From positions 1 through 45,699 of IMG/VR virus record IMGVR_UViG_3300031949_000070: a DNA stretch of 45,699 nt. The stretch is one strand, 5' to 3'. A program made the position numbers and the translations under genes. Numbering within the stretch: the stretch's first letter is position 1; each line of letters starts with the position of its first letter. The notes under the pieces are model-generated. The model saw only the letters and a list, made by a program, of their open reading frames with translations. It had not been told where the DNA came from and made no database searches. Source of the stretch: a virus. Of this stretch, positions 1 to 45,699 are shown piece by piece.

Positions 1-127
1 TGGGCAACCTTGACCTAGCGGGGCTGGCTGCCTACTGGAATGCAAAGAGCAAAAACCTCCAGGAGGTGTTCGGGGCGGATTTTCCCCTGATTGAGGCCGA
101 AAAGAATCGCATCAAGGCCAACTTGCA
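1..127. repeat. 127-bp terminal direct repeat (left copy); closes the contig into a ~45,572-bp circle
   Basis: Bases 1-127 (tgggcaaccttgacctagcgg...atcaaggccaacttgca) are repeated base-for-base as the last 127 bases of the window. An ORF reads seamlessly across the junction. Confidence 0.95.
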
Positions 128-152
128 ACAGGGGAAGCCGGCCAATGGCTAA
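3..152 (+). CDS. 3' end of the junction-spanning gene (same gene as 44696..45699)
   Basis: Codons GGC AAC CTT GAC ... AAT GGC TAA continue the frame of 44696..45699. The stop is at 150-152. Confidence 0.7.
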   Translation, partial: GNLDLAGLAAYWNAKSKNLQEVFGADFPLIEAEKNRIKANLQQGKPANG

Positions 153-780
153 CTTCACATTTGACCCCGTAACGCACATCTACCGACTGGGGGATGTTAT
201 CCTGCCCTCAGTCACTCAAATTATCAAGGGGGTGGGCCTTTACGAGGTCAGCCCCTTTTCCACCGGGCCGGAACTCGGTAAACGGGTGCATACCGCTATT
301 GAGCAATTCAACCGGGGGATTACTGATCGGGATTTTATCGAGCCGGAAGTGTTACCGTATTTGGCAGCGTGGGAGCAATTTATAGCGGTTACCGAATACA
401 AATCTCAGCATCACGAGGAGCTGATGTATTCGCCCACGCTCCGGTTTGCCGGAACTATGGATGATTTTGGGGTGGGGGTGTTCGACAAAACCCAACGGCG
501 GATACAGGCTTTGCTTGATTTTAAGACCGGCGTGCCGCACCCAAGTCATAATCTCCAGCTTTGCGCTTACCGGGGGCTACTACATGAGTGCTACGGGGTG
601 GCCCCTGACAAGCTATTCACGCTCTATTTACGCAAAGATGGTAAATACCGGCTGGTAGAGTGTAAGCCGGAACATATTTTAAACAACTGGAATTTGTTCA
701 AGCAGACCATAAATATCTATAACTGGAAGATGAATAATGGCCTGGTAAACCAAAATCAAGAGGAAACTTTTTATGAATAA
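145..780 (+). CDS. PD-(D/E)XK (RecB/Cas4-like, no Cys cluster) exonuclease
   Basis: Motifs GTMDDFG ... LLDFKTG ... QLCAYRGLL fit D...(D/E)xK plus QxxxY. ATG 145 (MANFTFDP) is preferred over ATG 91 because 91-152 is the 3' end of the upstream gene. Confidence 0.65.
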   Translation: MANFTFDPVTHIYRLGDVILPSVTQIIKGVGLYEVSPFSTGPELGKRVHTAIEQFNRGITDRDFIEPEVLPYLAAWEQFIAVTEYKSQHHEELMYSPTLRFAGTMDDFGVGVFDKTQRRIQALLDFKTGVPHPSHNLQLCAYRGLLHECYGVAPDKLFTLYLRKDGKYRLVECKPEHILNNWNLFKQTINIYNWKMNNGLVNQNQEETFYE

Positions 781-1522
781 TGCACTAACCCCCGCAGTAC
801 AGCAGCAGCCAATAGCCTTGTTGCCGGAACACGAATCAATTTTGCAGCAGGCAGAGAAATCGCTTAGCAAAAGCATTTCTAGCCTCGTAGCGGCTTATGC
901 CAACCACCAGGTAACCGACCAGGCCAGCGCCGATTATGCTGGGGTTGGGGTAAAAACAGCGACACTTATAGAAAAAACAGCAGAGGAAGCCTTCGGAGAT
1001 ATTATTGCGGAGGCCCACAAAATGCACAAAGGGCTAACCTCCCGGCTGGCCGCATTTATCAGCGGCCCCTCTGCAAAGATTGATTCTCCGATAGTTGCCT
1101 TGAAAAAGCGGCTGAAGCAGCAGATATTTGCTTATCAAGCTGAGCAGGAACGCAAACAGCGGGAGGCCGCCGAAAAAATCCGGCTGGAAATGCAGCGGCA
1201 GGCAGATGAAGAGAGACTTGCCGCTGCGGTGCAGGCTGAGAAGGCGGGGGAAAAAGAGCTTGCCCAGTCCATCATTGAGCAGCCTGCCCCGTATATACCG
1301 GAAGTGATACAAGCCAAGCCAGCCCCGGTAGCCGGAGTTAGTGGTAGAACCATCTGGAAGGCCCAGGTAGACGATTTAATGAAGCTGGTACAGGCGGTGG
1401 CGGCGGGGAAAGTTCCCCTGTGTGCTATCCAGGCTAATGATAAGTTCCTGGGAGAGCAGGCCCGCAGTTTGACCACGGCATTTAATATGCCGGGGGTTCG
1501 AGCGTACTCGGTTAAGGTTTAA
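773..1522 (+). CDS. Hypothetical coiled-coil protein of the recombination module
   Basis: 249-aa ORF whose start overlaps the exonuclease stop. It has a central Glu/Arg/Ala-rich coiled-coil stretch (QAEQERKQREAAEKIRLEMQRQADEERL). No family recognised. Confidence 0.6.
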   Translation: MNNALTPAVQQQPIALLPEHESILQQAEKSLSKSISSLVAAYANHQVTDQASADYAGVGVKTATLIEKTAEEAFGDIIAEAHKMHKGLTSRLAAFISGPSAKIDSPIVALKKRLKQQIFAYQAEQERKQREAAEKIRLEMQRQADEERLAAAVQAEKAGEKELAQSIIEQPAPYIPEVIQAKPAPVAGVSGRTIWKAQVDDLMKLVQAVAAGKVPLCAIQANDKFLGEQARSLTTAFNMPGVRAYSVKV

Positions 1523-1618
1523 CCCCGGCCACCTTGCCGGAACAGGGTGGAGGGATTGTAGACCACTGGCAAGCCGGTTTTGACCCGGCCCGCAGGGAAT
1601 TAACTTTAAGGGGGAATT

Positions 1619-2185
1619 ATGCAAGACAGATTAAATGTTACATTTGTAAAATTCAAGCCGTACAAAATTACCGGCAATATCTATGTTGACCTTGTTTTTG
1701 AGTGCCGGGCAGATTTACACATGCCAATTCTTGCCCCGCTTGGAATATCAGTGGAGCATATTGAAACCGGCGAAGATTTTGAGGTAAGGGTCGGGGATGT
1801 TCCGCTTACCAGTGAATCATTCGACATTTCGTTATGGGGGACTGGAGAAAACATGCCTCAAGCCCTCAAAAATCGGATGATTACCAAGGTCAAAAAAAGC
1901 CAGTATCGGGGGGACAAAGAGATATTTCCGATATTGACTTTATTGACTTTCACCATCGGCTGCAAGACCAATTCGGATTTTTGGCACTGGATATACAATA
2001 ATTGGGGCGATGATATACAACTTCGGCTTGAGGCCCGGCAGCAGAAACTACCGGATGGGATAAACGCAGCAGGGTGTAGCGAGCTTAAGGCTATTGGTAT
2101 ATCTTGCGGCGGGGAGAGCCTCACGCTAAACCAGGAGTCGGGGAAACTGCTGGAAGAGCCCGCCCGGAGGATGAGAAATGCTTAG
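1619..2185 (+). CDS. Hypothetical protein
   Basis: 188-aa ORF with an AAGGGGGAA RBS-like stretch upstream of the ATG. Confidence 0.55.
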   Translation: MQDRLNVTFVKFKPYKITGNIYVDLVFECRADLHMPILAPLGISVEHIETGEDFEVRVGDVPLTSESFDISLWGTGENMPQALKNRMITKVKKSQYRGDKEIFPILTLLTFTIGCKTNSDFWHWIYNNWGDDIQLRLEARQQKLPDGINAAGCSELKAIGISCGGESLTLNQESGKLLEEPARRMRNA

Positions 2186-2765
2186 GGCAAATAGTCGCAT
2201 TGACGAACACGGAGAGGGGCTAATTGAAATATCTTTAAGTTTGGCAGCTTGGCTTTCCGGTGGTGATACCGGGACATCATCTCGTAATATAGCCAGAAGA
2301 TATTTAGGGTTGCCTATTATGCGGCAATTAAATGGATACCCACATGATGGGGATGATTTTGGACGGTGTTATCGGCTGTTGATCGCCTGCCCAGAAATAG
2401 ATATCCGGGGCATGAAGGGTTTCCATAAAATTTGGGATGCGTTGGTTGATAACTGGAAGTTTTTGACCCAGAAATATGAGTTATCAGAGGTGAAATTAAT
2501 GGAGCTTAATACAAAGTGTGTCCAGGAGCCTAAATCACCACCGTGTAGCGATAGCGAAGAAAAACCACAGCTTAATGACCGGATTCGCAGCATTCTAAAT
2601 AATGTAGTAGTCATTTGCAACCAAATAGAAGTGAAAGACTATGATAATTCAACGTTGTCTCATGCTGCCGTTGATGGGGTAATTACCCAGGCCACTCTCC
2701 AATTGAACAACCTGTTTTCGTCTGAGCTATACAATTTAGCCAAAAACATGAACAGCACGGGCTAA
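2178..2765 (+). CDS. Hypothetical protein
   Basis: 195-aa ORF. Its start overlaps the previous stop by 8 nt. Confidence 0.55.
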   Translation: MLRANSRIDEHGEGLIEISLSLAAWLSGGDTGTSSRNIARRYLGLPIMRQLNGYPHDGDDFGRCYRLLIACPEIDIRGMKGFHKIWDALVDNWKFLTQKYELSEVKLMELNTKCVQEPKSPPCSDSEEKPQLNDRIRSILNNVVVICNQIEVKDYDNSTLSHAAVDGVITQATLQLNNLFSSELYNLAKNMNSTG

Positions 2766-2859
2766 TTTCTACTTAGGTAGATGCCGGATAGCTACCGGCT
2801 GAACTGAGTGGGCTGCGGGGGAACCTCAGAGAGATTGACAAATAAGCCCGCCCATAACC

Positions 2860-2927
2860 GCCGGATTAGTTTAATGCAGAGCACCCGCAGAATCCGGGAG
2901 GCGCAAGTTCGATTCTTGCATCCGGCT
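2860..2927 (+). tRNA. tRNA-like gene with a non-canonical anticodon arm (GAA/Phe-like if read conventionally)
   Basis: Perfect 7-bp acceptor stem (GCCGGAT/ATCCGGC). Perfect T arm (GCAAG-TTCGATT-CTTGC). D stem GTTT/GAGC uses G-U pairs. The anticodon stem has only 4 bp (CCCG/CGGG), the loop is CAGAATC (A where U33 is expected), the variable region is short, and no CCA is encoded. Confidence 0.45.
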
Positions 2928-2934
2928 CTATTAA

Positions 2935-3039
2935 TTTAACAGGGAAAAGCATTATGCTACCTTCCCGGAAAAGCTGGTTGAAAGAATGATAAGCTGCTCC
3001 ACCAAGCTGGGGGATTTGGTACTTGACCCATTCAGATGA
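2935..3039 (+). pseudogene. Relic of a DNA methyltransferase (N4/N6 type, catalytic-to-SAM-binding segment only)
   Basis: The frame reads FNREKHYATFPEKLVERMISCSTKLGDLVLDPFR then a stop. The (H)xATFPxxL ... GDxVLDPF pattern normally continues xGSGTT. No upstream or downstream remainder is present. Confidence 0.5.
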
Positions 3040-3269
3040 ATAAAATGCAAATAAGACTTTTCCCTTAGACCACCAGGTTATAACCAGAACAAAACCATAA
3101 TTACCGGAAACGCTTGTCTGGTAAGGAAGGCCAGGCCGATATAAAAGACGAATCTGCAACATGTCTCAAACTTTTTAGACATGACCTGAATTTATAATAT
3201 ACGCTACGCCAAATGTAGCGGTAACGCCAATATCACTATAAATATTTGCACGGTAACGCTATTTTTTTA

Positions 3270-3298
3270 TTGATAACATATTACGCTATATATATACT
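3270..3298 (+). promoter_or_regulatory. Sigma70-like promoter TTGATA-N17-TATACT
   Basis: Hexamers at 3270-3275 and 3293-3298, about 28 nt upstream of the XRE gene. Flanked by repeated GGTAACGC and TACGCTA words at 3200-3290. Confidence 0.5.
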
Positions 3299-3325
3299 GT
3301 AAAGGTAAATTATAAAGGAGATATA

Positions 3326-3502
3326 ATGACAGCTTTAGAAATAAAGGCTTTACGAAAAAGGATGGGCTTGGGTCAAGAAAAATTTGCAAGCCAAGTTGGA
3401 GTAAGTCTTATGGCGGTTTACTTCTGGGAAAATGGACGGAGGAAGCCTTCTCCATTAGCGGTAGAAAAATTACGGGCTTTATACTTAAAATATCCCGCAT
3501 AA
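3326..3502 (+). CDS. XRE/Cro-like helix-turn-helix protein (58 aa)
   Basis: Below the ORF-track size cut-off. AAAGGAG RBS at 3314-3320. Sequence MTALEIKALRKRMGLGQEKFASQVGVSLMAVYFWENGRRKPSP is a typical HTH_3 pattern. Confidence 0.75.
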   Translation: MTALEIKALRKRMGLGQEKFASQVGVSLMAVYFWENGRRKPSPLAVEKLRALYLKYPA

Positions 3503-3516
3503 AAGGAAGGTTTTTT

Positions 3517-4275
3517 ATGGGAAAAACCCCGGCCTTTCTTTTTTATCCGAGCGACTGGACACGAGACCTTGACGATCAAGACTTAGAAATTGAGGGAGCG
3601 TGGATACGCATATGTTGTCGTTTGTTTTGGGGTGGAGGTTCAGCTACAAAAACTTTAGATGAGTGGTCTAAAGTTTTAAGAAAAAATAGAAAAAAAACAG
3701 AAAAAATTTTAAAATTTTTATTAAAAAATAAAATTTCTTCTGGACTTTTTTTGGATAACCAAAACATAACCATAATGAGCCGTAGGATGATAAAAGATAA
3801 AGAATTAAGTGAAAAAAGACAACAATTTGGGAAATTAGGTGGTAATCCTAAATTAATTAAAAATGAAGCAGTTAGCTTAACCAAAAAAGATGTTTTGGTT
3901 AACCAAACACCTGAAACTGAATATGAATATGAATATGAAATAGATACTGAAAAAGATAGTAAAAAGGTGGATGAAAAATTTGAATCTTTTTGGATCGCAT
4001 ATCCAAAAAAAAAGAGTAAAGGGGATGCAGAAAAAGCATGGCGGGTGATAAAGCCCTCCATTGAGTTACTCTCAAAGATTCTTACTTCGATTGAGCAGGC
4101 AAAAAAATCTGAGGATTGGAATAAGGATAGCGGTAAATATATCCCGTATCCTGCAACCTGGTTACGGGCTAAGGGGTGGGATGATGATTATACCCCAATA
4201 AAAACCGAAATTATAAAAACCCAAAAAGATTTACGTAGGGAAGCTGCTCTTAAAAAGATTATGGAGGATGATTAG
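3517..4275 (+). CDS. DUF1376 (YdaU)-like replication-associated protein
   Basis: N-terminus is PAFLFYPSDWTRD...EGAWIRICC. C-terminus is FESFWIAYPKKKSKGDAEKAW...YIPYPATWLRAKGWDDD, a pattern common in phage replication-organiser proteins. Confidence 0.6.
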   Translation: MGKTPAFLFYPSDWTRDLDDQDLEIEGAWIRICCRLFWGGGSATKTLDEWSKVLRKNRKKTEKILKFLLKNKISSGLFLDNQNITIMSRRMIKDKELSEKRQQFGKLGGNPKLIKNEAVSLTKKDVLVNQTPETEYEYEYEIDTEKDSKKVDEKFESFWIAYPKKKSKGDAEKAWRVIKPSIELLSKILTSIEQAKKSEDWNKDSGKYIPYPATWLRAKGWDDDYTPIKTEIIKTQKDLRREAALKKIMEDD

Positions 4276-4976
4276 TGAATAAACAACAGGCTGACGAAAT
4301 TTTGGCAGACATCCTTACTGAATATCATTGTGTAGAATCAGCACCGCTTAGTGCCAAGGGCTGGAAATCTATACTATTCGCCTTTGACTACAACCTAACT
4401 CAATCAGCACTTACAAAGTTATCCTCTGAGGTTCCGGCGATCACGACATACGGTAAATTGCCAGACATTGAAATTTTTAAGCGAATTTACCGGGAGTTAA
4501 GGGAAAAAGAGAATCCAAAGGAAGATAAAAACAGTTATTGCCCGTGCTGCAAAAATTCTGGCTGGTTGCTATATCAAAAATCAGAAGAGATAGAATATTA
4601 TCCCTGGACAGGAAAATATAAAGGGGGATTAACCCACGTTGAATTTTATAATAAAATGGGTTCGTATCCGGGGATAAATGACGAGGAACATGAAAATTTT
4701 AAGGTTAAAAAAACCGTAACATCGGAATATGTTGTGAAATGCCCACATTTGGGGGATAAGTGGCAGGCTGAATTACAAAAACAGGGATTGGATAAGTGCC
4801 ACAATATGGCCTGTAGTAACCCTGGGCGTAAATCTCGTAGAGAGGTAAGCGCTGGAATGAGCGGAATAGAACGCCACAGGATGAAGGGGTGTATGTACGT
4901 GCAGACGGTAACTGAGTTGCCACCAAGGGCAGCCCGTGACTTTACAGAGCCGAAGGTGGTGGAAATTCCATTTTAA
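4275..4976 (+). CDS. Hypothetical Cys-rich protein (possible helicase-loader-like partner)
   Basis: 233-aa ORF. GTG start overlaps the previous stop (TAGTG). Contains YCPCCKNSGW and further Cys/His. The functional guess is from position only. Confidence 0.5.
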   Translation: MNKQQADEILADILTEYHCVESAPLSAKGWKSILFAFDYNLTQSALTKLSSEVPAITTYGKLPDIEIFKRIYRELREKENPKEDKNSYCPCCKNSGWLLYQKSEEIEYYPWTGKYKGGLTHVEFYNKMGSYPGINDEEHENFKVKKTVTSEYVVKCPHLGDKWQAELQKQGLDKCHNMACSNPGRKSRREVSAGMSGIERHRMKGCMYVQTVTELPPRAARDFTEPKVVEIPF

Positions 4977-5013
4977 TTAAAATAATAGCGGTACAGGCTA
5001 CAGGAGGGCTTCA

Positions 5014-5313
5014 ATGAAAAATATTTCCGCTGAAGATATTGCTTTAACGAGTTTACGAATAGAAGATATTACGCCTTATCTACGTTGCAAAGGATGGAAA
5101 CATAGCCAGAGTCCCAATGATAGGCTTATTGTATTTGAGGGGCAGCAAGATGATGAAGGGCAAACCATTGAATTGATCTTACCCCAACGGAATGATTATG
5201 TAGATACCTACGTTCGACTCGCCGATGCGATTAACCTTCTTGCAGCAGTGGAAAATCGTTCCCCTAATGAAATTATCAAAGCTATTAAAGCCCTTGGAGA
5301 GCAAAGGTATTGA
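5014..5313 (+). CDS. Hypothetical protein
   Basis: 99-aa ORF with a GGAGGG RBS upstream. Confidence 0.55.
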   Translation: MKNISAEDIALTSLRIEDITPYLRCKGWKHSQSPNDRLIVFEGQQDDEGQTIELILPQRNDYVDTYVRLADAINLLAAVENRSPNEIIKAIKALGEQRY

Positions 5314-5325
5314 AAAGGAGAGTAT

Positions 5326-5418
5326 ATGAAAGAGCATCCAATTTTATGGTCAACAAAGATGGTCTTGGAGTTACTGTCCGGGCAAAAGACTTGCACGAGG
5401 GACTTTTCCCAGGAATAG
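5326..5418 (+). pseudogene. 30-codon ORF resembling the N-terminus of ASCH-type phage proteins; probably a truncated relic
   Basis: AAAGGAG RBS, then MKEHPILWSTKMVLELLSGQKTCTRDFSQE and a stop. The PILxSTxMVxxLLxGxKTxTR pattern normally continues for more than 100 aa. Confidence 0.35.
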
Positions 5419-5431
5419 ATGAGCGGTCTGC

Positions 5432-5453
5432 ATTTTATCGAGAAAGCAAGGGG
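5432..5453 (+). repeat. 22-nt direct repeat ATTTTATCGAGAAAGCAAGGGG, copy 1
   Basis: Identical 22-mer at 5631-5652. Each copy encodes ..FIEKARG.. plus the RBS of the next gene. Confidence 0.9.
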
Positions 5454-5461
5454 GATAAAAC

Positions 5462-5659
5462 ATGATAAGGGAGATTGAACTGCCAGAAGATGCCAGATTA
5501 GCCATTGACTTAGAGCGGGCGCTGGATTTGGCGTGTGAAATATTAAGTTCGGAAACCGGCAAATGTCCAGAAGATTGTACCCACGAGAAGGGGGGATGTG
5601 GCAACATAGATTCTGAATGCTGGAAGCGATATTTTATCGAGAAAGCAAGGGGAAAATGA
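5462..5659 (+). CDS. Hypothetical small Cys-rich protein (65 aa)
   Basis: ORF bracketed by the 22-nt direct repeats. Its stop overlaps the next start (ATGA). Confidence 0.55.
   Translation: MIREIELPEDARLAIDLERALDLACEILSSETGKCPEDCTHEKGGCGNIDSECWKRYFIEKARGK
5631..5652 (+). repeat. 22-nt direct repeat ATTTTATCGAGAAAGCAAGGGG, copy 2
   Basis: Identical to 5432-5453. Together the two copies flank ORF 5462..5659. Confidence 0.9.
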
Positions 5660-6273
5660 AAGAATATCATAAGATTAATTCAATATTTAAACGGTCAATT
5701 GACGGTAAAAAAATGTTGTTCGGGGAATACTCAGTACCTGAATTTGATTATCTAAAAAATAATCAATGGCTGTTTACTGAAAAGGTTGATGGGACGAATA
5801 TCCGAGTTATTTGGGACGGAGTAAAGGTTCTGATTAAAGGGAAAACAGACAACGCTCAAATACATTGGCAATTAATTGAGAAAATACAGGCATTGTTACC
5901 TGTGTATAAATTTACAGATATTTTCAAGGATATTCCCCTGTGTCTATATGGGGAAGGCTATGGGGCCGGGATTCAGAAGGGGGGAGGACTTTATAAACTA
6001 GAAAAGGATTTTGTTCTGTTTGATGTAATGATTAACGAAACCTGGCTTGAAAGAAGCAACTGCGAAGATGTGGCTGAAAAACTAGGCATAGAGATAGTAC
6101 CCATCATAGGCCGGGGTACTCTCTTGGACGCACAGGTCAAGGTTGAAACAGGATTTGTTTCAACCTGGGGAAATTTTATTGCAGAAGGGCTGGTAATAAA
6201 ACCAATCATAGAGTTATGTGATCGTCGAGGAGGACGAATAATAACCAAAATTAAACATAGGGATTTCAAATGA
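5656..6273 (+). CDS. ATP-dependent RNA-ligase-like nucleotidyltransferase
   Basis: Start taken at MKEYHKINSIFKR (ATG 5656, AAGGGG RBS). Motif I is TEKVDGTNIRV (KxDGxN). Later motifs are LYGEGYG, EGLVIKP and TKIKHRDF. Confidence 0.6.
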   Translation: MKEYHKINSIFKRSIDGKKMLFGEYSVPEFDYLKNNQWLFTEKVDGTNIRVIWDGVKVLIKGKTDNAQIHWQLIEKIQALLPVYKFTDIFKDIPLCLYGEGYGAGIQKGGGLYKLEKDFVLFDVMINETWLERSNCEDVAEKLGIEIVPIIGRGTLLDAQVKVETGFVSTWGNFIAEGLVIKPIIELCDRRGGRIITKIKHRDFK

Positions 6274-6291
6274 ACCTCTGGGGGTGGAGGA

Positions 6292-6531
6292 ATGAACGAC
6301 AAAATAATTCGTAAAGGCAGCAAGGTTATAAAGTTCTACTGGAAAGAAGTTGAAACAGGGGAACACTATACTCTCTTTGTTGTGCTGGGGAAGTCAGCTA
6401 CCTTTATGGGAGAAGTTTTTCTGTCCTGTGATGATACATGGATCGGCACAGGCGCAGAATGTACTCGCAATCTGTGCAACTCGAAAAACCTCTCATATGC
6501 CATGAAGCGGGTAGAGAAATTGACTATATGA
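6292..6531 (+). CDS. Hypothetical protein
   Basis: 79-aa ORF with a GGTGGAGGA RBS. Confidence 0.5.
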   Translation: MNDKIIRKGSKVIKFYWKEVETGEHYTLFVVLGKSATFMGEVFLSCDDTWIGTGAECTRNLCNSKNLSYAMKRVEKLTI

Positions 6532-6540
6532 GGAGGTAAT

Positions 6541-6801
6541 ATGCCAGATAAAACCTTTTTGTATCCGCAGGCTACAATCGAAATAACGGAAACCGCCGAA
6601 GGGCTGATTATCTTTATTCGGACAAGGGACGGGTACACGAAACAGACCTTTAACATGCTGGATGAGGATAGGATATTTGTTTACAAATATCCCGACAACC
6701 AGCCAACGCTCACGAGCTTACAGGGCATCGCTCCCAACCTTTTATTACCGGGGATTGGTAGTCGAAAGTGGAGAGATGTTTGGAGAAAAAGCAAATGCTA
6801 A
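6541..6801 (+). CDS. Hypothetical protein
   Basis: 86-aa ORF with a GAGGAGG RBS. Confidence 0.5.
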   Translation: MPDKTFLYPQATIEITETAEGLIIFIRTRDGYTKQTFNMLDEDRIFVYKYPDNQPTLTSLQGIAPNLLLPGIGSRKWRDVWRKSKC

Positions 6802-7694
6802 GCAAAATGGCTGAGATGGTGGGGGCAGAGAGGTTGTCAAGGGGCTTGTATTGGACAAGGGCATTAAGTTTGGTCTCTGGATGTACCCACTGTTCCCCTG
6901 GCTGTCATAAATGCTGGAGCGCAGCCGCTACGCATATGAGGGCCTGGAACCCTAATATTAAGATTGCTCGTAACAATCTAGGGCTAACAAATCCCCACGG
7001 CAAGTTTAATGGTAATATCCGGCTACACCCGGAGTTAATAAATTTGCCATCAGTTACTAAAAAACCTACGGTGTGGGCGGTATGGAACGACCTGTTTCAT
7101 GTCGATATTCAATATTCATTTCAGGCCCTGGCATTGTCTGAAATGGCATATAATAAAAGGCACATTTTTATAACATGTACCAAGCGGGCAGATAGGATGC
7201 AGTCTGTAATATCTCGTTTTTACAAAGAGGCCATAGCAAACAAACTTATTCCAGATGAAATTATTCCCATTCCAAATCTTATCACCATGATTACCGCCGA
7301 AAACCAGGACATGGCCGATGAGCGGATACCGTATCTGCTGCAAACGGAATCAGCGTGTCGGGCGGTAAGCGTGGAACCGCTACTGTCTAATATAGATTTT
7401 ACGGCTATTCCTTTTGGCAAAGATTGGGGGAATGAAGATATGCACTATAAAGCCTTGCTAGGCACAGACGTGGAAGGGATTGGTCACTATTCGGTTGTGC
7501 CAAAAGGATATTCAAATAAAATAAACTGGATTACCGTGGGCGCAGAGACCCCGGTCGGCCCCAAGTCCCGCAAGCCGGAATTTGACTGGATAGATAATAT
7601 TCACCAGCAATGCCATGAGGCGGGCGTGCCAATATTCATGAAGAATAGCCTGAAACCATTTTACCGGCACTTGCCGCAGGAGTTTCCGTTATGA
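6795..7694 (+). CDS. Gp37/Gp68-family (DUF5131) phage protein
   Basis: GLYWTRALSLVSGCTHCSPGCHKCWSAA matches the W..W.p..GC...SpGC..C signature of this family. ATG 6795 is preferred because of the GGAGA RBS. Confidence 0.6.
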   Translation: MLSKMAEMVGAERLSRGLYWTRALSLVSGCTHCSPGCHKCWSAAATHMRAWNPNIKIARNNLGLTNPHGKFNGNIRLHPELINLPSVTKKPTVWAVWNDLFHVDIQYSFQALALSEMAYNKRHIFITCTKRADRMQSVISRFYKEAIANKLIPDEIIPIPNLITMITAENQDMADERIPYLLQTESACRAVSVEPLLSNIDFTAIPFGKDWGNEDMHYKALLGTDVEGIGHYSVVPKGYSNKINWITVGAETPVGPKSRKPEFDWIDNIHQQCHEAGVPIFMKNSLKPFYRHLPQEFPL

Positions 7695-7864
7695 ATTCAG
7701 AAAAAGTTTTAAATTCGATAACCATCGCACGTGAATTTTTGGCCCAAGCGGATATTGTGATGGCCAATAGCAATGAATATTTTGGCAATAAGCATACCGC
7801 CCGGCTCCGCCGGTTATCAATGGAGCTAACACGGGCATTGGCAGAGTTGAGGAGGCCATTATGA
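7691..7864 (+). CDS. Hypothetical small protein (57 aa)
   Basis: Below the ORF-track cut-off. Its ATG overlaps the previous stop and its own stop overlaps the next ATG. Confidence 0.45.
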   Translation: MNSEKVLNSITIAREFLAQADIVMANSNEYFGNKHTARLRRLSMELTRALAELRRPL

Positions 7865-7975
7865 TTATGCACGCATTATCTGTCAAACAATCCTTTGCGT
7901 CACTGATTGCCCGTGGGCGCAAGACGAAAGAAACTCGTACTTGGAAGACGAAGTACCGGGGCGACCTGCTGATTT

Positions 7976-8018
7976 GCGCTTGTTTCAGTTCCCTCTTTAT
8001 AGGGAAGATAGCTGCAAT
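7976..8018 (+). repeat. CRISPR-repeat-like unit, copy A (GCGCTT + GTTTCAGTTCCCTCTTTATAGGGAAGATAGCTGCAAT)
   Basis: 42/43 identical to 40464-40506. Internal hairpin TTCCCT-CTTTAT-AGGGAA. The termini GTTTCAG...CTGCAAT are partially inverted. Confidence 0.85.
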
Positions 8019-8037
8019 GCCCGCAAGGGCAAAGGAG
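8019..8037 (+). promoter_or_regulatory. Hairpin-SD junction element (GCCCGCAAGGGC + AAAGGAG), copy 1 of 7
   Basis: 4-bp GC stem with a GCAA loop, directly abutting the RBS, 5 nt before ATG 8043. Confidence 0.7.
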
Positions 8038-8042
8038 AAAAA

Positions 8043-9170
8043 ATGAATATCCATGATGCGGCCAGGAACGGCCACACTGAAGCTGTAGCGTTGCTCCTGG
8101 CAAAGGGGGCAAAGGTTGAAGCTGCGGACAACAACGGCAATACCCCGCTGATAGTGGCGGCCAGGGAAGGCCACACTGAAACCGTAGCATTGCTCCTGGA
8201 AAAGGGAGCAAATATTGAAGCTGCGGATAAATACGGGAATACTCCGCTGATATTAGCGGCCTGGGAAGGCCACACTGAAGCCGTGGCGTTACTCTTGGCA
8301 AAGGGAGCAAATATTGAGGCTGCGGATAATGACGGGGATACTCCGCTGATATGGGCGGCCAGGGAAGGCCGCACTGAAGCCGTGGCATTGCTCCTGGCAA
8401 ATGGGGCAAAGGTTGAAGCTGCAAATAACTGCGGGGATACCCCGCTGATATTAGCGGCCGGGCATGGCCACACGGAAACCGTGGAGTTACTGAAAAAACA
8501 TATTGCCAATCTCATAAACTGCCGTCCAATGACCATAGCCGAGGAGCTGCAAATGCCAGAATTTGCCACCGATAAAATAAAATGTAAGCCATTCACGGCC
8601 ATTATTTCGGCTGGCTTACATTTAATAGCAATAGACCCGGCTTATGCCAAGCCGGTAGCTACAGCTCAATTTAAGCGCCCGCAGCGGGGCGATGGCATGA
8701 CTGGCAATGATATTATATTAGAGCGGGTAGATTATATCAGCCTTGAGGCTCTGTTGCGCTCACCGGGGACGGTAATCACTCTTGAGAACCACGCCAGGCG
8801 AATTCTTGTTATTGAGCGCCAATATTTGGGCAAGAATGCAAAAGTCTTTGGCGAACTTTGCTACTGGACTGGCAGGGTGGTGCAGAAGATAGCGGACATG
8901 GGTTTTGAAGTGGTGGAGGCCCCGGTATATCCGGCCAAGGGCAAGGGCTGCACCTCTTGGCTACAGGACGTGTTTGGCATACAGGGGAATTTGCCAAACA
9001 GCTCCACGATACAAGAAATGGCGCTCAGGATAGCACGGGAAGATAATCCGTATTATCTTTGGGATGAAGAAACTCAGGCGGCATCAAAAGAGTTTAAATT
9101 TAATTTTAATTATGATACTGCCATGGCTTATTGTATGGGGATGTGGTGGATTAAGAAGAATAAATTTTAA
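8043..9170 (+). CDS. Ankyrin-repeat protein running in frame into a RuvC-like resolvase (fusion ORF)
   Basis: ATG 8043 follows the hairpin-SD element. About five 33-aa ANK units (G.TPL..AA..GHTE.V.LLL.KGA..EA.D). There is no stop before the resolvase part. Confidence 0.7.
   Translation: MNIHDAARNGHTEAVALLLAKGAKVEAADNNGNTPLIVAAREGHTETVALLLEKGANIEAADKYGNTPLILAAWEGHTEAVALLLAKGANIEAADNDGDTPLIWAAREGRTEAVALLLANGAKVEAANNCGDTPLILAAGHGHTETVELLKKHIANLINCRPMTIAEELQMPEFATDKIKCKPFTAIISAGLHLIAIDPAYAKPVATAQFKRPQRGDGMTGNDIILERVDYISLEALLRSPGTVITLENHARRILVIERQYLGKNAKVFGELCYWTGRVVQKIADMGFEVVEAPVYPAKGKGCTSWLQDVFGIQGNLPNSSTIQEMALRIAREDNPYYLWDEETQAASKEFKFNFNYDTAMAYCMGMWWIKKNKF
8070..8500 (+). repeat. Tandem 99-bp (33-codon) ankyrin units, ~4.5 copies with high DNA identity
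   Basis: GGCCACACTGAAGC-type unit starts recur at 8070, 8169, 8268, 8367 and 8466, an exact 99-nt period. Confidence 0.85.
8553..9170 (+). CDS. RuvC-like Holliday-junction resolvase (possible independent internal start)
   Basis: GAGGAG RBS at 8541-8546 then ATG 8553. HLIAIDPAYAKP (catalytic Asp), LVIERQYLGKN (Glu) and a C-terminal NYDTAMAYCMG (DAxAxA-like). Confidence 0.55.
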   Translation: MPEFATDKIKCKPFTAIISAGLHLIAIDPAYAKPVATAQFKRPQRGDGMTGNDIILERVDYISLEALLRSPGTVITLENHARRILVIERQYLGKNAKVFGELCYWTGRVVQKIADMGFEVVEAPVYPAKGKGCTSWLQDVFGIQGNLPNSSTIQEMALRIAREDNPYYLWDEETQAASKEFKFNFNYDTAMAYCMGMWWIKKNKF

Positions 9171-9272
9171 GTCTGAAGATCGTGGGGCTTAAGCCTGGGT
9201 GTTAGAAGATATCAGGCCGGTTAAGCCATTTATGGCTAAGGGGAAAATGGGAATTTTTAAGGTGGACATACC

Positions 9273-9845
9273 ATGCCAGAACTTACCACTGATAAAATAA
9301 AGTGCGAGCCATTTAGAGCTACAATTTCGTCTGAACGCTGCTGGTGGAACCGGCAATCCGGTAAATATGGAGACACGTGCCGAAATTGCAAACGGGCGAA
9401 TATGCCAAAACCGGAAATGGTGAAATGTGTCCCAACATCAAAAAAGACACCACTAATATTTATATCAAAACCAAAACCTGAATCAAAAAAAGAGGAAAAA
9501 CTGATTATGCCAGAAAATCAACATGTAAAAAAATGTCGGACATGTGGCTATAAAATAGCAATAAAAGATGACCAATGCTCGGCTTGCTACCGGAAGGAAA
9601 AAGGCGTTACGATTACAAGCGTTCGTAGTAAGGCTAAAGAAGAGTCTATTAAAAAAATCTTGCCTAACGGAGAAATGGTGGGGTTGCTTTTTATAGATGA
9701 AGAGAAATCCATGTTGGATACTTTGCGCCAGAATGCCAAAGTAAATTATCGTACCCTGGAAGGGGAAATAATGTACCGATTGAAAATGTCAGTTTGCGAT
9801 GAACTCCCAAAAGAAAACAGTCGTAAATTTGAGGTAGAACCGTAA
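9273..9845 (+). CDS. Zinc-ribbon-containing hypothetical protein
   Basis: 190-aa ORF with Cys pairs (KC..., CRNC, CRTCGY...CSAC). Its N-terminal 19 aa are duplicated at 8553. Confidence 0.55.
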   Translation: MPELTTDKIKCEPFRATISSERCWWNRQSGKYGDTCRNCKRANMPKPEMVKCVPTSKKTPLIFISKPKPESKKEEKLIMPENQHVKKCRTCGYKIAIKDDQCSACYRKEKGVTITSVRSKAKEESIKKILPNGEMVGLLFIDEEKSMLDTLRQNAKVNYRTLEGEIMYRLKMSVCDELPKENSRKFEVEP

Positions 9846-9848
9846 GAA

Positions 9849-10097
9849 TTACTTGATCAGCCATTGCCATAACGCAATCATAGCAGCACCACAGAAGGCT
9901 AAACCAGCATCCCTGAGCGCTCCCCCTAATCGGCTGCGGGAATCCACCCGCTCCCCTATTCTGGCTTGGGAGACCTCGATAGTGGTAATCCTGGAATGAA
10001 TATCACCATTACATTTAGTGCATTTTTCATCCCACTTGTTACCAAGCCCATCTATCTTGTTTTCTATCCGCTCAAGCCGAGCATCGAAATCAGCCAT
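9849..10097 (-). CDS. Tail-anchored coiled-coil membrane protein (lysis-associated?)
   Basis: Start taken at MADFDARLERIENK (the ATGGCTGA overlap with the upstream stop). C-terminal TM segment is GLAFCGAAMIALWQWLI. Confidence 0.45.
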   Translation of the reverse strand: MADFDARLERIENKIDGLGNKWDEKCTKCNGDIHSRITTIEVSQARIGERVDSRSRLGGALRDAGLAFCGAAMIALWQWLIK

Positions 10098-10284
10098 TTT
10101 TGTTCCCCTGTCTGGATACAAAGTAAGATGAAATCGCTCCCCCAGCCACCGTCATAAATTCTCCGGGGGTAATCTTGCCGAAAAAGGCCATAACGCAGAC
10201 CCCAATACCAAATAGCCAGGCCAAACCAGGTCGAACACTGGCTTTGAAATCATCAATGAAGTTTTTATCAGTAGGGTATGGCAT
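10090..10284 (-). CDS. Small two-TM membrane protein, holin-like
   Basis: 64 aa with two hydrophobic segments (LAWLFGIGVCVMAFFG and FMTVAGGAISSYFV) and a charged C-terminus. Confidence 0.4.
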   Translation of the reverse strand: MPYPTDKNFIDDFKASVRPGLAWLFGIGVCVMAFFGKITPGEFMTVAGGAISSYFVSRQGNKNG

Positions 10285-10287
10285 AAA

Positions 10288-10440
10288 TTACCTTTTTTTA
10301 TTTTTGGTCTTTTTACCTTTAGATTTACCTGCCATTCGCATAGCAATTGCCACAGCTTGTTTTTGCTTCCGGCCACTGTGCATTAATTCCCCGATATTTG
10401 CACTGACAACCTTCTTGCTCTTACCTTTTTTGAGGGGCAT
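10288..10440 (-). CDS. Small lysine-rich protein (50 aa)
   Basis: Not in the ORF track. Sequence is MPLKKGKSKKVVSANIGELMHSGRKQKQAVAIAMRMAGKSKGKKTKNKKR. It fits tightly between neighbouring stop and start codons. Confidence 0.55.
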   Translation of the reverse strand: MPLKKGKSKKVVSANIGELMHSGRKQKQAVAIAMRMAGKSKGKKTKNKKR

Positions 10441-10442
10441 AG

Positions 10443-13400
10443 CTATTCCTCTTCCTCTTTTTTGATCCCCAACTGTTGGTTAATTTCAGACTTTGATGGG
10501 GGATTGAATCCCAGTGAAGACTTCTTACGATGACCGGTACGGGTCATTTTTAATTTGTACGGGCGGTATGTTTTTGCTGTGGATTTTGCCTGTTTTTGCG
10601 GTTGCTGTACAGGCAAAACCTGCCTGGATGTATCCAGAATGCTATTGTAAAATTTAATCGCATTATCCAGGTTGCGCTTACTATCAACATCCAGGGAGGA
10701 AACAAATTCCTCTTTTTCGGCTTTACTTAATCCCGAAAGTGGGTGCATTCGGTCTATTGAACTTTGTAAAGATTTCTGAGTTCCACCCAGAGACATATAT
10801 TCCTGCAAATATTTATCGGCAGCTACCTTATCCTTATACTTCAAGGACATTTTGTAATTATAGAGAGCGTCTGTTCTGGGATTTACCCAAGAACCTTCGC
10901 CATATTTCCCCTTTTTCTTGAGAAAATCCGCCTTGTCCTCGAAGATGATTCCATTATAGGCGGCCTCCAAGGGGTCAGTCTTGTAAATTAGAGCAGTAAT
11001 CAAGCTATCAGAATATGGCTTAGCCGGCAGACCGAACACCGCCTTATACTCATTTTCCAGGCCAAGATTCTGCGCAACGTGCTGCCCTACATCTTTGATG
11101 GATCGGGGATGGGTTACGTCCGGGAACACAGTTTTGCCGGTTACTATTTCTCCTGGCAACTTAACCAGTGGGGTTAATGCCTGGGCGAATACATTAACCG
11201 GCGATTTCGCCATTTCTGTGGCGATTTCACCTAAACTTTTCTTTCCCTTTGTCCAGGAATCCACATATTTTGGCGCAGCATCCAGCCCGAACGTTTCCAG
11301 AAAGTCCCCCATTGCCCCCAGGCGGTTGAAGGTGTTCACGTTACCATCAGCATCAATGCCAAGTATAAGATGTGGCCGGGATTTAACCTCAGTTGGAAGG
11401 CTTTCCTCCTCTTTGGGATATCTCAGGTGATTGTAAACCTGCAATATGCTCCATAACCCGGCTGCCTTGACAAGGAATTTACCGATTCGATAGGCGATAT
11501 ATGGGGAAGCCTTTAATCCGGCTGTAGCCGCCTTGCCAACAGCAAGATGACCTTCTGGGTCAGTGGCCGCATTTTGGAATAACCTAATAGTTCGCTTAAA
11601 GTTGACCTCTTTCCAACTCCAAAACGGCAGCCAATATTCCCGCAGGTTTTGTCCCATAGCGGATACTTTATCATAAGCCCCCAGCAAGTCATTAGATAGC
11701 CAGAACGCCTTCTCTTTTATACCCTTCAATTCCATGACTTCCTTTGGATTGGAAGCCCCGAAGTTATTAGGTATCCCACCATTTTTTATAAGCTGCTCTT
11801 TGTAATCTTTATATGCGGCAAACCGGAGAATGCTTTCCCTGAAGTCTGTAATTTCTCTGGCCTTTTGCCAATATGCCTTCCAGAGATTCATCGGTATTTC
11901 CTGGCCTTTAAGTTGCCGCTCATGTTGCGCTTTGAAGGCAGCCAGCTTGTTTATATCGCCAAGTTCAGCAACTTGAAGATTACTTGCCCCACCACCCATA
12001 TCAAACCATTCCAGCAAATCGGTTGAAGGCTCTTCACCCTTTACCATGGTATTGTAAAGTTCCTTAAATGCCGCTGGGGACTTTTTAAAGGCACGTGGAT
12101 TGCCGATAAATACCGCTTCTGCATCACCAGAAGCGTTCCGCAAATTATATTTAGCGAATCTCCGGGGAGATGCCAAGCTCCAAACCTTCCAACCCCGCAG
12201 AATCTTTTGAGCGGCCTGGCTTAATATATTCTGAGACTGAGGTATCCGCAGATTATTCAGCGTGTCCACAACCTCATTTGGCAGTACATATTCTTTGCGT
12301 GCCCGTCCCATGGCAATGACCTTATGCAAATCCTCCCTGGAAACCGGCAACTGCTCTACCGCTCTGGTCAGTAATTCCTCAGCCATGTTTTCGGGGATAC
12401 TGGTAGCATGATAAAACAGATTTCCCTCTCTGGGTTGCCAGATAGAATGAGTATCGGGAATATAATTATGCCAGTCCTCATCCCCATCTATCTTGGCATG
12501 GGCTTTCAATCGGGGGGCAATATTATATTTTTTGTCAATAGCGTGAATCGTTCTGGCAACCTCAGTATCATATTGCATTTGGAAAAGGACTTCATATTCC
12601 GCTTGCAGGTAATTATTGTTGATATTTTCTGGCGAACCCTCCCTACCTTTTAGGAATTCCCGACCTGATGGTGTTCGTAATCGCTGGCCGGTTCCGGTTA
12701 ATCTGGCTGTTTCTGCATATGCCAAAACCTGATGACGGAAATAATTTGGATTCTTGAATCTATCGGCCACATTGAACCCGATAGATGATTGGGCGGCAAT
12801 GTAATTATCCTGCACCTCCTTTAATGCCATTGTCCGTCTTGTCAATGCTGCTACAATCTTGGGGTTAGCGTCAACCTCAACATCTGTGGCAGCCCGCTCA
12901 ATGGCTAATTTCTCCGGCGTAAATAAATATGGTAACTCATGCCCCTGGGCAACCTCATACCCCAAGTCATCCAAGATTATTTTCCGGCTAAACAGGTCAT
13001 ATTCTGAAGCATCCAAATCCTTAAGATTCTTCTGCAATATGCCGATAGTTCTATCTGAGGCCACCACCTTCTGTTTTTGCAATCGCAGCAAATCAGACCG
13101 TAATGGCGCAAATTCCCCGGTCTTCGGCAAGTGCTCAAACTCACGAGTAACTTTGTTGCGCAATTCTGTCAGGGTATCGGATATCCTCGATACCAGAGAA
13201 GGCTTTTTTATCCCGCCGCTGGCCTTGTATTCAGCCTCGATTGCAGGGTCAGAGAATGCGAATGCTGGCTTTGAGGGAGTCTTCCCCTTACCAATGTATC
13301 CCCCTTCTCCTAAAGTTGCTGGTGGGGCAGCAGGAGCGGCCACTGGGGGCGCAGTGCCCGCTCCTGCTTGTGGGGTGGGAGTAGCAGGTAAGATTCCAAG

Positions 13401-14276
13401 GGGGTCTATTGTTTTTTGCGCTGCCTGGCTTCCTGGTGGGGCAGGCAACGCCTTTATGATATTATCCACAACGGTATCAGGGTCAATTGCGCCTGATTTC
13501 TCATAAACTTCTAACGCCCGCTTCATCTGGATACGTGAGGCAACGGTATTCAGTAAAGCCGTTCCCCCGGCGCTGATCAAACTTACCACTAAGGGGGTCA
13601 ATGCTCCAACAACCTTGCCATACTTTTCCTCTACCATCTCAGCGGCCTTGCCGACCACCGGGCGTTCAAGAGTGCCGATCACCGCAGACCTGACCGCATT
13701 TTGAATTATCGGATATCCCACACGTGCAGCATTCGCCCCACCGGTAGCAATATCTATCAATATGGTTTCAGGACTGATAGCGGGGGTCTCAAGGGTTTCT
13801 TGTTCAGGAGTTCGTACTCCGGGCTTATCTACCCCTTCCGGTTCAACAGGAAGAGGAATATTGGTAAGGGGAATAAATGGTTGAATTGTTTCTTGTTCGG
13901 GAGTCGCAACGGGGGCTACTGGCCTGGATACTTGTAATGGGATAGATTTCTGACCGGTATCGCCAATAAGCGGATTGTTAAATTCACGGGTAGGTTGAGC
14001 TGCCGCTTCAGGAGGGGCAGGTTTCCCAACTTCCGCAGATTGAACGGGTTGCTCTGCTTGAACTGTTTCTTTGGCTACAGGGGCAAGCCGCCCTGAAGTC
14101 TGCTCCAAACCCGAAGGCTGGAATAATCCCAATGGGTCAGACTGATAGGTATCTGGCTGACTTGTGCCAGTATCGGGATTATAATTGAAGTCCAGAAGCC
14201 CCAAGGGGTCATTTGGATCACTTTCGAGTTGCGGCATTTCCCTTAACTCCATATTTCTGCTGATATAACCGGTCAA
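10443..14276 (-). CDS. Very large virion (internal/ejection-type?) protein, 1277 aa
   Basis: Single long ORF in the late arm with a Pro/Ala-rich N-terminal third. The start is uncertain (ATG 14276, 14252 or 14237). No catalytic motif recognised. Confidence 0.7.
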   Translation of the reverse strand: MTGYISRNMELREMPQLESDPNDPLGLLDFNYNPDTGTSQPDTYQSDPLGLFQPSGLEQTSGRLAPVAKETVQAEQPVQSAEVGKPAPPEAAAQPTREFNNPLIGDTGQKSIPLQVSRPVAPVATPEQETIQPFIPLTNIPLPVEPEGVDKPGVRTPEQETLETPAISPETILIDIATGGANAARVGYPIIQNAVRSAVIGTLERPVVGKAAEMVEEKYGKVVGALTPLVVSLISAGGTALLNTVASRIQMKRALEVYEKSGAIDPDTVVDNIIKALPAPPGSQAAQKTIDPLGILPATPTPQAGAGTAPPVAAPAAPPATLGEGGYIGKGKTPSKPAFAFSDPAIEAEYKASGGIKKPSLVSRISDTLTELRNKVTREFEHLPKTGEFAPLRSDLLRLQKQKVVASDRTIGILQKNLKDLDASEYDLFSRKIILDDLGYEVAQGHELPYLFTPEKLAIERAATDVEVDANPKIVAALTRRTMALKEVQDNYIAAQSSIGFNVADRFKNPNYFRHQVLAYAETARLTGTGQRLRTPSGREFLKGREGSPENINNNYLQAEYEVLFQMQYDTEVARTIHAIDKKYNIAPRLKAHAKIDGDEDWHNYIPDTHSIWQPREGNLFYHATSIPENMAEELLTRAVEQLPVSREDLHKVIAMGRARKEYVLPNEVVDTLNNLRIPQSQNILSQAAQKILRGWKVWSLASPRRFAKYNLRNASGDAEAVFIGNPRAFKKSPAAFKELYNTMVKGEEPSTDLLEWFDMGGGASNLQVAELGDINKLAAFKAQHERQLKGQEIPMNLWKAYWQKAREITDFRESILRFAAYKDYKEQLIKNGGIPNNFGASNPKEVMELKGIKEKAFWLSNDLLGAYDKVSAMGQNLREYWLPFWSWKEVNFKRTIRLFQNAATDPEGHLAVGKAATAGLKASPYIAYRIGKFLVKAAGLWSILQVYNHLRYPKEEESLPTEVKSRPHLILGIDADGNVNTFNRLGAMGDFLETFGLDAAPKYVDSWTKGKKSLGEIATEMAKSPVNVFAQALTPLVKLPGEIVTGKTVFPDVTHPRSIKDVGQHVAQNLGLENEYKAVFGLPAKPYSDSLITALIYKTDPLEAAYNGIIFEDKADFLKKKGKYGEGSWVNPRTDALYNYKMSLKYKDKVAADKYLQEYMSLGGTQKSLQSSIDRMHPLSGLSKAEKEEFVSSLDVDSKRNLDNAIKFYNSILDTSRQVLPVQQPQKQAKSTAKTYRPYKLKMTRTGHRKKSSLGFNPPSKSEINQQLGIKKEEEE

Positions 14277-15165
14277 TCTCTTCCTTGGTCAAATTTTGTC
14301 CGGTATATATTTTCATAATTTCAGGGGAAATGTTTGGCTTAAACTCAAGTTTCCCCTTAAGGATATCGGCAAAAATGTTTTCCGGGTCTTCATCGGTTTC
14401 ATCCATGCGGTCTTCGGTGAACTTGCGCACCAGGTCAGGGGACACCCCGTATTTTTGGGCTATGGCCTCTTCTGCCAGTTGTAATTTCGCCTCGATAGCG
14501 AATTCATCCACTGAACCCTGCTCCCTGGTAGCGGGCAAACCCTCTTCATCTAAATTGCGGGGCTGTTCCTCCTGGGCTAACTCATTTGCCCTGTCCTGAA
14601 TCATTTGGCTGGTAATGCCTGGCAATACCTCAGTATCGGTAGTTTTCTGCGCAACCGGCTCCTGGCTTACCGGCGCCTTAACCGACCGCTGTCCGGTCAA
14701 TGTGTCCCCGGTATATTCCTCTATCTGCAATTCCCCTGGTGCTGGCTTGTTGGGATATTGTCTTGCCAATACCTGGGCCGCCTGGATAGCAATGTCCTTA
14801 TTGGCAATCTGCCCTTCCTTGGTAATGGACTTTTTCCAAAGGCCGGATAACTGCTTATGAAATTCCGGGTTACTGGTGTCCCGCCCCTCAAACAACATCT
14901 TGCCCTCATTATCCTGGGCAACAGGTGCAATCTCATCATCAAACCAATTTTTGGCCGCCTGGGTTGCCCCGGAATCTACAAGGGTCTGATATATGTTCAT
15001 ACTGCGAACAAAATTATCCTCACCCTCTTTGGCTTCCTGAGTGGCAATCTGTTGGCGCAATACACCCATTTTGCGGGTTGTATCCATAAAACCCATTTCG
15101 TTCGGGTCAACCCTCTCCCTATCCAGTGGGGTAGGATTTCCCATTAAATTATCTCGATATGACAT
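14218..15165 (-). CDS. Hypothetical virion-module protein
   Basis: 315-aa ORF with a GGAGGG RBS. Confidence 0.6.
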   Translation of the reverse strand: MSYRDNLMGNPTPLDRERVDPNEMGFMDTTRKMGVLRQQIATQEAKEGEDNFVRSMNIYQTLVDSGATQAAKNWFDDEIAPVAQDNEGKMLFEGRDTSNPEFHKQLSGLWKKSITKEGQIANKDIAIQAAQVLARQYPNKPAPGELQIEEYTGDTLTGQRSVKAPVSQEPVAQKTTDTEVLPGITSQMIQDRANELAQEEQPRNLDEEGLPATREQGSVDEFAIEAKLQLAEEAIAQKYGVSPDLVRKFTEDRMDETDEDPENIFADILKGKLEFKPNISPEIMKIYTGQNLTKEEIDRLYQQKYGVKGNAATRK

Positions 15166-15180
15166 AAACCCTCCACGGAT

Positions 15181-15915
15181 TTAATATGTGTTTGCGCCAG
15201 CACCAGCAGAAGTTCCATTATAAGATATGGTAGGATTAAGAACGCCCTTAACCGCAGAGTATTTTTTCTGCTCAGTGTAATATTCTTCAAGTCCAGCCTT
15301 GAATTTCTGCTCTTGGCGTTGTAGCCAGGGTTTCATCGCCACATCATAGCCCTGTACCAAAGCGCCATAATTAGATGTCCTTTGCGCTCCAACCTCAAAC
15401 AAACCTTGCATAAGGGCTGTTTTCCGGGATAGGTCTTGTCCTTCTCTTGCGCCAATGGCCTCTTCGCCAAACCGTATATCTCCCCGTTGAGCTTCATAAC
15501 GCTCAATGTTCTGCCGTTCACGCAGATTACTTAACCTCTGCTGTCCGGCTGTAGAATTCAAGCCCGGCCCCCGCTCCAATTCGGTTGTCAGTAATCGTTC
15601 CTCTTCTGCAAACTTTTTTTCTAACGTTGGATTGCTATAATCCCCACCTTCCAGGGCAGAGATTTGCCGCTCTTCAAAAAGACGCTTAATCTTTTCCCCT
15701 CTTTCCTTAGCAGCTAAAGCCTCACCGGTCAATGGGATTTCAACCCAATTCCCCGCAGAATCTTTTTGAAAGCCCAATTTAGTCATTTGGGCATTTGAAA
15801 GCCGTTCAGCAAATTGCGATTGCTGTTCTAATAAGACTATCTGAGCGGCATATAACGCCTTAAGTTCGCCTGAAACCTTTGGGGCATTTGCTTTTTTTGA
15901 TTGTCCCACAATCAC
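15181..15915 (-). CDS. Hypothetical virion-module protein
   Basis: 244-aa ORF. GTG start overlaps the upstream stop (GTGA). Confidence 0.55.
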   Translation of the reverse strand: MIVGQSKKANAPKVSGELKALYAAQIVLLEQQSQFAERLSNAQMTKLGFQKDSAGNWVEIPLTGEALAAKERGEKIKRLFEERQISALEGGDYSNPTLEKKFAEEERLLTTELERGPGLNSTAGQQRLSNLRERQNIERYEAQRGDIRFGEEAIGAREGQDLSRKTALMQGLFEVGAQRTSNYGALVQGYDVAMKPWLQRQEQKFKAGLEEYYTEQKKYSAVKGVLNPTISYNGTSAGAGANTY

Positions 15916-16328
15916 ACCCCCTTATCAATCAGATACATATTGTGTTCACCTTCAGGATATTTATCCACACTCAATAATTTAATTTTTGTCCTGAAAAATG
16001 TCACCAAAAACTTATTCAGATACAAGTTCTTAGCTTCTATATCTACCAAAAAATGCCTTGGCAATTGTCCAAGTAAAAACCTAACCAACATTCTTGCTGC
16101 CCGAAACCTATCCTTTTTGGGAAGCATTTTATCAATTACAAAATGCCCCAATATCGGGCACGGCCTATACTCAAAATTAATTGTACCAAACCCAACAAGA
16201 ATTCCTTCCATTTCGATAACATAGGTGATATTACTTATTGGCCCGAAAGATGCTCTTGGCTGCCCGTATTCTTTGTATAAAGACAGCAAGTAAGGTGAAT
16301 CTCCGGCTCTATGCGGCCTTATGGTCAT
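15912..16328 (-). CDS. Hypothetical protein, weakly GNAT-acetyltransferase-like
   Basis: 138 aa, ATGA-coupled to the upstream gene. The ...VIEMEGILVGFG...HFVIDKMLPKKDRFRAARMLVRFL layout resembles a GNAT beta4-alpha3 segment but lacks the Gly-rich motif. Confidence 0.3.
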   Translation of the reverse strand: MTIRPHRAGDSPYLLSLYKEYGQPRASFGPISNITYVIEMEGILVGFGTINFEYRPCPILGHFVIDKMLPKKDRFRAARMLVRFLLGQLPRHFLVDIEAKNLYLNKFLVTFFRTKIKLLSVDKYPEGEHNMYLIDKGV

Positions 16329-17650
16329 AGATTCAAAATAACGCCATGGACATAAATATTCAGTTCACTGTTAACATTGCTTACCATATACTCAAATATT
16401 AAGTTTGTATCAAGCCAGACAACTGTTTCCCCATCATTATACTGGCCATACTGGACTGCTGATGTTGAACGCCTGACAGTTCCTAAAACTTTACCACTAC
16501 CAGTAGAATTGTTTGATCTGACATAAGCATAATTAAATATCTCATTTGTTGTCGTATAAAAATGCCAGCCAATTACAGCCTGTCTAACTAATGCACCTGA
16601 ACCAGCCCAGGTAGTTAAATCCACATCAGCCCACGTTGCTGAATTGCCAGAACTTAAAGCTATCCCAGCATCAATCGAGGACTCATACCAAAGCCTGTTA
16701 TCCTGTTGTTGGATAAGTAAAAAGTTGGCAGCAGAATTATTGCGAACGAAGCCCACCAGCCGCTTGTAGGTATACCCGGATGGCATTGAGGGAGCGGTAA
16801 ACGAAAGCGACAACAGACCGGCCACAGTATTGGTAGTGGGATTATAAATCACCCACAAAGCATAAGTGGTATTGGACGCTTCAGTCCCCGTATCCAGTCC
16901 ATTTGCAGCACCCAATACGGCGATATTTGCGGTAACATTTACGCTGTGCATCCGCAGGATATGACTATTGAGTTCAACGTCAAGGGCCGTAGCGGTAATA
17001 GTGGCTGTAGCTACTGTATTGGTTATCACCAGGTTACGATATTCAGGAATGCGCCGGAACTGGGTTTCACCCAGGACATTCCAGTTCGCACCATCGCTAT
17101 AAACTATGACATAATCAAGGTATGTTCTGAGATATTTGGAAAGAACCGCATCTATGGTTTCAGTCCCGTTTCCATCAACGGTAACTGCGTTGCTGCTGGT
17201 ATCTGTCTTTTTAACCAGGTAATATTTACCGGCAATCCCTACCGCAGTTGGCAGCGTGACGGTAAACGCCCCCCCAGAGGCATCACAGAGAATAATACCA
17301 TCTGTGGCAGTGGCAACATAGGTTGTGGTTTTGGCAACACTGGCAAGTTTACCGGCGAACAGAGAGGCGATATCTGTATCAGGGTCTATGTACCACTGGG
17401 ACTCCCCAGATATCTGTTTAACGAGATATCGTAATGCCTGAACCTCTTCCCTCAACGATGTAGCCAAAACCTCTACACTGCCAGCATATGGGTCTCTGGT
17501 GGCCTGCATAGCAGCGGCATTGACCGAGGAGTCATCCAAGTTATCCGGGTTTGGCATGTTATTGTATAAATTATCAAATTCTGCGGCAACTTCACTGCCA
17601 ACGGCGGTATCCACATCATCGGCATAAGTATAAAGTCTGGTTAATGGCAT
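16325..17650 (-). CDS. Tail fibre/spike-like protein
   Basis: 441-aa Ser/Thr/Asn/Gly-rich, beta-rich ORF, coupled (TAATG) to neighbours in the tail module. Confidence 0.5.
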   Translation of the reverse strand: MPLTRLYTYADDVDTAVGSEVAAEFDNLYNNMPNPDNLDDSSVNAAAMQATRDPYAGSVEVLATSLREEVQALRYLVKQISGESQWYIDPDTDIASLFAGKLASVAKTTTYVATATDGIILCDASGGAFTVTLPTAVGIAGKYYLVKKTDTSSNAVTVDGNGTETIDAVLSKYLRTYLDYVIVYSDGANWNVLGETQFRRIPEYRNLVITNTVATATITATALDVELNSHILRMHSVNVTANIAVLGAANGLDTGTEASNTTYALWVIYNPTTNTVAGLLSLSFTAPSMPSGYTYKRLVGFVRNNSAANFLLIQQQDNRLWYESSIDAGIALSSGNSATWADVDLTTWAGSGALVRQAVIGWHFYTTTNEIFNYAYVRSNNSTGSGKVLGTVRRSTSAVQYGQYNDGETVVWLDTNLIFEYMVSNVNSELNIYVHGVILNL

Positions 17651-19221
17651 TAGGAATCCCTCTTTTCCAATGAATCAAAATCATACATGAGATTACTTAT
17701 ATAAAATCCCTGATTCAGGGATTCGTTGTATATTTCTGATTGTATCCTAATTCCCTGCCCTTGACAATCAAATGGACGATTTATTATCTCTTTTGTTTGT
17801 CCCCATTTGAATTGATTCCATTTTTTTGTATCCCAAATAGTTGAATTTCCTATAAATAACATGCTTTGAGAGGAGATTAAACTCCCATCTATCTTTGATT
17901 TTATCGTAATGGTTTTATTGCCGACAGCCCGGCCAATTATCCAACCCCGTTGCCATTGTTTTGTTGTGCGGGGACTATCGGCAACCAACTGGGGAACAGT
18001 GAACCCGGCATAATAAGTATTTCCATTATCGTTTTTTGTCTCTTTTTCCAATTCCCAAACAAATCCCGCATTGTCTCCGGTATAAACCTTTGGGCCTGTT
18101 GAAGACATAATTACTGCCGCAGAACATGCCCTGAATCCAGACGCATAAGCAGTATTATCATCCAACATCCATGCTTCGTTTGGTGGTCTATCTACATAAT
18201 ATTTCAGGCAGGTATCAATAATGTTCCTGGATTTTATTTTAACAAACAGTCGAATCATTCTTAAATTCGGGTCATATAACATGTGAAATTTCTGGATATC
18301 ATTCACCAGGTCAAGATTTTTCCTAATCCATATATCCAGGAATGCAGGCCGGGCTAAAGAAGCCCTGGCATAATCGCTGGATTCCTGGACAGCCACAATA
18401 CTTCCTATTTCCCCAAACTCATCCATGATGACAATATCATTGGATGTTTCGACAATCAACCGTTGATGAGCGGCCCCACCTTTCCAGGGAGTTTCCTTGA
18501 ATCCCCAAACAGTATTATCCAAGCTACTATCATCAAAAAAATATGACCGTTTGCGGCCAAAAACAACCACAGATTCCCCTAACTTTGCAGCCCCAACAAG
18601 CCCATGCCCATCTCCGGTTTCCACCGAATATGTTTTTACGCAAGCATCTGAAAAGTTTGGGGTAACCCCAATTTCTATTTTACTCGACACGTATACTGTG
18701 TTTGGGTTATTAGGACACCCACCGACAATCATCCTCCGATCATTTCCCCTTGCTTGAATAATCCCCCACTTTGGCTGATTTGTTCCTGCCCAGTCAATAG
18801 GAATTAATGTAAGCATGGTTAATGCTACGTCAGACCCGTTCCATGACTGGGGAACGTCTGCCCCGGTAAAAATATAGATGACATCATCCAAGACCAAAAA
18901 ATGTGGATATAAATTGGGGGTCAATGTTCCCAATGTGGTGGTATAATCTTTCCAAACCTTACCGTCCGATGAATACATAACCAGAAACTGGTTCCCATTT
19001 TTCATCTGGAAATCTTTCATCCCCTGAATTTCTGGCGCATTAGTTAAGGCAACTGCATTTACATGGCCGGTTCCTCCCCTGGATTCCCGTACTCCATTAT
19101 GCAAAGACAGATTCTTTGTTCCGGTAACCATATCAAACGGCTGCAACAAGTCCTGGTTATCAGTAAATACAAGTCCTCCCCGATCAAGGGGAATTATTAA
19201 AGTATCACCATCATATCCCAT
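17650..19221 (-). CDS. Tail-module protein
   Basis: 523-aa ORF. Function inferred from position only. Confidence 0.5.
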   Translation of the reverse strand: MGYDGDTLIIPLDRGGLVFTDNQDLLQPFDMVTGTKNLSLHNGVRESRGGTGHVNAVALTNAPEIQGMKDFQMKNGNQFLVMYSSDGKVWKDYTTTLGTLTPNLYPHFLVLDDVIYIFTGADVPQSWNGSDVALTMLTLIPIDWAGTNQPKWGIIQARGNDRRMIVGGCPNNPNTVYVSSKIEIGVTPNFSDACVKTYSVETGDGHGLVGAAKLGESVVVFGRKRSYFFDDSSLDNTVWGFKETPWKGGAAHQRLIVETSNDIVIMDEFGEIGSIVAVQESSDYARASLARPAFLDIWIRKNLDLVNDIQKFHMLYDPNLRMIRLFVKIKSRNIIDTCLKYYVDRPPNEAWMLDDNTAYASGFRACSAAVIMSSTGPKVYTGDNAGFVWELEKETKNDNGNTYYAGFTVPQLVADSPRTTKQWQRGWIIGRAVGNKTITIKSKIDGSLISSQSMLFIGNSTIWDTKKWNQFKWGQTKEIINRPFDCQGQGIRIQSEIYNESLNQGFYISNLMYDFDSLEKRDS

Positions 19222-19222
19222 T

Positions 19223-19387
19223 TCAACTCCCGCTCAAAATACCCAACACCAGGCCGCCGATACTGGGAGTCCAGCTATATTGACCGCTACGGATACTCCC
19301 CTCGTCGGTCTGGACTGAATCCAAGTTCCGCACAACATAATCATCGAATGCCAAAGTATCTCGATTACTAACCTCAAAAACGTACAT
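19223..19387 (-). CDS. Small protein (54 aa) with a hydrophobic C-terminus
   Basis: Not in the ORF track. Its ATG overlaps the end of the 1227-aa gene and its stop overlaps the next ATG region (TGAAATG). Sequence is MYVFEVSNRDTLAFDDYVVRNLDSVQTDEGSIRSGQYSWTPSIGGLVLGILSGS. Confidence 0.45.
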   Translation of the reverse strand: MYVFEVSNRDTLAFDDYVVRNLDSVQTDEGSIRSGQYSWTPSIGGLVLGILSGS

Positions 19388-22300
19388 TGAACGGAACCTC
19401 CACTGCCTTACCCGGATTTACGATAATCTTTGCAGTCTCCGGGTTATAGGTAATCCTGGGGGCATACCCTTTTATCTTATCCCAAATATCCTGCCAGTAT
19501 TCATCCCGAATCATCATCGGCGGATAACCGGCATATGTTGTAAACCATCCACCAGATAATACTATTTTCAATAATTGCACAATCTCACAATGGTCTGGTG
19601 GAGCCTCAAAGGGAAACAACCCAATACCAATAAACATCCGTTCTTTATAATTAGCATACTTTTCAAGAAAATCAAGAATTGTTTGAATGCCAAAGGGGGA
19701 ATACCGATGATATAACCAGACGTAAAACATATCCACAACCCCACTAGCAAGAAGTTCCTCATAATTTGTGCCATACCGGTCTAAATTATAATCCAAAGTA
19801 TTTACGTGCCAACTGCCAAATTCATCCTTATATCGTTGCTCATATCCAGTCCAAATCGGGTTATTGGTATTGGTTATGGCGAATATATTCTGCACCAGAA
19901 CGTTTACTCCTATTAATTTATTATATCCATGAACTATTACGGATATTTCAGTTAAGAATTTTTTTACCTGCCACCGTTTCCACTGACAAACCAAAGTATT
20001 ATCAGGGTCAGCATAATTATTGGAATGAAATCTAGGCCAATCATATTGAGTGCCATGCCCATTCGCTACACACCAGTTATTGAATAAAATAAAATCATTG
20101 GCCGAAAATGACAGCCGGTAATGAATCAACTCGCTTATAATTATACCCTCAGTATCGTAATTCTGGCATAAATAATTTGCCCGGCGCACAATTTCATCAT
20201 AAATAGTGTTTTCAGATAATCCCCAATCCGACCCAGAGGTCACTATAGACCAGAATGCAGGGAGTATCAAGGAGTAATGATACTGGAAGGTATAAGTTTT
20301 ATTATTAGATATTATCGGGGCATAGTAACTATCCTGGAAATCCTCCCAGGCATGAGTTTTGGCAAGATACAAGCCGCCTGGCTCCTGGTAATACCAAACC
20401 CGCTGATATTTTTCCTCACCCTGATAATCAATGGCTGCCTGATTCCGGTAATACTTCAGGTGTTCATCGCTAAACGTGGTAAGCTCAAAAAAGTACCGGT
20501 GAGACCCGATATCCTTACTGACATCAGATTCAGACTTATTATTTCTGAGCATTTGCCGGGTAAAGTGGAGGTAATCAATACCCAGATCTCTCAATGAAGC
20601 GCTCCAATACCACCAGCGTTCCAAATCCCGGTCATAGAGAAAAGACAGACTTCCGGTTGCCATAATAGCATTATTACAACCGGCAGCATCAAATCGTTTG
20701 CGGCATTCAATCAGATATTCTATCGGATTAGCCGCAATCTGCTCACCACCAAACGCCAAATGTGGAATCAACCCGTAATTTTTTGGTGTTGGACTTAATG
20801 GTTCCTGTCTGGAAAGCACTGTCAAGTCTTCTAACATATCCTGTACTTCCTGGACTTCAGAATAAAGAGAATCCCCAACATTCTGTTTGGTGGGATAATA
20901 TATAAAACTGACCTCCCCTACTGAATTATTTACCGGGGAGAACACCACGATATCATAATTAGATAACAGTGGTGGTGATTCTATAACATCAGGTCTTAAA
21001 CATCGTCTGACCGAATTGGTTTTATTGCTTGATCCCAATATCATCCCAACAATATTATCTGTTCGCACCGAAACCACATAATTCATATAAAGTGTCTTGC
21101 CAATCAAAAACTCATAGACTCCAAGTCCCCAGGTGAATATTCCACCCAAACCAAGGGTATAATATGAAGCCGGATATGTATATTTTTCTTTATACTGAAC
21201 CTGGATACTGTCAGTATCAGACGGCGATTCATTTTCAGTATCAATTGTAAGTATCGAACCAGATACCCTCTTTATTTTATATTCAGTCCCAGTATTCCAG
21301 TTTTTTACCAACATTGGATGGCTGAAGTTGCTTAATCCGCTGACATCAATATCAAGTTCATATCCCCGGTCTACTATCGAACTATAGGGAATATATGCAG
21401 CAATATCCAGAAGTTCATACATCGCAGAAATTGAGGTTGCGTTAGAAAAGGATAGTTTCCGGTTATCAATATTGATTCTCTCAGCTTTGATGGTAGTATT
21501 GTTGGAATATACCAGCCCATGCGCTCCCCGCAAACTAAATTCACGGGAACGGATTCCAGAAGCATTCAACCCGAACCCTGTCCGGTTATCTGAAACCAGT
21601 CCCACATCTTCAGATTGCCACCGCAAACAAGTGAATTGTCCAATAAGCCAATCTATGGTATTGGTTGTGGTAAACTGAATTTTCACGGCTTTAATTTCGT
21701 CTACCCCGGCAGGAATCGGCACACCAATCATGCTATTTTCCCAGAGGTTCGCTTTCTTGGCGATATTCCCACCATAAACGTCTATGTAATCCACGAAGAG
21801 GTTTAACTCTCCGGTATACACCCAGGAATTATCCGGTTTCTGAAATCCTATTTTAAACGCCCCGTCCAGGATTGCCGTATTGTCCAAGGGCAATATTCCC
21901 AGGTACAACCCAACGCCATCAGCAACCTTAATATTGGCTGGCAAGGTTTTGGTAAGCGCCAAACCATTAGGATTGGCACTCTGTACCCGTATACAATTGC
22001 GCAGATTGTGATTCGAGAGATAATTTATCCCCGGAACAACATAGACAACATCAGCACTCCGATAATTTACTGAGGGTTCGTAAATCCTGCAAATCCCCGT
22101 TAATTGATTGAATCGCACATAAAGCCAATTGTTATCATACCCAAGAGGTAAAACCAATACCTGTAAACCATTTTCAGTGATATTAACCCGTTGCAAATCA
22201 GCATCAGTATCTATGTTTCTGGCATTACGAGCCATGGCGAATTCAACCTGCAATTCACCAGAAAGATTCTGCACTTCAAAAGTCAAATAATGTGGCCGGG

Positions 22301-23057
22301 AAGGATAGGCATTAAAAACGCAAAGATAGGTATTTGCCCCAGCGATCAGGTCAATAGTTTTGGCGTCAATTACAGTGGCCGGGTTTTTCCATTCAGAGGA
22401 ATTGAAATCAGGCAACAGGTTTGGGTAAAGGGTACTTTTGGGAACGGTTACGGTCAATCCCCCATCAGTTACCCACTCTGCATTATAGGCAGCAATATTA
22501 ATATAATTAAATCCCAGGAAATCAGTCCCATAATAATAGGTTTGCACATCGAATTTTGAACCAATCACTGAATTGACCGCAACAAAATTCAGCACCTTCA
22601 TGGACTCAACTATATTATCCAGGGCGGGATTTTCATCCAGGGTTATTTTAACCTTCTTGACAATTCCCTTGCCGTCCAGGGTAAAGAAATAGGTAATCTC
22701 CTGCCTGGTTACTATCCGGCCACCATTTAACATGACAGGGTCTATACAAACGGCCTGCACCACATTTATCGGAATATTCCCGAAAGTATCAAACTTTCCG
22801 TATAAATCTCTGGAATTTACAGTAGTTGCTGTAGTATTCCAGGCGAGGTCGGTTACATTATATTCCACTCCCCCAAATAACAGGATGTGATAATCACTGC
22901 CTGCTAGGTTAAGTGAACCGTCAACTCCAAGGTTATTGTTTGCCGTTTTCTGTGCATATCCTTTGGCATAATAGGCCGGTTTCAGGTAAAGGGCATTTAT
23001 CCCGACTCCTGTATCGGTAAAGATTGCCTTTAAATTTGCATTCTCCAAAGTAGGCAT
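19374..23057 (-). CDS. Very large tail/receptor-interaction protein, 1227 aa (possible enzymatic C-terminal part)
   Basis: Long ORF in the tail module. The Trp/Tyr-rich C-terminal half looks like a globular enzyme-type domain. No family assigned. Confidence 0.65.
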   Translation of the reverse strand: MPTLENANLKAIFTDTGVGINALYLKPAYYAKGYAQKTANNNLGVDGSLNLAGSDYHILLFGGVEYNVTDLAWNTTATTVNSRDLYGKFDTFGNIPINVVQAVCIDPVMLNGGRIVTRQEITYFFTLDGKGIVKKVKITLDENPALDNIVESMKVLNFVAVNSVIGSKFDVQTYYYGTDFLGFNYINIAAYNAEWVTDGGLTVTVPKSTLYPNLLPDFNSSEWKNPATVIDAKTIDLIAGANTYLCVFNAYPSRPHYLTFEVQNLSGELQVEFAMARNARNIDTDADLQRVNITENGLQVLVLPLGYDNNWLYVRFNQLTGICRIYEPSVNYRSADVVYVVPGINYLSNHNLRNCIRVQSANPNGLALTKTLPANIKVADGVGLYLGILPLDNTAILDGAFKIGFQKPDNSWVYTGELNLFVDYIDVYGGNIAKKANLWENSMIGVPIPAGVDEIKAVKIQFTTTNTIDWLIGQFTCLRWQSEDVGLVSDNRTGFGLNASGIRSREFSLRGAHGLVYSNNTTIKAERINIDNRKLSFSNATSISAMYELLDIAAYIPYSSIVDRGYELDIDVSGLSNFSHPMLVKNWNTGTEYKIKRVSGSILTIDTENESPSDTDSIQVQYKEKYTYPASYYTLGLGGIFTWGLGVYEFLIGKTLYMNYVVSVRTDNIVGMILGSSNKTNSVRRCLRPDVIESPPLLSNYDIVVFSPVNNSVGEVSFIYYPTKQNVGDSLYSEVQEVQDMLEDLTVLSRQEPLSPTPKNYGLIPHLAFGGEQIAANPIEYLIECRKRFDAAGCNNAIMATGSLSFLYDRDLERWWYWSASLRDLGIDYLHFTRQMLRNNKSESDVSKDIGSHRYFFELTTFSDEHLKYYRNQAAIDYQGEEKYQRVWYYQEPGGLYLAKTHAWEDFQDSYYAPIISNNKTYTFQYHYSLILPAFWSIVTSGSDWGLSENTIYDEIVRRANYLCQNYDTEGIIISELIHYRLSFSANDFILFNNWCVANGHGTQYDWPRFHSNNYADPDNTLVCQWKRWQVKKFLTEISVIVHGYNKLIGVNVLVQNIFAITNTNNPIWTGYEQRYKDEFGSWHVNTLDYNLDRYGTNYEELLASGVVDMFYVWLYHRYSPFGIQTILDFLEKYANYKERMFIGIGLFPFEAPPDHCEIVQLLKIVLSGGWFTTYAGYPPMMIRDEYWQDIWDKIKGYAPRITYNPETAKIIVNPGKAVEVPFNVRF

Positions 23058-23206
23058 TTAATTATCCTGAACTTTTTTCCAGTCACCATCTGCTGCTTGT
23101 ATTCTTACCCAATCAACAACAATATACTCTTCCTTGCCGACAAAATTACCATATCTTCTACCTGGCAGCCCACCTATCCCTGGTTGCGTCTTCTTAGCCA
23201 TAAAGT

Positions 23207-24556
23207 TTAATGGATATTAAAGGTATCGCCTACTGTTGGCGCTTCCGTTGTAGCCGTGTACGTTAGTTTTTTGGTTGTGCCATCGTAGGCCGTAATATCA
23301 GTCGCCTGGTCTTTTAATACGCCGGAAGTCCAGATTATAATCCGGCCAATATAATGGTCATTTGTAGCTTCGGTCAAATCGGTGGTCATTGCAGTTGTGG
23401 ATAACGTTCCCGCAATGGCAGAACCAGTAACAATTACGTTGGCTGATTTTTTTAGCTTAGTGGCTGCGGTTGCATCACCATCTATTTGAATTACATTTCC
23501 TACAACCCAATCGGACAGTTTCTTTCCTATACTACCCACTGTAGACATTCCAGATGTTAGGGCACCCCAAATGTCCGCAACTAGTGTGCCGAAGCTGGTA
23601 AGCGTCCTGGTAGCCACCGCCCACACCGAGGCCGCTGTAATATCATTCAGGGAGTCCAGGGTTTGCTTTGTGCCACTAATACTGTAGCCGGTCTTACTCC
23701 CAGCGGCTACAATCACGCCATCAGTGCCGGTATCCGCCAAGATTGCTGCGGTGTCGGCTTTTACAGCGGCCACATCTGCCGGCAGGTTGGCTGCGTCTAA
23801 CTCGGCAAGCCTGGCTTCAGTGCATACCGAAGCTAAAGCAGCAGCACCAGCAGATAAATTATCAAGATACCCGGCTCGCAGTGCAGTAAGTCTTGTAATT
23901 AACGTATCTATATCAGCAGGAATATTGGCAGCAGCTAATTCATCTAAATAACCAGCCCTGGCCGCAGTTAGTCTAGCCAACAATGTATCAATATCTGCTG
24001 GTATATTGGCAGCAGCAAGTTCTGCAAGCCTAGCCTCAGTGCATACCGAAGCTAAAGCAGCATTATCTGTGCCTCGCATATCTGTATTTGCGGTGGTCGT
24101 ATCCACCAGCTTTACCCCCTCTACTTTATTTGTAGCAGGGTCGTATCCGGCATCGGCAAAATCTTTCCAATCAGTGCCAGATTGAGTATCTCCGCCAATC
24201 TGTAATATATCCGCCTGAAGGTAATCTGAGCCGGACACCAGCGAATCATAGACGTTGGCGGGGACTACCATAAACTCCTGCCATACCGGCAATGCCCCGC
24301 TTTTGCTCACCGCCACTTTCAGCCTACCCAGCGTCCCGGTATCGGTAGTATCCAGAGGCACATCGTAATAACCAAGTTCATCATGTGTAGCCCCGGCAGA
24401 ATTATTGGATTGGGCGATATCTCCGCCATTCTTGGAGAGCCGGATGTCGGCCTGGGCGAGAGTTAATCCCGTTTCGGCGGTTTTGCCGTCCGTGTCATCC
24501 ACAAACGGCCCCAGTTTTACAGTGGCCGCCGTGCTTTGTTTTAGAATTTGGCTCAT
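23207..24556 (-). CDS. Tail fibre protein with internal repeats
   Basis: 449 aa. Repeated ASVCTEARLAEL.AAN.PAD and AANIPADIDTL..RLTA.RAGYLD.L segments. Confidence 0.6.
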   Translation of the reverse strand: MSQILKQSTAATVKLGPFVDDTDGKTAETGLTLAQADIRLSKNGGDIAQSNNSAGATHDELGYYDVPLDTTDTGTLGRLKVAVSKSGALPVWQEFMVVPANVYDSLVSGSDYLQADILQIGGDTQSGTDWKDFADAGYDPATNKVEGVKLVDTTTANTDMRGTDNAALASVCTEARLAELAAANIPADIDTLLARLTAARAGYLDELAAANIPADIDTLITRLTALRAGYLDNLSAGAAALASVCTEARLAELDAANLPADVAAVKADTAAILADTGTDGVIVAAGSKTGYSISGTKQTLDSLNDITAASVWAVATRTLTSFGTLVADIWGALTSGMSTVGSIGKKLSDWVVGNVIQIDGDATAATKLKKSANVIVTGSAIAGTLSTTAMTTDLTEATNDHYIGRIIIWTSGVLKDQATDITAYDGTTKKLTYTATTEAPTVGDTFNIH

Positions 24557-24579
24557 GCTGCTCTCCCTGCCGGGGGATG

Positions 24580-25731
24580 CTATCCCCTTAAGCGGCGATA
24601 ATAGTTAAACATAACCGGAACAATAACTCCCGATGGCGTTTCCAAATCCCCCAATACCCAAGTCGGCTGGCTGCTGGCATACTTACGGCGGTAATAGATA
24701 GAATCCAACTCCCCGGCATACGGCAGCCGGTTGTAGACGAACACCTCGTCTACATATCCATCCAGCAGCCGGTTGTTCTCATATCTCCCTACCTGAAAAT
24801 GGCTACTAATCGTGGGTGAAGTAGACGGGATATTGTCGTATGGAAAATCAAGGGTTTGTTCCACGCTGTTTACGTAAACCTTCAATTTATCTGCATTTGT
24901 AGACCCATTCCCGTTATACACCATCACCACTAAATACCATGTATCAAGCGACAAGCTATTTTGCGTTCTCCCCCAGGAGTTGCTTGCCCCATTCCTGACA
25001 ACGGCCATCACTTGACCGTAGGGAGGTGCATAATTCATAGTCAGGTCTACATCATATTGGGTGCTCGAAAATTGCGAAAGTATACCGCCTAAATAAGTAT
25101 AACTAATTAGCTTTACCCAGGCCCCCATGAAAAATGTAGTCGCCCCGGACAGGGCTGGCAAATTAGGGCAATCAACATAGTTGGTAGCATTGAATCGGAG
25201 ATGATTCTGGCTTCCACCGCTAAATTGCTGGTCAACCCCGTCCCATTTCCCGCCGTCTGCGCCCTGCCAGACCGGGGAGTCAACCAGAGTTCCATTATTC
25301 CCATTGCCCGAAGCGTCCGCCGTAGGGTCAGCCCCGTCATCTATGTGCAACAGCAACTTGCACCCGGAATCCGGCACAATTTTGACCATTGTAGAATTGC
25401 TGGTATCCGTACCATCCCCGTACAGACTGACCTCCGAGCCGCCCGAATTCCCCACATACAGGTATATATCATGGTTCTGGCTGGCGGTCAGGACAGGCAC
25501 TTTCACCCAAAAGGTAACCGTCTTGGCGGTGTTGTCATACGCCCGCCGCCAGAAATTGAGCAGGGTAGTACCATCCGAATCCGTAACCCGCATGTATTGG
25601 AAATACGGGTTGACCGGCAGCCCGCTTAAGGTAATTGCAATTTCGTTTACCTGGTGGTTAGCCAGCGTGCCGCCGCTGTTTTCGGTGACGGTTAACGGAT
25701 AGCGATATGAAAATCCTGAAAGCCAGGCCAT
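24580..25731 (-). CDS. DUF2341 + LamG/concanavalin-like lectin-domain protein (receptor binding)
   Basis: N-terminus is W..GFSYRYPLTV...LANHQV. A central ADASGNGNNGTLVDSPVWQ...FSGG...LRF pattern is typical of the LamG jelly-roll fold. Confidence 0.55.
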   Translation of the reverse strand: MAWLSGFSYRYPLTVTENSGGTLANHQVNEIAITLSGLPVNPYFQYMRVTDSDGTTLLNFWRRAYDNTAKTVTFWVKVPVLTASQNHDIYLYVGNSGGSEVSLYGDGTDTSNSTMVKIVPDSGCKLLLHIDDGADPTADASGNGNNGTLVDSPVWQGADGGKWDGVDQQFSGGSQNHLRFNATNYVDCPNLPALSGATTFFMGAWVKLISYTYLGGILSQFSSTQYDVDLTMNYAPPYGQVMAVVRNGASNSWGRTQNSLSLDTWYLVVMVYNGNGSTNADKLKVYVNSVEQTLDFPYDNIPSTSPTISSHFQVGRYENNRLLDGYVDEVFVYNRLPYAGELDSIYYRRKYASSQPTWVLGDLETPSGVIVPVMFNYYRRLRG

Positions 25732-25737
25732 GCTTTT

Positions 25738-26007
25738 TTACTCAATTACTAAGTCTGGTGGCAATAACTCACTTGCCTGGGCTTCTGCCAGGTCAGCGAT
25801 TGCCCTGTTAATTGCAGCTATATCAGGACACTCATCTTTAATATATCTATTCCCTGGTTTTTGTCTGGAAAGCCGACAGGCGATAAGTTTTTCCCGGTAT
25901 ATCTGCAATCCTGTTGATTGTGCAAATCGCACCCCCGCAGGGCCAAGACCAGCTTGACGCTCTGCATTATATTTCTTAACATACTCAATATTTTCAACTA
26001 CAGTCAT
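25738..26007 (-). CDS. Hypothetical head-tail-module protein (89 aa)
   Basis: ATG 26007 has a strong AAGGAG-N6 RBS. The ORF-track start at 26121 is a TTG without an RBS. Confidence 0.5.
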   Translation of the reverse strand: MTVVENIEYVKKYNAERQAGLGPAGVRFAQSTGLQIYREKLIACRLSRQKPGNRYIKDECPDIAAINRAIADLAEAQASELLPPDLVIE

Positions 26008-26129
26008 ATTTTCTCCTTGTTTTGAAAATTTTAGTTGGATTTTATCTTGAGCCTTTCTATTAATTCTTTCTTCTGCATCATCTTTTGAAATTTGTTCATT
26101 TCCCCTGCATCCTCTCAGCAATATATTTA

Positions 26130-27029
26130 TTATACAATTCTTTGCTGCAAATTGGATTGGTCAAACCCATAAGATTCCCTGAAATTTAACAATACAAGAG
26201 ACTGTTTATAGTCACTGATAGCCGATTCAGCCCTTTTATCGTTTGCATCATCAAGTTTTTTAGCCTTGATTCCGGCTACAAATATATTCCTCCACCGGCG
26301 ATACAGGGTTGACATTAAAGTGCTTGCCAAATCCACCCGTTGCAAGTCTGCATAATAAGTCAACTTCACTCCCCAGGGAATTCCAGATGTCCGATATGGT
26401 ACTGGGTCAAAAATAAATTCCCCATTATCTGCGTCTCCAATAATATATACACATAATGGAGTTCCCCGATTTACCGATTTATAGTCCTCATGTTTTGCTT
26501 GATATTTCGAGGGTAGAACAGCATAGGTTTCCACCCGCATATAACTATCAAGGTTCACAGGCGCAACAGCAAAGTCAGGCTTTACCGTAGCAACCTTTGT
26601 GGTTGAATTAAACGCCGTACAATGGCTTAATCCGCCCTTGGCTGTGCCTGCATATACCAGCAACTCATAACCCTGTAATTGTGCCTCTGAGAGGCTCTCA
26701 ATGGCCGCCAAAGTGATACTGTCCAACGCCCCCCCCTGGGCAATCCCAGTATTGTTCCCATCCAGGAGTTCAAACTTCAGGTCATGCGAATAATCTGTAG
26801 GTAGGGCATACTTCGCCTGGCCCTGGGTGGTTATCATCACCGCCATGGTCTGCATAAACCGGAGTTCCTTTGACAACAAGGAAATATCCCACTTTATCTC
26901 TGCCATCCATTCAGTTTGCGCTCTGGACAATAGAGCAGCATTCCCGGTGGTAGTAGGGTCATTTATACCGGCTTTTTTTAAACCTTCAACCGTTATGGAT
27001 TGTAATGTTGGCGCTGTAGGTTCAGCCAT
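26130..27029 (-). CDS. Head-completion/adaptor-type protein
   Basis: 299-aa ORF downstream of the capsid block. Function inferred from position only. Confidence 0.5.
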   Translation of the reverse strand: MAEPTAPTLQSITVEGLKKAGINDPTTTGNAALLSRAQTEWMAEIKWDISLLSKELRFMQTMAVMITTQGQAKYALPTDYSHDLKFELLDGNNTGIAQGGALDSITLAAIESLSEAQLQGYELLVYAGTAKGGLSHCTAFNSTTKVATVKPDFAVAPVNLDSYMRVETYAVLPSKYQAKHEDYKSVNRGTPLCVYIIGDADNGEFIFDPVPYRTSGIPWGVKLTYYADLQRVDLASTLMSTLYRRWRNIFVAGIKAKKLDDANDKRAESAISDYKQSLVLLNFRESYGFDQSNLQQRIV

Positions 27030-27394
27030 TATTCCACCGGATATCCTTCATTGTCCAATATCTGCTTAATAACGTCAGGTTTGGTTAGTCCCCGGTCTTC
27101 TCTAGTAAGTCCAGCCATACTACGAAGTTCTCCCCAGGGTATAGTTTGCAGTTCCACGTTCCGTTCGCCCCTGGTTAATTTTCTTTCGGGTTGTGGTTCA
27201 ACGACAGGAGTACCCTTTTTTATTGGCAAAAAGGTTTCCGGGTCAAACTCCTGCTTCCTGTTTGGCCCATTCCATGTGCCAGGAACGTCATCAAATTGGT
27301 ACAATACCTGTCCTTTACGAAATACTTTGGTATAATTACCTTTAGACTCATCCACTTTAGGATTTACCTTAACCGTTACCCTGTTATTTGCCAT
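27029..27394 (-). CDS. Hypothetical protein with a Rho-N/SAP-like C-terminal helix pair
   Basis: 121 aa with an AGGAGAAG RBS. The C-terminus is WGELRSMAGLTREDRGLTKPDVIKQIL. Confidence 0.5.
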   Translation of the reverse strand: MANNRVTVKVNPKVDESKGNYTKVFRKGQVLYQFDDVPGTWNGPNRKQEFDPETFLPIKKGTPVVEPQPERKLTRGERNVELQTIPWGELRSMAGLTREDRGLTKPDVIKQILDNEGYPVE

Positions 27395-27402
27395 AACTTC
27401 TC

Positions 27403-28392
27403 CTATTTAGATACCATACAGATTTCACAAACCGATCCAGACAGAGCAGATTGCCCCTGTTCTATAGTTTTTATATGCGCTTTACGCAAATTCTGGAATT
27501 TATCCGAATTCCACTGCTGCATAAAGTTTTCACCATCCAATTTGCCCATATCAAACTTATCATCTGCCCCAAAACAACAGGCGGACAATCCACCATCTAC
27601 CCGGACATGCCCCTCCGTAAATATTGACCAACATGGCAATCCTGGACGGATAGGTTTGCCAGTTTCATCATCTATCCTGCCCATATTGCCGATTGTTGGA
27701 GTATACCCCATTGCTGACTTTATTTTATCGGCATACATGCCCATTTGGTATAACGGAAGCCAATAATGTTTATCTACATATGGACTGATTTCCTCTTCAA
27801 TAAATTTCAGAAACTTTTCCTTTTCAGAATTATCATAAAGGATAGAACTTGCCGACAACAAGGTTTTATATCCGCCAAGTTCCTTTAATCTATGGGCAAT
27901 TCTGAGAGTTTTTATGACATTATGGTATAACTCCTGGCTCCGTCCGGTAACTTCACTGAACCGTTCAGGTGAATTGAAGTTGATAGACCACTTCAAAGAA
28001 TCCAGACCACCTTCCATCAACTCTTTCAGGAGATTTGAAGTTACCAACGTAGCATTCGAGGTAAGGAATACCCAGTTAAATTCCAGTTGTTTGCACCACT
28101 TAAGCGCATTTACCAGTAAACCAGGTACGAGCGTTGATTCTCCAAGATAGAATAATCCGACTTCCTCAACTCCTGATCGTTTCATGTCTTCGGTAATCTT
28201 TTTGAAGAAATCTAAATCCATATCCTGATTTCCAGTAATTACCCGGTTTCTGGTAACGCAATATTTACACCGAAGGTTACATCTTGAAGTCAACTCAATC
28301 TTAACACTCTTTGGTGGGGGTTGGAATCCACCTGCAAGTATCCTTTTCTGCCCTATCTTCGTTACAGCATCAATCTTTTGGGTAATATCCAT
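27403..28392 (-). CDS. Radical SAM enzyme with a C-terminal SPASM/twitch-like Cys cluster
   Basis: CNLRCKYC (CxxxCxxC) near the N-terminus. A GESTL motif occupies the GGEP position. C-terminal Cys residues are CWSIF...GGLSACCFG...SVCEIC. Confidence 0.8.
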   Translation of the reverse strand: MDITQKIDAVTKIGQKRILAGGFQPPPKSVKIELTSRCNLRCKYCVTRNRVITGNQDMDLDFFKKITEDMKRSGVEEVGLFYLGESTLVPGLLVNALKWCKQLEFNWVFLTSNATLVTSNLLKELMEGGLDSLKWSINFNSPERFSEVTGRSQELYHNVIKTLRIAHRLKELGGYKTLLSASSILYDNSEKEKFLKFIEEEISPYVDKHYWLPLYQMGMYADKIKSAMGYTPTIGNMGRIDDETGKPIRPGLPCWSIFTEGHVRVDGGLSACCFGADDKFDMGKLDGENFMQQWNSDKFQNLRKAHIKTIEQGQSALSGSVCEICMVSK

Positions 28393-29828
28393 TACGACCG
28401 CCCCCTATTGGCTATAATAATTAACCTGTTATCATTTTGTCCGATTTCGCAAATTTGAAATCGTTTTTTAATCTGCGGTATCCAAACATCATCAGCCGGA
28501 TATAAAGATATGTGGGCATTTCGGCCATCAGGTAACATTTTTTTTGCAGGTGTAAGACAAATGCTGAGATATATTACCTTTTTGGTTAGTCTTTGCAATT
28601 CATCCAGGACGTTTTCCAGGCATTCCGGTTCTACATGTTCCAGAACGTCCGTGCAAATTACCAAATCAGCCGGTTGAGGTAAATTTATATTATCAATTGC
28701 AGGGTCATATCCAAACATCCTGACCCCTGTAATTTTAGGCCAGGCAGCAGCCAATCTTCGTTTACCACAACCATAATCCAAAACTGTCAGCGAATTATTA
28801 TTACTTTTGGCAATCTGCCCGGCTAGAAATGCAGTATCCTTAACATAAAATTGTCCACTTACCCCAAATTCCTGTTGATTTTCATGATATTTCCTCAAAA
28901 GTTCCCGATATTCAGGAGTAATCAAAAGATTGGTTTTTCTGACAGACCTACATTCATCTTCTTTTTCCAATTTAGCAGTCAGACTATCGCCAAAAATAGT
29001 GAATTTTATATGTGCCAGACGGTATTTCCACTTTATATATTGTCGGGCCTGGGAAGCGAACACCGGAGTAGTCAGGTAAATTGACCCATCCTCAGTTTTG
29101 GATTCCATGATATCTTCATGCCTATCTTTATCATAAGAATAATAAATCGGCTTACCATCTTCTTTAGAAAAATTAAAAAAGCAACTATCGAATCCATAAA
29201 ATTCAACCTTGCGGTATCCCAGAACATCTGCCAGTGTCATGGCCCTAAGCCCAGCCATTGAACCCCCGCAAAGTGGGGTTATCTCTTCTGTGGGCATCAA
29301 CATGTTTACCAAATGATAATCCAGTTGCTTCTCACCTATATTGCAGAATGAAAACAACCGGGTTACATTGTGTTCTTTCAGCGAATGGAACACCTTTGGG
29401 GTACATTGGGCTGCGATAAGATATTTCACATCTTTATGTGGGGTTTTTACATCATTAACCTTAGATTCCTTTGGGTCAATCATAAAAAAATAATCGGGGA
29501 CTATAGATTCCGATATAAGCCAATCATGAGTTTTATTGCTACAAAAAATATCGTAATTATTCTTATCATTTTTTTTCCTTCTTATGTCTTCGATAAAATC
29601 TTTGGCAGTAGTACCACCACAAACCATAACCATAGTTCGGTCATGTGGCTGGTCTACCTTTAAATTTGGTAAGTCCAACATGCAGTTCTGCGCTACATGC
29701 CGAAGATAAGTTAGGTCATCAACCGGACATTGTCCCCCTTCTGGGGGTGGCATCCAACCATCCGCATCTTTAAGATGCTCGAAGGTTTTAAAGTTGCCTG
29801 ATATTGGTTTTGCTGTATTTGGATTCAT
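28392..29828 (-). CDS. DUF115 (Maf/MptE-like) domain fused to a class I SAM-dependent methyltransferase
   Basis: N-terminal half is MVMVCGGTTAKDF...IFCSNKTHDWLISESIVPDYFFMIDP. C-terminal half is VLDYGCGKRRLA...GYDP...ADLVICTDVLEHVEPE. ATG 29828 is preferred over TTG 29852. Its stop overlaps the radical-SAM start (TAATG). Confidence 0.65.
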   Translation of the reverse strand: MNPNTAKPISGNFKTFEHLKDADGWMPPPEGGQCPVDDLTYLRHVAQNCMLDLPNLKVDQPHDRTMVMVCGGTTAKDFIEDIRRKKNDKNNYDIFCSNKTHDWLISESIVPDYFFMIDPKESKVNDVKTPHKDVKYLIAAQCTPKVFHSLKEHNVTRLFSFCNIGEKQLDYHLVNMLMPTEEITPLCGGSMAGLRAMTLADVLGYRKVEFYGFDSCFFNFSKEDGKPIYYSYDKDRHEDIMESKTEDGSIYLTTPVFASQARQYIKWKYRLAHIKFTIFGDSLTAKLEKEDECRSVRKTNLLITPEYRELLRKYHENQQEFGVSGQFYVKDTAFLAGQIAKSNNNSLTVLDYGCGKRRLAAAWPKITGVRMFGYDPAIDNINLPQPADLVICTDVLEHVEPECLENVLDELQRLTKKVIYLSICLTPAKKMLPDGRNAHISLYPADDVWIPQIKKRFQICEIGQNDNRLIIIANRGRS

Positions 29829-29880
29829 AATCTCCCATAAGGGAGGGGACAATTTGTCCCCTCCCCATATCCCAACCCCT

Positions 29881-30309
29881 TTAGTTCGGGCCGTTACCTA
29901 CGAGACTGGCTCCTGGCAATACCATGTACTCATAGTGGATACGATACTGCCCACCGGCATTCACATGCCGGATAGCAATATAGTCACCCATAGAATGCAG
30001 GGTATTTGAAGAGGCCAAAGTTATACAGAATGTGCTTGGAGCAGTTCCAGGCAGAGACCCTACCGAGATGGTAGTACCCGGAGTCAGGGTAGCGATAGTA
30101 GCCGCAACCCCACCAGCGGTTCGGATAACGCTGAGTTGCTCGTCAGCACTACCCACAGAGATAGTCTCGATGTTTACCGCTCTAACCACGATAGGATTGC
30201 GGGAACGGATAACCGCTCCATCTGTGGCACTGGCAACATCATGGTCAAAGGATTCTGACCGGAACAACACCTGGAACATCGGATGATCGGAATTATAAAA
30301 ATTAGACAT
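29881..30309 (-). CDS. Small beta-rich protein next to the capsid gene (decoration protein or modification substrate?)
   Basis: 142-aa Ser/Thr/Gly/Ala-rich ORF. Function inferred from position only. Confidence 0.5.
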   Translation of the reverse strand: MSNFYNSDHPMFQVLFRSESFDHDVASATDGAVIRSRNPIVVRAVNIETISVGSADEQLSVIRTAGGVAATIATLTPGTTISVGSLPGTAPSTFCITLASSNTLHSMGDYIAIRHVNAGGQYRIHYEYMVLPGASLVGNGPN

Positions 30310-30351
30310 TAAAACTCACCTTCTTTCAATGGCAAGAAAAACATATACCAT

Positions 30352-30406
30352 GGGGTCATCATAAAGTAATTGATTGTCATTCTGCCAATTGCTTTATGAT
30401 GACCCC
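30352..30406 (-). terminator. 15-bp perfect stem-loop downstream of the capsid gene
   Basis: GGGGTCATCATAAAG (30352-66) pairs with CTTTATGATGACCCC (30392-406) across a 25-nt loop. A T-rich run follows on the minus strand after a short gap. Confidence 0.55.
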
Positions 30407-30420
30407 GTGTTAGTCAAGCA

Positions 30421-31389
30421 CTAGGCCGCAGAATCCCATTTAATGATTCTGGCGTTGGCAGCAGCAGCCCATTCCAGTTTATATCCACCCATGAAAAACC
30501 AACCCAATCCATACCACAGGCCATAATTAGACGGTTCTTTTGCCCTAATTTCTTCTGGTAAAACAATTGCCTCCCTTACAGTAGGCGAACCGAACAGATA
30601 AGCCGGACTGGACTTTGCGTTGCTCCATGAAATCGCAGTAAATGTACGTGCATCCTCGTCATAGACATAAGAACATGCCTGATTGTCTTCGATGATACGA
30701 ACACCATCAACCCTGCCAACTTCTCCATTGGCAATGCGTTCATATCCGCTCTGGGTGTATTGATTAATGGATTGCATGGCATTTTTAAGGTTACGAATAG
30801 CCTTATTCCCACCAATCAGGACATAATCGCCATCAGCCGCAGAGTATCCAGGTACATTACGAGTTTTCAGTTCATCTACCATTACTCCCAAATGATACAA
30901 ATTCAATTCGGAGTTATTAGTAGCACTGGCAGCACCCCCGGTTTTCAGTTCACCACCAGAAGCGGTAGTCGCAGTATACCGTAACGGGGTCTGATTAAAT
31001 TGCCGCTCGATTACGGAATCTATGACCTTAGCGAAATCATCCTGCAAACCCTGGCGGATAATGTCTTTAAGTTGAAATTCGCTTAAAGTTTGCACCTTAA
31101 ATCCAAAATCCACAGTATTACAATACATCTTTACAGATACATCATTCCAGGCAAGTTCCTGCTTTGTTGCCCAGGCTAAATCATCTTCGTTTAATACACC
31201 TCCAGGAGAAGCGAGATTTGAAACTTGCAACCAACTGACTTTTTCTCCTCGGTTTTTCCCCATCGCTGGTTCAGGTGTAACGAACGGTCTGAACCTCATT
31301 AATGGCTGTGCAACCTTTTGAAATTGCATAGTCAATTGATTATTAGTTAAATACCCAGACTGGGCTGCCCAGGTCATCGGATTAGCCAT
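30421..31389 (-). CDS. Major capsid protein
   Basis: 322 aa, directly after the scaffold-like gene, with a strong RBS and followed by a large hairpin. Assigned by size and position. Confidence 0.6.
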   Translation of the reverse strand: MANPMTWAAQSGYLTNNQLTMQFQKVAQPLMRFRPFVTPEPAMGKNRGEKVSWLQVSNLASPGGVLNEDDLAWATKQELAWNDVSVKMYCNTVDFGFKVQTLSEFQLKDIIRQGLQDDFAKVIDSVIERQFNQTPLRYTATTASGGELKTGGAASATNNSELNLYHLGVMVDELKTRNVPGYSAADGDYVLIGGNKAIRNLKNAMQSINQYTQSGYERIANGEVGRVDGVRIIEDNQACSYVYDEDARTFTAISWSNAKSSPAYLFGSPTVREAIVLPEEIRAKEPSNYGLWYGLGWFFMGGYKLEWAAAANARIIKWDSAA

Positions 31390-31404
31390 AATTTTTCACA
31401 CTCC

Positions 31405-32229
31405 TTAATAAATAATCTTTCGCCCTTTAATGTAATTATCGAAAGTGTTGGGTTTTTCTTCTTCCTCTTTTTTGGTGTCATTACTTCCAGGTCGGGTTAT
31501 TAGGTTCGCCCCAACTTTTTTGGCATCCTTTGCCGCATTCTTCTGACTTCTGGAAAGTGCGATAAGTTTCGGATAAACTATCTCTCTGTAAACCCGCTTC
31601 AATTCTTCCGGGTTCGCATAATCCTCATCCTCAGCGCCATCTGCTTCCAAGGCTTTGCCTACTTGTACCCTGAAATCAGAAAATCCTGGGAACCCTTCAG
31701 CTTCCAGGTCAGCAGACACCTTTGACACCAAAGTTTCCGTTTCAGCTTGAAACTTTTTCACAGAATCCGCTTCCGTTTTTCCGTTCAACTTAGATATCTG
31801 CTGTTCCAGAAGATAGACCTTTTTTTCAAGTGGAGACATACTTTCCAGGTCAACGTTATCGGCCCCAGGAGCCGGAAATTCGCTGGTACGTTTTACTACC
31901 AGGTCTGCCACTTGCTGTTTCAACTGCCTTATTTCGGCCTTCATCTTCTTGTTTGCAACTCTGGCCTCATCCAAGGCAGCCAAAGGAACAGTCTTCTTGC
32001 TCCTATCCTCTTCTTTAACAACAGGGGGGTCTTCCTCTTCGTGAGGATACTCCAATTCAACGGAAGTTTTTTCTGGTTCTCCATTTTCGGCTGGAGCAGC
32101 CGATTCCGCATTTTGTTTTGCGGGTATTTCCTCTCCTTTATCGGAAGGAGTGACCGGAACATCAGCCATGGACGCATACAGTGCGGCCCGCTGTTTTTCT
32201 GCTGCGGTTAAAATTGCTTCTTCTGGCAT
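31405..32229 (-). CDS. Scaffolding protein
   Basis: 274-aa acidic, Glu/Lys-rich, coiled-coil-type sequence between the portal and capsid genes. Confidence 0.55.
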   Translation of the reverse strand: MPEEAILTAAEKQRAALYASMADVPVTPSDKGEEIPAKQNAESAAPAENGEPEKTSVELEYPHEEEDPPVVKEEDRSKKTVPLAALDEARVANKKMKAEIRQLKQQVADLVVKRTSEFPAPGADNVDLESMSPLEKKVYLLEQQISKLNGKTEADSVKKFQAETETLVSKVSADLEAEGFPGFSDFRVQVGKALEADGAEDEDYANPEELKRVYREIVYPKLIALSRSQKNAAKDAKKVGANLITRPGSNDTKKEEEEKPNTFDNYIKGRKIIY

Positions 32230-32258
32230 ACAATTTTCCTTTCACCTTTTACGGAAGG

Positions 32259-32597
32259 TTACCGATGATTTGTTTCGGGCAAATCACCCGTTGATTTTGC
32301 CAAGTCAAAGGCATTTTTGCCTTCGTCATACAAATTTTTGGTGATATTAAGAATAAAATTCCCATAAAATTCCATTTTGGTTTTAGCTATTGCAATCTTC
32401 ATCCTATTTTCCACTGAAATTTCACCCTTTATAGCAACTTCCATACCAATGTTACTTAGAATAACCTTAGTCCTTTCGGCAACTTCAAATGACAATCTCT
32501 CAATCAGTTGCCAGGCAAGGTCATTTTTCAATTTATCGGCCAACACACCATCATCCATTTTCTGCGCCAATAATTCCAAATCTTCTTTTTGAATCAT
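32259..32597 (-). CDS. Hypothetical head-module protein
   Basis: 112-aa ORF. Its start overlaps the portal stop. Confidence 0.5.
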   Translation of the reverse strand: MIQKEDLELLAQKMDDGVLADKLKNDLAWQLIERLSFEVAERTKVILSNIGMEVAIKGEISVENRMKIAIAKTKMEFYGNFILNITKNLYDEGKNAFDLAKSTGDLPETNHR

Positions 32598-34399
32598 TGC
32601 ATCATCCCCATTCCAGGCTTTATTCCACCACCAACTTGCGGAGCAAGTGTTCCCTGGATATTGGCCGGGCCACCACTATTACCTTGTTCCGGTATTGGAG
32701 GATTGGCATTAAACAGGTATTTTCGATAATTCTTCATGCCCAAATCCGGCAACACATCTTCCATTACAGCGGTAATATCGAACAATTTTGCCCCTTGCGG
32801 CAAAGCGCCAGGCACTTGAAGCAACCCGACTGTAACCTGGTTAGATAAAACCATCTTATCAATTGCCAGAAATTGTTGTTGAAGCCTAAACCCTCTGGAT
32901 ACCTTATCTAATCCTACAGTCAGGATTATATCAGCCTCAAAATCGTCTATATCGAGAATGTTTTCCTCTTGTGGCATTAAGGTACTCTTTTTCCTGAGCA
33001 CCTCATTGGCTACCCGGAACACATTTTTGTCAGTCTCAAATAACTGTATCAGGTTTGCCAATTGTAGATAGAATCCCCGCATAAAGGTTTCTCCTACCAT
33101 GGCAATAAGTAAATCCAGTTTGGCGTTACTCTCATTCAGGTTTATCTGGGCTACAGTGGCCTTTGCCTCCATACTTCCAGAACCTTGTTTGATTGGGGTC
33201 ACACCAGACAGTTCATTCATCATGGCTTCATCGGCAGCCACTTCCTGGTATGCTCCAAGGGTAACGTTTGCAGTTGGCAACTGAGTTACGGCAGCCTGGG
33301 CATCATCAGCCAGGACAACACCCCCAACCCGAACGTTTACCAGACTAGCAAGGTCAACATTTGCATACCGATTAACTATACTCATTGGACTCATGCCAAG
33401 AGCAAGCTCATCCTTGCGCATATTCAGGATAGAATTGATACTTTCCTGTGGCCCCTCCAGCACCTGTGGAAACCCTTCCCCAATGAGTTTATGCGCTTCG
33501 ATTAAACCCATTCCGATCACCACAGGAAAACAGTAATTTCCAAATAGTGAATCCACCGGTTCTTTCAGTAATTGTTCGACCCCAAGAGATACCGCAAATT
33601 TAATCTTGCCTTTTTCACGCCAGAATATTTCCCATACTTCATACTTTTCTGAGGTATCTTGTTTTTCCTGGGTTGAAAGTTTATCTGGGGCAGGATATTT
33701 ATTCTCACTCACCACCTGTTGAGGGTCAGTCTGGCCTGAATATCTTGCTGCACGAACAGAATTAGAAGGCATAGAAGATTCCGGCAATTCAGATATATCA
33801 ATTTTATCCAAGTATCCCTGTTCTCTCATCCAATCTTCAGATTTATAATTTCGGAATATTATATATTGCATTTGGGAAGGAGTTTCAGCAGACATGTCAA
33901 CCGAAACCTGTTCAGGTGGATACAATACGAAACAAGGCCGGTCTTCATCCTCCAGCCATGTCATTTTAGCAACCGCCCATGAACAATCCCAAATATCCTG
34001 GAATGCCTGGATAAACTGAACATAAAGGTCATCCCGCCGCCGCATTTGCCGTATCCGATACTCCATCATAGCCTGTAATACTTCGGCCTTACGAGGATCA
34101 TCTATGGTATCCACACCTTCAACCTTAAAGGTGTCCATATCCCGAAGATATGCTTCGTAAAAAGTTGCAACCGTTCGACAACGTTCAGCCCAGATTTTGC
34201 GAAAGAAAATCTTGGCTTTCCCTCGAACTTTAGATTTTAAATATTCATCTCCTGGAAAAATACCCTTAATTAACTGGATATTTTTAGACCAGCGGGAAAA
34301 ATATGCCGATTGTAAGGTTTCACTTTCCTTGTTCCAGCCGGAAACCTTATTCAGGAATTCTTTTTCATCAAAAGTAGGTTTTGTGTCTTTATTTTCCAT
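32594..34399 (-). CDS. Portal protein
   Basis: 601 aa, located between the terminase and scaffold/capsid genes. Assigned by size and synteny. Confidence 0.6.
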   Translation of the reverse strand: MENKDTKPTFDEKEFLNKVSGWNKESETLQSAYFSRWSKNIQLIKGIFPGDEYLKSKVRGKAKIFFRKIWAERCRTVATFYEAYLRDMDTFKVEGVDTIDDPRKAEVLQAMMEYRIRQMRRRDDLYVQFIQAFQDIWDCSWAVAKMTWLEDEDRPCFVLYPPEQVSVDMSAETPSQMQYIIFRNYKSEDWMREQGYLDKIDISELPESSMPSNSVRAARYSGQTDPQQVVSENKYPAPDKLSTQEKQDTSEKYEVWEIFWREKGKIKFAVSLGVEQLLKEPVDSLFGNYCFPVVIGMGLIEAHKLIGEGFPQVLEGPQESINSILNMRKDELALGMSPMSIVNRYANVDLASLVNVRVGGVVLADDAQAAVTQLPTANVTLGAYQEVAADEAMMNELSGVTPIKQGSGSMEAKATVAQINLNESNAKLDLLIAMVGETFMRGFYLQLANLIQLFETDKNVFRVANEVLRKKSTLMPQEENILDIDDFEADIILTVGLDKVSRGFRLQQQFLAIDKMVLSNQVTVGLLQVPGALPQGAKLFDITAVMEDVLPDLGMKNYRKYLFNANPPIPEQGNSGGPANIQGTLAPQVGGGIKPGMGMMQ

Positions 34400-34416
34400 A
34401 AGTTCCAGCCAATAAA

Positions 34417-34471
34417 AAAGGGTTATCAGGTATAGGCATAATGCCTAACCCGATAACCCTTTAGTTATCGG
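34417..34471 (-). terminator. Intrinsic-terminator-like hairpin plus a competing upstream hairpin, just before the portal start
   Basis: An 11-bp stem (34417-27 with 34452-62) is followed on the minus strand by TTTTTTATT. A second stem, CCGATAAC (34450-57) with GTTATCGG (34464-71), shares bases 34452-57, so the two are mutually exclusive. Confidence 0.5.
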
Positions 34472-34552
34472 TGTTTCAGGTGCGAATCAAAGGAATCGCT
34501 AAAGCCTGGCCGGGCTTCCCTGAATTAAGTTGTTAAAACAATTACTACTAAA

Positions 34553-34732
34553 TTAAGGTTTTCTCCTAACTGTTTTTTTCGTATCCTCAGTTTCTATTAT
34601 CCGCATCCCATCAATACGTCCCCTGTTTGGGTTATTTATGAAACAACTCTCATGTGCTTTACGATTATATTCATCTAACCAATCCTTTGGTTCCCCTGTC
34701 ATATTTTCTAGATAATAACAATATTTTTCCAT
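34553..34732 (-). CDS. Small hypothetical protein (59 aa)
   Basis: ATG overlaps the TerL stop (TAATG). Sequence begins MEKYCYYLENMTGEPKDWLDEYNRKAHE... Confidence 0.45.
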   Translation of the reverse strand: MEKYCYYLENMTGEPKDWLDEYNRKAHESCFINNPNRGRIDGMRIIETEDTKKTVRRKP

Positions 34733-37131
34733 TAATAATTCGATTCTGCCATTGGCACAGATTGCACTGGCGGCAACCAACCTACATTACGTTGATTTAC
34801 ATACCTAAAACAAGCATGATTATCCCACTTACCTTCAAGTATTTTATCCTTCATGCCCAATTTTTCTTCATTCACGAAAGAATCCCGCTCCATATTTTTG
34901 AAGGCATTCATAATCAATCTATTCTCAGGTATATCAAATATTCTCAATTTTGGCAATTTAAAAATGGGGTCTACCTTCAATAATTGCTTAATTTTATCAA
35001 TTCCAGCCGAAATTGAACCGAAAAATTTCTCCGAAGTCATTAATCCTGGTATAGCATTATTACCCCGCTTCAACTCTTTATAAATATTAATATCACCCAA
35101 AATTCGCAGGTTACTATTTGTTGAGGTATCACATACAGACCATCCAAGCCGATAATTTCTCTCTTGCGCTCGTTGAGCCAGCGCAAATTTTAATTCCTCA
35201 GTATCCACGGCTTGCTGATAACATCCAGTGATAAACTGAAGCCCTTCCCTATTTACAGCAACCTCAGTACACGCAGACGCCTTGGTTAAATGTGGGTCTA
35301 CCCCTCGATACACGATAAAACTATCATCCAGGTCAAACGGCTGAATCAAATGCAGCTTCTCGTTAAACAGATTACCATAAACCAAACCAGACAACGAGAC
35401 GAAGGCTCCCATAAGCCTCATCTTTATCGTAGGATAATCCAGTCCGGTTAAAATCTCCCTCAATGTTTCCAGTTTCGCATACCGATTACATATTGACGGC
35501 ATTTTAAAGCAGGATATCCGCACCCCGTCTTCTTTATCTAAAATATCCTCTTTTATCCATGTTAACCCCTCTGTAGGGGTCATACTAAATAAAATTTTTA
35601 ACCGGTCAGCCGTTATAAACCGGGCCTTGGTTTCCTCGTATTTATCCTTGTCCGGCTGCTCATCGAAAATAGCCCACTGTAACGGATTCCCCTGAAACCC
35701 TCTTGTATCCTGCTCATTGGTTTTAAATTGGACGGTACTTATTGGCCGCCGATCACCTGAATACAATGTAAGCGTTTTATACTCCGCTGACCAACTCTTT
35801 GACCAGTCCCCATCCAATAAAAATTTCTTAGGCAGCCACCTTTCCCATGCCTTCAGAATTATCATGTTCAGGGAAGTATTATCTACTCCCGTCACACGCC
35901 CATAAACCGGCCAAGAGGTAGGTAATTTACTTTTAGGATATATTCCCTCCAAACTTAACGGCAACTCTCCTGTAGACCATATAATGCCCTCTACAGTGGC
36001 AAGCGTTGTATTGTGATGAACCAAACCTCCGGCAAAATAATTATGATATTTTTCAACCTCAAAGTCATAAACTTCTTGTTGACAGGGAATCAAGTCGCAT
36101 GATACAATCTGATTACCTTCTACATATAAAGGAAATAAATTTGAATAACCTTCATGGTCTAAAAATTGATTCTGATCGTCTTCGTTATCTGATAGAGATT
36201 CAGAAGATGACTCAGAAACAGGCTGCAAAAGCTCTTGATGTTTATATTTCGACTGTTGAAAAGTGGTGTAAAAAACTTCACCTGTCAACTCAACGTCCTG
36301 GGCCTCGTCGTGGAGAACAACACCCGGATTGGAAGGGTGGATACAAACTGACAAAGGGTTATCAGTATGTTTATTGTCCTGAACATCCGAATTGCACGAA
36401 GTCCCGGTACGTTGCTGAACACCGGCTTGTAATGGAACAAAAAATTGGCCGTTTTTTAGAAAAACACGAGACTGTTCATCATATTGATGGAAATCGCCTG
36501 AACAACCATCCAAGTAATCTAATGGTTTTTCAGAACAATGCTGCTCATTTAAAACATGAGCTGACTGGGAAATGTCCAAACTGGACTCCTGAAGGCAAGG
36601 CAAGAACCCTTTTAGGCGCTCAACGGTGGCGTAATTACCGTCATTCATTAAAACACGGTGCAAATCAGCAGCCTCTACCCAGCGACCATCTGACATCGTT
36701 ATCCGATAACACCAATGAATTCCAGGTTTCTTAAATGGAGCGGAAGCATTTGCTATTACTTTTTTCCCCCCATCCCAGGCATATACCTTAAACGGTTTAC
36801 CTTCTTTAAAAAGCAAACCAATCGTTTTCGCACCATCAACTGTATCTATAACTGTTTGATAAGTAAGACATTTTCCACCCTGATTGCCCCCTCCCGCCAA
36901 TATTATAGGCACATCACTTAAATGCACATCCCGCTGACTATCCAATCTGCCCTGTGGCACATCCTCTGGCAGCAACCACTCTTCCAAAAATCGCTTATGT
37001 TCATCATCCACCACCCCATCCGATGGCAAATAATCCCAGAACGGCTCCTCTACATTCACCGAGGCCACAACCTTCTGCAACTCTGCCAACTTAACCATCA
37101 AATCAGACGTGGAAACATTGCTTAAATCCAT
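34732..37131 (-). CDS. terL: Terminase large subunit, interrupted in frame by an intein
   Basis: Walker A GGNQGGK|T is split between K87 and T375. Walker-B-like LQWAIFDEQP lies downstream. Removing residues 88-374 leaves a 512-aa TerL. Confidence 0.85.
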   Translation of the reverse strand: MDLSNVSTSDLMVKLAELQKVVASVNVEEPFWDYLPSDGVVDDEHKRFLEEWLLPEDVPQGRLDSQRDVHLSDVPIILAGGGNQGGKCLTYQTVIDTVDGAKTIGLLFKEGKPFKVYAWDGGKKVIANASAPFKKPGIHWCYRITMSDGRWVEAADLHRVLMNDGNYATVERLKGFLPCLQESSLDISQSAHVLNEQHCSEKPLDYLDGCSGDFHQYDEQSRVFLKNGQFFVPLQAGVQQRTGTSCNSDVQDNKHTDNPLSVCIHPSNPGVVLHDEAQDVELTGEVFYTTFQQSKYKHQELLQPVSESSSESLSDNEDDQNQFLDHEGYSNLFPLYVEGNQIVSCDLIPCQQEVYDFEVEKYHNYFAGGLVHHNTTLATVEGIIWSTGELPLSLEGIYPKSKLPTSWPVYGRVTGVDNTSLNMIILKAWERWLPKKFLLDGDWSKSWSAEYKTLTLYSGDRRPISTVQFKTNEQDTRGFQGNPLQWAIFDEQPDKDKYEETKARFITADRLKILFSMTPTEGLTWIKEDILDKEDGVRISCFKMPSICNRYAKLETLREILTGLDYPTIKMRLMGAFVSLSGLVYGNLFNEKLHLIQPFDLDDSFIVYRGVDPHLTKASACTEVAVNREGLQFITGCYQQAVDTEELKFALAQRAQERNYRLGWSVCDTSTNSNLRILGDINIYKELKRGNNAIPGLMTSEKFFGSISAGIDKIKQLLKVDPIFKLPKLRIFDIPENRLIMNAFKNMERDSFVNEEKLGMKDKILEGKWDNHACFRYVNQRNVGWLPPVQSVPMAESNY
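36079..36108 (+). promoter_or_regulatory. Sigma70-like promoter TTGACA-N18-TACAAT, antisense to terL and upstream of the HNH gene body
   Basis: Hexamers at 36079-84 and 36103-08. They lie inside the coding sequence of the intein C-terminal splicing domain. Confidence 0.5.
36099..36734 (+). CDS. HTH + HNH homing endonuclease encoded antisense within the intein
   Basis: HTH is MTQKQAAKALDVYISTVEKWCKKL. HNH part is GYQYVYCPEHPN...YVAEHRLVMEQKIGRFLEKHETVHHIDGNRLNNHPSNLMVFQNNAAHLKH. The start is uncertain: ATG 36099, TTG 36141 (AAGGAA RBS, downstream of the promoter) or ATG 36207. Confidence 0.8.
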   Translation: MIQSDYLLHIKEINLNNLHGLKIDSDRLRYLIEIQKMTQKQAAKALDVYISTVEKWCKKLHLSTQRPGPRRGEQHPDWKGGYKLTKGYQYVYCPEHPNCTKSRYVAEHRLVMEQKIGRFLEKHETVHHIDGNRLNNHPSNLMVFQNNAAHLKHELTGKCPNWTPEGKARTLLGAQRWRNYRHSLKHGANQQPLPSDHLTSLSDNTNEFQVS

Positions 37132-37464
37132 TTATCCGCCATACTCATAGTGATTCCCATCTACCCGCTTGAAATCCCCACCCCACCGGTTCAACGAATC
37201 CAACCGTTTCCAATATTCTCCAAGTGGCCGATGTGATTCTGTATCTGCCAGGTACACACCATCCTTATACAGGTCTATATCCGCAGCCAAAGCCTCAAGG
37301 TGCTTAGAATTTATTATCCCCTTACCTTGCTGCATATAAATCTGCACAACCTCTCTAGGCCGCTTTACCTCAGCCAAGGCCACCCCATAACCCTGAGACT
37401 TTGCCCATAAACAAAGTTCAGCTATCATCTCTGTAAAATGAATCCGCTTGGCTGATAATTTCAT
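37132..37464 (-). CDS. Peptidase M15 (VanY/L-Ala-D-Glu peptidase-like) endolysin
   Basis: SKHLEALAADID (H-x6-D) and RWGGDFKRVDGNHYEY give the H..D..H zinc-ligand pattern. 110 aa. Confidence 0.7.
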   Translation of the reverse strand: MKLSAKRIHFTEMIAELCLWAKSQGYGVALAEVKRPREVVQIYMQQGKGIINSKHLEALAADIDLYKDGVYLADTESHRPLGEYWKRLDSLNRWGGDFKRVDGNHYEYGG

Positions 37465-37578
37465 AACAATTTCTCCAATACTCGAATAATCCGATTAAAG
37501 TTACCAACAATAACTTATTGTACTCACAATGTAATATACTGAAATGACCTTTTAATGTAAATTTTTACAGAGAAAACA

Positions 37579-37607
37579 AGTATATATATAGTAGAGAAGG
37601 CCATCAA
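37579..37607 (-). promoter_or_regulatory. Candidate late-operon promoter TTGATG-N17-TATACT (minus strand)
   Basis: Reverse complement of 37602-07 and 37579-84. It uses the same -10 hexamer as the promoters at 3293 and 38797 and lies ~110 nt upstream of the endolysin ATG. Confidence 0.45.
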
Positions 37608-37608
37608 A

Positions 37609-37627
37609 CCCTCCCCCCCCCTACCCC
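37609..37627 (-). repeat. G-rich tract GGGGTAGGGGGGGGGAGGG (G9 homopolymer), 1 nt upstream of the -35
   Basis: The + strand reads CCCTCCCCCCCCCTACCCC, with the C9 run at 37613-37621. Confidence 0.9.
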
Positions 37628-37685
37628 TCAAGTTGACATAATGTATATATTACCATAATTATCATCATACATAATATATAATGGC

Positions 37686-37727
37686 TGTGTATAACTCTGT
37701 GGATATGTGCATAACCCTGTGCATAAC
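37686..37727 (-). repeat. Three direct copies of TGTGYATAAC (+ strand) immediately 3' of the HTH gene stop
   Basis: Copies at 37686-95, 37706-15 and 37718-27. On the minus strand they read GTTATRCACA. Confidence 0.8.
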
Positions 37728-38291
37728 TCACTCATCTGTATCACGCATATCAAGTGGCTTAGTAATATCTGTCATGTTGATATCATGTGCTACTGCTATG
37801 CTCTGCCTGCGCTTAAGCTCACTCGTAATCTCTGATATCGCCTGCTGCGCTTGTGATACCACGCTGCGAGTGCTGATATTCTCCGTACTCCGGCCTTGCG
37901 CTAATAATCTGGCATGGTTAACCTGGCTAAATGCATACGCAGTATTGTTTAGCGAGGCATTTGCCCTTTTGGCAGGGTCAAGCAGGTCAAGGGCAAGCTC
38001 CGATTCTACAGTTGCAAGAAATGTAGCTTCCCTTACTTGGTAGGCTTTAGCTTGACTTGCTATAGATATTCTGTTCAGGTATGGCTGAAGTGCCTCTTGT
38101 ACGGCCTGTTTAGAGACACCATACATTTTGGCAATAGAGGGGTAGGTCAAGCCGTTGACACAGCGTAATCGCAATATTTCGCCGAGCGGTAATTTGCCAC
38201 ATTTGCGGTGGATAGATAGTGATTTTTGGGCTTGCTTGGGGGTTTGCTGGTCTATGTCCAGAGTAGTATCTATGTCCAGAGTAGTATCCAT
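37728..38291 (-). CDS. HTH DNA-binding protein (regulator or small-terminase candidate), apparently leaderless
   Basis: HTH is LTYPSIAKMYGVSKQAVQEAL. N-terminal MDTTLDIDTTLDID arises from an 18-bp tandem duplication. The ATG lies 6 nt after a consensus -10. Confidence 0.6.
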   Translation of the reverse strand: MDTTLDIDTTLDIDQQTPKQAQKSLSIHRKCGKLPLGEILRLRCVNGLTYPSIAKMYGVSKQAVQEALQPYLNRISIASQAKAYQVREATFLATVESELALDLLDPAKRANASLNNTAYAFSQVNHARLLAQGRSTENISTRSVVSQAQQAISEITSELKRRQSIAVAHDINMTDITKPLDMRDTDE

Positions 38292-38297
38292 GACAAT

Positions 38298-38327
38298 ATT
38301 ATATACACGGGGTTGTTATGTTGTCAA
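38298..38327 (-). promoter_or_regulatory. Consensus promoter TTGACA-N18-TATAAT (minus strand), placing the TSS at or near the ATG
   Basis: The minus strand reads TTGACA ACATAACAACCCCGTGTA TATAAT ATTGTC ATG. Confidence 0.6.
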
Positions 38328-38739
38328 GGCTGATTAAGTACATGATATTATGTGGATTATCATAAGATATAAGGACTTGCGTATACAGTAGTATATGCGG
38401 GGAACGCTGGTCAATCACGGCTGCCAGCTTACATGGCTTGCCGCTTGCGGAGCGGCAAAAGCGCCATAAAGGTATCGCCTGCCTTGCGGCGGCGATGACA
38501 ATAGTAGTAGTATCATACCCTGGGATGGCTTGTCAAGATACAAGGGGTAGTGGCTTGCATATAGCATTGCTATATGTAGGCGCATGGTTATACTACTCAA
38601 TATATCGGCTTGGTTTTGTTATCCGTGCACCCGCTATCATATCATTAGCCTGCAATAATAATGCGCCTACGGGCTTGCAGTAGAGCCGTTATATCCATAC
38701 TGCATAAGCGTTTCCAGTCACGTAATTATATTAAGATAT

Positions 38740-38769
38740 TTGCATTATTATTGCATTATTTGCATTATT
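38740..38769 (+). repeat. Three tandem TTGCATTATT words directly upstream of the -35
   Basis: Copies at 38740-49, 38751-60 and 38760-69. Confidence 0.85.
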
Positions 38770-38773
38770 TTAC

Positions 38774-38802
38774 TTGACATTGATTAATTTAATTGGTATA
38801 CT
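38774..38802 (+). promoter_or_regulatory. Strong sigma70-like promoter TTGACA-N17-TATACT for the accessory arm
   Basis: Hexamers at 38774-79 and 38797-802. First gene ATG is at 38830. Confidence 0.6.
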
Positions 38803-38829
38803 CTAAACATGATAGGGAGGGAACGTAAA

Positions 38830-39123
38830 ATGGGAAAACGGTTAGACATGCTAAATGCTGTAATTGGTTCAGAGGGGGTTGTCCGGGAAAGTAGCATTGG
38901 CTGTAAGTTTTATGTGTGGGAAATAACTTATCGAAAAGCTATAAACGCTTTACTGAAAAAGGGCGGGTTCACCCAAAGCGGAAACGCAAATTATATCCAC
39001 AATCTTAAAGCTGGGATTGATAACCCATACACCGCCGCGGATTATATGGCAATTAGAAAAAATTGTACTAATCACAAAAACATATTTTTGATTGAAGCGT
39101 ACAATAATGGTGAATTAATTTAA
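38830..39123 (+). CDS. Hypothetical protein (97 aa)
   Basis: ATG 38830 follows a GGGAGGG RBS. The ORF-track start at 38809 lies only a few nt after the -10. Confidence 0.55.
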   Translation: MGKRLDMLNAVIGSEGVVRESSIGCKFYVWEITYRKAINALLKKGGFTQSGNANYIHNLKAGIDNPYTAADYMAIRKNCTNHKNIFLIEAYNNGELI

Positions 39124-39161
39124 GAGGCAATAACGTCCTAATAAAAAAGAAGAGACCTAAA

Positions 39162-39359
39162 ATGAAAAAAGAATTTCGGGGAATGTTTCCCAAAAAAATA
39201 AAAACTCCAAAAGTTATTTTCAACGGAGTAGATGTTTCTCATGATGATGCGATTAGGAGAATAAAAAAACATTTGGAACTTAATGTGCCATTTGAATTAA
39301 AATCAAAGGGAGGGAAGGATTTAGTTCTGGGTTGGCATGATTGTTTGATAGAGAAATAA
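39162..39359 (+). CDS. Hypothetical small protein (65 aa)
   Basis: ORF in the operon. No motif recognised. Confidence 0.5.
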   Translation: MKKEFRGMFPKKIKTPKVIFNGVDVSHDDAIRRIKKHLELNVPFELKSKGGKDLVLGWHDCLIEK

Positions 39360-39390
39360 CTCAGGAAAAGGACAGTAGTCAAATCATAAA

Positions 39391-39409
39391 GCCCGAAAGG
39401 GCAAAGGAG
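39391..39409 (+). promoter_or_regulatory. Hairpin-SD junction element (GCCCGAAAGGGC + AAAGGAG), copy 2
   Basis: Followed 5 nt later by GTG 39415. Confidence 0.7.
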
Positions 39410-39414
39410 AAAAC

Positions 39415-39735
39415 GTGAGTATCAAGATTGTAGTAGAGAAAGTTTTAACAGTTGAAAAAGAGAAGGGTTTAAAAATTGTCAGCATATCAGGAGTGCTGGC
39501 ACAAGAAGAACTCCCGAAGGAGTTTAAGAAGGGGAAGTTTGCTTACAGAATGGGGAAAAGTGGGATTTACTTCCCCCATCTTCCGAATATGGTTATTGGG
39601 GAGACGGAAACAAAAGAAAGCTTAGAAACTCAACTTGAGTTTCTAAGGGAGTCCGGGCAGAAGCTACATGAAATTAATAAGAAGTTGGCAATAGAGAATG
39701 CCAACTGGAGAGGAGGTGAGACATATATTGTCTAG
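39415..39735 (+). CDS. Hypothetical protein (106 aa)
   Basis: GTG start positioned after the hairpin-SD element. Confidence 0.5.
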   Translation: MSIKIVVEKVLTVEKEKGLKIVSISGVLAQEELPKEFKKGKFAYRMGKSGIYFPHLPNMVIGETETKESLETQLEFLRESGQKLHEINKKLAIENANWRGGETYIV

Positions 39736-39741
39736 GCCGAA

Positions 39742-39774
39742 ACCGCCTTCGGGCGGTCTGCCCGTTTTGCGGGC
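39742..39774 (+). terminator. Two consecutive GC stem-loops after the gene (ACCGCC-TTCG-GGCGGT and GCCCG-TTTTG-CGGGC)
   Basis: Read directly from the sequence. No U-tract follows, so they may act in processing or stability rather than as intrinsic terminators. Confidence 0.4.
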
Positions 39775-39794
39775 ACTGATGAGGCAAATTTAAC

Positions 39795-39806
39795 GCCCGC
39801 AAGGGC
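39795..39806 (+). promoter_or_regulatory. Hairpin GCCCGCAAGGGC, copy 3 (orphan: no SD or gene follows)
   Basis: Preceded by the conserved TTTAAC and followed by AAATTTGGGC instead of AAAGGAG. Confidence 0.6.
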
Positions 39807-39908
39807 AAATTTGGGCATAGTTGTCAGATGGGATTTACTGGAATTTGTGATGGTCATTGTATATACTTTTCTAATAAAAATTGTGAGCATGTGCAATTTC
39901 ATATTGCT

Positions 39909-39933
39909 CATCTATTTCATGCTGAAATAGATG
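39909..39933. repeat. Perfect 11-bp inverted repeat CATCTATTTCA-TGC-TGAAATAGATG
   Basis: Read directly. Lies in the 300-nt non-coding stretch upstream of gene 40036. Confidence 0.85.
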
Positions 39934-39993
39934 AAGGTGGAAAAGCACAAATCACCTTTTTAGAAGATTGACAAACGGTTCCGTCTCCTTCCC

Positions 39994-40023
39994 CGTAACC
40001 GTAACCGTAACCGTAACCATAAC
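39994..40023 (+). repeat. Hexanucleotide microsatellite (CGTAAC)x4 + CATAAC, abutting the RBS of gene 40036
   Basis: Sequence is ccCGTAACCGTAACCGTAACCGTAACCATAACtgagaggag. Confidence 0.9.
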
Positions 40024-40035
40024 TGAGAGGAGATT

Positions 40036-40446
40036 ATGAAATACATAACAGCAACAGAACCACCCAAATTTACCAATATGCAAATGGCCATGGCAAAGCG
40101 CCTGGGACTAAATCTTTCAGATTTAGATCCAAATGATAAAAGATTAAGAATAGACTATCCTCCTCTGGGATATTATAGCTTTTCCAAAGCTATAAGGGAA
40201 ATTGCAGGAAAGCACCAGGACATTGTATCCAGGGGGGGAGGTAGGAATTTTTATTACATCTCTTTAAGTAAGAGCTGTAATAAGTTAATTACTATGATAA
40301 GAGGGCTTCAGCAAGAAGCTCCTCAAAGAGAGGGTGCAAAAGAGCTTCGTCTGATGTGGGGAAAGGAACTCCACAAAATCTGGACGGACGAACTCAAATA
40401 CACAGCTGGATATTGGCACTTGGGGTGGGTAGAGCTTGAGAGATAA
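40036..40446 (+). CDS. Hypothetical protein, paralogue A1 (136 aa)
   Basis: Shares GYYSFSKAI.EI.GK.QDIVSRGGGRNFYYISLS.SC.KLI..IR.LQ.E.PQRE.AKELR.MWGKEL...W..EL.Y.A.YWHLGWVEL with 41796..42239. Confidence 0.65.
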   Translation: MKYITATEPPKFTNMQMAMAKRLGLNLSDLDPNDKRLRIDYPPLGYYSFSKAIREIAGKHQDIVSRGGGRNFYYISLSKSCNKLITMIRGLQQEAPQREGAKELRLMWGKELHKIWTDELKYTAGYWHLGWVELER

Positions 40447-40463
40447 ACTCTCAAGCTGATGAG

Positions 40464-40506
40464 GCGCTTGTTTCAGTTCCCTCTTTATAGGGAAGATATC
40501 TGCAAT
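40464..40506 (+). repeat. CRISPR-repeat-like unit, copy B
   Basis: GCGCTTGTTTCAGTTCCCTCTTTATAGGGAAGATATCTGCAAT, one mismatch against 7976-8018. Confidence 0.85.
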
Positions 40507-40677
40507 AGCGGATGGGGTGCGAGGAGTCTGGCCCGGTTGATGGGCTGCGGAAGTGGCACACCCGTCATGAAGGAATTGAAAGGCAAAGCAGAGATGTAGT
40601 ATATCTGCTCAACAATATAGAAGACGACGGGGGGAAATAACAAAACTCGCCTGGTGCAGCGAGCATAAACAAAGCCC

Positions 40678-40702
40678 AGTCCCTACGAAGAGGGAACTTA
40701 AC
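40678..40702 (-). repeat. Inverted, degenerate copy of the 5' part of the CRISPR-repeat-like unit
   Basis: The minus strand reads GTTAAGTTCCCTCTTCGTAGGGACT against GTTTCAGTTCCCTCTTTATAGGGAAG. It keeps the same TCCCT/AGGGA hairpin. Confidence 0.6.
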
Positions 40703-40767
40703 CAAATACAGTATATGTAATTTTAAAAGATAAACAAAAACTGAATTTGAGGAAACAGTATAAAAAG

Positions 40768-41241
40768 ATGTTTACTATAGATTTTTTAACTCCGTTAAAT
40801 TTAAGCCCAAAACTTTCGAGAACAACAGCCTGGAGAGTAAAAAAAGGTATTTCTCCAGGCGTTGGCCAGGATTATATAAATCCCTGGCCTGAGAAACTAA
40901 AAATAAATAGCTGTAGAACTAAAAATAAAGAAAGAAAACCACTAAAAAATATTACTCCTTTTAAAACTACAATTAATATAAACGAATTACAAAAAATAGC
41001 AGCATATGCTACAAAAACAGTAGCTGTTAAACTAAAAATATATGAATATCAAATGTTCTATGAATACCGCAAAGATTGTATTCAGGAATGCTTGACTTTA
41101 ATATTTGAATTGTCTAACAAGCACAAAAACAACAAACATATTGCAATGAAGATTGCAATAAATGCGGCATTTAAGTTTTGGTGCAGTGTTTGTAAATGGT
41201 TTGTGCATAACGAACAGGGGGCAGGAGATGAGTGTAATTAA
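40768..41241 (+). CDS. Hypothetical protein in an AT-rich insert
   Basis: ATG 40768 (MFTIDFLTPL...). Lys/Asn-rich. No family recognised. Confidence 0.5.
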   Translation: MFTIDFLTPLNLSPKLSRTTAWRVKKGISPGVGQDYINPWPEKLKINSCRTKNKERKPLKNITPFKTTININELQKIAAYATKTVAVKLKIYEYQMFYEYRKDCIQECLTLIFELSNKHKNNKHIAMKIAINAAFKFWCSVCKWFVHNEQGAGDECN

Positions 41242-41602
41242 GCATGTAAAATTATTTGCTTCGTTCATTCCAAGCGAAGCACTTTGCAAACAGATTTTGG
41301 CTTTTGTAAAATGGAAGAAGGGGGGGAGGACTAACCGTCTTTTTTATTTTCAAAAGCCCGGCACGATAATAAAGCTATATGCACCAGAAAAATTGCAGGC
41401 AGGAACTCATTGTACGGTGTCTATAGTTGAAAAAACAATTTCAAAAATTCAGGGAACCAAAACAAAAATTGTGATTGTTCCTAACAGTTTTAAGTTTGAT
41501 GAGGGTCGTTTATTTCCACAGGCAGAGATTGCCAAAGAAATATATAAATCAATAGGAGCCTGTCATGAAAGCAGAGAAAGAATAAATAATACCTTGAGTT
41601 AA
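41228..41602 (+). CDS. Hypothetical protein in an AT-rich insert
   Basis: ATG 41228 (MSVIKHVKLF...) overlaps the previous gene's end. Confidence 0.5.
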   Translation: MSVIKHVKLFASFIPSEALCKQILAFVKWKKGGRTNRLFYFQKPGTIIKLYAPEKLQAGTHCTVSIVEKTISKIQGTKTKIVIVPNSFKFDEGRLFPQAEIAKEIYKSIGACHESRERINNTLS

Positions 41603-41795
41603 AAAATATACCGGCGGGCAAGGCTGGTTGTTCTTGCCCTGTTAGCGGCGGTTGTATTGGCTGTGGTGATATATCAATTGTGTGGGCTGCGGCGGAGTGG
41701 CGGTCGGCGGCGCAGGGCTAGGGTCATCACCGAAAAGCGGATAACCTCGCCGCCTGCCCTGCTCAATCTTGAGTTAGCCAGAGGAGGCTATTATT

Positions 41796-42239
41796 ATGAA
41801 ATACGTACCAGCAGCAGAACCTTCAAGTCTTACCAGAGCTCAAACTTGGCAAGCGAAGCGCCAGGGACTAAAACTGTCAGCCAGGGCGGTGGCCGCCTGG
41901 GAAAGACTAGAAAGAGGGGAGACGATCGGATATTATAGCTTTTCCAAAGCTATAAAAGAAATCGAAGGGAAGCCCCAGGACATTGTGTCCAGGGGAGGGG
42001 GAAGAAACTTTTACTATATATCACTAAGCCGTAGCTGTAAAAAATTGATTTCAATTATAAGGGAACTTCAGCTGGAAGTTCCCCAAAGAGAAAATGCGAA
42101 AGAACTTCGCATAATGTGGGGCAAGGAACTCCAAAAATACTGGAGAAAGGAGCTGATGTATAAGGCCAGGTACTGGCACCTGGGGTGGGTAGAGTTACCT
42201 GCCGAAGGAAAAAACAGAAGTGAAGGCTGCAATAAATAA
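41796..42239 (+). CDS. Hypothetical protein, paralogue A2 (147 aa)
   Basis: Paralogue of 40036..40446 with a GAGGAGG RBS. Confidence 0.65.
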   Translation: MKYVPAAEPSSLTRAQTWQAKRQGLKLSARAVAAWERLERGETIGYYSFSKAIKEIEGKPQDIVSRGGGRNFYYISLSRSCKKLISIIRELQLEVPQRENAKELRIMWGKELQKYWRKELMYKARYWHLGWVELPAEGKNRSEGCNK

Positions 42240-42402
42240 ATAAATAAATTGATCAAAATTATAAGAGAGCTTCACAGCGAGCCTAAACAAAGCTCACCGG
42301 GGACGGGGTGCGAGGAGTCTGGTTTCGTTTTCGGCTCCGGTTCCGGGGATGGGGTGCGGATATTTTAATTTATTTGCGTTATGGTGATTGCAACAACTTA
42401 AC

Positions 42403-42421
42403 GCCCGCAAGGGCAAAGGAG
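42403..42421 (+). promoter_or_regulatory. Hairpin-SD junction element (AACTTAAC + GCCCGCAAGGGC + AAAGGAG), copy 4
   Basis: Followed by ATG 42428. Confidence 0.7.
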
Positions 42422-42427
42422 AAAAGC

Positions 42428-42643
42428 ATGTGGTACGCAGAACGTTTGATAAATGATGGAAGAGCAGATTTGACAGATAAAAAAGGGAAGGTCGATCAGC
42501 GAAAAGCTAATTTAATCCGAATCTTGGGCAATGCTCAGTTACATTTAGTCAAACCTTATCCAAGTGCTTGGGGATATTTTGATAATTATGTTAAAGCGTT
42601 AAGGTCTATACAACTGAACGAGTTCCCATCTGAGCGTGATTAA
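42428..42643 (+). CDS. Hypothetical small protein (71 aa)
   Basis: ATG positioned after the hairpin-SD element. The longer ORF-track form (42308) would read through repeat debris. Confidence 0.55.
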   Translation: MWYAERLINDGRADLTDKKGKVDQRKANLIRILGNAQLHLVKPYPSAWGYFDNYVKALRSIQLNEFPSERD

Positions 42644-42651
42644 ACCCAAAG

Positions 42652-42732
42652 TTGGCGGCCAGGGGAGGCCGCACTGAAGTTGTGACATTGCTGAAAAACC
42701 ATATTGCCAAAACCGGCAAGCAAATAACTTAA
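42652..42732 (+). pseudogene. Orphan 3' relic of an ankyrin-repeat gene
   Basis: Reads LAARGGRTEVVTLLKNHIAKTGKQIT then a stop. Nearly identical at the DNA level to the GCGGCCAGGGAAGGCCGCACTGAAGCCGTGGCATTGCT units of the intact gene at 8043. Confidence 0.75.
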
Positions 42733-42733
42733 C

Positions 42734-42745
42734 GCCCGTAAGGGC
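42734..42745 (+). promoter_or_regulatory. Hairpin GCCCGTAAGGGC, copy 5 (degenerate SD; GAGG further downstream)
   Basis: Preceded by ATAACTTAAC. ATG 42765 follows. Confidence 0.6.
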
Positions 42746-42764
42746 AAGAAATGAGGTCATTCGC

Positions 42765-42968
42765 ATGGGGAAAAACAAAAAAGGAAGGCCATCCGGGGTT
42801 GTTGAACCGGGGCGACAGGTGTCCGGCTGGATACCAGCCGATGACTATGAAATTTTAATGGCGATAACGAAGACCGAAGGGCGGTCTCTATCAAACCTGC
42901 TGGCAAAGATGGTGAGGGATAAGATTGCCAGCTACAAAAATGGGCGGGCGATGGATGAAAGGGGATAA
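42765..42968 (+). CDS. Ribbon-helix-helix (CopG/Arc-like) protein
   Basis: RQVSGWIPADDYEILMAITKTEGRSLSNLLAKMVRDKI fits a beta-strand plus two-helix RHH pattern. Confidence 0.6.
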   Translation: MGKNKKGRPSGVVEPGRQVSGWIPADDYEILMAITKTEGRSLSNLLAKMVRDKIASYKNGRAMDERG

Positions 42969-42970
42969 AA

Positions 42971-43120
42971 ATGTACGATGATTATGATGATTATTACGCT
43001 AGTGTAGACGCCAATGAACGTAAGGTTGAACGCCGCTGGCGGTGGGCACTGGCGATACTCATTACGGCAATTGTTACCGCAATTGTCTGGCAATTGTTTT
43101 TTATCTATGGGGGAAAATAA
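42971..43120 (+). CDS. Small single-TM protein (49 aa)
   Basis: Not in the ORF track. Sequence is MYDDYDDYYASVDANERKVERRWRWALAILITAIVTAIVWQLFFIYGGK. Its stop overlaps the next ATG. Confidence 0.5.
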   Translation: MYDDYDDYYASVDANERKVERRWRWALAILITAIVTAIVWQLFFIYGGK

Positions 43121-43452
43121 TGGAAATCGGGGACGTATTGTGGAAGTTGCGAAAGCGGTCGGGGCTGGCGCAAAGGAATATTGAAAAATCTTGCGGGCTG
43201 AAACGAGCACATCTGTCCAAGATAGAAACTAACGGACTTAAAAACCCGACTATCAAGACTGTGAGAAAAATTGTGGGGGCGCTTGGGCTGAAAATGTCGG
43301 ATGTGTTTCTGTTCTTGGAGCAAAACAAAATCTCGGAAGCCGTAGCCGAAAAGTTCCAGCGGCCCCCGGTTAACACGGAGACGCTCAGGGAAACAGAGAA
43401 GGCCATTGTATCCTTAGAGGCCACGCATAACGCTGGCAAATGTGTACGATAA
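43120..43452 (+). CDS. XRE-family HTH regulator (110 aa)
   Basis: Start taken at MEIGDVLWKLRKRSGLAQRNIEKSCGLKRAHLSKIETNGLKNPTIKTVRKI, a typical HTH_3 pattern. Confidence 0.7.
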   Translation: MEIGDVLWKLRKRSGLAQRNIEKSCGLKRAHLSKIETNGLKNPTIKTVRKIVGALGLKMSDVFLFLEQNKISEAVAEKFQRPPVNTETLRETEKAIVSLEATHNAGKCVR

Positions 43453-43459
43453 GCTGACA

Positions 43460-43534
43460 ATGGCGGCCAAGTATGGCCGCACTAAAGTCGTGGCATTGCT
43501 GAAAAACCATAATATTGCCAAAACTGGCAAATAA
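43460..43534 (+). pseudogene. Second orphan 3' relic of an ankyrin-repeat gene
   Basis: Reads MAAKYGRTKVVALLKNHNIAKTGK then a stop. It has the same tail and the same downstream ATAACTTAAC-hairpin junction as the relic at 42652. Confidence 0.7.
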
Positions 43535-43540
43535 CTTAAC

Positions 43541-43560
43541 GCCCGAAAGGGCAAAGGAGG
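43541..43560 (+). promoter_or_regulatory. Hairpin-SD junction element (GCCCGAAAGGGC + AAAGGAGG), copy 6
   Basis: Followed by ATG 43565. Confidence 0.7.
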
Positions 43561-43564
43561 AAAC

Positions 43565-43855
43565 ATGACGCTACTGGACAAACTCCGGGGCGATAAAAAG
43601 TTGGCGGTAGAAGGTGGCAAAACTGAAACGTTCTTTGCCCCGCCTCAGTTGAGAGCAGATAAGCGGGTCATGGCGGTTGGCAGGATTGACCCCCGCACTA
43701 AGCGAATTACCTTGTATGAGATATGCAGGCAGGAACCGCCCGTGGACATGGAAGAGTACGCACGGCGATTATTGGGGCAACCGTTGCCGGATAAAAAAGC
43801 CGGTAACGTCATCGGTACAGAGAATCAAAGTGCAAGGTTCCATACCAAACCATAA
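43565..43855 (+). CDS. Hypothetical protein (96 aa)
   Basis: ATG positioned after the hairpin-SD element. Confidence 0.55.
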   Translation: MTLLDKLRGDKKLAVEGGKTETFFAPPQLRADKRVMAVGRIDPRTKRITLYEICRQEPPVDMEEYARRLLGQPLPDKKAGNVIGTENQSARFHTKP

Positions 43856-43997
43856 ATGAGGCGACCCATCCAGAAAAAGCATTTGGCCTGACTTCTCAGA
43901 GCGCTTCCGCCGCTGATTGTGGCTAGGGAGCGCTCCCGAACGGCGGCCACCTCACCGCCTGCCACAAGGGGATAATCAAAATGAAAAGGAATAAAAA

Positions 43998-44126
43998 ATG
44001 TTAGACACTGTGCTTGTTAGCATTATTAAAATATGTGGAACTGTTTTTTGTTTTACCCTAACTATTTTTTTCGTCTGGGGATTATGGAAAACGTATTCGG
44101 ATATTACTAAAGGGAGGTGGAACTAA
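43998..44126 (+). CDS. Small hydrophobic protein (42 aa)
   Basis: Not in the ORF track. Sequence is MLDTVLVSIIKICGTVFCFTLTIFFVWGLWKTYSDITKGRWN. Confidence 0.4.
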   Translation: MLDTVLVSIIKICGTVFCFTLTIFFVWGLWKTYSDITKGRWN

Positions 44127-44127
44127 G

Positions 44128-44307
44128 ATGAAAAAAGCTGAACCAAAAAAAATGGAAACGCTATGCCGGGTAGGTAGCCGGTTCCCGCTCAGTCTGAAGC
44201 TGAGCATGGAGAAAATAGCTATAGCAGAGAACAGGTCTCTGTCTGCGCAAATAATAGAGGCGGCGCAAGAGCATATTGCCCGGCAGCGGGCGGCGGAGGT
44301 CAAGTAA
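44128..44307 (+). CDS. Ribbon-helix-helix protein (59 aa)
   Basis: Not in the ORF track. GGGAGG RBS. RFPLSLKLSMEKIAIAENRSLSAQIIEAAQEHIARQ fits the RHH pattern. Confidence 0.6.
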   Translation: MKKAEPKKMETLCRVGSRFPLSLKLSMEKIAIAENRSLSAQIIEAAQEHIARQRAAEVK

Positions 44308-44308
44308 T

Positions 44309-44596
44309 ATGCGAATATCTGATTTATCTGATTTACATGTAAGTGAGGCCACGGCTTACAATTTGCCCGTAAACCGAGATGACTACCACGGGGGCAGCAA
44401 AATTGTGTTTGATGCTGAGCTTAAGCCGCATAAGTTTTTCACCACCGCCGAGATGGCGTTGTTCGCAGAGGAGCTACTCCTGTCTCCGCTGCGGGCATTG
44501 CAGCAGGCGCAAAGCGTGTGCCGTTGCCCGGATTGCGGGCAGCCGATATTTGCCTGCAATTGCAGGGGCCGTGGGCGCAATCGAGAAGGAATTTAG
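44309..44596 (+). CDS. Hypothetical protein with a C-terminal zinc-ribbon-like CRCPDCG...CNC
   Basis: ATG 44309 lies 1 nt after the previous stop. The ORF-track start at 44276 overlaps the RHH gene. Confidence 0.5.
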   Translation: MRISDLSDLHVSEATAYNLPVNRDDYHGGSKIVFDAELKPHKFFTTAEMALFAEELLLSPLRALQQAQSVCRCPDCGQPIFACNCRGRGRNREGI

Positions 44597-44695
44597 CATG
44601 AAAAAGGCGCTGCCGGGTGAAGCCAGCAGCGTCAAGGTGAAACAAAACAATAATTAATAATATCCCCGGCGAGCGGGGAAGTCAAGAGGGATAGT

Positions 44696-45699
44696 ATGAG
44701 CGAAAAACAAGAAATTTTTGACGGGGAAATGCTGCCAGCAACGAGAGCAGATGAGGCTCAAGTTCCGGTCGCTACTGAGATGTACGTTGGGGCATTATCC
44801 CGGTTCAAACTGCACAAAAAGATGGTTCAAGAGGTTATTAATTACACCGAGGCGCACGACTGGTTTAATTACGGCAAGGTTGTCCGGTTGTCAGCCCCCC
44901 GGTCAGAGTCTATATATCGGATTTTGGGATTACAGGCATTCAACCTGAAGCGGGAGCGGCAAGAACTCCCCAACGGGTATTATCAGTATATGGTCACCGC
45001 AGATGTAGGATTCAGCGCAGGGCAGACCCTTAATGTCGTAGGTTTCTGCCGGGCGTCAAAGCCCTTGTTTGCAACGAAAAATAAAGAGTCCGTACCTGCT
45101 GATGATATTGACGAGGGAAATGTTATTAAAAATGCGGACTCAGATTTCATAGTAAACGCAGTTGGGCGATTCGCCGGAATTCGGGGACTTACTCCAGAAG
45201 ATATTGAACGCCTGTCAATCGGAAAAATAAAGGCGGCCAATATGCAGAAAGTAGACTTCGGGGGCCGGGCGGTAGAGCGCAGCGAAGAGGAAAGCGGCCA
45301 GGCCGAATCAACCTGGCAGCAGCTCCTTGAGATGAACGGTCAATCTGTGGAAAAGGCCAAGTCGCAGCTACAGAAACTCACCGCCTTTACGGGCAAGGAC
45401 GGCAAGCAGTTTACTGGGTATACCGACATTAAAAAGGTCAGCGCCGGGGTGCTTAAAAACCTGGTGGGCAAGGTGGCGAACCTACATAAAACCTGGCTAA
45501 AGGAATCCTGTGGCGGTAATCAGCAGCAAGGGGAAGCCCCGGAGATTACCCTTGAATCAGTATCCGCCGAAATGGGCAACCTTGACCTAGCGGGGCTGGC
45601 TGCCTACTGGAATGCAAAGAGCAAAAACCTCCAGGAGGTGTTCGGGGCGGATTTTCCCCTGATTGAGGCCGAAAAGAATCGCATCAAGGCCAACTTGCA
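44696..45699 (+). CDS. Recombination-module protein, possible single-strand annealing protein; 3' end lies across the circular junction
   Basis: ATG at 44696. It is absent from the ORF track because no stop is reached before the window ends. The frame is open to 45699 and continues through the repeat to TAA 150-152 (342 aa in total). Its stop overlaps the exonuclease start (ATGGCTAA). Function is inferred only from its position directly upstream of a PD-(D/E)XK exonuclease. Confidence 0.7.
   Translation, partial: MSEKQEIFDGEMLPATRADEAQVPVATEMYVGALSRFKLHKKMVQEVINYTEAHDWFNYGKVVRLSAPRSESIYRILGLQAFNLKRERQELPNGYYQYMVTADVGFSAGQTLNVVGFCRASKPLFATKNKESVPADDIDEGNVIKNADSDFIVNAVGRFAGIRGLTPEDIERLSIGKIKAANMQKVDFGGRAVERSEEESGQAESTWQQLLEMNGQSVEKAKSQLQKLTAFTGKDGKQFTGYTDIKKVSAGVLKNLVGKVANLHKTWLKESCGGNQQQGEAPEITLESVSAEMGNLDLAGLAAYWNAKSKNLQEVFGADFPLIEAEKNRIKANL
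45573..45699. repeat. 127-bp terminal direct repeat (right copy)
   Basis: Identical to 1-127 by direct comparison. Confidence 0.95.

Follow-up and report, generated by a model that had tools for sequence, protein, structure and literature searches.

Organization of the locus

The window analysed here is the whole 45,699-nt stretch of IMG/VR virus record IMGVR_UViG_3300031949_000070, a complete phage genome with a 127-nt terminal repeat. Pfam matches were scored against curated cut-offs, and the Pfam and PHROG scans of the phage returned no integrase and no lysogeny gene. The features of the region around two enzyme genes are listed below.

26130..27029, minus strand: head-tail adaptor (Pfam SU10_adaptor, 33.2 bits), downstream limit of the cassette slot
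27029..27394, minus strand: 121-aa protein between the radical-SAM and adaptor genes
27403..28392, minus strand: radical-SAM enzyme (rSAM), 329 aa, containing SRCNLRCKYC
28392..29852, minus strand: Maf/DUF115-like + class I methyltransferase fusion, 486 aa from TTG
28392..29828, minus strand: the same fusion from an alternative in-frame ATG, the start chosen in the preliminary description
28395..28937, minus strand: class I SAM-dependent methyltransferase (MT) domain, fusion residues about 306-486
28938..29735, minus strand: Maf-like (DUF115 / MAF_flag10 / PF01973) glycosyltransferase domain, fusion residues about 40-305
29840..29866, minus strand: perfect GC-rich hairpin of 12 bp, lying between the genes of the 142-aa protein and the fusion, seen in the sequence
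29881..30309, minus strand: small Ser/Thr-rich protein, 142 aa
30421..31389, minus strand: major capsid protein (MCP), 322 aa, PHROG phrog_1357
32594..34399: portal (Pfam SU10_portal)

The ORF translation of the fusion contains IVPDYFFMIDP, VLDYGCG and CTDVLEHVEPE. Checked base by base, the TAA stop of the fusion (28394..28392) and the ATG of the rSAM (28392..28390) overlap on the minus strand as TAATG, through which the rSAM is translationally coupled to the fusion. All of the sequence features listed in the preliminary description (ORFs, motifs, TAATG and flanking genes) were found where it had placed them. The 121-aa protein matched no family in Pfam or PHROG; L001, a metagenomic phage, has a homolog of it (38% identity) at the equivalent place. 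Within the hairpin lie the start codon TTG at 29852 and the Shine-Dalgarno-like GGGGAGGGG belonging to it, and the 76-nt region 29815..29890 containing the hairpin is predicted to fold at -32.1 kcal/mol (z = -3.1 against shuffles). The hairpin is not conserved in L001, in which the intergenic gap is 5 nt. Judged from its sequence, the hairpin is a possible attenuator between the abundant structural genes and the enzymes.

Gene order in related phages and candidate acceptors

A total of 61 relatives were picked by capsid similarity alone, and 53 of them (87%) carry glycosylation-type enzymes directly 3' of the capsid gene. An enzyme pair inside a structural operon had earlier been called unusual, which is wrong for this lineage in view of that count; the Maf-MT + rSAM cassette is a rare variant of the slot between capsid and adaptor genes in SU10-like podophages. 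The independent metagenomic phages L001, L003, L006, L007 and L008 show the gene order MCP, small protein, fusion, rSAM again, with fusion identities of 49-63%; of 14 such metagenomic contigs, 11 have the rSAM within 0-2.3 kb on the downstream side of the fusion. This recurrence in independent phages is no chance arrangement, and the trio of 142-aa protein, fusion and rSAM is kept together in close relatives, a check that the preliminary description had proposed. Invariably the cassette comes after the MCP and a small Ser/Thr-rich protein, with the adaptor behind it; adaptor homologs bound it in classes A and B. In larger phages the fusion comes after collagen-like fibre genes. In the class-B relatives a TPR-containing protein, whose C-terminal domain matched no Pfam family, replaces the Maf domain directly upstream of the same MT. 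The position of the cassette beside capsid, fibre and head genes suggests a virion target.

The MCP matched the PHROG major head protein family (phrog_1357, E = 9.9e-10) and shares 33% identity with the genes at the capsid position in Bas95, a phage of E. coli, and in 234P8, a phage of Vibrio. In every class-A locus a homolog of the MCP lies immediately upstream of the cassette. The 142-aa protein is Lys/Arg-poor, contains 20% Ser+Thr against a background of 13.7%, and had no match in Pfam, PHROG or NCBIfam. Its gene is in every case the next one after that of the capsid. Homologs of it were detected in L001, L003, L006, L007 and L092 and as a tandem pair in L004/L005 (HHalign probability 96-98%), with Ser+Thr fractions across the set of 0.20-0.28 against the background of 0.137. 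Of 59 capsid-selected relatives, 55 have a 100-210 aa ORF after the MCP, and no homolog of the 142-aa protein was detected in the cultured relatives without the cassette. The 142-aa protein is our preferred candidate for the glycan acceptor, or may be a decoration protein, with the MCP as the alternative acceptor.

The Maf-like and methyltransferase domains of the fusion

The N-terminal domain of the fusion matched Pfam MptE-like/DUF115 at 46.4 bits (cut-off 34.6), and its sole NCBIfam match was the flagellin modification protein PseD, over residues 94-246. In a Foldseek search with the AF2 model of the domain (pLDDT 87), the top match was Maf of M. magneticum (5mu5, E = 5.5e-8). Maf was also the only solved structure recovered by a profile of the fusion family, with marginal similarity (profile E = 0.018), and the profile alignment places the invariant D126 of the IDP motif on the Maf catalytic residue E324. 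The other invariant residues are S198 in GG(S/T)MAG and D222 in GFD; one of the three Maf catalytic positions is aligned directly, and S198 and D222 were assigned by spacing alone. Essential residues have been identified as E324 and D415 in Maf of M. magneticum and as D, S and D in that of C. botulinum, and Maf enzymes have been shown experimentally to put Kdo and Neu5Ac on Ser/Thr (10.1101/2020.06.03.131540).

The Pfam domain name MptE-like would also agree with a pair serving a nucleotide, cofactor or DNA-modification pathway, either as an MptE-like diphosphokinase with a MoaA- or viperin-like rSAM or by placing sugars on phage DNA, and the MptE/HPPK structure 8sd5 is a weaker but significant fold match (E = 1.6e-5, TMt 0.63). 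However, the family profile recovered no solved MptE even at E <= 10, the NCBIfam scan gave no match to an MptE model, and scans of the complete genome revealed no gene for the synthesis of pterin, molybdopterin or hydroxypyrimidine; the genes are located in the head operon, not in a replication or nucleotide-metabolism module. We regard such a role as highly improbable. With 5mu5 as the top fold match, D126 on E324 and the PseD match, the DUF115 domain resembles Maf more than a pterin kinase; its best matches lie outside cofactor and nucleotide pathways. Nothing was found linking the module to DNA modification, in agreement with the preliminary description.

The MT domain matched Pfam Methyltransf_23 at 34.1 bits (cut-off 27) and PHROG phrog_24759 (E = 8.7e-18), and ChlM and many SAM methyltransferases were recovered by Foldseek. 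It contains motif I (LDYGCG), the acidic D383, then CTDVLEHVEPE, and a family-specific motif, K438/D442/G443/N445/H447. Stand-alone MT homologs were found at about 45 viral loci and 78 genomic loci. In Rhodobacter sp. (L149) the homolog lies among KdsD, a KdsB-type cytidylyltransferase, KdsA and a sulfotransferase, and KdsA or SIS genes also occur near MT homologs in L132, L139, L142, L145 and L168. Alpha- and Betaproteobacteria account for the overwhelming majority of the cellular homologs; both groups produce Kdo, and this host range fits a Kdo donor. In the siphovirus TVV-S20 the MT homolog is surrounded by genes annotated as sialyl- and glycosyltransferases, in the interval from the head genes to head closure.

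The radical-SAM enzyme

The rSAM scored 48.1 bits against Pfam Radical_SAM (cut-off 29.5) and 29.6 bits against SPASM (cut-off 21.5). Its invariant Cys residues are C38/C42/C45 and C254/C272/C322/C325, and the four C-terminal ones are spaced as in BtrN, the closest solved-sequence match, that is, as a twitch domain with one auxiliary 4Fe-4S cluster and not as a seven-Cys SPASM domain; the C-terminal Cys cluster noted earlier is present, as a four-Cys motif and not a full SPASM. In fold searches with the AF2 model (pLDDT 89), BtrN had the highest target-normalised TM (0.72), SuiB and anSME had the best Foldseek E-values, and viperin and MoaA were also among the matches; similarity of the predicted fold does not separate sugar- from peptide-modifying enzymes. 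The N-terminal half matched NCBIfam models of MoaA, viperin and W-cofactor maturase, as a cofactor pathway would have it, but the MoaA and viperin matches are far below the cut-offs.

The rSAM might alternatively be a SPASM-type maturase acting directly on the 142-aa or capsid protein, by thioether or carbon-carbon cross-linking, epimerisation or formylglycine-type oxidation, with the fusion adding independent modifications. Such an activity, which we hold to be highly improbable, would be consistent with the Pfam SPASM match above its cut-off, the top E-values of SuiB and anSME, the many partial NCBIfam matches to RiPP maturases and the proximity of the gene to a small non-enzymatic protein. 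These NCBIfam matches, however, are far below cut-offs and cover the rSAM core only; the C-terminal Cys motif is of the twitch type; and the core begins at about residue 27, which leaves no space for an N-terminal RRE/PqqD-like peptide-recognition domain. Moreover, L004, L005 and L009 lack the rSAM yet retain small-protein homologs, class-B phages carry it together with small proteins for which no homology was detected, and near homologs of the rSAM are fused to KdsD and adjoin KdsA. The four-Cys BtrN spacing, the missing peptide-recognition domain, the absence in L004/L005/L009 and the KdsD/KdsA links therefore point to sugar (Kdo-type) chemistry, and run counter to the previous expectation that an rSAM of the SPASM type would signal modification or cross-linking of a peptide or protein.

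Probable link to Kdo biosynthesis

Homologs of the rSAM at 55-57% identity (P0211, P0213, P0215, P0218, P0225 and P0234) carry an N-terminal SIS domain, which scores as a KpsF/KdsD arabinose-5-phosphate isomerase (217 bits, cut-off 203.7). The gene upstream of this KdsD::rSAM fusion, a kind of fusion of which we know no earlier description, scores as a KdsA (Kdo-8-phosphate synthase) equivalog (397 bits, cut-offs 242 and 314). In L090 the order is Maf-MT fusion, KdsA, KdsD::rSAM and MT+GT9-like, which equals the operon of the window with inserted Kdo genes, and in L007 a separate SIS gene lies immediately 3' of the rSAM. The GT8-like and GT9-like neighbours were assigned from weak Pfam matches, at 19.8 bits (below cut-off) and 22.5 bits (cut-off 22), respectively. 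KdsA, KdsD and KdsB are absent from the window, and the Kdo link of its cassette is drawn from the 55-57% identical homologs and their genomic context. Since this genome is complete and has no sugar-nucleotide genes, the sugar donor must be host-derived.

Arabinosyl-hydroxycytosine phages likewise use an arabinose-5-phosphate isomerase, which feeds DNA arabinosylation in RB69 and DLP3 (PMC13326640) and would suit sugars placed on phage DNA. Because the SIS-fused homologs adjoin a bona fide KdsA equivalog, however, the isomerase here feeds Kdo and not NDP-arabinose.

Kdo-type sugars could also be added or modified by the cassette on the LPS core, capsule or another envelope glycoconjugate of the host. 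Remodelling of this kind, if true, could block superinfection or progeny adsorption to debris, the usual proposal for phage cell-wall synthesis and modification genes. KdsA, KdsD/KpsF, KdsB-type, GT9-like and GT8-like proteins belong to families of the LPS inner and outer core and of group-2 capsules, the Kdo cluster of L149 with its MT family member and sulfotransferase resembles a polysaccharide locus, and KdsA and KdsB of a cyanophage have been interpreted in this way (PMC12801897). We nevertheless consider it unlikely that the host surface is the target: unlike lysogenic-conversion genes, the genes lie in the middle of a late head operon of a phage in which Pfam and PHROG detected no integrase or lysogeny gene, 87% of the capsid-selected relatives keep such genes at this place with respect to the capsid gene, the fusion follows fibre genes in other phage types, and the characterised Maf members glycosylate proteins (flagellins), not lipid-linked glycans.

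Comparison with known systems

The Maf (motility-associated factor) flagellin nonulosonic-acid glycosyltransferases (M. magneticum Maf 5mu5; G. kaustophilus and C. botulinum Maf) belong to the same catalytic domain family by HMM and fold, with the catalytic acid conserved at E324 and a likely Ser and second Asp at Maf-like spacing. Characterised members attach CMP-activated ulosonic acids, Kdo among them, by O-linkage to Ser/Thr residues of a surface protein that polymerises (10.1101/2020.06.03.131540). Unlike the 600-plus-aa Maf, the phage fusion lacks the N- and C-terminal domains, carries a SAM methyltransferase and is coupled to a radical-SAM enzyme; its cassette, of predicted activity, is without flagellin or flagellar genes and adjoins the capsid gene.

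Virion glycosylation encoded by the phage itself would be shared with mycobacteriophages, although in the window it is read from sequence; we know of no Maf, radical-SAM or Kdo genes in the mycobacteriophage systems, whose hosts are Actinobacteria, different from the presumed Gram-negative host here. According to PMC11256854 and PMC12582341, glycosyltransferases of Che8 and Rita are proposed (for Che8, shown) to glycosylate major capsid proteins and so to build a glycan layer on the surface (Freeman et al. 2023, cited in both). The mycobacteriophage glycosyltransferase genes lie near the genome 3' end (PMC11256854), whereas those of the window lie between capsid and adaptor genes.

BtrN (4m7t), DesII (8hzv) and BlsE (7vob) share with the rSAM the CX3CX2C motif, a C-terminal four-Cys domain of BtrN-like spacing, significant fold similarity and ties to carbohydrate pathway genes, although identity is about 15-17% and SPASM peptide enzymes are equally similar in fold. 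The presumed substrate of the rSAM is an 8-carbon ulosonic acid or its precursor, in contrast to the aminocyclitol, TDP- or nucleoside-sugar of the BtrN-type enzymes. Genes of the Kdo pathway (KdsD/KpsF, KdsA, KdsB) are also found in giant viruses such as CroV and in a cyanomyovirus, where they were interpreted as host-surface modification or of unknown role, not as capsid glycosylation (PMC3084725, PMC12801897); bona fide KdsA/KdsD-type genes occur in relatives of the cassette and none in the window phage. FlmG flagellin glycosyltransferases combine a TPR substrate-binding domain with a GT domain (PMC7591256), and by analogy the TPR protein and methyltransferase of the class-B relatives may follow the same modular logic of protein-binding repeat plus transferase; this TPR architecture is absent from the window and was compared with FlmG by architecture alone.

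Proposed function

Among the readings of the module, virion-protein glycosylation has the best support. From this computational analysis we give about an even chance (roughly 0.5) to a late-expressed cassette that glycosylates a virion protein as a rare variant of the SU10-like capsid-adaptor enzyme slot; most likely it coats that protein with a modified Kdo-like sugar. Beside the observed domain identities, catalytic motifs, capsid synteny and fusion or adjacency of rSAM homologs to Kdo enzymes, we infer as follows which sugar is donated, which protein accepts it, in what order the steps run and exactly which reaction the rSAM catalyses. The Maf-like domain would take a CMP-activated 2-keto-3-deoxy (ulosonic) acid, most probably Kdo or one of its derivatives made from the CMP-Kdo pool of the Gram-negative host, and transfer it to Ser/Thr of a surface-exposed head protein, preferably the 142-aa protein or alternatively the capsid protein. 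The fused methyltransferase would methylate the transferred sugar, and the twitch-type rSAM would use radical chemistry on an unactivated carbon to tailor either this sugar or its phosphorylated precursor, possibly by BtrN/DesII-type oxidation, epimerisation or deoxygenation. Against glycosylation, the canonical Maf N- and C-terminal domains are missing from the fusion, and acceptor recognition is therefore left unaccounted for.

The idea of a virion post-translational modification module put forward in the preliminary description is thus retained in its glycosylation form by the Maf match and the synteny, and peptide cross-linking is dropped from it. If true, glycosylation of the phage particle by a Maf-MT fusion together with a radical-SAM enzyme would be of a kind not yet described.

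Genome and gene organization

The two ends of the window are identical over 127 nt (positions 1-127 and 45573-45699, a direct repeat), and the window therefore represents the complete phage genome (about 45.6 kb), either circularly closed or terminally redundant. A DNA similarity search revealed no DNA-level relative among cultured phages, and no tRNA genes were found in the window. The preliminary description had placed two enzyme genes inside the head-gene block, and the four minus-strand ORFs concerned were found to be present with structural neighbours, including an SU10-type portal and adaptor recognized by Pfam and PHROG scans.

32594..34399, SU10-type portal
30421..31389, minus strand, capsid protein of 322 aa (PHROG phrog_1357, major head protein)
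29881..30309, minus strand, small protein of 142 aa
28392..29852, minus strand, Maf-methyltransferase (Maf-MT) fusion of 486 aa from a TTG start; an in-frame ATG lies at 29828, the start used in the preliminary description
27403..28392, minus strand, radical-SAM enzyme of 329 aa
26130..27029, SU10-type adaptor

The reported TAATG coupling of the two enzyme genes was recovered (stop codon 28394..28392, start codon 28392..28390), and all four Pfam matches for the proposed domains, Radical_SAM and SPASM in one protein and MptE-like and Methyltransf_23 in the other, exceeded the curated cut-offs.

A perfect 12-bp GC hairpin (29840..29866, minus strand) is located between the genes of the 142-aa protein and the fusion, enclosing the TTG start and a Shine-Dalgarno-like sequence; the surrounding 76-nt region has a folding energy of -32.1 kcal/mol (z = -3.1). 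The hairpin sequesters the TTG start together with this sequence. The true start of the fusion may be the ATG at 29828, with a Shine-Dalgarno spacing of just 2 nt. A hairpin between the two genes fits strong expression of the capsid and small proteins and weaker expression of the enzymes, but L001, a related locus, does not conserve it.

Several other features of the genome were recorded. The 799-aa ORF upstream of the portal (34732-37131, minus strand) is probably a large terminase interrupted by an intein (Pfam Intein_splicing, E = 1.3e-6, under the cut-off), and the scanned ORFs of the window gave no match to a DNA polymerase family. The early region encodes an RNA ligase family protein (PF09414; 5617-6273, plus strand), a DUF5131 (phage Gp37/Gp68) protein (6768-7694, plus strand) and a 409-aa ankyrin-repeat protein (7941-9170, plus strand; Ank_2, E = 4e-53) coded by 99-nt tandem repeats, a cargo unusual for a bacterial phage; further ankyrin-like units are present in two small ORFs within the other early region (42653-42703 and 43461-43511). 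A 43-nt repeat of 98% identity in both plus-strand early regions (7976-8018 and 40464-40506) may be a promoter or other regulatory element common to both. Paralogy among small early genes is indicated by a second repeat, 267 nt long and diverged (77%), at 40168-40434 and 41928-42194. Two minus-strand genes probably encode tail fibres or receptor-binding proteins: a 449-aa protein (23207-24556) with internal AANIPADIDTL...ARAGYLD repeats, visible in the DNA as a 70-nt repeat (23774 and 23993), and a 383-aa protein (24580-25731) with DUF2341 and a Laminin_G_3 (ConA-like lectin) domain, a sugar-binding fold.

The Maf-like domain of the fusion protein

The fusion belongs to a large family with 684 metagenomic matches, many of them on contigs of 40-50 kb. 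PF01973 (MptE-like/DUF115) matched residues 63-225 with 46.4 bits against a cut-off of 34.6, which alone is not discriminating since the model also covers MptE kinases; phage homologs are labelled 'MptE-like' in UniProt. The AlphaFold (AF2) model, built with 30 homologs, reached a pLDDT of 87 and a pTM of 0.84, with only residues 1-39 disordered. Its top PDB match by Foldseek was the Magnetospirillum Maf 5mu5 (E = 5.5e-8, probability 1.0), and the N-terminal domain has the modified GT-A, GT42-like fold that forms the centre of Maf proteins; class I methyltransferases, aligned to the C-terminal half, ranked below it, and the archaeal pterin kinase MptE 8sd5 was a weaker match (E = 1.6e-5, TMt 0.63). 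When the family profile was searched against solved structures, only Maf was found, with no match to MptE even at E <= 10. Likewise, the fusion had no match to the MptE model of NCBIfam, its sole match there being the flagellin modification protein PseD (residues 94-246). The DUF115/Maf assignment made from the sequence was thus borne out. An MptE-type pterin kinase was rejected for want of sequence or genomic-context support, and family scans of the complete genome found no folate or pterin genes.

In the Maf of M. magneticum, E324 and D415 are essential, as are the equivalent Asp, Ser and Asp in those of C. botulinum and G. kaustophilus, the C. botulinum residues being D272 (equivalent of M. 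magneticum E324), S334 and D357; Maf has also been shown experimentally to place Kdo, among other sugars, on Ser/Thr (10.1101/2020.06.03.131540). In the profile-to-5mu5 alignment, D126 of the fusion (IDP motif) falls on Maf residue 324, and it is invariant in 30 family members. The motifs GG(S/T)MAG (S/T198) and GFD (D222) are also invariant and place the two residues at +72 and +96 from D126, compared with +71/+94 for the Ser and second acid in G. kaustophilus Maf and +62/+85 in C. botulinum Maf. Direct alignment of S198 and D222 with the second and third catalytic residues was not obtained; judged by spacing, we infer that they would be the Maf Ser and second acid. Canonical Maf proteins comprise about 600 aa with flanking N- and C-terminal domains, whereas the fusion has about 40 disordered residues before the domain and a methyltransferase after it. 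Maf flagellin glycosyltransferases are moreover linked to flagellin or flagellar genes, whereas family scans found no flagellar genes in the complete genome. With neither the flanking domains nor the flagellar context, the catalytic domain is considered Maf-like and not a canonical Maf.

The methyltransferase domain and its family

Methyltransf_23 matched residues 348-453 of the fusion (34.1 bits, cut-off 27). Motif I (LDYGCG) and the acidic D383 are conserved as in class I SAM-dependent methyltransferases, together with CTDVLEHVEPE and an invariant family-specific K438/D442/G443/N445/H447 motif, and many SAM- or SAH-bound methyltransferases were among the Foldseek matches of the model.

Cellular homologs occur mostly in Alpha- and Betaproteobacteria, and in several bacterial loci they adjoin KdsA or SIS genes. 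In Rhodobacter sp. NTK016B (locus L149, NZ_JAFKOK010000002.1) the methyltransferase lies among genes for KdsD (SIS+CBS), a KdsB-type cytidylyltransferase, KdsA, GT-like proteins and a sulfotransferase, a cluster that may direct synthesis of a Kdo-containing glycan bearing sulfate or methyl groups. By these bacterial gene neighbourhoods, the family is linked to Kdo. Fusions of about 590 aa in the reverse order (MT-Maf) were found in four genomic loci (L137, L138, L150 and L153) from assemblies of Terrimicrobiaceae, Xanthobacteraceae, Rhodomicrobium (L150, Rhodomicrobium sp. R_RK_3) and Armatimonadetes, and the two domains have been fused independently in both orders; L150 is probably a prophage, because a fibre-type protein with an endosialidase-chaperone (Peptidase_S74) domain is encoded nearby. 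BFVD structural matches of the fusion model included A0A7D3QWD4 of Fadolivirus, a 504-aa protein annotated as Kdo-8-phosphate synthase, and E3T531, a methyltransferase of CroV. This likeness presumably runs through the methyltransferase half and hints that the association with Kdo extends to giant viruses.

The radical-SAM enzyme

The radical-SAM family yielded 2730 matches, and Radical_SAM scored 48.1 bits (cut-off 29.5). The cluster motif C38-X3-C42-X2-C45 (CX3CX2C) is invariant in 40 homologs. Towards the C-terminus, where a Cys cluster of a SPASM/twitch-like enzyme had been proposed, only four further Cys are conserved (C254, C272, C322 and C325), with the adjacent C273 nearly invariant; the seven-Cys SPASM motif for two auxiliary 4Fe-4S clusters is not present in the protein, and the claim was revised to a four-Cys twitch. 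Twitch domains are also recognized by the Pfam SPASM model, which explains its score of 29.6 bits for this protein. By its Cys pattern the enzyme has a truncated SPASM (twitch) domain for one auxiliary cluster ligated wholly by Cys, as in BtrN, a carbohydrate dehydrogenase whose auxiliary-cluster ligands are C169, C188, C232 and C235. The Cys spacing is C-18-C-50-C-2-C here and C-18-C-43-C-2-C in BtrN, which was also the best match among solved sequences (residues 208-318, the C-terminal half). NCBIfam N_Twi_rSAM matched partially, under its cut-off. In the AF2 model (pLDDT 89) the core begins at about residue 27, and peptide (SuiB, anSME), sugar (DesII, BlsE, BtrN) and nucleotide (viperin, MoaA) enzymes matched the fold about equally, so that the fold does not reveal the substrate, the best target-normalised TM being that of BtrN (0.72).

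An additional SIS domain is present at the N-terminus of six homologs (55-57% identity). In the proteins P0225 (L090:1472-3058) and P0218 (L091:1409-3013) this domain scores as a KpsF/KdsD-type arabinose-5-phosphate isomerase (217 bits, cut-off 203.7), and the gene directly upstream of KdsD::rSAM is a Kdo-8-phosphate synthase (KdsA) equivalog (397 bits, cut-offs 242 and 314). L090 has the order Maf-MT fusion, KdsA, KdsD::rSAM and MT+GT9-like gene, and is the window operon with the first two enzymes of the Kdo pathway inserted. L091 also encodes a NeuD-like sugar acetyltransferase, and in L007 a separate SIS gene directly follows the radical-SAM gene. These KdsD fusions and the KdsA adjacency link the radical-SAM family to metabolism of Kdo, an ulosonic acid with eight carbons, and the gene fusion to KdsD would be the decisive clue to the predicted substrate class. 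We know of no description of KdsD fused to a twitch radical-SAM enzyme, beside a phage-encoded KdsA; such an architecture, as read from the genes, implies a putative radical step in octulosonic-acid metabolism that has not been described previously. A DNA-arabinosylation reading of the SIS domain was rejected in view of the adjacent KdsA equivalog.

Two other roles for the enzymes bear on these data. Direct modification of a protein by the radical-SAM enzyme is scarcely probable given the twitch motif, the KdsD fusions and the lack of an N-terminal RRE/PqqD-like peptide-binding domain, as the core begins at about residue 27. The small protein is also not an obligatory precursor-peptide partner: co-occurrence is patchy, the radical-SAM gene being missing from loci that retain the small protein and present with small proteins of no detectable homology. 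Modification of a cofactor, nucleotide or DNA is very unlikely, since no MptE-specific similarity and no supporting genes were found in the window and the KdsA adjacency is unlike the NDP-arabinose route of RB69-type phages (PMC13326640).

Distribution of the cassette among phages

Three layouts were seen among the loci retrieved by similarity to the fusion. Class A, the type of the window (14 contigs), has portal, scaffold, major capsid protein (MCP), small protein, Maf-MT fusion and, further on, adaptor; the radical-SAM gene follows the fusion in 11 of the 14, and a c16 gene (cluster of MT+GT9-like fusions) often precedes the adaptor. Class B (33 loci), with a Phage_capsid_3-type (PF13252) MCP and an SU10 adaptor, has the order MCP, small protein, TPR protein, stand-alone methyltransferase, radical-SAM gene (7 loci), GT8-like gene and adaptor. 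Class C comprises about 28 loci, in part on contigs longer than 100 kb, in which a collagen-like fibre gene is followed by a Maf-MT fusion (445-940 aa) and then by a GT8-like gene. In the unrelated siphovirus Tetraselmis viridis virus S20, genes annotated as sialyltransferases and glycosyltransferases surround a methyltransferase homolog in the interval from the head genes to head closure. The complete class-B genome L087 (MW202512.1, Podoviridae sp. ctDrO704) has a gene annotated as 'endonuclease' between the TPR and methyltransferase genes. The contig of P0025 bears a 'Thermotogota' label but is a phage genome, and the label was therefore treated as an artefact of binning.

To guard against ascertainment bias, 80 loci (L174-L253, IMG/VR) were chosen by capsid similarity alone (34-52% identity), and the 61 with at least 2.5 kb downstream were counted over 6 kb past the MCP. 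At least one cassette enzyme was found in 53 of them (87%): c16 in 51, the methyltransferase family of the window in 10, the radical-SAM enzyme in 3 and the Maf domain in 1. Enzymes at this position are therefore the rule in this lineage, and the earlier view that their placement in a structural operon is unusual was not upheld. E. coli phage Bas95 and Vibrio phage 234P8, both of them relatives in culture, had no cassette enzymes and no detectable homolog of the small protein. The c16 proteins (430-530 aa; Methyltransf_11 and a GT9-like, heptosyltransferase-like domain), also present in L003, L004, L006-L009 and L090, are a second type of glycosyltransferase-methyltransferase fusion in the slot, far commoner than that of the window. 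No c16, GT8 or TPR gene was found in the window cassette, and Maf-MT with radical-SAM but none of these three is a rare variant of the slot.

The small post-capsid protein

An ORF of 100-210 aa, usually Ser/Thr-rich, directly follows the MCP in 55 of 59 capsid-selected loci. PHROGs and Pfam gave nothing useful on the small post-capsid proteins, and the 142-aa protein has no family assignment; tblastn against a phage collection gave no match, and a word-based protein search found a single homolog. Class-A homologs, including a tandem duplicate in L004/L005, were aligned by HHalign with 96-98% probability, and homology between class-A and class-B small proteins was not detectable by this means (probability <1%). 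The Ser/Thr fraction of the 142-aa protein and its homologs is 0.20-0.28 versus a background of 0.137, and Lys/Arg are low. The protein is the preferred candidate for the glycan acceptor, and may be a decoration protein, with the MCP as the alternative acceptor.

Proposed function of the cassette

Based on the computational evidence, we consider the cassette to be a module for O-glycosylation of a virion protein with a probability of about 0.5, the virion target being placed by gene position, after the capsid gene or, in other phages, after fibre genes. The Maf-like domain would transfer a CMP-activated ulosonic acid of the Kdo type, the fused methyltransferase would methylate the transferred sugar, and the twitch radical-SAM enzyme would tailor the sugar or its precursor. 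As family scans found no sugar-nucleotide genes in the complete genome, the donor would come from the host pool. The enzyme families are LPS-core-like, as expected if the cassette remodelled the host surface (LPS or capsule); this is nevertheless unlikely, because the placement is conserved inside the late head operon and beside fibre genes and because known Maf enzymes are protein-specific.

Virion glycosylation has reportedly been demonstrated only recently, in mycobacteriophages, and the glycans are said to shield virions from antibodies. Among known systems, the nearest are Maf flagellin glycosyltransferases, twitch radical-SAM sugar enzymes, viral and bacterial Kdo pathways, and mycobacteriophage capsid glycosylation, cited for Che8 and Rita in PMC11256854 and PMC12582341. 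The literature searched held no account of phage virion glycosylation that involves ulosonic acids, enzymes of the Maf/DUF115 type or tailoring by radical-SAM enzymes, and the cassette is predicted, on computational grounds, to represent phage virion glycosylation with new chemistry. More tentatively, uncultured SU10-like podophages, a widespread lineage, might coat their heads with protein-linked glycans through a hypervariable capsid-adaptor slot. In this genome the glycan would be a methylated ulosonic acid of the Kdo type, tailored by the radical-SAM enzyme and O-linked by a minimal transferase of the Maf type. The hypothesis is cheap to test, since E. coli supplies CMP-Kdo and Maf enzymes work there.

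If this is correct, ulosonic-acid glycosylation of a protein would be known for the first time from a virus particle and from anywhere other than flagella and pili, and Maf O-glycosylation with sialic-acid-like or Kdo sugars would reach beyond flagellins to a viral acceptor. The radical-SAM reaction on Kdo or its precursors, by an enzyme fused to KdsD in relatives, would be a previously undescribed step in octulosonic-acid metabolism, of interest to enzymology and glyco-engineering. The capsid surface could mimic the LPS inner core, and capsid glycosylation of highly diversified chemistry would be common in environmental Gram-negative-type podophages, as the frequency of slot enzymes among the capsid-selected relatives would then imply.

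Follow-up and report, generated by a model that had tools for sequence, protein, structure and literature searches.

The window analyzed in this study, i.e., the whole 45,699-nucleotide stretch comprising positions 1 to 45,699 of the IMG/VR virus record IMGVR_UViG_3300031949_000070, carries on its minus strand an open reading frame (ORF; 34732..37131 in the ORF listing) of 799 amino acids, which represents the precursor of a large terminase subunit (TerL) with an intein included. Homologues of this protein are named or typed as terminase large subunits and have Terminase_6N and Terminase_6C matches; in the spliced sequence of the window TerL itself, the Terminase_6N match is weak (E = 0.0024). 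Directly after TerL lies an SU10-type portal gene (32594-34399).

The precursor is divided, all on the minus strand, into an N-extein (TerL residues 1-87; 36871..37131) ending in GGNQGGK, the first part of the Walker A motif, an intein of 287 codons (TerL residues 88-374; 36010..36870), and a C-extein (34732..36009, stop codon included), the first residue of which is the Thr that completes the motif. The intein starts with CLTYQTVIDTVDG and ends with GGLVHHN, followed by Thr, so that its Cys1 is encoded at 36868-36870, its terminal Asn at 36010-36012, and the +1 Thr at 36007-36009; the splice-junction residues are C88, H373, N374, and T375 in precursor numbering, and the insertion falls between K87 and the T of the Walker A motif. 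Alignment of the window TerL with four intein-less homologues (P0002, P0004-6), among which P0002 is 68% identical to it, placed the gap exactly at this junction, and all four contain an uninterrupted GGNQGGK followed by T or S. An intein-less TerL site, L066, reads GGCGGGGGGAACCAGGGGGGGAAAACCACTCTG, with the insertion point between GGGAACCAGGGGGGGAAA and ACCACT. The first-pass annotation of this DNA had described a 287-codon insert splitting the motif, with class-1 boundaries; the ORF coordinates and the alignment uphold this description, including Cys as the first residue, His-Asn as the last two, and Thr at +1.

Intein similarity was found in searches with profile hidden Markov models. TIGR01443 (intein_Cterm) scored 23.3 bits, above its cut-off of 15.6, and two further profiles fell slightly under theirs, i.e., TIGR01445 (intein_Nterm; 22.4 versus 24.5) and Pfam Intein_splicing (PF14890; 32.6 versus 35.8). 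In an alignment of 52 intein sequences, C1, H71, H286, and N287 were invariant, and the +1 residue was T or S wherever an intein boundary could be delimited (95 cases). The block B motif TxxH retains an invariant His71, with Ala68 (A-D-x-H) at the Thr position throughout the intein family. Furthermore, AlphaFold modeled intein residues 1-90 and 245-287 with pLDDT values of 92 to 98, and the model resembles the HINT folds of mini-inteins: a Foldseek search matched the Ssp and Npu DnaE, DnaB, and RecA inteins with E-values down to 7.7e-6 (Npu DnaE, TM-score of 0.79 and probability of 1.00). On these sequence and model grounds, we identify the insert in the TerL P-loop as a class-1-type intein, which splicing would remove.

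Inside the intein ORF, the plus strand holds a separate antisense ORF, which is the endonuclease gene. The plus-strand frame is open from 36006 to 36734, and the gene occupies 36141..36734 (197 amino acids), with a TTG start and a TAA stop at 36732-36734. As the first-pass annotation had proposed, the product is an endonuclease with helix-turn-helix (HTH) and HNH regions: it passed the search for HNH families, with a match to HNH_3 (PF13392; 2.1e-10) of 40.5 bits against a Pfam cut-off of 24.8, and the HTH region is predicted, with weak matches to HTH_28, HTH_23, and HTH_3. Among 50 sequences of the HNH protein, H113, H114, N122, N126, N133, and H136 are invariant, and these include the catalytic His/Asn/His columns. 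The AlphaFold model has a pLDDT of 88.1, and its three-helix N-terminal domain (residues 11-45) is predicted confidently. At the domain level, Foldseek matched the homing endonuclease I-HmuI (1u3e) with a probability of 0.93, as well as the HTH domains of DosR, NarL, and DeoR; the whole two-domain model gave weak E-values of 0.09 or higher, and a sequence search of the PDB with the HNH profile returned solely a designed HTH repeat protein. Two ATG codons were considered as alternative starts and rejected: the one at 36099 falls within the promoter spacer, and use of the one at 36207 would cost a confidently predicted helix that is kept by relatives.

A predicted sigma-70-type promoter lies upstream of the gene on the plus strand (36079..36108), consisting of TTGACA (36079-36084), an 18-nucleotide spacer, and TACAAT preceded by a TGn extension (36100-36108 for TG-n-TACAAT). 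It matches 11 of the 12 consensus positions, the consensus being that of E. coli and perhaps not that of the hosts. The end of the -10 hexamer is 32 nucleotides upstream of the HNH start, and a putative Shine-Dalgarno sequence, AAGGAA (36129..36134), read from the sequence, stands 6 nucleotides upstream of the TTG codon, from which translation would begin. Both elements had been proposed in the first-pass annotation, and both are present in the sequence. The same elements recur in relatives, for which 39 unique loci were used in the promoter and start comparison (and in the shuffles described below). Where the window has its TTG start, the other 38 loci have ATG; AGGAG or GGAGG stands at a matching distance from the ATG in most relatives; and promoters of the TTGACA-N17/18-TATAAT type, consensus-like in most loci, lie at an equivalent spacing from the start, mostly 29 to 39 nucleotides. 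Scored against the same E. coli-type consensus, six relatives reach 12/12, and at least 10/12 is reached in 22 of the 39 loci versus 3.4% of control windows. The promoter is embedded, in antisense orientation, in the coding region of the intein C terminus and is conserved there in relatives. Conservation of these signals in position lends indirect support to the earlier proposal that expression of the endonuclease would be uncoupled from that of the late TerL gene.

The intein frame is open across the whole overlap. Between 36141 and 36734 there are 40 plus-strand codons at risk of creating a stop on the other strand if followed by A, and none is followed by A, exactly as an earlier hand count of about 40 had found. 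Synonymous shuffling of the window HNH gene left the intein frame open in 0 of 20,000 trials, with 9 to 12 stops (9.2 in these trials) expected, and across the 39 unique loci the intein frame contains no stops versus about 256 expected from shuffles. In ten further loci checked for frame, the intein frame is likewise open and the phase identical. By comparison, the equivalent antisense phase of free-standing relatives contains 4.25 stops per 100 codons. Antisense frames of coding DNA can, as a general fact, be long, but an explanation by chance, whether of the open frame or of an HNH-like antisense translation, is scarcely credible: the shuffles and the recurrence of the layout in 49 loci refute it, and both the HNH_3 profile match and the antisense stops of the free-standing relatives speak against it. 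Selection keeps the intein frame open. This constraint has also shaped the sequence of the HNH protein, in which Phe is never followed by I, M, T, N, or K (0/117 in nested HNH proteins versus 34/138 in free-standing relatives).

The two coding frames differ in what selection preserves. Variability across codon positions switches sharply at intein residues 86 and 242, as seen in entropy: residues 1-85 and 242-287 vary as an intein, whereas residues 86-241 vary as the HNH gene. Accordingly, the N-terminal splicing region (residues 1-85; minus strand, 36616..36870) has its greatest variability at codon position 3 and a high pLDDT, and its distal part (residues 46-85, 36616-36734) lies opposite the end of the HNH ORF, where the stop codon is preceded by a C-terminal tail that is unstructured (pLDDT of about 66 to 68) and whose variability pattern is of the intein type. 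The C-terminal splicing region (residues 242-287; minus strand, 36010..36147), to which the TIGR01443 match above the cut-off belongs, has an intein-type codon pattern as well and a pLDDT of 93 to 95 from about residue 245, and its antisense strand holds the promoter, 5' untranslated region, and start codon of the HNH gene. In between, the linker of about 156 codons (residues 86-241; minus strand, 36148..36615) is most variable at the second position of the intein codons, equivalent to the third position of the HNH codons. Third-position variability dominates in the HNH frame; in a close pair of loci (L013 and L017), 50 of 75 differences are on HNH third positions, with 40 synonymous versus 18 nonsynonymous codon changes. 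Identity of the linker region to relatives is 22 to 43% in the sense frame versus 42 to 59% in the HNH frame. Amino-acid selection in the overlap of about 156 codons thus acts on the HNH frame only, and since residues 86-241 evolve as HNH, the sense strand there encodes no more than an open linker that is predicted to be disordered; the AlphaFold model gives it a pLDDT of about 40 to 50 and hardly any secondary structure. This agrees with the first-pass view of the central 155 or so codons as filler and qualifies its notion of selection for dual coding: stops are indeed avoided by selection, but only one of the two frames is under amino-acid selection. The linker is more hydrophilic than its shuffles in 38 of 39 loci, with Q, E, S, and L enriched; because these are the residues that replace stop codons, we do not count hydrophilicity as separate selection.

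An endonuclease gene placed between N- and C-terminal splicing regions recalls the fractured genes described by Dassa et al. (2009), in which case two TerL polypeptides carrying split-intein halves would be joined by trans-splicing, and gene callers indeed split the locus in some contigs. This arrangement is extremely unlikely here, given a single uninterrupted ORF of 799 codons and the total lack of linker stops in the 39 loci against some 256 expected, a deficit that has meaning only where ribosomes traverse the linker.

A scan of IMG/VR recovered relatives when an alignment was used as the query and none when a single TerL protein was used. The intein family comprises 96 TerL inteins and 152 HNH matches, from uncultured, non-actinophage metagenomic contigs. 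Neither megablast with the TerL region nor tblastn with the intein gave a match among 50,697 phage records, and GenBank phages yielded none for the family. A survey of metagenomic terminase inteins for the nested antisense HNH layout, suggested in the first-pass annotation, yielded 49 distinct loci with the equivalent layout in the same phase, and the HNH ORF is intact in all 49. At such loci, gene callers either miss the HNH gene or truncate TerL. One case, L073, is an AAA+ ATPase and thus a candidate for extein switching. Mini-intein relatives also exist, some in exteins 73 to 78% identical to HNH-carrying exteins, and among the loci that carry this intein family all long forms have the HNH gene and all mini forms are without it. 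The closest TerL (68% identical) has no intein, and a TerL at 47% identity has one. Splicing-region identity averages about 56% across the family, which is old as judged by this divergence, and it correlates weakly with extein identity (Spearman, 0.38). Near-identical inteins in clearly divergent exteins were sought among the relatives, with no decisive pair, so that recent homing is not demonstrated; the best case, a modest one, is again the pair L013 and L017, with inteins 90% identical and exteins about 80%. The distribution, sporadic and with an empty site in the closest TerL, fits mobility as well as loss of the endonuclease gene.

Homing endonuclease genes often decay once fixed, and the window copy of the HNH gene starts with TTG rather than ATG, so one might regard the ORF as a decaying, unexpressed relic of an old insertion in which only the intein frame matters. 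We consider this very unlikely. The ORF is intact in 49/49 loci, 50 sequences show no variation in the catalytic His/Asn/His columns, conservation extends to the promoter, the Shine-Dalgarno site, and the start codon, and the HNH frame shows both third-position variability and a synonymous excess; neither frameshifts or stops in many relatives nor a dN/dS near 1 was seen. Furthermore, lineages that lost the HNH gene have mini-inteins, not pseudogenes.

Taken together, we favor, at a probability of roughly 80%, a composite mobile element in the Walker A codons of TerL that consists of a cis-splicing intein and a nested antisense HNH homing endonuclease gene. Late TerL mRNA would be translated straight through the 287-residue intein, whose residues 1-85 and 242-287 would fold jointly into a HINT splicing domain, joined by an unstructured linker of about 156 residues whose sole sequence requirement would be the absence of stop codons; excision of the intein by splicing would then restore GGNQGGK-T. 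The opposite strand of the linker DNA would serve as the coding sequence of an HTH + HNH_3 endonuclease of the free-standing type, served by a separate sigma-70 promoter of the host type, a Shine-Dalgarno site, and a start codon that all lie antisense within the coding region of the intein C terminus. Owing to these signals, the enzyme could be made independently of, and probably before, late TerL. Most likely it serves in homing, in which case intein-less TerL alleles of co-infecting relatives would be cut or nicked at or near the conserved P-loop codons, and recombinational repair would copy the intein and the HNH gene as one. The most likely origin would be that a free-standing HNH gene once invaded the loop of a mini-intein and that the element then spread, with occasional loss of the HNH gene.

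It could be argued that the HNH gene is functional without being the homing enzyme of the intein, acting instead in packaging (HK97 gp74 class), as a nuclease against competitors, or through an antisense transcript that regulates TerL. Phages commonly encode HNH proteins beside terminase genes, according to PMC3592412, purifying selection on the gene would be seen irrespective of its target, and the relatives compared do not demonstrate recent homing. We nevertheless regard such a role as unlikely, because HTH + HNH_3 is the architecture of free-standing homing-type endonucleases, the best structural match being I-HmuI, because the gene tracks the long intein forms, and because DNA packaging proceeds without it in relatives that have a mini-intein or no intein. 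Besides, proteins of the HK97 gp74 type, which are encoded beside terminase genes and needed for cos cleavage, are small HNH proteins of the PF01844 type, whereas the window protein combines HNH_3 with HTH and showed no PF01844 match in the Pfam search.

A more far-reaching proposition, for and against which the odds seem to us even, is that the element is long-lived and widespread, with the HNH gene permanently nested in antisense, the two partners mutually adapted, the enzyme expressed early and independently of TerL, and the late TerL message possibly a target of antisense RNA. If so, the contribution of the intein is a disordered linker of about 156 codons free of constraint, and the HNH protein in turn avoids antisense stops. 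The element is a clear natural example of an intein and a free-standing homing endonuclease gene joining into a single mobile unit while staying unfused throughout, in support of the model of intein evolution in which the splicing domain comes first and the endonuclease invades later. It also provides a quantified antisense overlap, in which selection concerns the protein product in one frame and no more than openness in the other, with sharp boundaries and a measurable cost to the selected protein. For engineering, the family may offer a natural intein that tolerates about 156 disordered linker residues, together with several HNH enzymes whose target is probably a conserved site in terminase genes.

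Inteins inserted, as here, in the nucleotide-binding P-loop of TerL reportedly occur in mycobacteriophages and other phages, as described in 2016 by Kelley and co-workers and by Novikova and co-workers. Inteins that carry an HNH endonuclease in frame and free-standing phage HNH_3 homing endonucleases such as I-HmuI share with the window element an HNH beta-beta-alpha-metal nuclease with a DNA-binding module, tied to a self-splicing element in a conserved phage gene; the window HNH differs in being unfused, on the other strand, ordered HTH then HNH, and shaped in sequence by the overlap. The fractured genes of Dassa et al. (2009, as cited in bioRxiv 10.1101/2025.01.02.630785) likewise have a free-standing endonuclease gene at the endonuclease insertion point of the intein, but in the window the host gene is unsplit, the intein contiguous, and the frame actively kept open.

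The first-pass annotation had assumed that no antisense-nested endonuclease was known, which does not hold: reports of antisense LAGLIDADG endonucleases go back to 1998, with cases in DnaX of Synechocystis and in a SpoVR-like protein of Chloroflexus (Gorbalenya 1998; Gogarten 2002, both as cited in bioRxiv 10.1101/2025.01.02.630785), and antisense LAGLIDADG and VSR-like endonucleases in actinophage inteins were described in 2025 (Gosselin, Arsenault and Gogarten, bioRxiv 10.1101/2025.01.02.630785). In that preprint, the terminase large subunit is one of the four types of host protein in the noncanonical set, and HNH endonucleases appear in frame only. Those inteins resemble the window element in having a separate opposite-strand ORF between the splicing blocks with the intein frame open, an in-frame stretch without a recognizable fold, and a proposed origin in which a free-standing endonuclease gene invaded an intein. 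The window element, however, carries HTH + HNH_3; since the Pfam search of the plus-strand ORF gave only such matches and none of the LAGLIDADG or VSR-like type, we class it as differing from the antisense types so far described. We found no report of an antisense HNH-type endonuclease in an intein in the literature, in which Gorbalenya 1998 was covered through its citation. Furthermore, in contrast to the actinophage set, the present family is large and old, comes from uncultured non-actinophage contigs, and has a promoter and ribosome-binding site conserved in position. The window element extends a rare, already described antisense arrangement to the HNH type, by which this architecture reaches both the HNH family and a large group of uncultured phages.

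The 799-codon ORF on the minus strand (34732-37131) has large terminase subunits (TerL) as its nearest relatives in a protein database search; one of these, P0002, is 68% identical and bears the JGI name large terminase subunit, and several others contain Terminase_6N or Terminase_6C. An SU10-type portal gene adjoins it directly downstream. TerL residues 88-374 (36010-36870, minus strand) constitute an insert that begins with CLTYQ and ends with LVHHN, followed by Thr. Four intein-less homologues, when aligned with TerL, show a clean gap in its place, within the Walker A motif (GGNQGGK / T or S), and at the DNA level the closest relative lacking the intein has an unbroken site. The intein C-terminal region profile TIGR01443 was matched above its cut-off (23.3 versus 15.6 bits), whereas the N-terminal profile TIGR01445 (22.4 versus 24.5 bits) and Pfam Intein_splicing (32.6 versus 35.8 bits) fell slightly below theirs. 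In an AlphaFold model with 51 homologues as input, intein residues 1-90 and 245-287 were predicted with pLDDT values of 92 to 98, and Foldseek matched these parts to DnaE, DnaB, and RecA mini-inteins (E values down to 7.7e-6; TM-score of 0.79 with Npu DnaE), while residues 91-244 were predicted as coil (pLDDT of about 40 to 50). The K/T junction and the TIGR01443 match thus bear out the first-pass annotation, which had proposed a TerL P-loop intein, and we infer that the TerL precursor undergoes protein splicing.

Opposite the intein, the plus strand has no stop from 36006 to 36734. The product of this ORF matched HNH_3 at 40.5 bits (cut-off, 24.8), with weak HTH matches upstream of it, and free-standing phage HNH endonucleases were 30 to 48% identical in tblastn. 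We place the start at a TTG (36141), the position of ATG in 38 relatives, preceded by AAGGAA (36129-36134). The protein model, based on a 50-sequence alignment, was confident (pLDDT of 88.1); it shows an N-terminal domain of three helices and a nuclease domain of the beta-beta-alpha type, and the homing endonuclease I-HmuI was among its top structural matches (probability of 0.93). Hence, the antisense HTH plus HNH endonuclease perceived earlier is supported by the above-cut-off HNH_3 match and the two-domain model, the HTH matches being weak. The enzyme probably mediates homing by cleaving intein-less TerL alleles.

An open intein frame across such an overlap could in principle be a product of chance. 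Because of the phase of the two frames (plus codon positions 1, 2, and 3 pair with minus positions 1, 3, and 2, respectively), a plus codon ending in TT, CT, or TC and followed by A creates a minus-strand stop, as the first-pass annotation had reasoned. Its hand count of about 40 such at-risk codons between 36141 and 36734 proved to be exactly 40, and A follows none of them. When the window's gene was shuffled synonymously, 9.2 stops were expected and 0 of 20,000 shuffles were open, so that an antisense frame of this length is not a chance product. In the same phase, the density of stops in free-standing HNH-gene relatives is 4.25 per 100 codons, and over 39 shuffled loci about 256 intein-frame stops were expected and none was observed.

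An intein occupies the same site in 96 of 102 TerL matches from the protein database; most of these inteins (about 80) measure 262 to 340 aa, and the mini-inteins, about 15 in number, span 132 to 201 aa. The metagenomic survey proposed with the original observation recovered the same layout widely. L001, a relative whose TerL is 47% identical to the window's, has the same antisense HTH-HNH ORF. An IMG/VR scan yielded 58 loci, in which every long intein has the antisense HNH gene (41 to 59% identical to the window's); the gene is absent from all three complete mini-intein loci of the scan. Ten further loci from other assemblies and GTDB genome bins show the same pattern, and across the 49 distinct loci there is, without exception, neither a stop in the intein frame nor a disrupted HNH ORF nor any change of phase. 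Mini-intein members (132 to 174 aa) without the HNH region at the same TerL site are L043, L044, and L049 and proteins P0032, P0044, P0058-61, P0068, P0079, P0081, P0082, P0086, and P0095. Since the exteins of some mini-inteins are 73 to 78% identical to those of HNH carriers, repeated loss of the endonuclease gene is suggested. These mini-inteins, the lack of an intein in the window's closest TerL relative, and the weak correlation between intein and extein identities are compatible with the element having been gained and lost, and no decisive recent transfer was found. The inteins of L009 and L039 are unusually long (340 and 337 aa) owing to duplication of the N-terminal HTH module in their HNH proteins (1791-2495 and 3212-3943, respectively, both antisense). 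Additional LAGLIDADG-type matches in TerL proteins P0064, P0093, and P0094 (1,049 to 1,206 aa) and in L063 (1-788) suggest that the same TerL or the neighboring gene holds a second intein, of the canonical type.

Per-codon-position entropy over 39 loci distinguished the two frames. In intein residues 1-85 and 242-287 the intein third position varies most, whereas in residues 86-241 (the linker) the second position is the most variable and the third the least, a pattern that marks selection on the HNH frame. In a close pair of loci (L013 and L017), the HNH core differs at 75 sites, 50 of them HNH third positions; 40 codon changes are synonymous versus 18 nonsynonymous, and each of these codon changes alters the linker residue too. 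Because the linker is only 22 to 43% identical between relatives, versus 41 to 59% for the HNH protein, it is no more than an open spacer. The overlap nevertheless constrains the HNH protein, because both Phe codons are at-risk codons and Phe followed by I, M, T, N, or K occurs in 0 of 117 cases in nested HNH proteins versus 34 of 138 in free-standing relatives. Selection for dual coding, as initially proposed, therefore stands in that the intein frame is kept open, but amino acid-level selection over residues 86-241 acts in the HNH frame only. Strict dual coding is confined to the edges of the overlap, where the unstructured HNH tail covers intein residues 46-85 and the HNH promoter and 5' untranslated region cover the beginning of the C-terminal splicing region.

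This putative promoter, TTGACA-N18-TG-n-TACAAT (36079-36108, plus strand), is near consensus, and both it and the AAGGAA-TTG start are present as first described, with their positions conserved across relatives. Among 39 unique loci, the window alone uses TTG, and all 38 relatives have ATG at the homologous position, mostly 125 to 134 nt ahead of the intein's end. Most of these relatives have AGGAG or GGAGG 6 to 9 nt upstream of the start and, with its -10 hexamer ending 29 to 39 nt upstream of the start, a promoter of the sigma-70 type. The promoter score was 12/12 in six loci and at least 10/12 in 22 of 39, a level reached by only 3.4% of control windows drawn from these loci, and the promoter is probably used. 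The late structural genes around the HNH gene are all on the opposite strand, which is evidence for, though not proof of, its expression apart from the late operon. The late block is a long minus-strand structural block (10443-38291) flanked by plus-strand blocks (91-9845 and 40036-43452). The window makes up almost the entire 45.7-kb contig, and no tRNA genes were found in it. Among late-block ORFs of at least 120 aa, no plus-strand one other than the HNH gene has evidence of function. The gene immediately upstream of TerL (37132-37464, minus strand) encodes a 110-aa Peptidase_M15_4 (endolysin-like) protein; the next (37728-38291, minus strand) encodes a 187-aa protein with an HTH/sigma-70 region 4-like motif, which may be a regulator or the small terminase subunit.

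Nested-HNH TerL loci are a systematic annotation trap. Automatic calls at L061 (2345-3591), L063 (2339-3498), and L065 (1607-3561) retain the antisense HNH gene and truncate or fragment TerL; the reverse holds for the window's record and P0003, where TerL is called in full and the HNH gene is missed. A protein of the same HTH-HNH family (44% identical) is encoded in a Mycobacterium sp. MAG contig (DATMMZ010000308.1, 2483-3010, plus strand), antisense within a 278-aa insert (C...HHN) of a minus-strand ORF. The host is a ClpX/AAA_2-like ATPase, not a terminase, with its P-loop split as GESG|...|GGKS. Since Pfam gave no intein match to this insert and Gly follows HHN, it could be a degenerate intein, the outcome of an extein switch, or of another nature.

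The nested TerL intein/HNH layout is confirmed as a real feature, and our data demonstrate how it is built, how each frame is selected, and that its signals are conserved. The first-pass annotation had the structure right but was wrong to regard it as unprecedented, because antisense endonucleases within inteins are already known. In the literature searched, we found no report of an HNH type in antisense orientation, of a conserved promoter inside such an intein, of a frame-switch analysis, or of this metagenomic TerL-intein/HNH family, and no counterpart of the family was detectable in GenBank phage records. As outlined in their preprint, Gosselin, Arsenault and Gogarten (bioRxiv 10.1101/2025.01.02.630785) describe 63 noncanonical inteins in actinobacteriophages in four host-protein types, including the terminase large subunit, with antisense LAGLIDADG, antisense VSR-like, frame-3 endonuclease VII-like, and in-frame HNH ORFs; they cite earlier antisense LAGLIDADG cases (Gorbalenya 1998; Gogarten 2002) and propose that free-standing endonuclease genes invade inteins. 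An antisense endonuclease is common to some of those inteins and the TerL intein; the HNH type outlined there is in frame and the one here is antisense.

Follow-up and report, generated by a model that had tools for sequence, protein, structure and literature searches.

Several described systems resemble parts of the locus analyzed here. RiboJ-type insulators are synthetic parts in which an sTRSV hammerhead, a hairpin and a ribosome-binding site (RBS) follow one another, while 5'-terminal stem-loops that stabilize natural mRNAs are found in ompA, the aprE leader and the T7 gene 10 leader. The lambda-type nut site combines boxA with boxB, the latter of which (GCCCUGAAAAAGGGC in lambda) has a GC stem and a GNRA-like loop. 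The promoter-early stem-loop (PeSL) cassettes of T4-type phages operate at the level of transcription, combining a sigma70 early promoter with a terminator stem-loop (PMC2839356, PMC4122927). Hammerhead ribozymes flanking single genes are documented in prophages, where they have been proposed to process polycistronic RNA, and in those of type II, loop I and the 3' tail commonly form a pseudoknot of at least 4 bp (Perreault et al. 2011, PMC3088659).

The window, a stretch of 45,699 nucleotides of viral DNA, contains six exact copies of the 14-mer GCCCGNAAGGGCAA, all on the + strand, and GCCCGNAAGGGC likewise occurs on this strand six times, at the hairpins listed in Table 1. In dinucleotide-preserving shuffles GCCCGNAAGGGC is expected by chance 0.04 times on average, and none of 100 shuffles reached six. 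No additional site for GCCCGNAAGGGCAA was found in the genome when up to two mismatches were allowed, i.e., there are no degenerate copies. The hairpin loops are GCAA (three copies), GAAA (two copies) and GUAA (one copy), so that all are GNRA tetraloops, and variation within the hairpin is confined to the one free (N) position of the loop. Since GCCC/GGGC is the sole stem used, the copies in this genome show no covariation.

Table 1. Features of the repeated element and its surroundings (window coordinates)
Feature	Position	Strand	Details
43-nt non-coding repeat, joined to copy 1	7976-8018	+	second copy 40464-40506, 98% identity
Cassette copy 1	8019-8045	+	hairpin GCCC-GCAA-GGGC 8019-8030; SD AAAGGAG 8031-8037
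Gene behind copy 1, ankyrin fusion	8043-9170	+	ATG at 8043
Cassette copy 2	39391-39417	+	GAAA-loop hairpin 39391-39402; SD 39403-39409
Gene behind copy 2, ORFan	39415-39735	+	GTG at 39415; no homologues
Type II hammerhead ribozyme (predicted)	39735-39793	+	Rfam RF02276
Hammerhead stem III	39744-39757	+	
Hammerhead stem I	39759-39775	+	
Hammerhead core	39776-39783	+	CUGAUGAG
Cassette copy 3 (orphan)	39790-39808	+	TTAAC; GCAA-loop hairpin 39795-39806; then AAATTTG, no SD
Cassette copy 4	42395-42430	+	AACTTAAC; GCAA-loop hairpin 42403-42414; SD 42415-42421
Gene behind copy 4, 71 aa	42428-42643	+	ATG at 42428
Ankyrin-gene 3' remnant A	42653-42732	+	reads ...LAARGGRTEVVTLLKNHIAKTGKQIT, then stop; directly upstream of copy 5
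Cassette copy 5 (decayed)	42726-42767	+	AACTTAAC; GUAA-loop hairpin 42734-42745; then AAGAAATGAGG
Gene behind copy 5, 67 aa		+	ATG at 42765
Ankyrin-gene 3' remnant B	43453-43534	+	reads ...LTMAAKYGRTKVVALLKNHNIAKTGK, then stop; directly upstream of copy 6
Cassette copy 6	43533-43567	+	AACTTAAC; GAAA-loop hairpin 43541-43552; SD AAAGGAGG 43553-43560
Gene behind copy 6, 96-aa ORFan		+	ATG at 43565; no homologues

Consistent with the first-pass annotation, the hairpin is followed directly by the Shine-Dalgarno (SD) sequence AAAGGAG in four of the six copies (1, 2, 4 and 6), with an ATG or GTG start codon 5–6 nt further on; the SD of copy 5 is reduced to a GAGG located further downstream, and copy 3 has none. 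The (A)CTTAAC or TTTAAC prefix that had been noted upstream of four hairpins is indeed present, as AACTTAAC in copies 4, 5 and 6 and as TTTAAC in copy 3. All six copies are co-oriented with the genes, and hairpin-linked sites make up four of the approximately seven gene-linked AAGGAG sites in the genome. Identity between copies extends over 23–33 nt and, in one pair, reaches the first three codons (copy 2 versus copy 1, 88% identity over 33 nt). This bears out the view that the copies are too alike to be independent RBS contexts, and the element indeed marks where genes begin in the accessory arm of the + strand. In a homologue search, both genes tested, those behind copies 2 and 6, proved to be ORFans.

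We also identified a predicted type II hammerhead ribozyme in the same region. The RF02276 covariance model scores 40.4 bits, above its gathering score of 37 (E = 6.3e-05 in the whole window and 1.2e-05 in an 8.3-kb scan), and a core-and-stem scan, which is independent of Rfam, found the same hammerhead. It reads GGCC-GAAAC-CGCCUUCGGGCG-GUC/U-GCCCGUUUUGCGGGC-A-CUGAUGAG-GC, where the slash marks the predicted cleavage between C39758 and T39759, and its stems comprise 3, 5–6 and 7 bp. A CUGAUGA…GAAA core, an A15.1-U16.1 pair, a C17 cleavage site, an open stem II and closed stems I and III are all present, as in type II, and the minimum-free-energy fold contains stems I and III. Reading the sequence by eye, we found that loop I and the 3' tail could form only three A-U pairs (UUUU with AAA). 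Like the prophage hammerheads (PMC3088659; RF02276, RAGATH-1-hammerhead), this canonical type II ribozyme lies between two genes of an early operon.

The ribozyme alters the count of the repeated element, which had been described as having seven copies. The six exact copies stand; GCCCGTTTTGCGGGC at 39760, the supposed seventh, was rejected as a copy, as it is stem I of the hammerhead, and the family therefore has six members. The element itself is no ribozyme. Copy 3 begins its hairpin 37 nt downstream of the predicted cleavage site and, as previously suggested, is an orphan, having behind it only an unsupported 47-aa ORF without an SD (39828-39971, 22 nt past the copy). A ribozyme is found upstream of only this one of the six copies, which itself lacks both an SD and a supported gene.

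No promoter-like site adjoining any copy was found, the nearest strong one being located at 38774-38802, and we conclude that the copies lie inside an operon. Within it, the tagged genes are preceded by 55–190 nt of untranslated RNA and must thus be initiated de novo; no evidence was found for translational coupling, one of the roles that the first-pass annotation had considered. A conserved motif of about 25 nt upstream of genes on one strand, forming a GC hairpin, could in principle be a transcription signal, namely a promoter specific to the phage or an intrinsic terminator. We regard this as scarcely tenable, as only 4 bp make up the stem, AAAGGAG stands behind it in place of a U tract, no + strand terminator was called at any copy, and in other contigs the module, whose stems differ between loci, lies inside the transcript, downstream of sigma70-like promoters. 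Likewise, the proposed equivalence to T4-type PeSLs (PMC2839356) did not hold: the repeat (14–33 nt) contains no promoter, and its 4-bp stem has neither a U tract nor a terminator call. It does resemble PeSLs in being a short composite regulatory repeat, concentrated in a plastic early region beside ORFans, and a plausible substrate for gene-shuffling recombination. However, as it consists of a hairpin and an SD, rather than a promoter and a terminator, it would work at the level of translation or of the mRNA.

A motif search beyond this genome, which the first-pass annotation had recommended, gave a divided result. The nearest available relative (portal protein 60% identical) has no copy of the element, and the second source contig is 100% identical, while the same layout, an A/C-rich linker ending in AAC, a GNRA hairpin, AAAGGAG and ATG, was found again in unrelated metagenomic contigs. 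Using a pattern that fixed the hairpin and the SD alike, we obtained 162 non-redundant matches from the searched collections, 109 of which have a start codon 2–12 nt downstream. AAC(N) directly precedes the hairpin in 33 of these 109 matches, as compared with none of the 53 matches without a start codon. Furthermore, in the 37 loci of this AAC type, 13 of 43 other gene starts with a strong SD have an abutting GC hairpin (2.0 at control offsets), and these 13 neighboring hairpins have different, complementary stems. Sigma70-like promoters precede the module in three loci (L203, L204 and L037). The excess of the exact motif over same-composition controls is only 2.3–2.6-fold in cellular genomes.

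In a family of four contigs (L028, L046, L067 and L100), successive gene junctions carry a type I hammerhead, AACCCTTAAC, GCCCGNAAGGGC, (A/G)AAGGAG and ATG, and the ribozyme stems show compensatory changes. No Rfam ribozyme was present in 19 other matched loci. Hammerheads at successive junctions recall those flanking single prophage genes, although a fixed unit of linker, GNRA hairpin and SD downstream of the ribozyme is not described there (PMC3088659).

These observations are best accounted for by an RNA-level cassette, located in the 5' UTR or in an intercistronic gap, in which a hairpin clamp that folds on its own precedes a strong SD, in some cases 3' of a site of ribozyme processing; we assign this reading a probability of roughly 0.5. 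A role of the RNA in its own processing, stability or translation comes close to what was originally envisaged, and two results support it: copy 3 follows a predicted hammerhead cleavage site by a short distance, and an unrelated contig family shows the same succession of ribozyme, CTTAAC, hairpin, SD and ATG. The proposed cassette would consist of a short A/C-rich linker (…CTTAAC), a 4-bp G:C stem that folds autonomously under its GNRA cap, and AAAGGAG, the strongest SD of the genome, which touches the stem and is positioned 5–6 nt before the start codon; copies of it would have come to lie before a few accessory or ORFan genes of a long + strand early operon. The hairpin may serve as a bulkhead that folds irrespective of context and prevents upstream RNA from pairing with the SD, and, after cleavage of the polycistronic transcript, it may also shield the downstream mRNA as a stem-loop close to its 5' end. 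Of these steps, cleavage is the one with sequence evidence: it would be the work of the type II hammerhead upstream of copy 3, and of a type I hammerhead at all junctions in the other, phage-like lineage.

The cassette is comparable to RiboJ, with the same order of ribozyme, short hairpin and exposed RBS at 39735-39806 and at every junction of the four-contig family, and it shares with RiboJ and the natural stem-loop stabilizers a hairpin predicted to fold autonomously. In the predicted folds, the in-context pair probability of the stem is 1.0 in all five copies that have a gene behind them and only 0.53 in the orphan copy 3. In contrast to RiboJ, five of the six copies lack a ribozyme, the hairpin has just 4 bp and a GNRA loop and is in direct contact with the SD, and, in silico, loss or disruption of this hairpin caused no clear change in how accessible the SD is, the mean unpaired probability of the SD being 0.49–0.90 in the native sequences and 0.45–0.92 after deletion.

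Alternatively, the hairpin could be an operator for an RNA-binding protein that coordinates the tagged genes, either a boxB-like site for an N-type antiterminator or the target of a translational repressor that occludes the SD. All six copies strictly retain the stem sequence and a loop of the GNRA class, the SD-adjacent position would suit repression, and lambda-type nut sites likewise place a GCCC…GGGC stem under a GNRA-type loop within an early operon. We nevertheless consider this improbable, because six copies are glued to SDs where one or two per operon near the promoter would be expected, stems and loops vary at related loci, and no N-like protein or other candidate RNA-binding protein was recognized, most proteins of the accessory arm having no Pfam or PHROG match. 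A lambda-type nut site in particular was rejected, as there is no boxA-like sequence at the usual spacing, and the loop is a true tetraloop whereas that of lambda is a pentaloop.

The surroundings of the copies bear footprints of recombination. Remnant A matches the last ankyrin repeat of the gene behind copy 1 (BLASTP E = 2e-05), and its stop codon is the TAA within CTTAAC; remnant B, which begins immediately past the stop codon of an HTH gene, matches the ankyrin gene with E = 1e-04. Together with the adjoining hairpins, the remnants form a 98-nt direct repeat (84% identity; the partner of remnant A is 43461-43554) that brackets a three-gene RHH-like/TM/HTH module, at the edges of which similarity drops off sharply. 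The 43-nt repeat joined to copy 1 has, in addition to its direct second copy, an inverted partner at 40680-40705 that ends in GGGAACTTAACC. An ASCH gene, of which the N-terminal piece covers Pfam ASCH positions 1–37 of 103 (28 bits), is interrupted by an insert that opens with this repeat and the cassette. The region is also rich in other recent short repeats. No transposase or integrase Pfam match was obtained among the 29 genes called from 40.2 kb to the end of the window and on to 8.3 kb, and an IS200/IS605-, REP- or MITE-type element was rejected on this basis and because there is one hairpin per gene start.

The first-pass annotation had also raised the possibility that the element is a homology patch for cassette exchange, and the 98-nt repeats, the split ASCH gene and the two ORFans behind copies make this suggestive. 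The identical 23–33-nt patches are the only homology common to otherwise unrelated genes, and within an RNA-level cassette they therefore probably act as crossover points as well, by which cassettes are moved or deleted. That the element is primarily a DNA-level patch, used in the manner of PeSLs for the insertion, excision or swapping of ORFan cassettes with any RNA role being incidental, appears unlikely to us. The copies do border small ORFan genes of a plastic early arm, the direct repeat around the module is of the kind left by a single crossover with a circular donor, the sharp module edges and the insert in the ASCH gene fit as well, and PeSLs provide a precedent (PMC2839356). However, this explanation does not account for a hairpin abutting a consensus SD at a fixed distance from the start codon, for variation limited to the N position of the loop, or for an architecture that is kept with different stems in unrelated contigs, and the core identity is short (14–33 nt).

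Should the RNA-level reading fail, what is left is a fragment of a 5' UTR that was duplicated recently. As a non-functional hitch-hiker, such an ancestral piece would have been spread by recent local duplications and would have yet to decay, which is consistent with six exact and no degenerate copies, with the loss of the SD in copy 5 and the lack of a gene behind copy 3, and with the many other recent repeats nearby. We judge this quite improbable, given that the downstream genes are mutually unrelated, the stem has remained intact while its flanks diverged (84% over the 98-nt repeat), and the same architecture recurs in unrelated contigs.

An extension of the RNA-level reading, which we put forward as a doubtful but attractive speculation, is that ribozyme, CTTAAC linker, GNRA hairpin and consensus SD together constitute a horizontally spreading "process-and-translate" cassette, a natural RiboJ with which unrelated phages add ORFan genes to operons. 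Cutting by the ribozyme would release the cistron, which the hairpin would then shield and insulate, with the conserved patch serving additionally as a recombination site; on this view, the hairpin-only copies described here would be cassettes whose ribozyme has been lost.

Should the RNA-level reading be correct, phage hammerheads would gain a concrete role: they would sever polycistronic mRNA so that the downstream piece starts shortly before a protective hairpin and a strong RBS. The 19–27-nt module would also be a candidate for a small natural insulator part. Phages would then reuse a compact, translation-level cassette for new ORFan genes, as a counterpart of the transcription-level PeSLs of T4-type phages.

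The hairpin GCCCGNAAGGGC occurs six times in the window, on the + strand only, against a chance expectation of 0.04 (mean of dinucleotide-preserving shuffles). The copies, named here by hairpin start, are identical out to GCCCGNAAGGGCAA, and no additional site of this sequence was found in the window when up to two mismatches were allowed. As the tetraloops are GCAA (three copies), GAAA (two copies) and GUAA (one copy), the sole variable base is the one that the GNRA consensus leaves free. In four copies AAAGGAG lies directly 3' of the hairpin and is followed by a start codon at 5–6 nt; the Shine-Dalgarno (SD) sequence is reduced to GAGG at copy 42734 and is missing at copy 39795. Three copies are preceded by AACTTAAC and one by TTTAAC. 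Pairwise identity between copies covers 23–33 nt, extending through the first three codons for 8019 and 39391. No compensatory stem variants were found within the window, and in-silico folding gave a hairpin pair probability of 1.0 in the five gene-linked contexts. The six-copy element is real and non-random. On recheck, the sites, SDs, spacings and prefixes reported in the first-pass annotation were correct; of the seven copies claimed there, six stand, since the 'related' GCCCGTTTTGCGGGC at 39760 belongs to a hammerhead ribozyme.

This ribozyme is an ordinary member of its Rfam family (see the table). Its sequence reads GGCC-GAAAC-(CGCC UUCG GGCG)-GUC/U-(GCCCG UUUU GCGGGC)-A-CUGAUGAG-GC, the slash marking the predicted cleavage between C39758 and T39759. 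Its 5' end coincides with the stop codon of the gene at 39415–39735, and the orphan hairpin 39795 lies 37 nt past the cleavage site, with the ribozyme 3' tail and TTTAAC between. A loop I–tail pseudoknot is common among type II hammerheads (PMC3088659); here three A-U pairs are possible at most. A further hammerhead candidate at 40456 (CTGATGAGGC) was ruled out, since a GAAA/stem III partner is missing and Rfam gives no match at E <= 5. The two int-alpA motifs represent another type of structured element ahead of cistrons in the + strand arm that carries the hairpins. The structured intergenic region at 40440–40720, which has an unusually stable fold and could represent a structured RNA or an element of the MITE type, contains a ~230-nt domain closed by inverted repeats, the right arm of which ends in AACTTAACC; blocks of this region reappear in changed order at 42275–42322, downstream of the paralogous gene.

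Features of the window, with hairpin starts given for the six copies
Feature	Position	Strand	Observation
Hairpin copies	8019, 39391, 39795, 42403, 42734, 43541	+	
Type II hammerhead ribozyme	39735-39793	+	Rfam RF02276, 40.4 bits (gathering score 37)
int-alpA RNA motif	41711-41778	+	39.9 bits (gathering score 35.8); ends just 5' of SD and start of gene 41796
int-alpA RNA motif	43916-43983	+	36.0 bits (gathering score 35.8); ends just 5' of SD and start of gene 43998
Structured region	40440-40720	+	320-nt intergenic region; fold -91.9 kcal/mol, z = -3.8
Inverted repeats of structured region	40468-40493, 40680-40705		
ASCH N-terminal ORF	7861-8046	+	Pfam 28 bits, profile positions 1-37 of 103
Ankyrin fusion gene	8043-9170	+	five 99-nt ankyrin repeats joined at 8553 to copy of gene 9273 5' end
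Candidate ASCH C-terminal remnant	9190-9299	+	weak, non-significant PDB alignment only; no match in Pfam scan
Neighbouring gene, source of fusion segment	9273-9845	+	61 nt at 79% identity to junction segment
Paralogous pair	40036-40446, 41796-42239	+	136 and 147 aa; 267 nt at 77% identity
(CCGTAA)x5	39993-40023		upstream of one paralogue
Strong sigma70-like promoter	38774-38802	+	
TTTGCATTAT x3.3	38739-38771		directly upstream of promoter; operator-like look
18-nt tandem duplication	38251-38292		5' end of divergent gene 37728-38291 (-)
Large terminase-like protein	34732-37131	-	799 aa
Radical SAM/SPASM protein; MptE-like plus methyltransferase protein	27403-29852	-	inside structural gene block
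tRNA	2860-2927	+	Rfam 46.2 bits (gathering score 29); ARAGORN finds none in entire window

The window sequence, taken from ENA assembly ERZ27256953, is a complete phage-like genome in circular assembly (bases 1–127 equal 45573–45699); a 3.4-kb contig in SRR9005073 is 100% identical to it, with no polymorphism between the two. Between 10.4 and 37.5 kb the - strand carries structural genes, among them those for an SU10-type portal and for a large terminase with an intein signal. The terminase-like protein aligns to its relative in two blocks (residues 7–100 and 367–798), and a Pfam match to Intein_splicing, below threshold, covers residues 110–374; the protein thus probably contains an intein. 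Because the + strand arm runs from the strong promoter through the window end to ~10.4 kb, all six copies lie in one co-oriented early/accessory arm. None of them adjoins a promoter-like site, and that the element is itself a promoter or terminator is extremely improbable; on anatomy, the element was judged to be neither a terminator or promoter nor a nut site or IS/REP-like element. That the hairpin is a protein operator or a boxB-like site we regard as improbable.

Downstream of the copies lie small genes that, except for the ankyrin fusion gene at 8043, mostly have no Pfam or PHROG match; for the two searched, 39415–39735 and 43565–43855, no homologues were found among 5.8 billion protein clusters. 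These genes are preceded by 55–190 nt of untranslated RNA. Genome-wide there are about seven gene-linked AAGGAG sites, four of them hairpin-linked. The hairpin is autonomous, abuts the strongest SD and sits inside an operon.

Several copies are bordered by repeats. A 98-nt direct repeat (84% identity) is formed by the 80–90 nt that precede copies 42734 and 43541. Both of its units are what is left of the 3' end of an ankyrin-repeat gene, matching the last repeat of the 8043 gene, and between them lies a three-gene module (67 aa, 49 aa and an HTH protein). On its left, copy 8019 is joined to a 43-nt repeat, which is found again at 40464–40506 with 98% identity and whose inverted partner (40680–40705) ends in GGGAACTTAACC. 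An ORF that encodes the N-terminal ~38 residues of an ASCH domain continues through this repeat, the hairpin and the SD, its stop codon overlapping the ankyrin ATG (ATGA), and a stretch behind the ankyrin gene is, by a weak PDB alignment, a likely ASCH C-terminal remnant; the ankyrin cassette and its 5' module (a ~1.2-kb insert) therefore appear to have been inserted into an ASCH gene. These footprints are compatible with recombination at or near the cassette but do not prove recombination as its function; a recombination patch as the primary role seems unlikely to us, and that the hairpin is a neutral hitch-hiker seems quite improbable. Elsewhere in the arm, neither member of the paralogous pair has a family match, and an int-alpA motif lies upstream of the paralogue that has no (CCGTAA)x5.

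No close relatives were found in IMG/VR (four window proteins), GTDB genomes (portal) or GenBank phages (DNA of the region). The best portal homologue, contig L005 (60% identity), in which the MptE-like gene is conserved, has no motif copy and no Rfam match, so that the six-copy family is lineage-specific as a repeat. The exact 22-nt pattern has a single match in IMG/VR, within coding sequence of a phage with high GC content, which we take as chance. With GCCCGNAAGGGCAAAGGAG as the pattern, metagenomes yielded at least 119 stretches and GTDB genomes 74; almost all were single-copy. As two same-composition controls in GTDB gave 32 stretches (flipped stem) and 28 (non-pairing stem), the exact motif is only 2.3–2.6-fold enriched in cellular genomes. 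The motif search that the first-pass annotation had proposed found no copy in L005, and the AAC(N)-hairpin-SD-start layout recurs in unrelated contigs.

A start codon lies at SD spacing in 109 of 162 non-redundant matches, and AAC(N) stands immediately 5' of the hairpin in 33 of these 109 versus none of the 53 others (chance ~3%). No proteins are common to the window and these contigs. At other strong-SD gene starts in 37 AAC-type loci, an abutting GC hairpin was found in 13 of 43 cases (control offsets, 2.0); the stems differ and are each complementary (e.g., GGGGGGC/GCCCCCC, GTCCCGA/TCGGGAC, GCCCC/GGGGC, CTGGGC/GCCCGG), which amounts to class-level covariation. In three contigs (L203, L204 and L037) the module lies ~20–50 nt downstream of a sigma70-like promoter and therefore inside the primary 5' UTR. 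Four unrelated contigs carry a second, conserved nested hairpin before the hairpin-SD (L037 560–590, L042 630–662, L102 117–148, L200 8170–8200), of the form (G/C)CCC…GCGCAUAnCGCGC…GGG(C/G)-ACCAAC, with a covarying outer stem and no Rfam match; three of the four have the block GGCATTGACCCGATTAGAGGGGATAAC upstream of it.

In a family of related short contigs (L028, L046, L067 and L100), junctions open with a type I hammerhead (CUGAYGAG…CGAAAY…RUY/), followed by (A/C)AACCCTTAAC(N), then GCCCGNAAGGGC or GCCCGGAACCGGGC, (A/G)AAGGAG and ATG. Compensatory changes occur in the stems of these ribozymes, whose cleavage sites are 20–36 nt upstream of the hairpin; these hammerheads are canonical by core-and-stem scan, Rfam scores being weak for such minimal forms. 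Rfam scans of 39 matched loci found no ribozyme adjoining the hairpin except in this family. The ribozyme link of the hairpin-SD module is real but confined to two lineages, because 19 other matched loci have no Rfam ribozyme.

The reading we favour, at a probability of about 0.5, is an expression cassette acting at the RNA/translation level, which also leaves recombination scars. The hairpin would act as a structural clamp presenting the SD and, once the transcript has been processed (by the hammerhead where present and elsewhere possibly by host RNases), would shield the cistron on its 5' side. The insulation step is unproven, since in-silico SD accessibility did not clearly change relative to native when the hairpin was removed. 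AACUUAAC may resemble UUAACUUUA, the 'epsilon' enhancer of T7 gene 10, and also an RNase E site. The element is a variant of already known kinds: its working would be most like that of ribozyme + hairpin + RBS insulators and 5' stem-loop mRNA stabilisers, and its genomic behaviour is similar to that of the promoter-early stem-loop (PeSL) cassettes of T4-type phages. The first-pass annotation had likened it to the latter, to which it does not belong because it has neither promoter nor terminator (PMC2839356).

Ribozyme, linker, hairpin and SD might together constitute a mobile 'process-and-translate' unit common to unrelated phages. Two Candidatus Stahlbacteria MAGs hold four of the 74 GTDB hairpin-SD matches (loci L154, L174, L179 and L188), which may hint at hosts or phages that favour the hairpin-SD design.

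What the first reader, a model, noticed from the sequence alone, without database searches (positions are those of the whole stretch)
40464..40702. Solitary CRISPR-repeat-like units: candidate RNA anti-CRISPR, mini-array remnant or MITE termini
Seen in sequence:
- A 37-nt unit, GTTTCAGTTCCCTCTTTATAGGGAAGATA(G/T)CTGCAAT, occurs at 7982-8018 and at 40470-40506. Counting 6 shared upstream bases, 42 of 43 positions are identical.
- Its length, its internal hairpin (TTCCCT/AGGGAA) and its GTTTCAG...CTGCAAT termini (reverse strand ATTGCAG...CTGAAAC) resemble CRISPR repeats.
- A degenerate inverted copy of its first 25 nt lies ~175 nt downstream of copy B, at 40678-40702.

Established knowledge: phages can carry solitary repeat units that act as RNA-based anti-CRISPRs by mimicking host repeats.

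Inference: the forward plus inverted pair could alternatively be the terminal inverted repeats of a ~240-bp MITE-like element. Copy A coincides exactly with the truncation point of an ASCH gene, which suggests the unit marks an insertion boundary.
Basis: partly seen in the sequence, partly recalled or inferred. Interest (0 to 1): 0.65.

Follow-up and report, generated by a model that had tools for sequence, protein, structure and literature searches.

The report
Solitary CRISPR repeats in a phage
A cas-less phage genome carries two near-identical solitary copies, plus one partial inverted copy, of a genuine 37-nt class 1 CRISPR repeat; this fits the known class of phage solitary repeat units, some of which act as RNA anti-CRISPR decoys, but function here is unproven.

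Summary
The 37-nt unit occurs at 7982-8018 and 40470-40506 (36/37 identical, plus 6 shared upstream bases), and a diverged inverted copy of its first 26 nt lies at 40680-40705.

It is a real CRISPR repeat. Metagenome and genome arrays next to type I-B-like and type III-B cas genes carry 37-nt repeats of the same architecture, up to 31/37 identical. A covariance model trained only on those array repeats scores both units at about 40.5 bits, inside the natural range.

The crRNA sense is the window's minus strand, which is antisense to the phage genes around both units. The phage has no array and no recognisable cas gene.

Unit A sits exactly at the left junction of a ~1.2-kb ankyrin cassette that replaces the middle of an ASCH gene. 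The ASCH C-terminal remnant survives at 9193-9273.

The MITE and tracrRNA readings are rejected. The best reading is a phage solitary repeat unit and candidate RNA anti-CRISPR, with unit B the likelier active copy and unit A a recombination-borne duplicate.

Still missing: no exact host repeat was found, expression and strand are untested, and the predicted promoter is at chance level. This is a new member of a known kind, of moderate interest.

The parts
7982..8018 (-). Unit A: full 37-nt CRISPR repeat. The crRNA sense on the minus strand reads ATTGCAGCTATCTTCCCTATAAAGAGGGAACTGAAAC.
   Evidence: Exact match. The array-trained model R1 scores it at 40.6 bits, E 7.6e-10, over model positions 1-37 on the minus strand. 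It folds like natural repeats.
7976..7981 (+). GCGCTT, the 6 nt shared upstream of both units. At copy A it overlaps the last ASCH codons (TGC GCT).
   Evidence: family D13; ASCH homology runs to nt 7980.
40470..40506 (-). Unit B: full 37-nt CRISPR repeat, 36/37 identical to unit A, lying in a 322-nt intergenic region.
   Evidence: Model R1 scores it at 40.5 bits, E 8.4e-10, on the minus strand.
40680..40705 (+). Partial diverged copy in the opposite orientation. On the plus strand it reads as a crRNA-sense hairpin plus a degenerate handle: TCCCT-ACGAAG-AGGGA-ACTTAACC.
   Evidence: 22/26 match, reached by 0 of 300 random windows. Model R1 scores 40679-40698 on the plus strand at 17.9 bits, E 0.005, model positions 13-32.
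40614..40643 (-). Promoter-like site TTGTTA-18-TATATT. It would drive minus-strand (crRNA-sense) transcription into unit B, about 100 nt downstream.
   Evidence: Consensus match only: 4 sites found against 4.8 expected in shuffles.
40645..40664 (-). Terminator-like hairpin plus T-run on the minus strand, between the partial copy and the promoter-like site.
   Evidence: 6 terminator-like sites found against 1.8 expected.
40433..40457 (.). Perfect 10-bp hairpin (AGCTTGAGAG/CTCTCAAGCT) straddling the stop codon of ORF136, 12 nt from unit B.
7861..7980 (+). ASCH gene, N-terminal 40 codons. Homology stops 1 nt before unit A.
   Evidence: Pfam ASCH, profile positions 1-46 of 103. tblastn to viral ASCH homologs ends at residue 40.
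8019..9170 (+). Inserted cassette to the right of unit A: the hairpin/RBS motif GCCCGCAAGGGCAAAGGAG followed by the ankyrin-repeat gene (8043-9170).
   Evidence: (family D7).
9193..9273 (+). ASCH C-terminal remnant (AWVLEDIRPVKPFMAKGKMGIFKVDIP), preceded by an in-frame stop codon.
   Evidence: tblastn with the L245 ASCH homolog, residues 117-144, E 0.017. Sequence and translation.
40514..40531 (+). Block Y (GGGGTGCGAGGAGTCTGG), native phage sequence that is also found downstream of the paralog ORF147 (42305-42322).
   Evidence: 18/18 identical.
40657..40675 (+). Block X (CAGCGAGCATAAACAAAGC), native phage sequence that lies upstream of Y in the paralog region (42275-42293) but downstream of Y here.
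   Evidence: 18/19 identical.

Best explanation
What it is (shown). The unit is a genuine class 1 CRISPR direct repeat. It is 37 nt long and, in crRNA sense, has a 3' hairpin followed by the 8-nt handle ACUGAAAC. It belongs to a repeat family found in arrays next to type I-B-like and type III-B cas genes. Here it occurs as two solitary full copies and one partial inverted copy in a ~45.6-kb podovirus-like phage genome that has no array and no recognisable cas gene. That makes it a phage-borne solitary repeat unit (SRU).

How it most likely works (inferred). Unit B would be transcribed from the minus strand as a small RNA consisting of about 100 nt of leader followed by the repeat hairpin. The host Cas6 would bind and cleave this hairpin as if it were pre-crRNA. 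The resulting RNA lacks a proper 5' handle and spacer context, so it would sequester Cas6 and Cas7 in aberrant complexes and compete with the host's real crRNAs. This is the RNA anti-CRISPR (Racr) decoy mechanism.

Unit A is most likely a secondary copy of the same 43-nt segment. It ended up at the left junction of an ankyrin gene cassette that replaced the middle of the ASCH gene, in a region that shuffles cassettes by recombination at short shared sequences. Whether unit A is itself expressed in crRNA sense is doubtful.

The confidence of 0.5 refers to the Racr-decoy function. Confidence that the unit is a CRISPR repeat carried as a solitary unit is about 0.95.
For: Repeat identity:
- Two-anchor scans recovered at least 120 arrays in genomes and at least 120 in metagenomes with the same 37-nt architecture.
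- The closest repeats are 31/37 identical (L222, L151), and 25-26 of the first 26-27 nt are identical in L151 and L208.
- A covariance model built only from 41 array repeats finds both units over their full length at 40.6 and 40.5 bits (E about 8e-10). Array repeats outside the training set score about 25-50 bits.
- The predicted fold is the same two-tier hairpin as in natural repeats.

Cas type and orientation:
- Arrays of this family flank type I-B-like operons (L098, L134) and a Cmr2/Cmr3 module (L150). In all three the ...CTGAAAC reading runs in the same direction as the cas genes.
- Conserved AT-rich leaders lie upstream of the first repeat in that same orientation.

Solitary, on a phage without cas genes:
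- There is no second direct copy near either unit.
- No Cas domains were found in the phage proteins tested or in the precomputed Pfam hits.
- The genome has an SU10-type portal and an intein-containing terminase-like ORF.

Racr-like layout of unit B:
- It is intergenic.
- A minus-strand promoter-like site lies about 110 nt upstream of the repeat in crRNA sense, preceded by a minus-strand terminator-like hairpin.
- In RacrIF1 the inhibitory product is likewise the RNA from the transcription start to the Cas6 cleavage site (PMC10651486).

Sequence conservation:
- The stem is intact in all three copies, and differences fall in the loop, the handle or the tail.
- Copies A and B are 36/37 identical although their contexts are unrelated.
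Against: - No array with the identical repeat was found in the viral, genome or metagenome collections. The best natural identity, 84%, is below the 90% SRUFinder cut-off.
- The host is unknown, and no spacer in about 240 retrieved arrays matches the phage.
- Both full units are antisense to the surrounding plus-strand gene blocks, so the abundant phage transcripts would carry the anti-repeat, not the mimic.
- The minus-strand promoter call is at chance frequency (4 found against 4.8 expected). Unit A has no minus-strand promoter-like site within 250 nt.
- Position 1 of the repeat is G in at least 90% of natural repeats but A in both phage copies.
- No acr or aca genes are recognisable nearby.
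- No other viral contig carries this repeat subfamily.
- Expression was not testable.
Confidence: 0.5

Rival explanations
1. Recombination relic. The repeat entered the phage through recombination with a host CRISPR array (crossover between a spacer and its protospacer) or is the last trace of a decayed phage mini-array. It then spread within the genome as a 43-nt segment during cassette shuffling. Today it has no anti-CRISPR function, or serves only as a short homology patch for recombination.
For: - Unit A lies exactly at a mosaic junction: ASCH residues 1-40, then the unit, then the ankyrin cassette, then the ASCH C-terminal remnant.
- The left flanks of both units share GCTGAT(TT/GAG)GCGCTT, which suggests microhomology-mediated copying.
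- The accessory region is visibly mosaic. It has paralogous ORF136 and ORF147, permuted X and Y blocks, ankyrin-repeat fragments at 42648-42703 and 43456-43511, and a 20-residue N-terminal segment shared by the ankyrin ORF and ORF190.
- The units are antisense to their operons, and unit A has no promoter of its own.
- The G1-to-A change departs from a nearly invariant family position.
Against: - Copies A and B remain 36/37 identical, with intact hairpin and handle, and score like functional array repeats. A neutral relic would be expected to decay, as the partial copy has.
- The sequence on both sides of each unit is phage-type. Capture from an array would therefore need two crossovers in adjacent phage-matching spacers, and for unit A the ASCH C-terminus lies beyond the cassette, which fits an insertion rather than a simple array-mediated deletion.
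- No captured leader is present.
Confidence: 0.25
2. Antisense or 'self' mimicry. Because the units are antisense to crRNA, the phage's plus-strand mRNAs carry a perfect anti-repeat. This could act in two ways. It could place the anti-tag GUUUCAGU directly 3' of a protospacer, so that a type III complex treats the transcript as 'self' (and, for type I, so that repeat sequence replaces the PAM). Or it could base-pair with host pre-crRNA repeats or handles and block Cas6 processing. The partial copy, paired with unit B, would form a repeat:anti-repeat duplex.
For: - Orientation: the crRNA sense is the minus strand, while both units lie in plus-strand gene blocks.
- The mRNA at unit A reads ...CUGCUGAUUUGCGCUU-GUUUCAGU, which is an exact complement of the ACUGAAAC tag immediately 3' of coding sequence.
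- The family is used by type III-B loci (L150).
- Unit B and the partial copy are predicted to pair over 26 nt on either strand.
- Tag:anti-tag pairing as the type III self-recognition signal is established knowledge (Marraffini and Sontheimer 2010; cited from memory, not checked here).
Against: - Anti-tag protection would cover only the single protospacer that abuts each unit.
- No host spacer matching the flanks was found.
- I know of no precedent for a natural antisense anti-repeat RNA acting against class 1 systems.
- The structure z-scores are inflated by the inverted repeat itself.
Confidence: 0.1
3. crRNA-like regulatory RNA or single-repeat guide. Unit B plus the sequence 3' of it (in minus sense) would be processed into a handle-bearing RNA that loads into host effectors and redirects them, for example to silence host defence genes, as described for viral crlRNAs.
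For: - Viral crlRNAs that hijack Cas effectors exist (bioRxiv 10.1101/2024.10.29.618823).
- Type III crRNAs need only a 5' handle, because their 3' ends are trimmed (my own knowledge).
Against: - There is no second direct (pseudo)repeat at spacer distance.
- The would-be 'spacer' is the antisense of the phage's own ORF136 3' end and is mostly a perfect 10-bp hairpin.
- No target could be identified.
Confidence: 0.05
4. MITE-like element of about 240 bp bounded by unit B and its inverted partial copy.
For: Inverted arms with 22/26 complementarity lie 173 nt apart.
Against: - There is no target-site duplication (flanks ...GAGGCGC and ATACAGT...).
- No other copy of the unit or the element exists in the window or in any collection.
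- The arm is a bona fide CRISPR repeat with exact repeat boundaries.
- The interior contains native blocks X and Y, which are shared with the paralog region.
- Unit A has no inverted partner.
Confidence: 0.03

Closest known systems
Viral solitary repeat units (SRUs) and RNA anti-CRISPRs (Racrs; Camara-Wilpert et al. 2023, PMC10651486; SRUs first catalogued by Faure et al. 2019)
   Same: A single CRISPR repeat on a virus without cas genes. It is not part of an array, it keeps the Cas6-type hairpin, and unit B is intergenic with a possible upstream promoter and roughly 100 nt of 5' RNA before the hairpin, like RacrIF1.
   Different: - There are two dispersed full copies plus an inverted partial copy.
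- Both full copies are antisense to the flanking operons.
- Best identity to any retrieved natural repeat is 84% (below the 90% cut-off).
- Host and expression are unknown.
- No acr neighbour is recognisable.
- One copy lies at a gene-disrupting cassette junction.
Class 1 CRISPR repeats of the 37-nt GTYGCAG...CCC-GATGAAG-GGGR-ACTGAAAC family, seen here in arrays next to type I-B-like and type III-B cas genes from Anaerolineae/Chloroflexota, Acidobacteriota, Dethiobacter, Methanothrix and many metagenomes. Related ...GGGGACTGAAAC repeats occur in Nostocales.
   Same: Length, hairpin register, the CAG/CUG outer pairing, the ACUGAAAC handle and a loop of the xATxAAG type. The covariance-model score falls within the natural range.
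   Different: The units are solitary rather than in an array. The first base is A instead of the nearly invariant G. The tail sequence (GCTATC) is unique, and no cas genes are nearby.
Viral crRNA-like RNAs and mini-arrays (CreR/CreA mimics; bioRxiv 10.1101/2024.10.29.618823)
   Same: Phage-borne, repeat-derived RNA elements proposed to subvert host Cas proteins.
   Different: Those elements have two direct (pseudo)repeats flanking a pseudo-spacer with partial complementarity to a target. Here the only nearby second copy is inverted and 173 nt away.
tracrRNA anti-repeat:repeat pairs of type II systems
   Same: An imperfect inverted copy of the first ~25 nt of a repeat lies close to the repeat. 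The plus strand weakly resembles Rfam CRISPR-DR34 (22 bits).
   Different: The repeat family is associated with class 1 cas genes, the phage has no Cas9 or Cas12, no nexus or terminator hairpins follow the anti-repeat, and the Rfam score is far below the gathering threshold.

Membership tests
CRISPR direct repeat (class 1, 37-nt ...GGGRACTGAAAC family) | Same length and sequence/structure profile as repeats from bona fide arrays | tested here: met
   Model R1, built from 41 array repeats, scores the units at 40.6 and 40.5 bits over positions 1-37. Natural repeats outside the training set score about 25-50 bits. The closest repeats are 31/37 identical.
CRISPR direct repeat (class 1, 37-nt ...GGGRACTGAAAC family) | 3' hairpin followed by an 8-nt handle in crRNA sense | tested here: met
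   TTCCCT/AGGGAA stem followed by ACTGAAAC. The fold ....(((.....((((((......))))))))).... matches that of the natural L089 repeat.
CRISPR direct repeat (class 1, 37-nt ...GGGRACTGAAAC family) | Occurs as a regularly spaced array with spacers, usually near cas genes | tested here: not met
   The two full copies are 32.5 kb apart, there is no direct copy at spacer distance, and no Cas domains were found in the phage.
Solitary repeat unit (SRUFinder definition, PMC10651486) | Located in an intergenic region of a virus or plasmid | tested here: met
   Unit B lies in the 322-nt gap between ORF136 and ORF157. Unit A is formally inside the read-through tail of the truncated ASCH ORF, but beyond the end of ASCH homology.
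Solitary repeat unit (SRUFinder definition, PMC10651486) | At least 90% identity and at least 90% coverage to a known CRISPR repeat | tested here: not met
   The best match among repeats retrieved here is 31/37 (84%) at full coverage. The strict pattern found nothing in three collections. The SRUFinder repeat database itself could not be queried.
Solitary repeat unit (SRUFinder definition, PMC10651486) | No other full or partial repeat within 100 bp | tested here: met
   The nearest other copy is the partial inverted one, 173 nt from unit B. Nothing lies near unit A.
Racr (RNA anti-CRISPR) | Promoter within about 250 bp upstream, in repeat (crRNA) sense | tested here: inconclusive
   Unit B has a minus-strand TTGTTA-18-TATATT site at 40643-40614, but such sites occur at chance frequency. 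Unit A has none within 250 nt. The host promoter type is unknown.
Racr (RNA anti-CRISPR) | Expressed as a small RNA and bound or processed by the cognate Cas6 (or Cas5/Cas12...) | not testable with these tools
   No transcriptome or biochemical data are available.
Racr (RNA anti-CRISPR) | The host carries a CRISPR-Cas system of the matching subtype | tested here: inconclusive
   The host is unknown. The family is used by I-B-like and III-B loci, but no spacer in the retrieved arrays targets the phage.
Racr (RNA anti-CRISPR) | Frequent co-location with acr/aca genes (a supportive feature, not a defining one) | tested here: not met
   The neighbouring ORFs have no PHROG or Pfam hits. The only HTH protein is at 43120-43452, about 2.6 kb away. 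No Acr-specific library was available.
MITE | Terminal inverted repeats with a flanking target-site duplication | tested here: not met
   The arms match at 22/26, but the flanks (GAGGCGC and ATACAGT) show no duplication.
MITE | Multiple bounded copies within or across genomes | tested here: not met
   No further copy is found in the window or in the viral, genome or metagenome collections.
Type II repeat plus tracrRNA anti-repeat | Repeat family associated with Cas9, with a tracrRNA scaffold 3' of the anti-repeat | tested here: not met
   Arrays of this family flank class 1 cas genes. The large phage ORFs have no Cas9 domains. The sequence after 40705 is AT-rich and unstructured.
Viral mini-array / crlRNA | Two direct (pseudo)repeats flanking a spacer-sized segment | tested here: not met
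   There is no direct partial copy within 100 nt of either unit.

The most novel reading that the evidence does not exclude
The units may act in the sense in which the phage operons transcribe them, that is, as anti-repeats. In this reading a phage acquired a host CRISPR repeat by recombination next to its own protospacers. Its mRNAs then present the exact anti-tag (GUUUCAGU), or a non-PAM repeat flank, so that type III or type I effectors treat the target as 'self'. Alternatively the anti-repeat RNA hybridises to host pre-crRNA repeats and blocks Cas6 maturation. In either form this would be an anti-CRISPR strategy based on antisense or self mimicry rather than on decoy binding.
Probability: 0.1. 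Interest if true: 0.8.

Novelty: new member of a known kind. Interest (0 to 1): 0.4.

Why it matters
If unit B is an active Racr, it would extend RNA-based anti-CRISPR mimicry to the 37-nt ACUGAAAC-handle repeat family that type I-B and III-B systems share in environmental bacteria and archaea (Chloroflexota, Acidobacteriota, Methanothrix). To my knowledge no Racr has been tested for these hosts, and type III was not among the functionally tested cases I could see in PMC10651486.

The locus also shows a captured CRISPR repeat being duplicated and carried along during cassette shuffling inside a phage genome, where one copy splits an ASCH gene.

The antisense orientation of both full copies raises a concrete, testable question: do captured repeats always act as sense decoys?

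Tried and rejected
- **tracrRNA/type II idea.** This was prompted by a weak plus-strand Rfam DR34 hit and the inverted partial copy. I rejected it because the arrays of this family flank class 1 cas genes and the phage has no Cas9 or Cas12.
- **Second hammerhead ribozyme.** The left flank of unit B contains CTGATGAGGC, which is identical to part of the Hammerhead_II hit at 39776-39785. There is no GAAA/stem II arrangement and no Rfam hit at E up to 5, so I rejected it.
- **Captured CRISPR leader upstream of unit B.** The sequence has no similarity to the conserved leaders of this family.
- **Exact host repeat.** The strict pattern found 0 hits in the viral, genome and metagenome collections.
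- **Spacer-to-phage matches.** Across about 240 retrieved arrays there were only chance-level matches of 20 nt or less.
- **Relatives of the phage, to see ancestral states.**
  - ORF136 has no homolog except its own paralog among 5.8 billion proteins.
  - The viral-contig scan with ORF136 found none.
  - DUF5131 relatives are at most 42% identical and not syntenic.
  - The intergenic-motif scan hit one unrelated contig.
- **Other viral solitary units of this family.** The relaxed pattern gave 2 chance hits in coding sequence, and the family-core pattern gave 0.
- **Sample source.** A literature search for SRR9005073 found nothing.
- **Conserved peptide across the units.** The two read-through frames differ, so the unit is not a coding repeat.
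Full report
**1. The observation**

The 37-nt unit GTTTCAGTTCCCTCTTTATAGGGAAGATA(G/T)CTGCAAT is present at 7982-8018 and 40470-40506. No match is expected by chance. With six shared upstream bases (GCGCTT), the duplicated segment is 43 nt long and 42/43 identical.

A third, diverged copy covers only the first 26 nt. It lies in inverted orientation at 40680-40705 and matches at 22/26. None of 300 Markov-1 random windows reached that score.

The window has a 127-bp direct terminal repeat, so it looks like a complete circular or terminally redundant genome of about 45.6 kb. It encodes an SU10-type portal and a terminase-like ORF containing an intein. Cultured phages are only about 22% identical over the portal.

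The window is contig k141_5950790 of ENA assembly ERZ27256953. In a Logan assembly of SRR9005073, the contigs break exactly at the repeat: one ends at window 40493, and two begin at 40469 and 7981. Each of those two carries its own G/T variant and downstream flank, with no mismatches. Both junctions are therefore real and not an assembly chimera. I could not tell whether the ENA assembly was built from the same reads as the Logan one.

**2. It is a genuine CRISPR repeat**

Rfam gave only sub-threshold hits, but all were to CRISPR-DR families. The strict pattern found nothing in the viral, genome or metagenome collections.

A two-anchor pattern (handle plus stem start, twice, at array spacing) recovered at least 120 arrays in GTDB genomes and at least 120 in JGI metagenomes. 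Their consensus repeats share the unit's architecture: 37 nt, GTTTCAGT, a 5-6-bp CCC/GGG stem, a 6-8-nt loop and a roughly 12-nt tail ending CTGCRAC. The closest are listed below.

| Locus | Repeat | Identity to unit |
|---|---|---|
| L222 | GTTTCAGTTCCCTCTTCATTGGGATGATGTCTGCAAC | 31/37 |
| L151 | GTTTCAGTTCCCTCTTCATAGGGAAGAGAAGTGTAAG | 31/37 |

In L151 and L208 the hairpin-plus-handle half differs from the unit by a single loop base.

I then built a covariance model from 41 array repeats only, excluding the phage. With filters off, it found unit A and unit B over their full length at 40.6 and 40.5 bits (E about 8e-10), and the partial copy at 17.9 bits (E about 0.005). The next hit is at chance level. 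Array repeats outside the training set score about 25-50 bits, and degenerate terminal repeats score about 21-24 bits. The predicted fold of the unit is the same two-tier hairpin as in a natural repeat.

One caveat applies to the model. Eleven of the 37 model positions are invariant because my search pattern required them, so the informative agreement is at positions 1-25. There the unit matches the consensus GTTGCA...TCCC.AT.AA.A except at position 1, which is G in at least 90% of natural repeats and A in the phage.

**3. Cas type and strand**

Arrays of this family lie next to type I-B-like operons (Cas7/Cst2-DevR, Cas5b, Cas3, Csa1/Cas4, Cas1) in L098 and L134, and next to Cmr2/Cmr3 plus Cas1 in L150. 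In all three, the reading ...GGGRACTGAAAC runs in the same direction as the cas genes. Conserved AT-rich leader sequences lie directly upstream of the first repeat in that same orientation.

The crRNA sense of the phage units is therefore the minus strand: ATTGCAG(C/A)TATC-TTCCCT-ATAAAG-AGGGAA-CTGAAAC, that is, a 3' hairpin plus an ACUGAAAC handle. The model finds the two full units on the minus strand and the partial copy on the plus strand. Both full units lie inside the plus-strand gene block that runs from about 38.8 kb across the genome ends to about 9.8 kb. They are therefore antisense to their neighbours.

No Cas domain was found in any phage protein examined or in the precomputed Pfam annotations.

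**4. Context of unit A**

The 61-codon ORF at 7861-8046 matches only the first 46 of 103 positions of the ASCH profile. Its homology to ASCH genes in distantly related viral contigs ends exactly at residue 40, which is nt 7980.

The C-terminal end of ASCH survives at 9193-9273 as AWVLEDIRPVKPFMAKGKMGIFKVDIP, which matches residues 117-144 of the L245 homolog. An in-frame stop codon precedes it.

So unit A, the hairpin/RBS motif GCCCGCAAGGGCAAAGGAG and the ankyrin-repeat gene (8043-9170) together replace about 76 ASCH codons. Unit A is the left junction of this ~1.2-kb replacement. No unit-like sequence is present at the right junction.

The region is strongly mosaic:
- The hairpin/RBS motif recurs at least six times.
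- Ankyrin-repeat fragments lie just upstream of two of those motifs, at 42648-42703 and 43456-43511.
- The ankyrin ORF contains a 20-residue stretch that is 70% identical to the N-terminus of the next gene.

**5. Context of unit B**

Unit B lies in a 322-nt non-coding gap between ORF136 and ORF157. It is 12 nt downstream of a perfect 10-bp hairpin that straddles the ORF136 stop codon.

Between unit B and the partial copy, the minus strand carries a terminator-like hairpin with a T-run (40664-40645). Immediately after it is a promoter-like site, TTGTTA-18-TATATT (40643-40614), which would transcribe about 100 nt and then unit B in crRNA sense. These are consensus matches only, and the number of promoter-like sites equals the chance expectation.

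ORF136 has a paralog, ORF147, and comparing their downstream regions gives two results:
- The unit is absent from the paralog.
- Two native blocks, X and Y, are adjacent in the paralog but flank the inner segment in permuted order in region B. I have no model for this permutation.

The loops also carry information. Natural repeats have CTTCAT, the full units have CTTTAT, and the partial copy has CTTCGT. This suggests all copies derive from a CTTCAT-type ancestor, and that A and B, which share the derived T and the 6-nt flank, are duplicates of each other.

**6. Interpretation**

Identity is settled: this is a class 1 CRISPR repeat carried as solitary units on a phage without cas genes. That is the definition of a viral solitary repeat unit (SRU), a class of which 2,103 viral examples were catalogued and of which several act as RNA anti-CRISPRs (PMC10651486).

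I consider a Racr-type decoy the most likely function, with unit B the candidate active copy. It is intergenic, its hairpin and handle are intact, and on the minus strand it has a promoter-like site followed by about 100 nt and then the repeat. This resembles RacrIF1, where the RNA from the transcription start to the Cas6 cleavage site is the inhibitor. Unit A would be a duplicate carried along by cassette recombination.

This functional step is inferred, not shown. The evidence against it is:
- the antisense orientation of both full units;
- a promoter call at chance level;
- no promoter near unit A;
- only 84% identity to the nearest retrieved repeat, below the 90% SRUFinder cut-off;
- an unknown host;
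- no spacer links to the phage;
- no recognisable acr or aca neighbour;
- the G1-to-A change.

The rival readings are:
- **Recombination relic.** This is supported by the junction position and the mosaic context, and weakened by the near-perfect conservation of A and B.
- **Antisense or self mimicry.** The phage mRNAs carry the exact anti-tag GUUUCAGU directly 3' of coding sequence, and the family serves type III-B systems. This is the most novel reading that the evidence does not exclude.
- **crRNA-like guide.** The required architecture of two direct repeats is not met.
- **MITE.** There is no target-site duplication, no other copy, and the interior is native phage sequence.
- **tracrRNA-like pair.** The repeat family belongs to class 1 systems and the phage has no Cas9.

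**7. Novelty and score**

This is a new member of a known kind (viral SRU and Racr candidate). Its unusual details are two dispersed copies plus an inverted partial copy, the antisense placement, and a copy that forms a gene-splitting cassette junction. None of these yet demonstrates a new mechanism. Interest is moderate (0.4). The antisense or self-mimicry reading would be of high interest but has a low probability (about 0.1).

Noticed in passing
window 39735-39793 (+): Type II hammerhead ribozyme hit above the Rfam gathering score (40.4 bits against 37). It lies directly after the stop codon of the 106-codon ORF and directly before a copy of the GCCCGCAAGGGC hairpin/RBS motif, so it could process the early polycistronic mRNA.
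   Followed up: partly
window 41711-41778 (+) and 43916-43983 (+): Two int-alpA RNA motif hits (39.9 and 36.0 bits; gathering score 35.8) in the accessory gene block, although no integrase was recognised in the genome.
   Followed up: no
window 8016-8051, 39388-39423, 39781-39808, 42389-42435, 42720-42747, 43527-43573 (+): A recurrent intergenic motif, (TTAAC)GCCCGNAAGGGCAAAGGAG, about 6-7 nt upstream of start codons. It is a GNRA-type tetraloop hairpin fused to a Shine-Dalgarno sequence. It is probably a lineage-specific translation or processing signal and a recombination patch for cassette shuffling. It was found in only one unrelated viral contig.
   Followed up: partly
window 40036-40446 vs 41796-42239; X/Y blocks at 40514-40531, 40657-40675, 42275-42322: ORF136 and ORF147 are paralogs with no homologs elsewhere among 5.8 billion proteins. 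The 173 nt between unit B and its partial copy look like a circular permutation of the sequence downstream of the paralog: if circularised, X and Y would rejoin at exactly the paralog's 11-nt spacing. This is unexplained.
   Followed up: partly
window 42648-42703 and 43456-43511 (+): Fragments about 70-85% identical to the last ankyrin repeat of the 8043-9170 gene. They lie just upstream of two intergenic motifs and are likely remnants of earlier ankyrin cassettes.
   Followed up: no
window 8553-8613 vs 9273-9333 (+): The ankyrin ORF contains an internal stretch, MPEFATDKIKCKPFTAIIS, that is 70% identical to the N-terminus of the downstream 190-codon ORF. This suggests the ankyrin gene is a fusion formed by recombination.
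   Followed up: partly
window 2860-2927 (+): Rfam tRNA hit (46.2 bits against a gathering score of 29), but ARAGORN finds no tRNA in the window. It overlaps a minus-strand ORF (2866-3162). It may be a tRNA-like element or a degenerate tRNA.
   Followed up: no
window 34732-37131 (-): A 799-codon ORF next to the portal gene with an intein splicing domain at residues 110-374. It is probably a large terminase interrupted by an intein.
   Followed up: no
window 1-127 and 45573-45699: A perfect 127-bp direct terminal repeat. The contig is a circularly closed, or terminally redundant, complete genome.
   Followed up: no
window 23774-24062 (-, within ORF 23207-24556): Tandem repeats of about 81 nt and a 219-nt-spaced repeat (70-81% identity) inside a 449-codon structural-region ORF. 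They suggest a repetitive fibre or coiled-coil protein.
   Followed up: no
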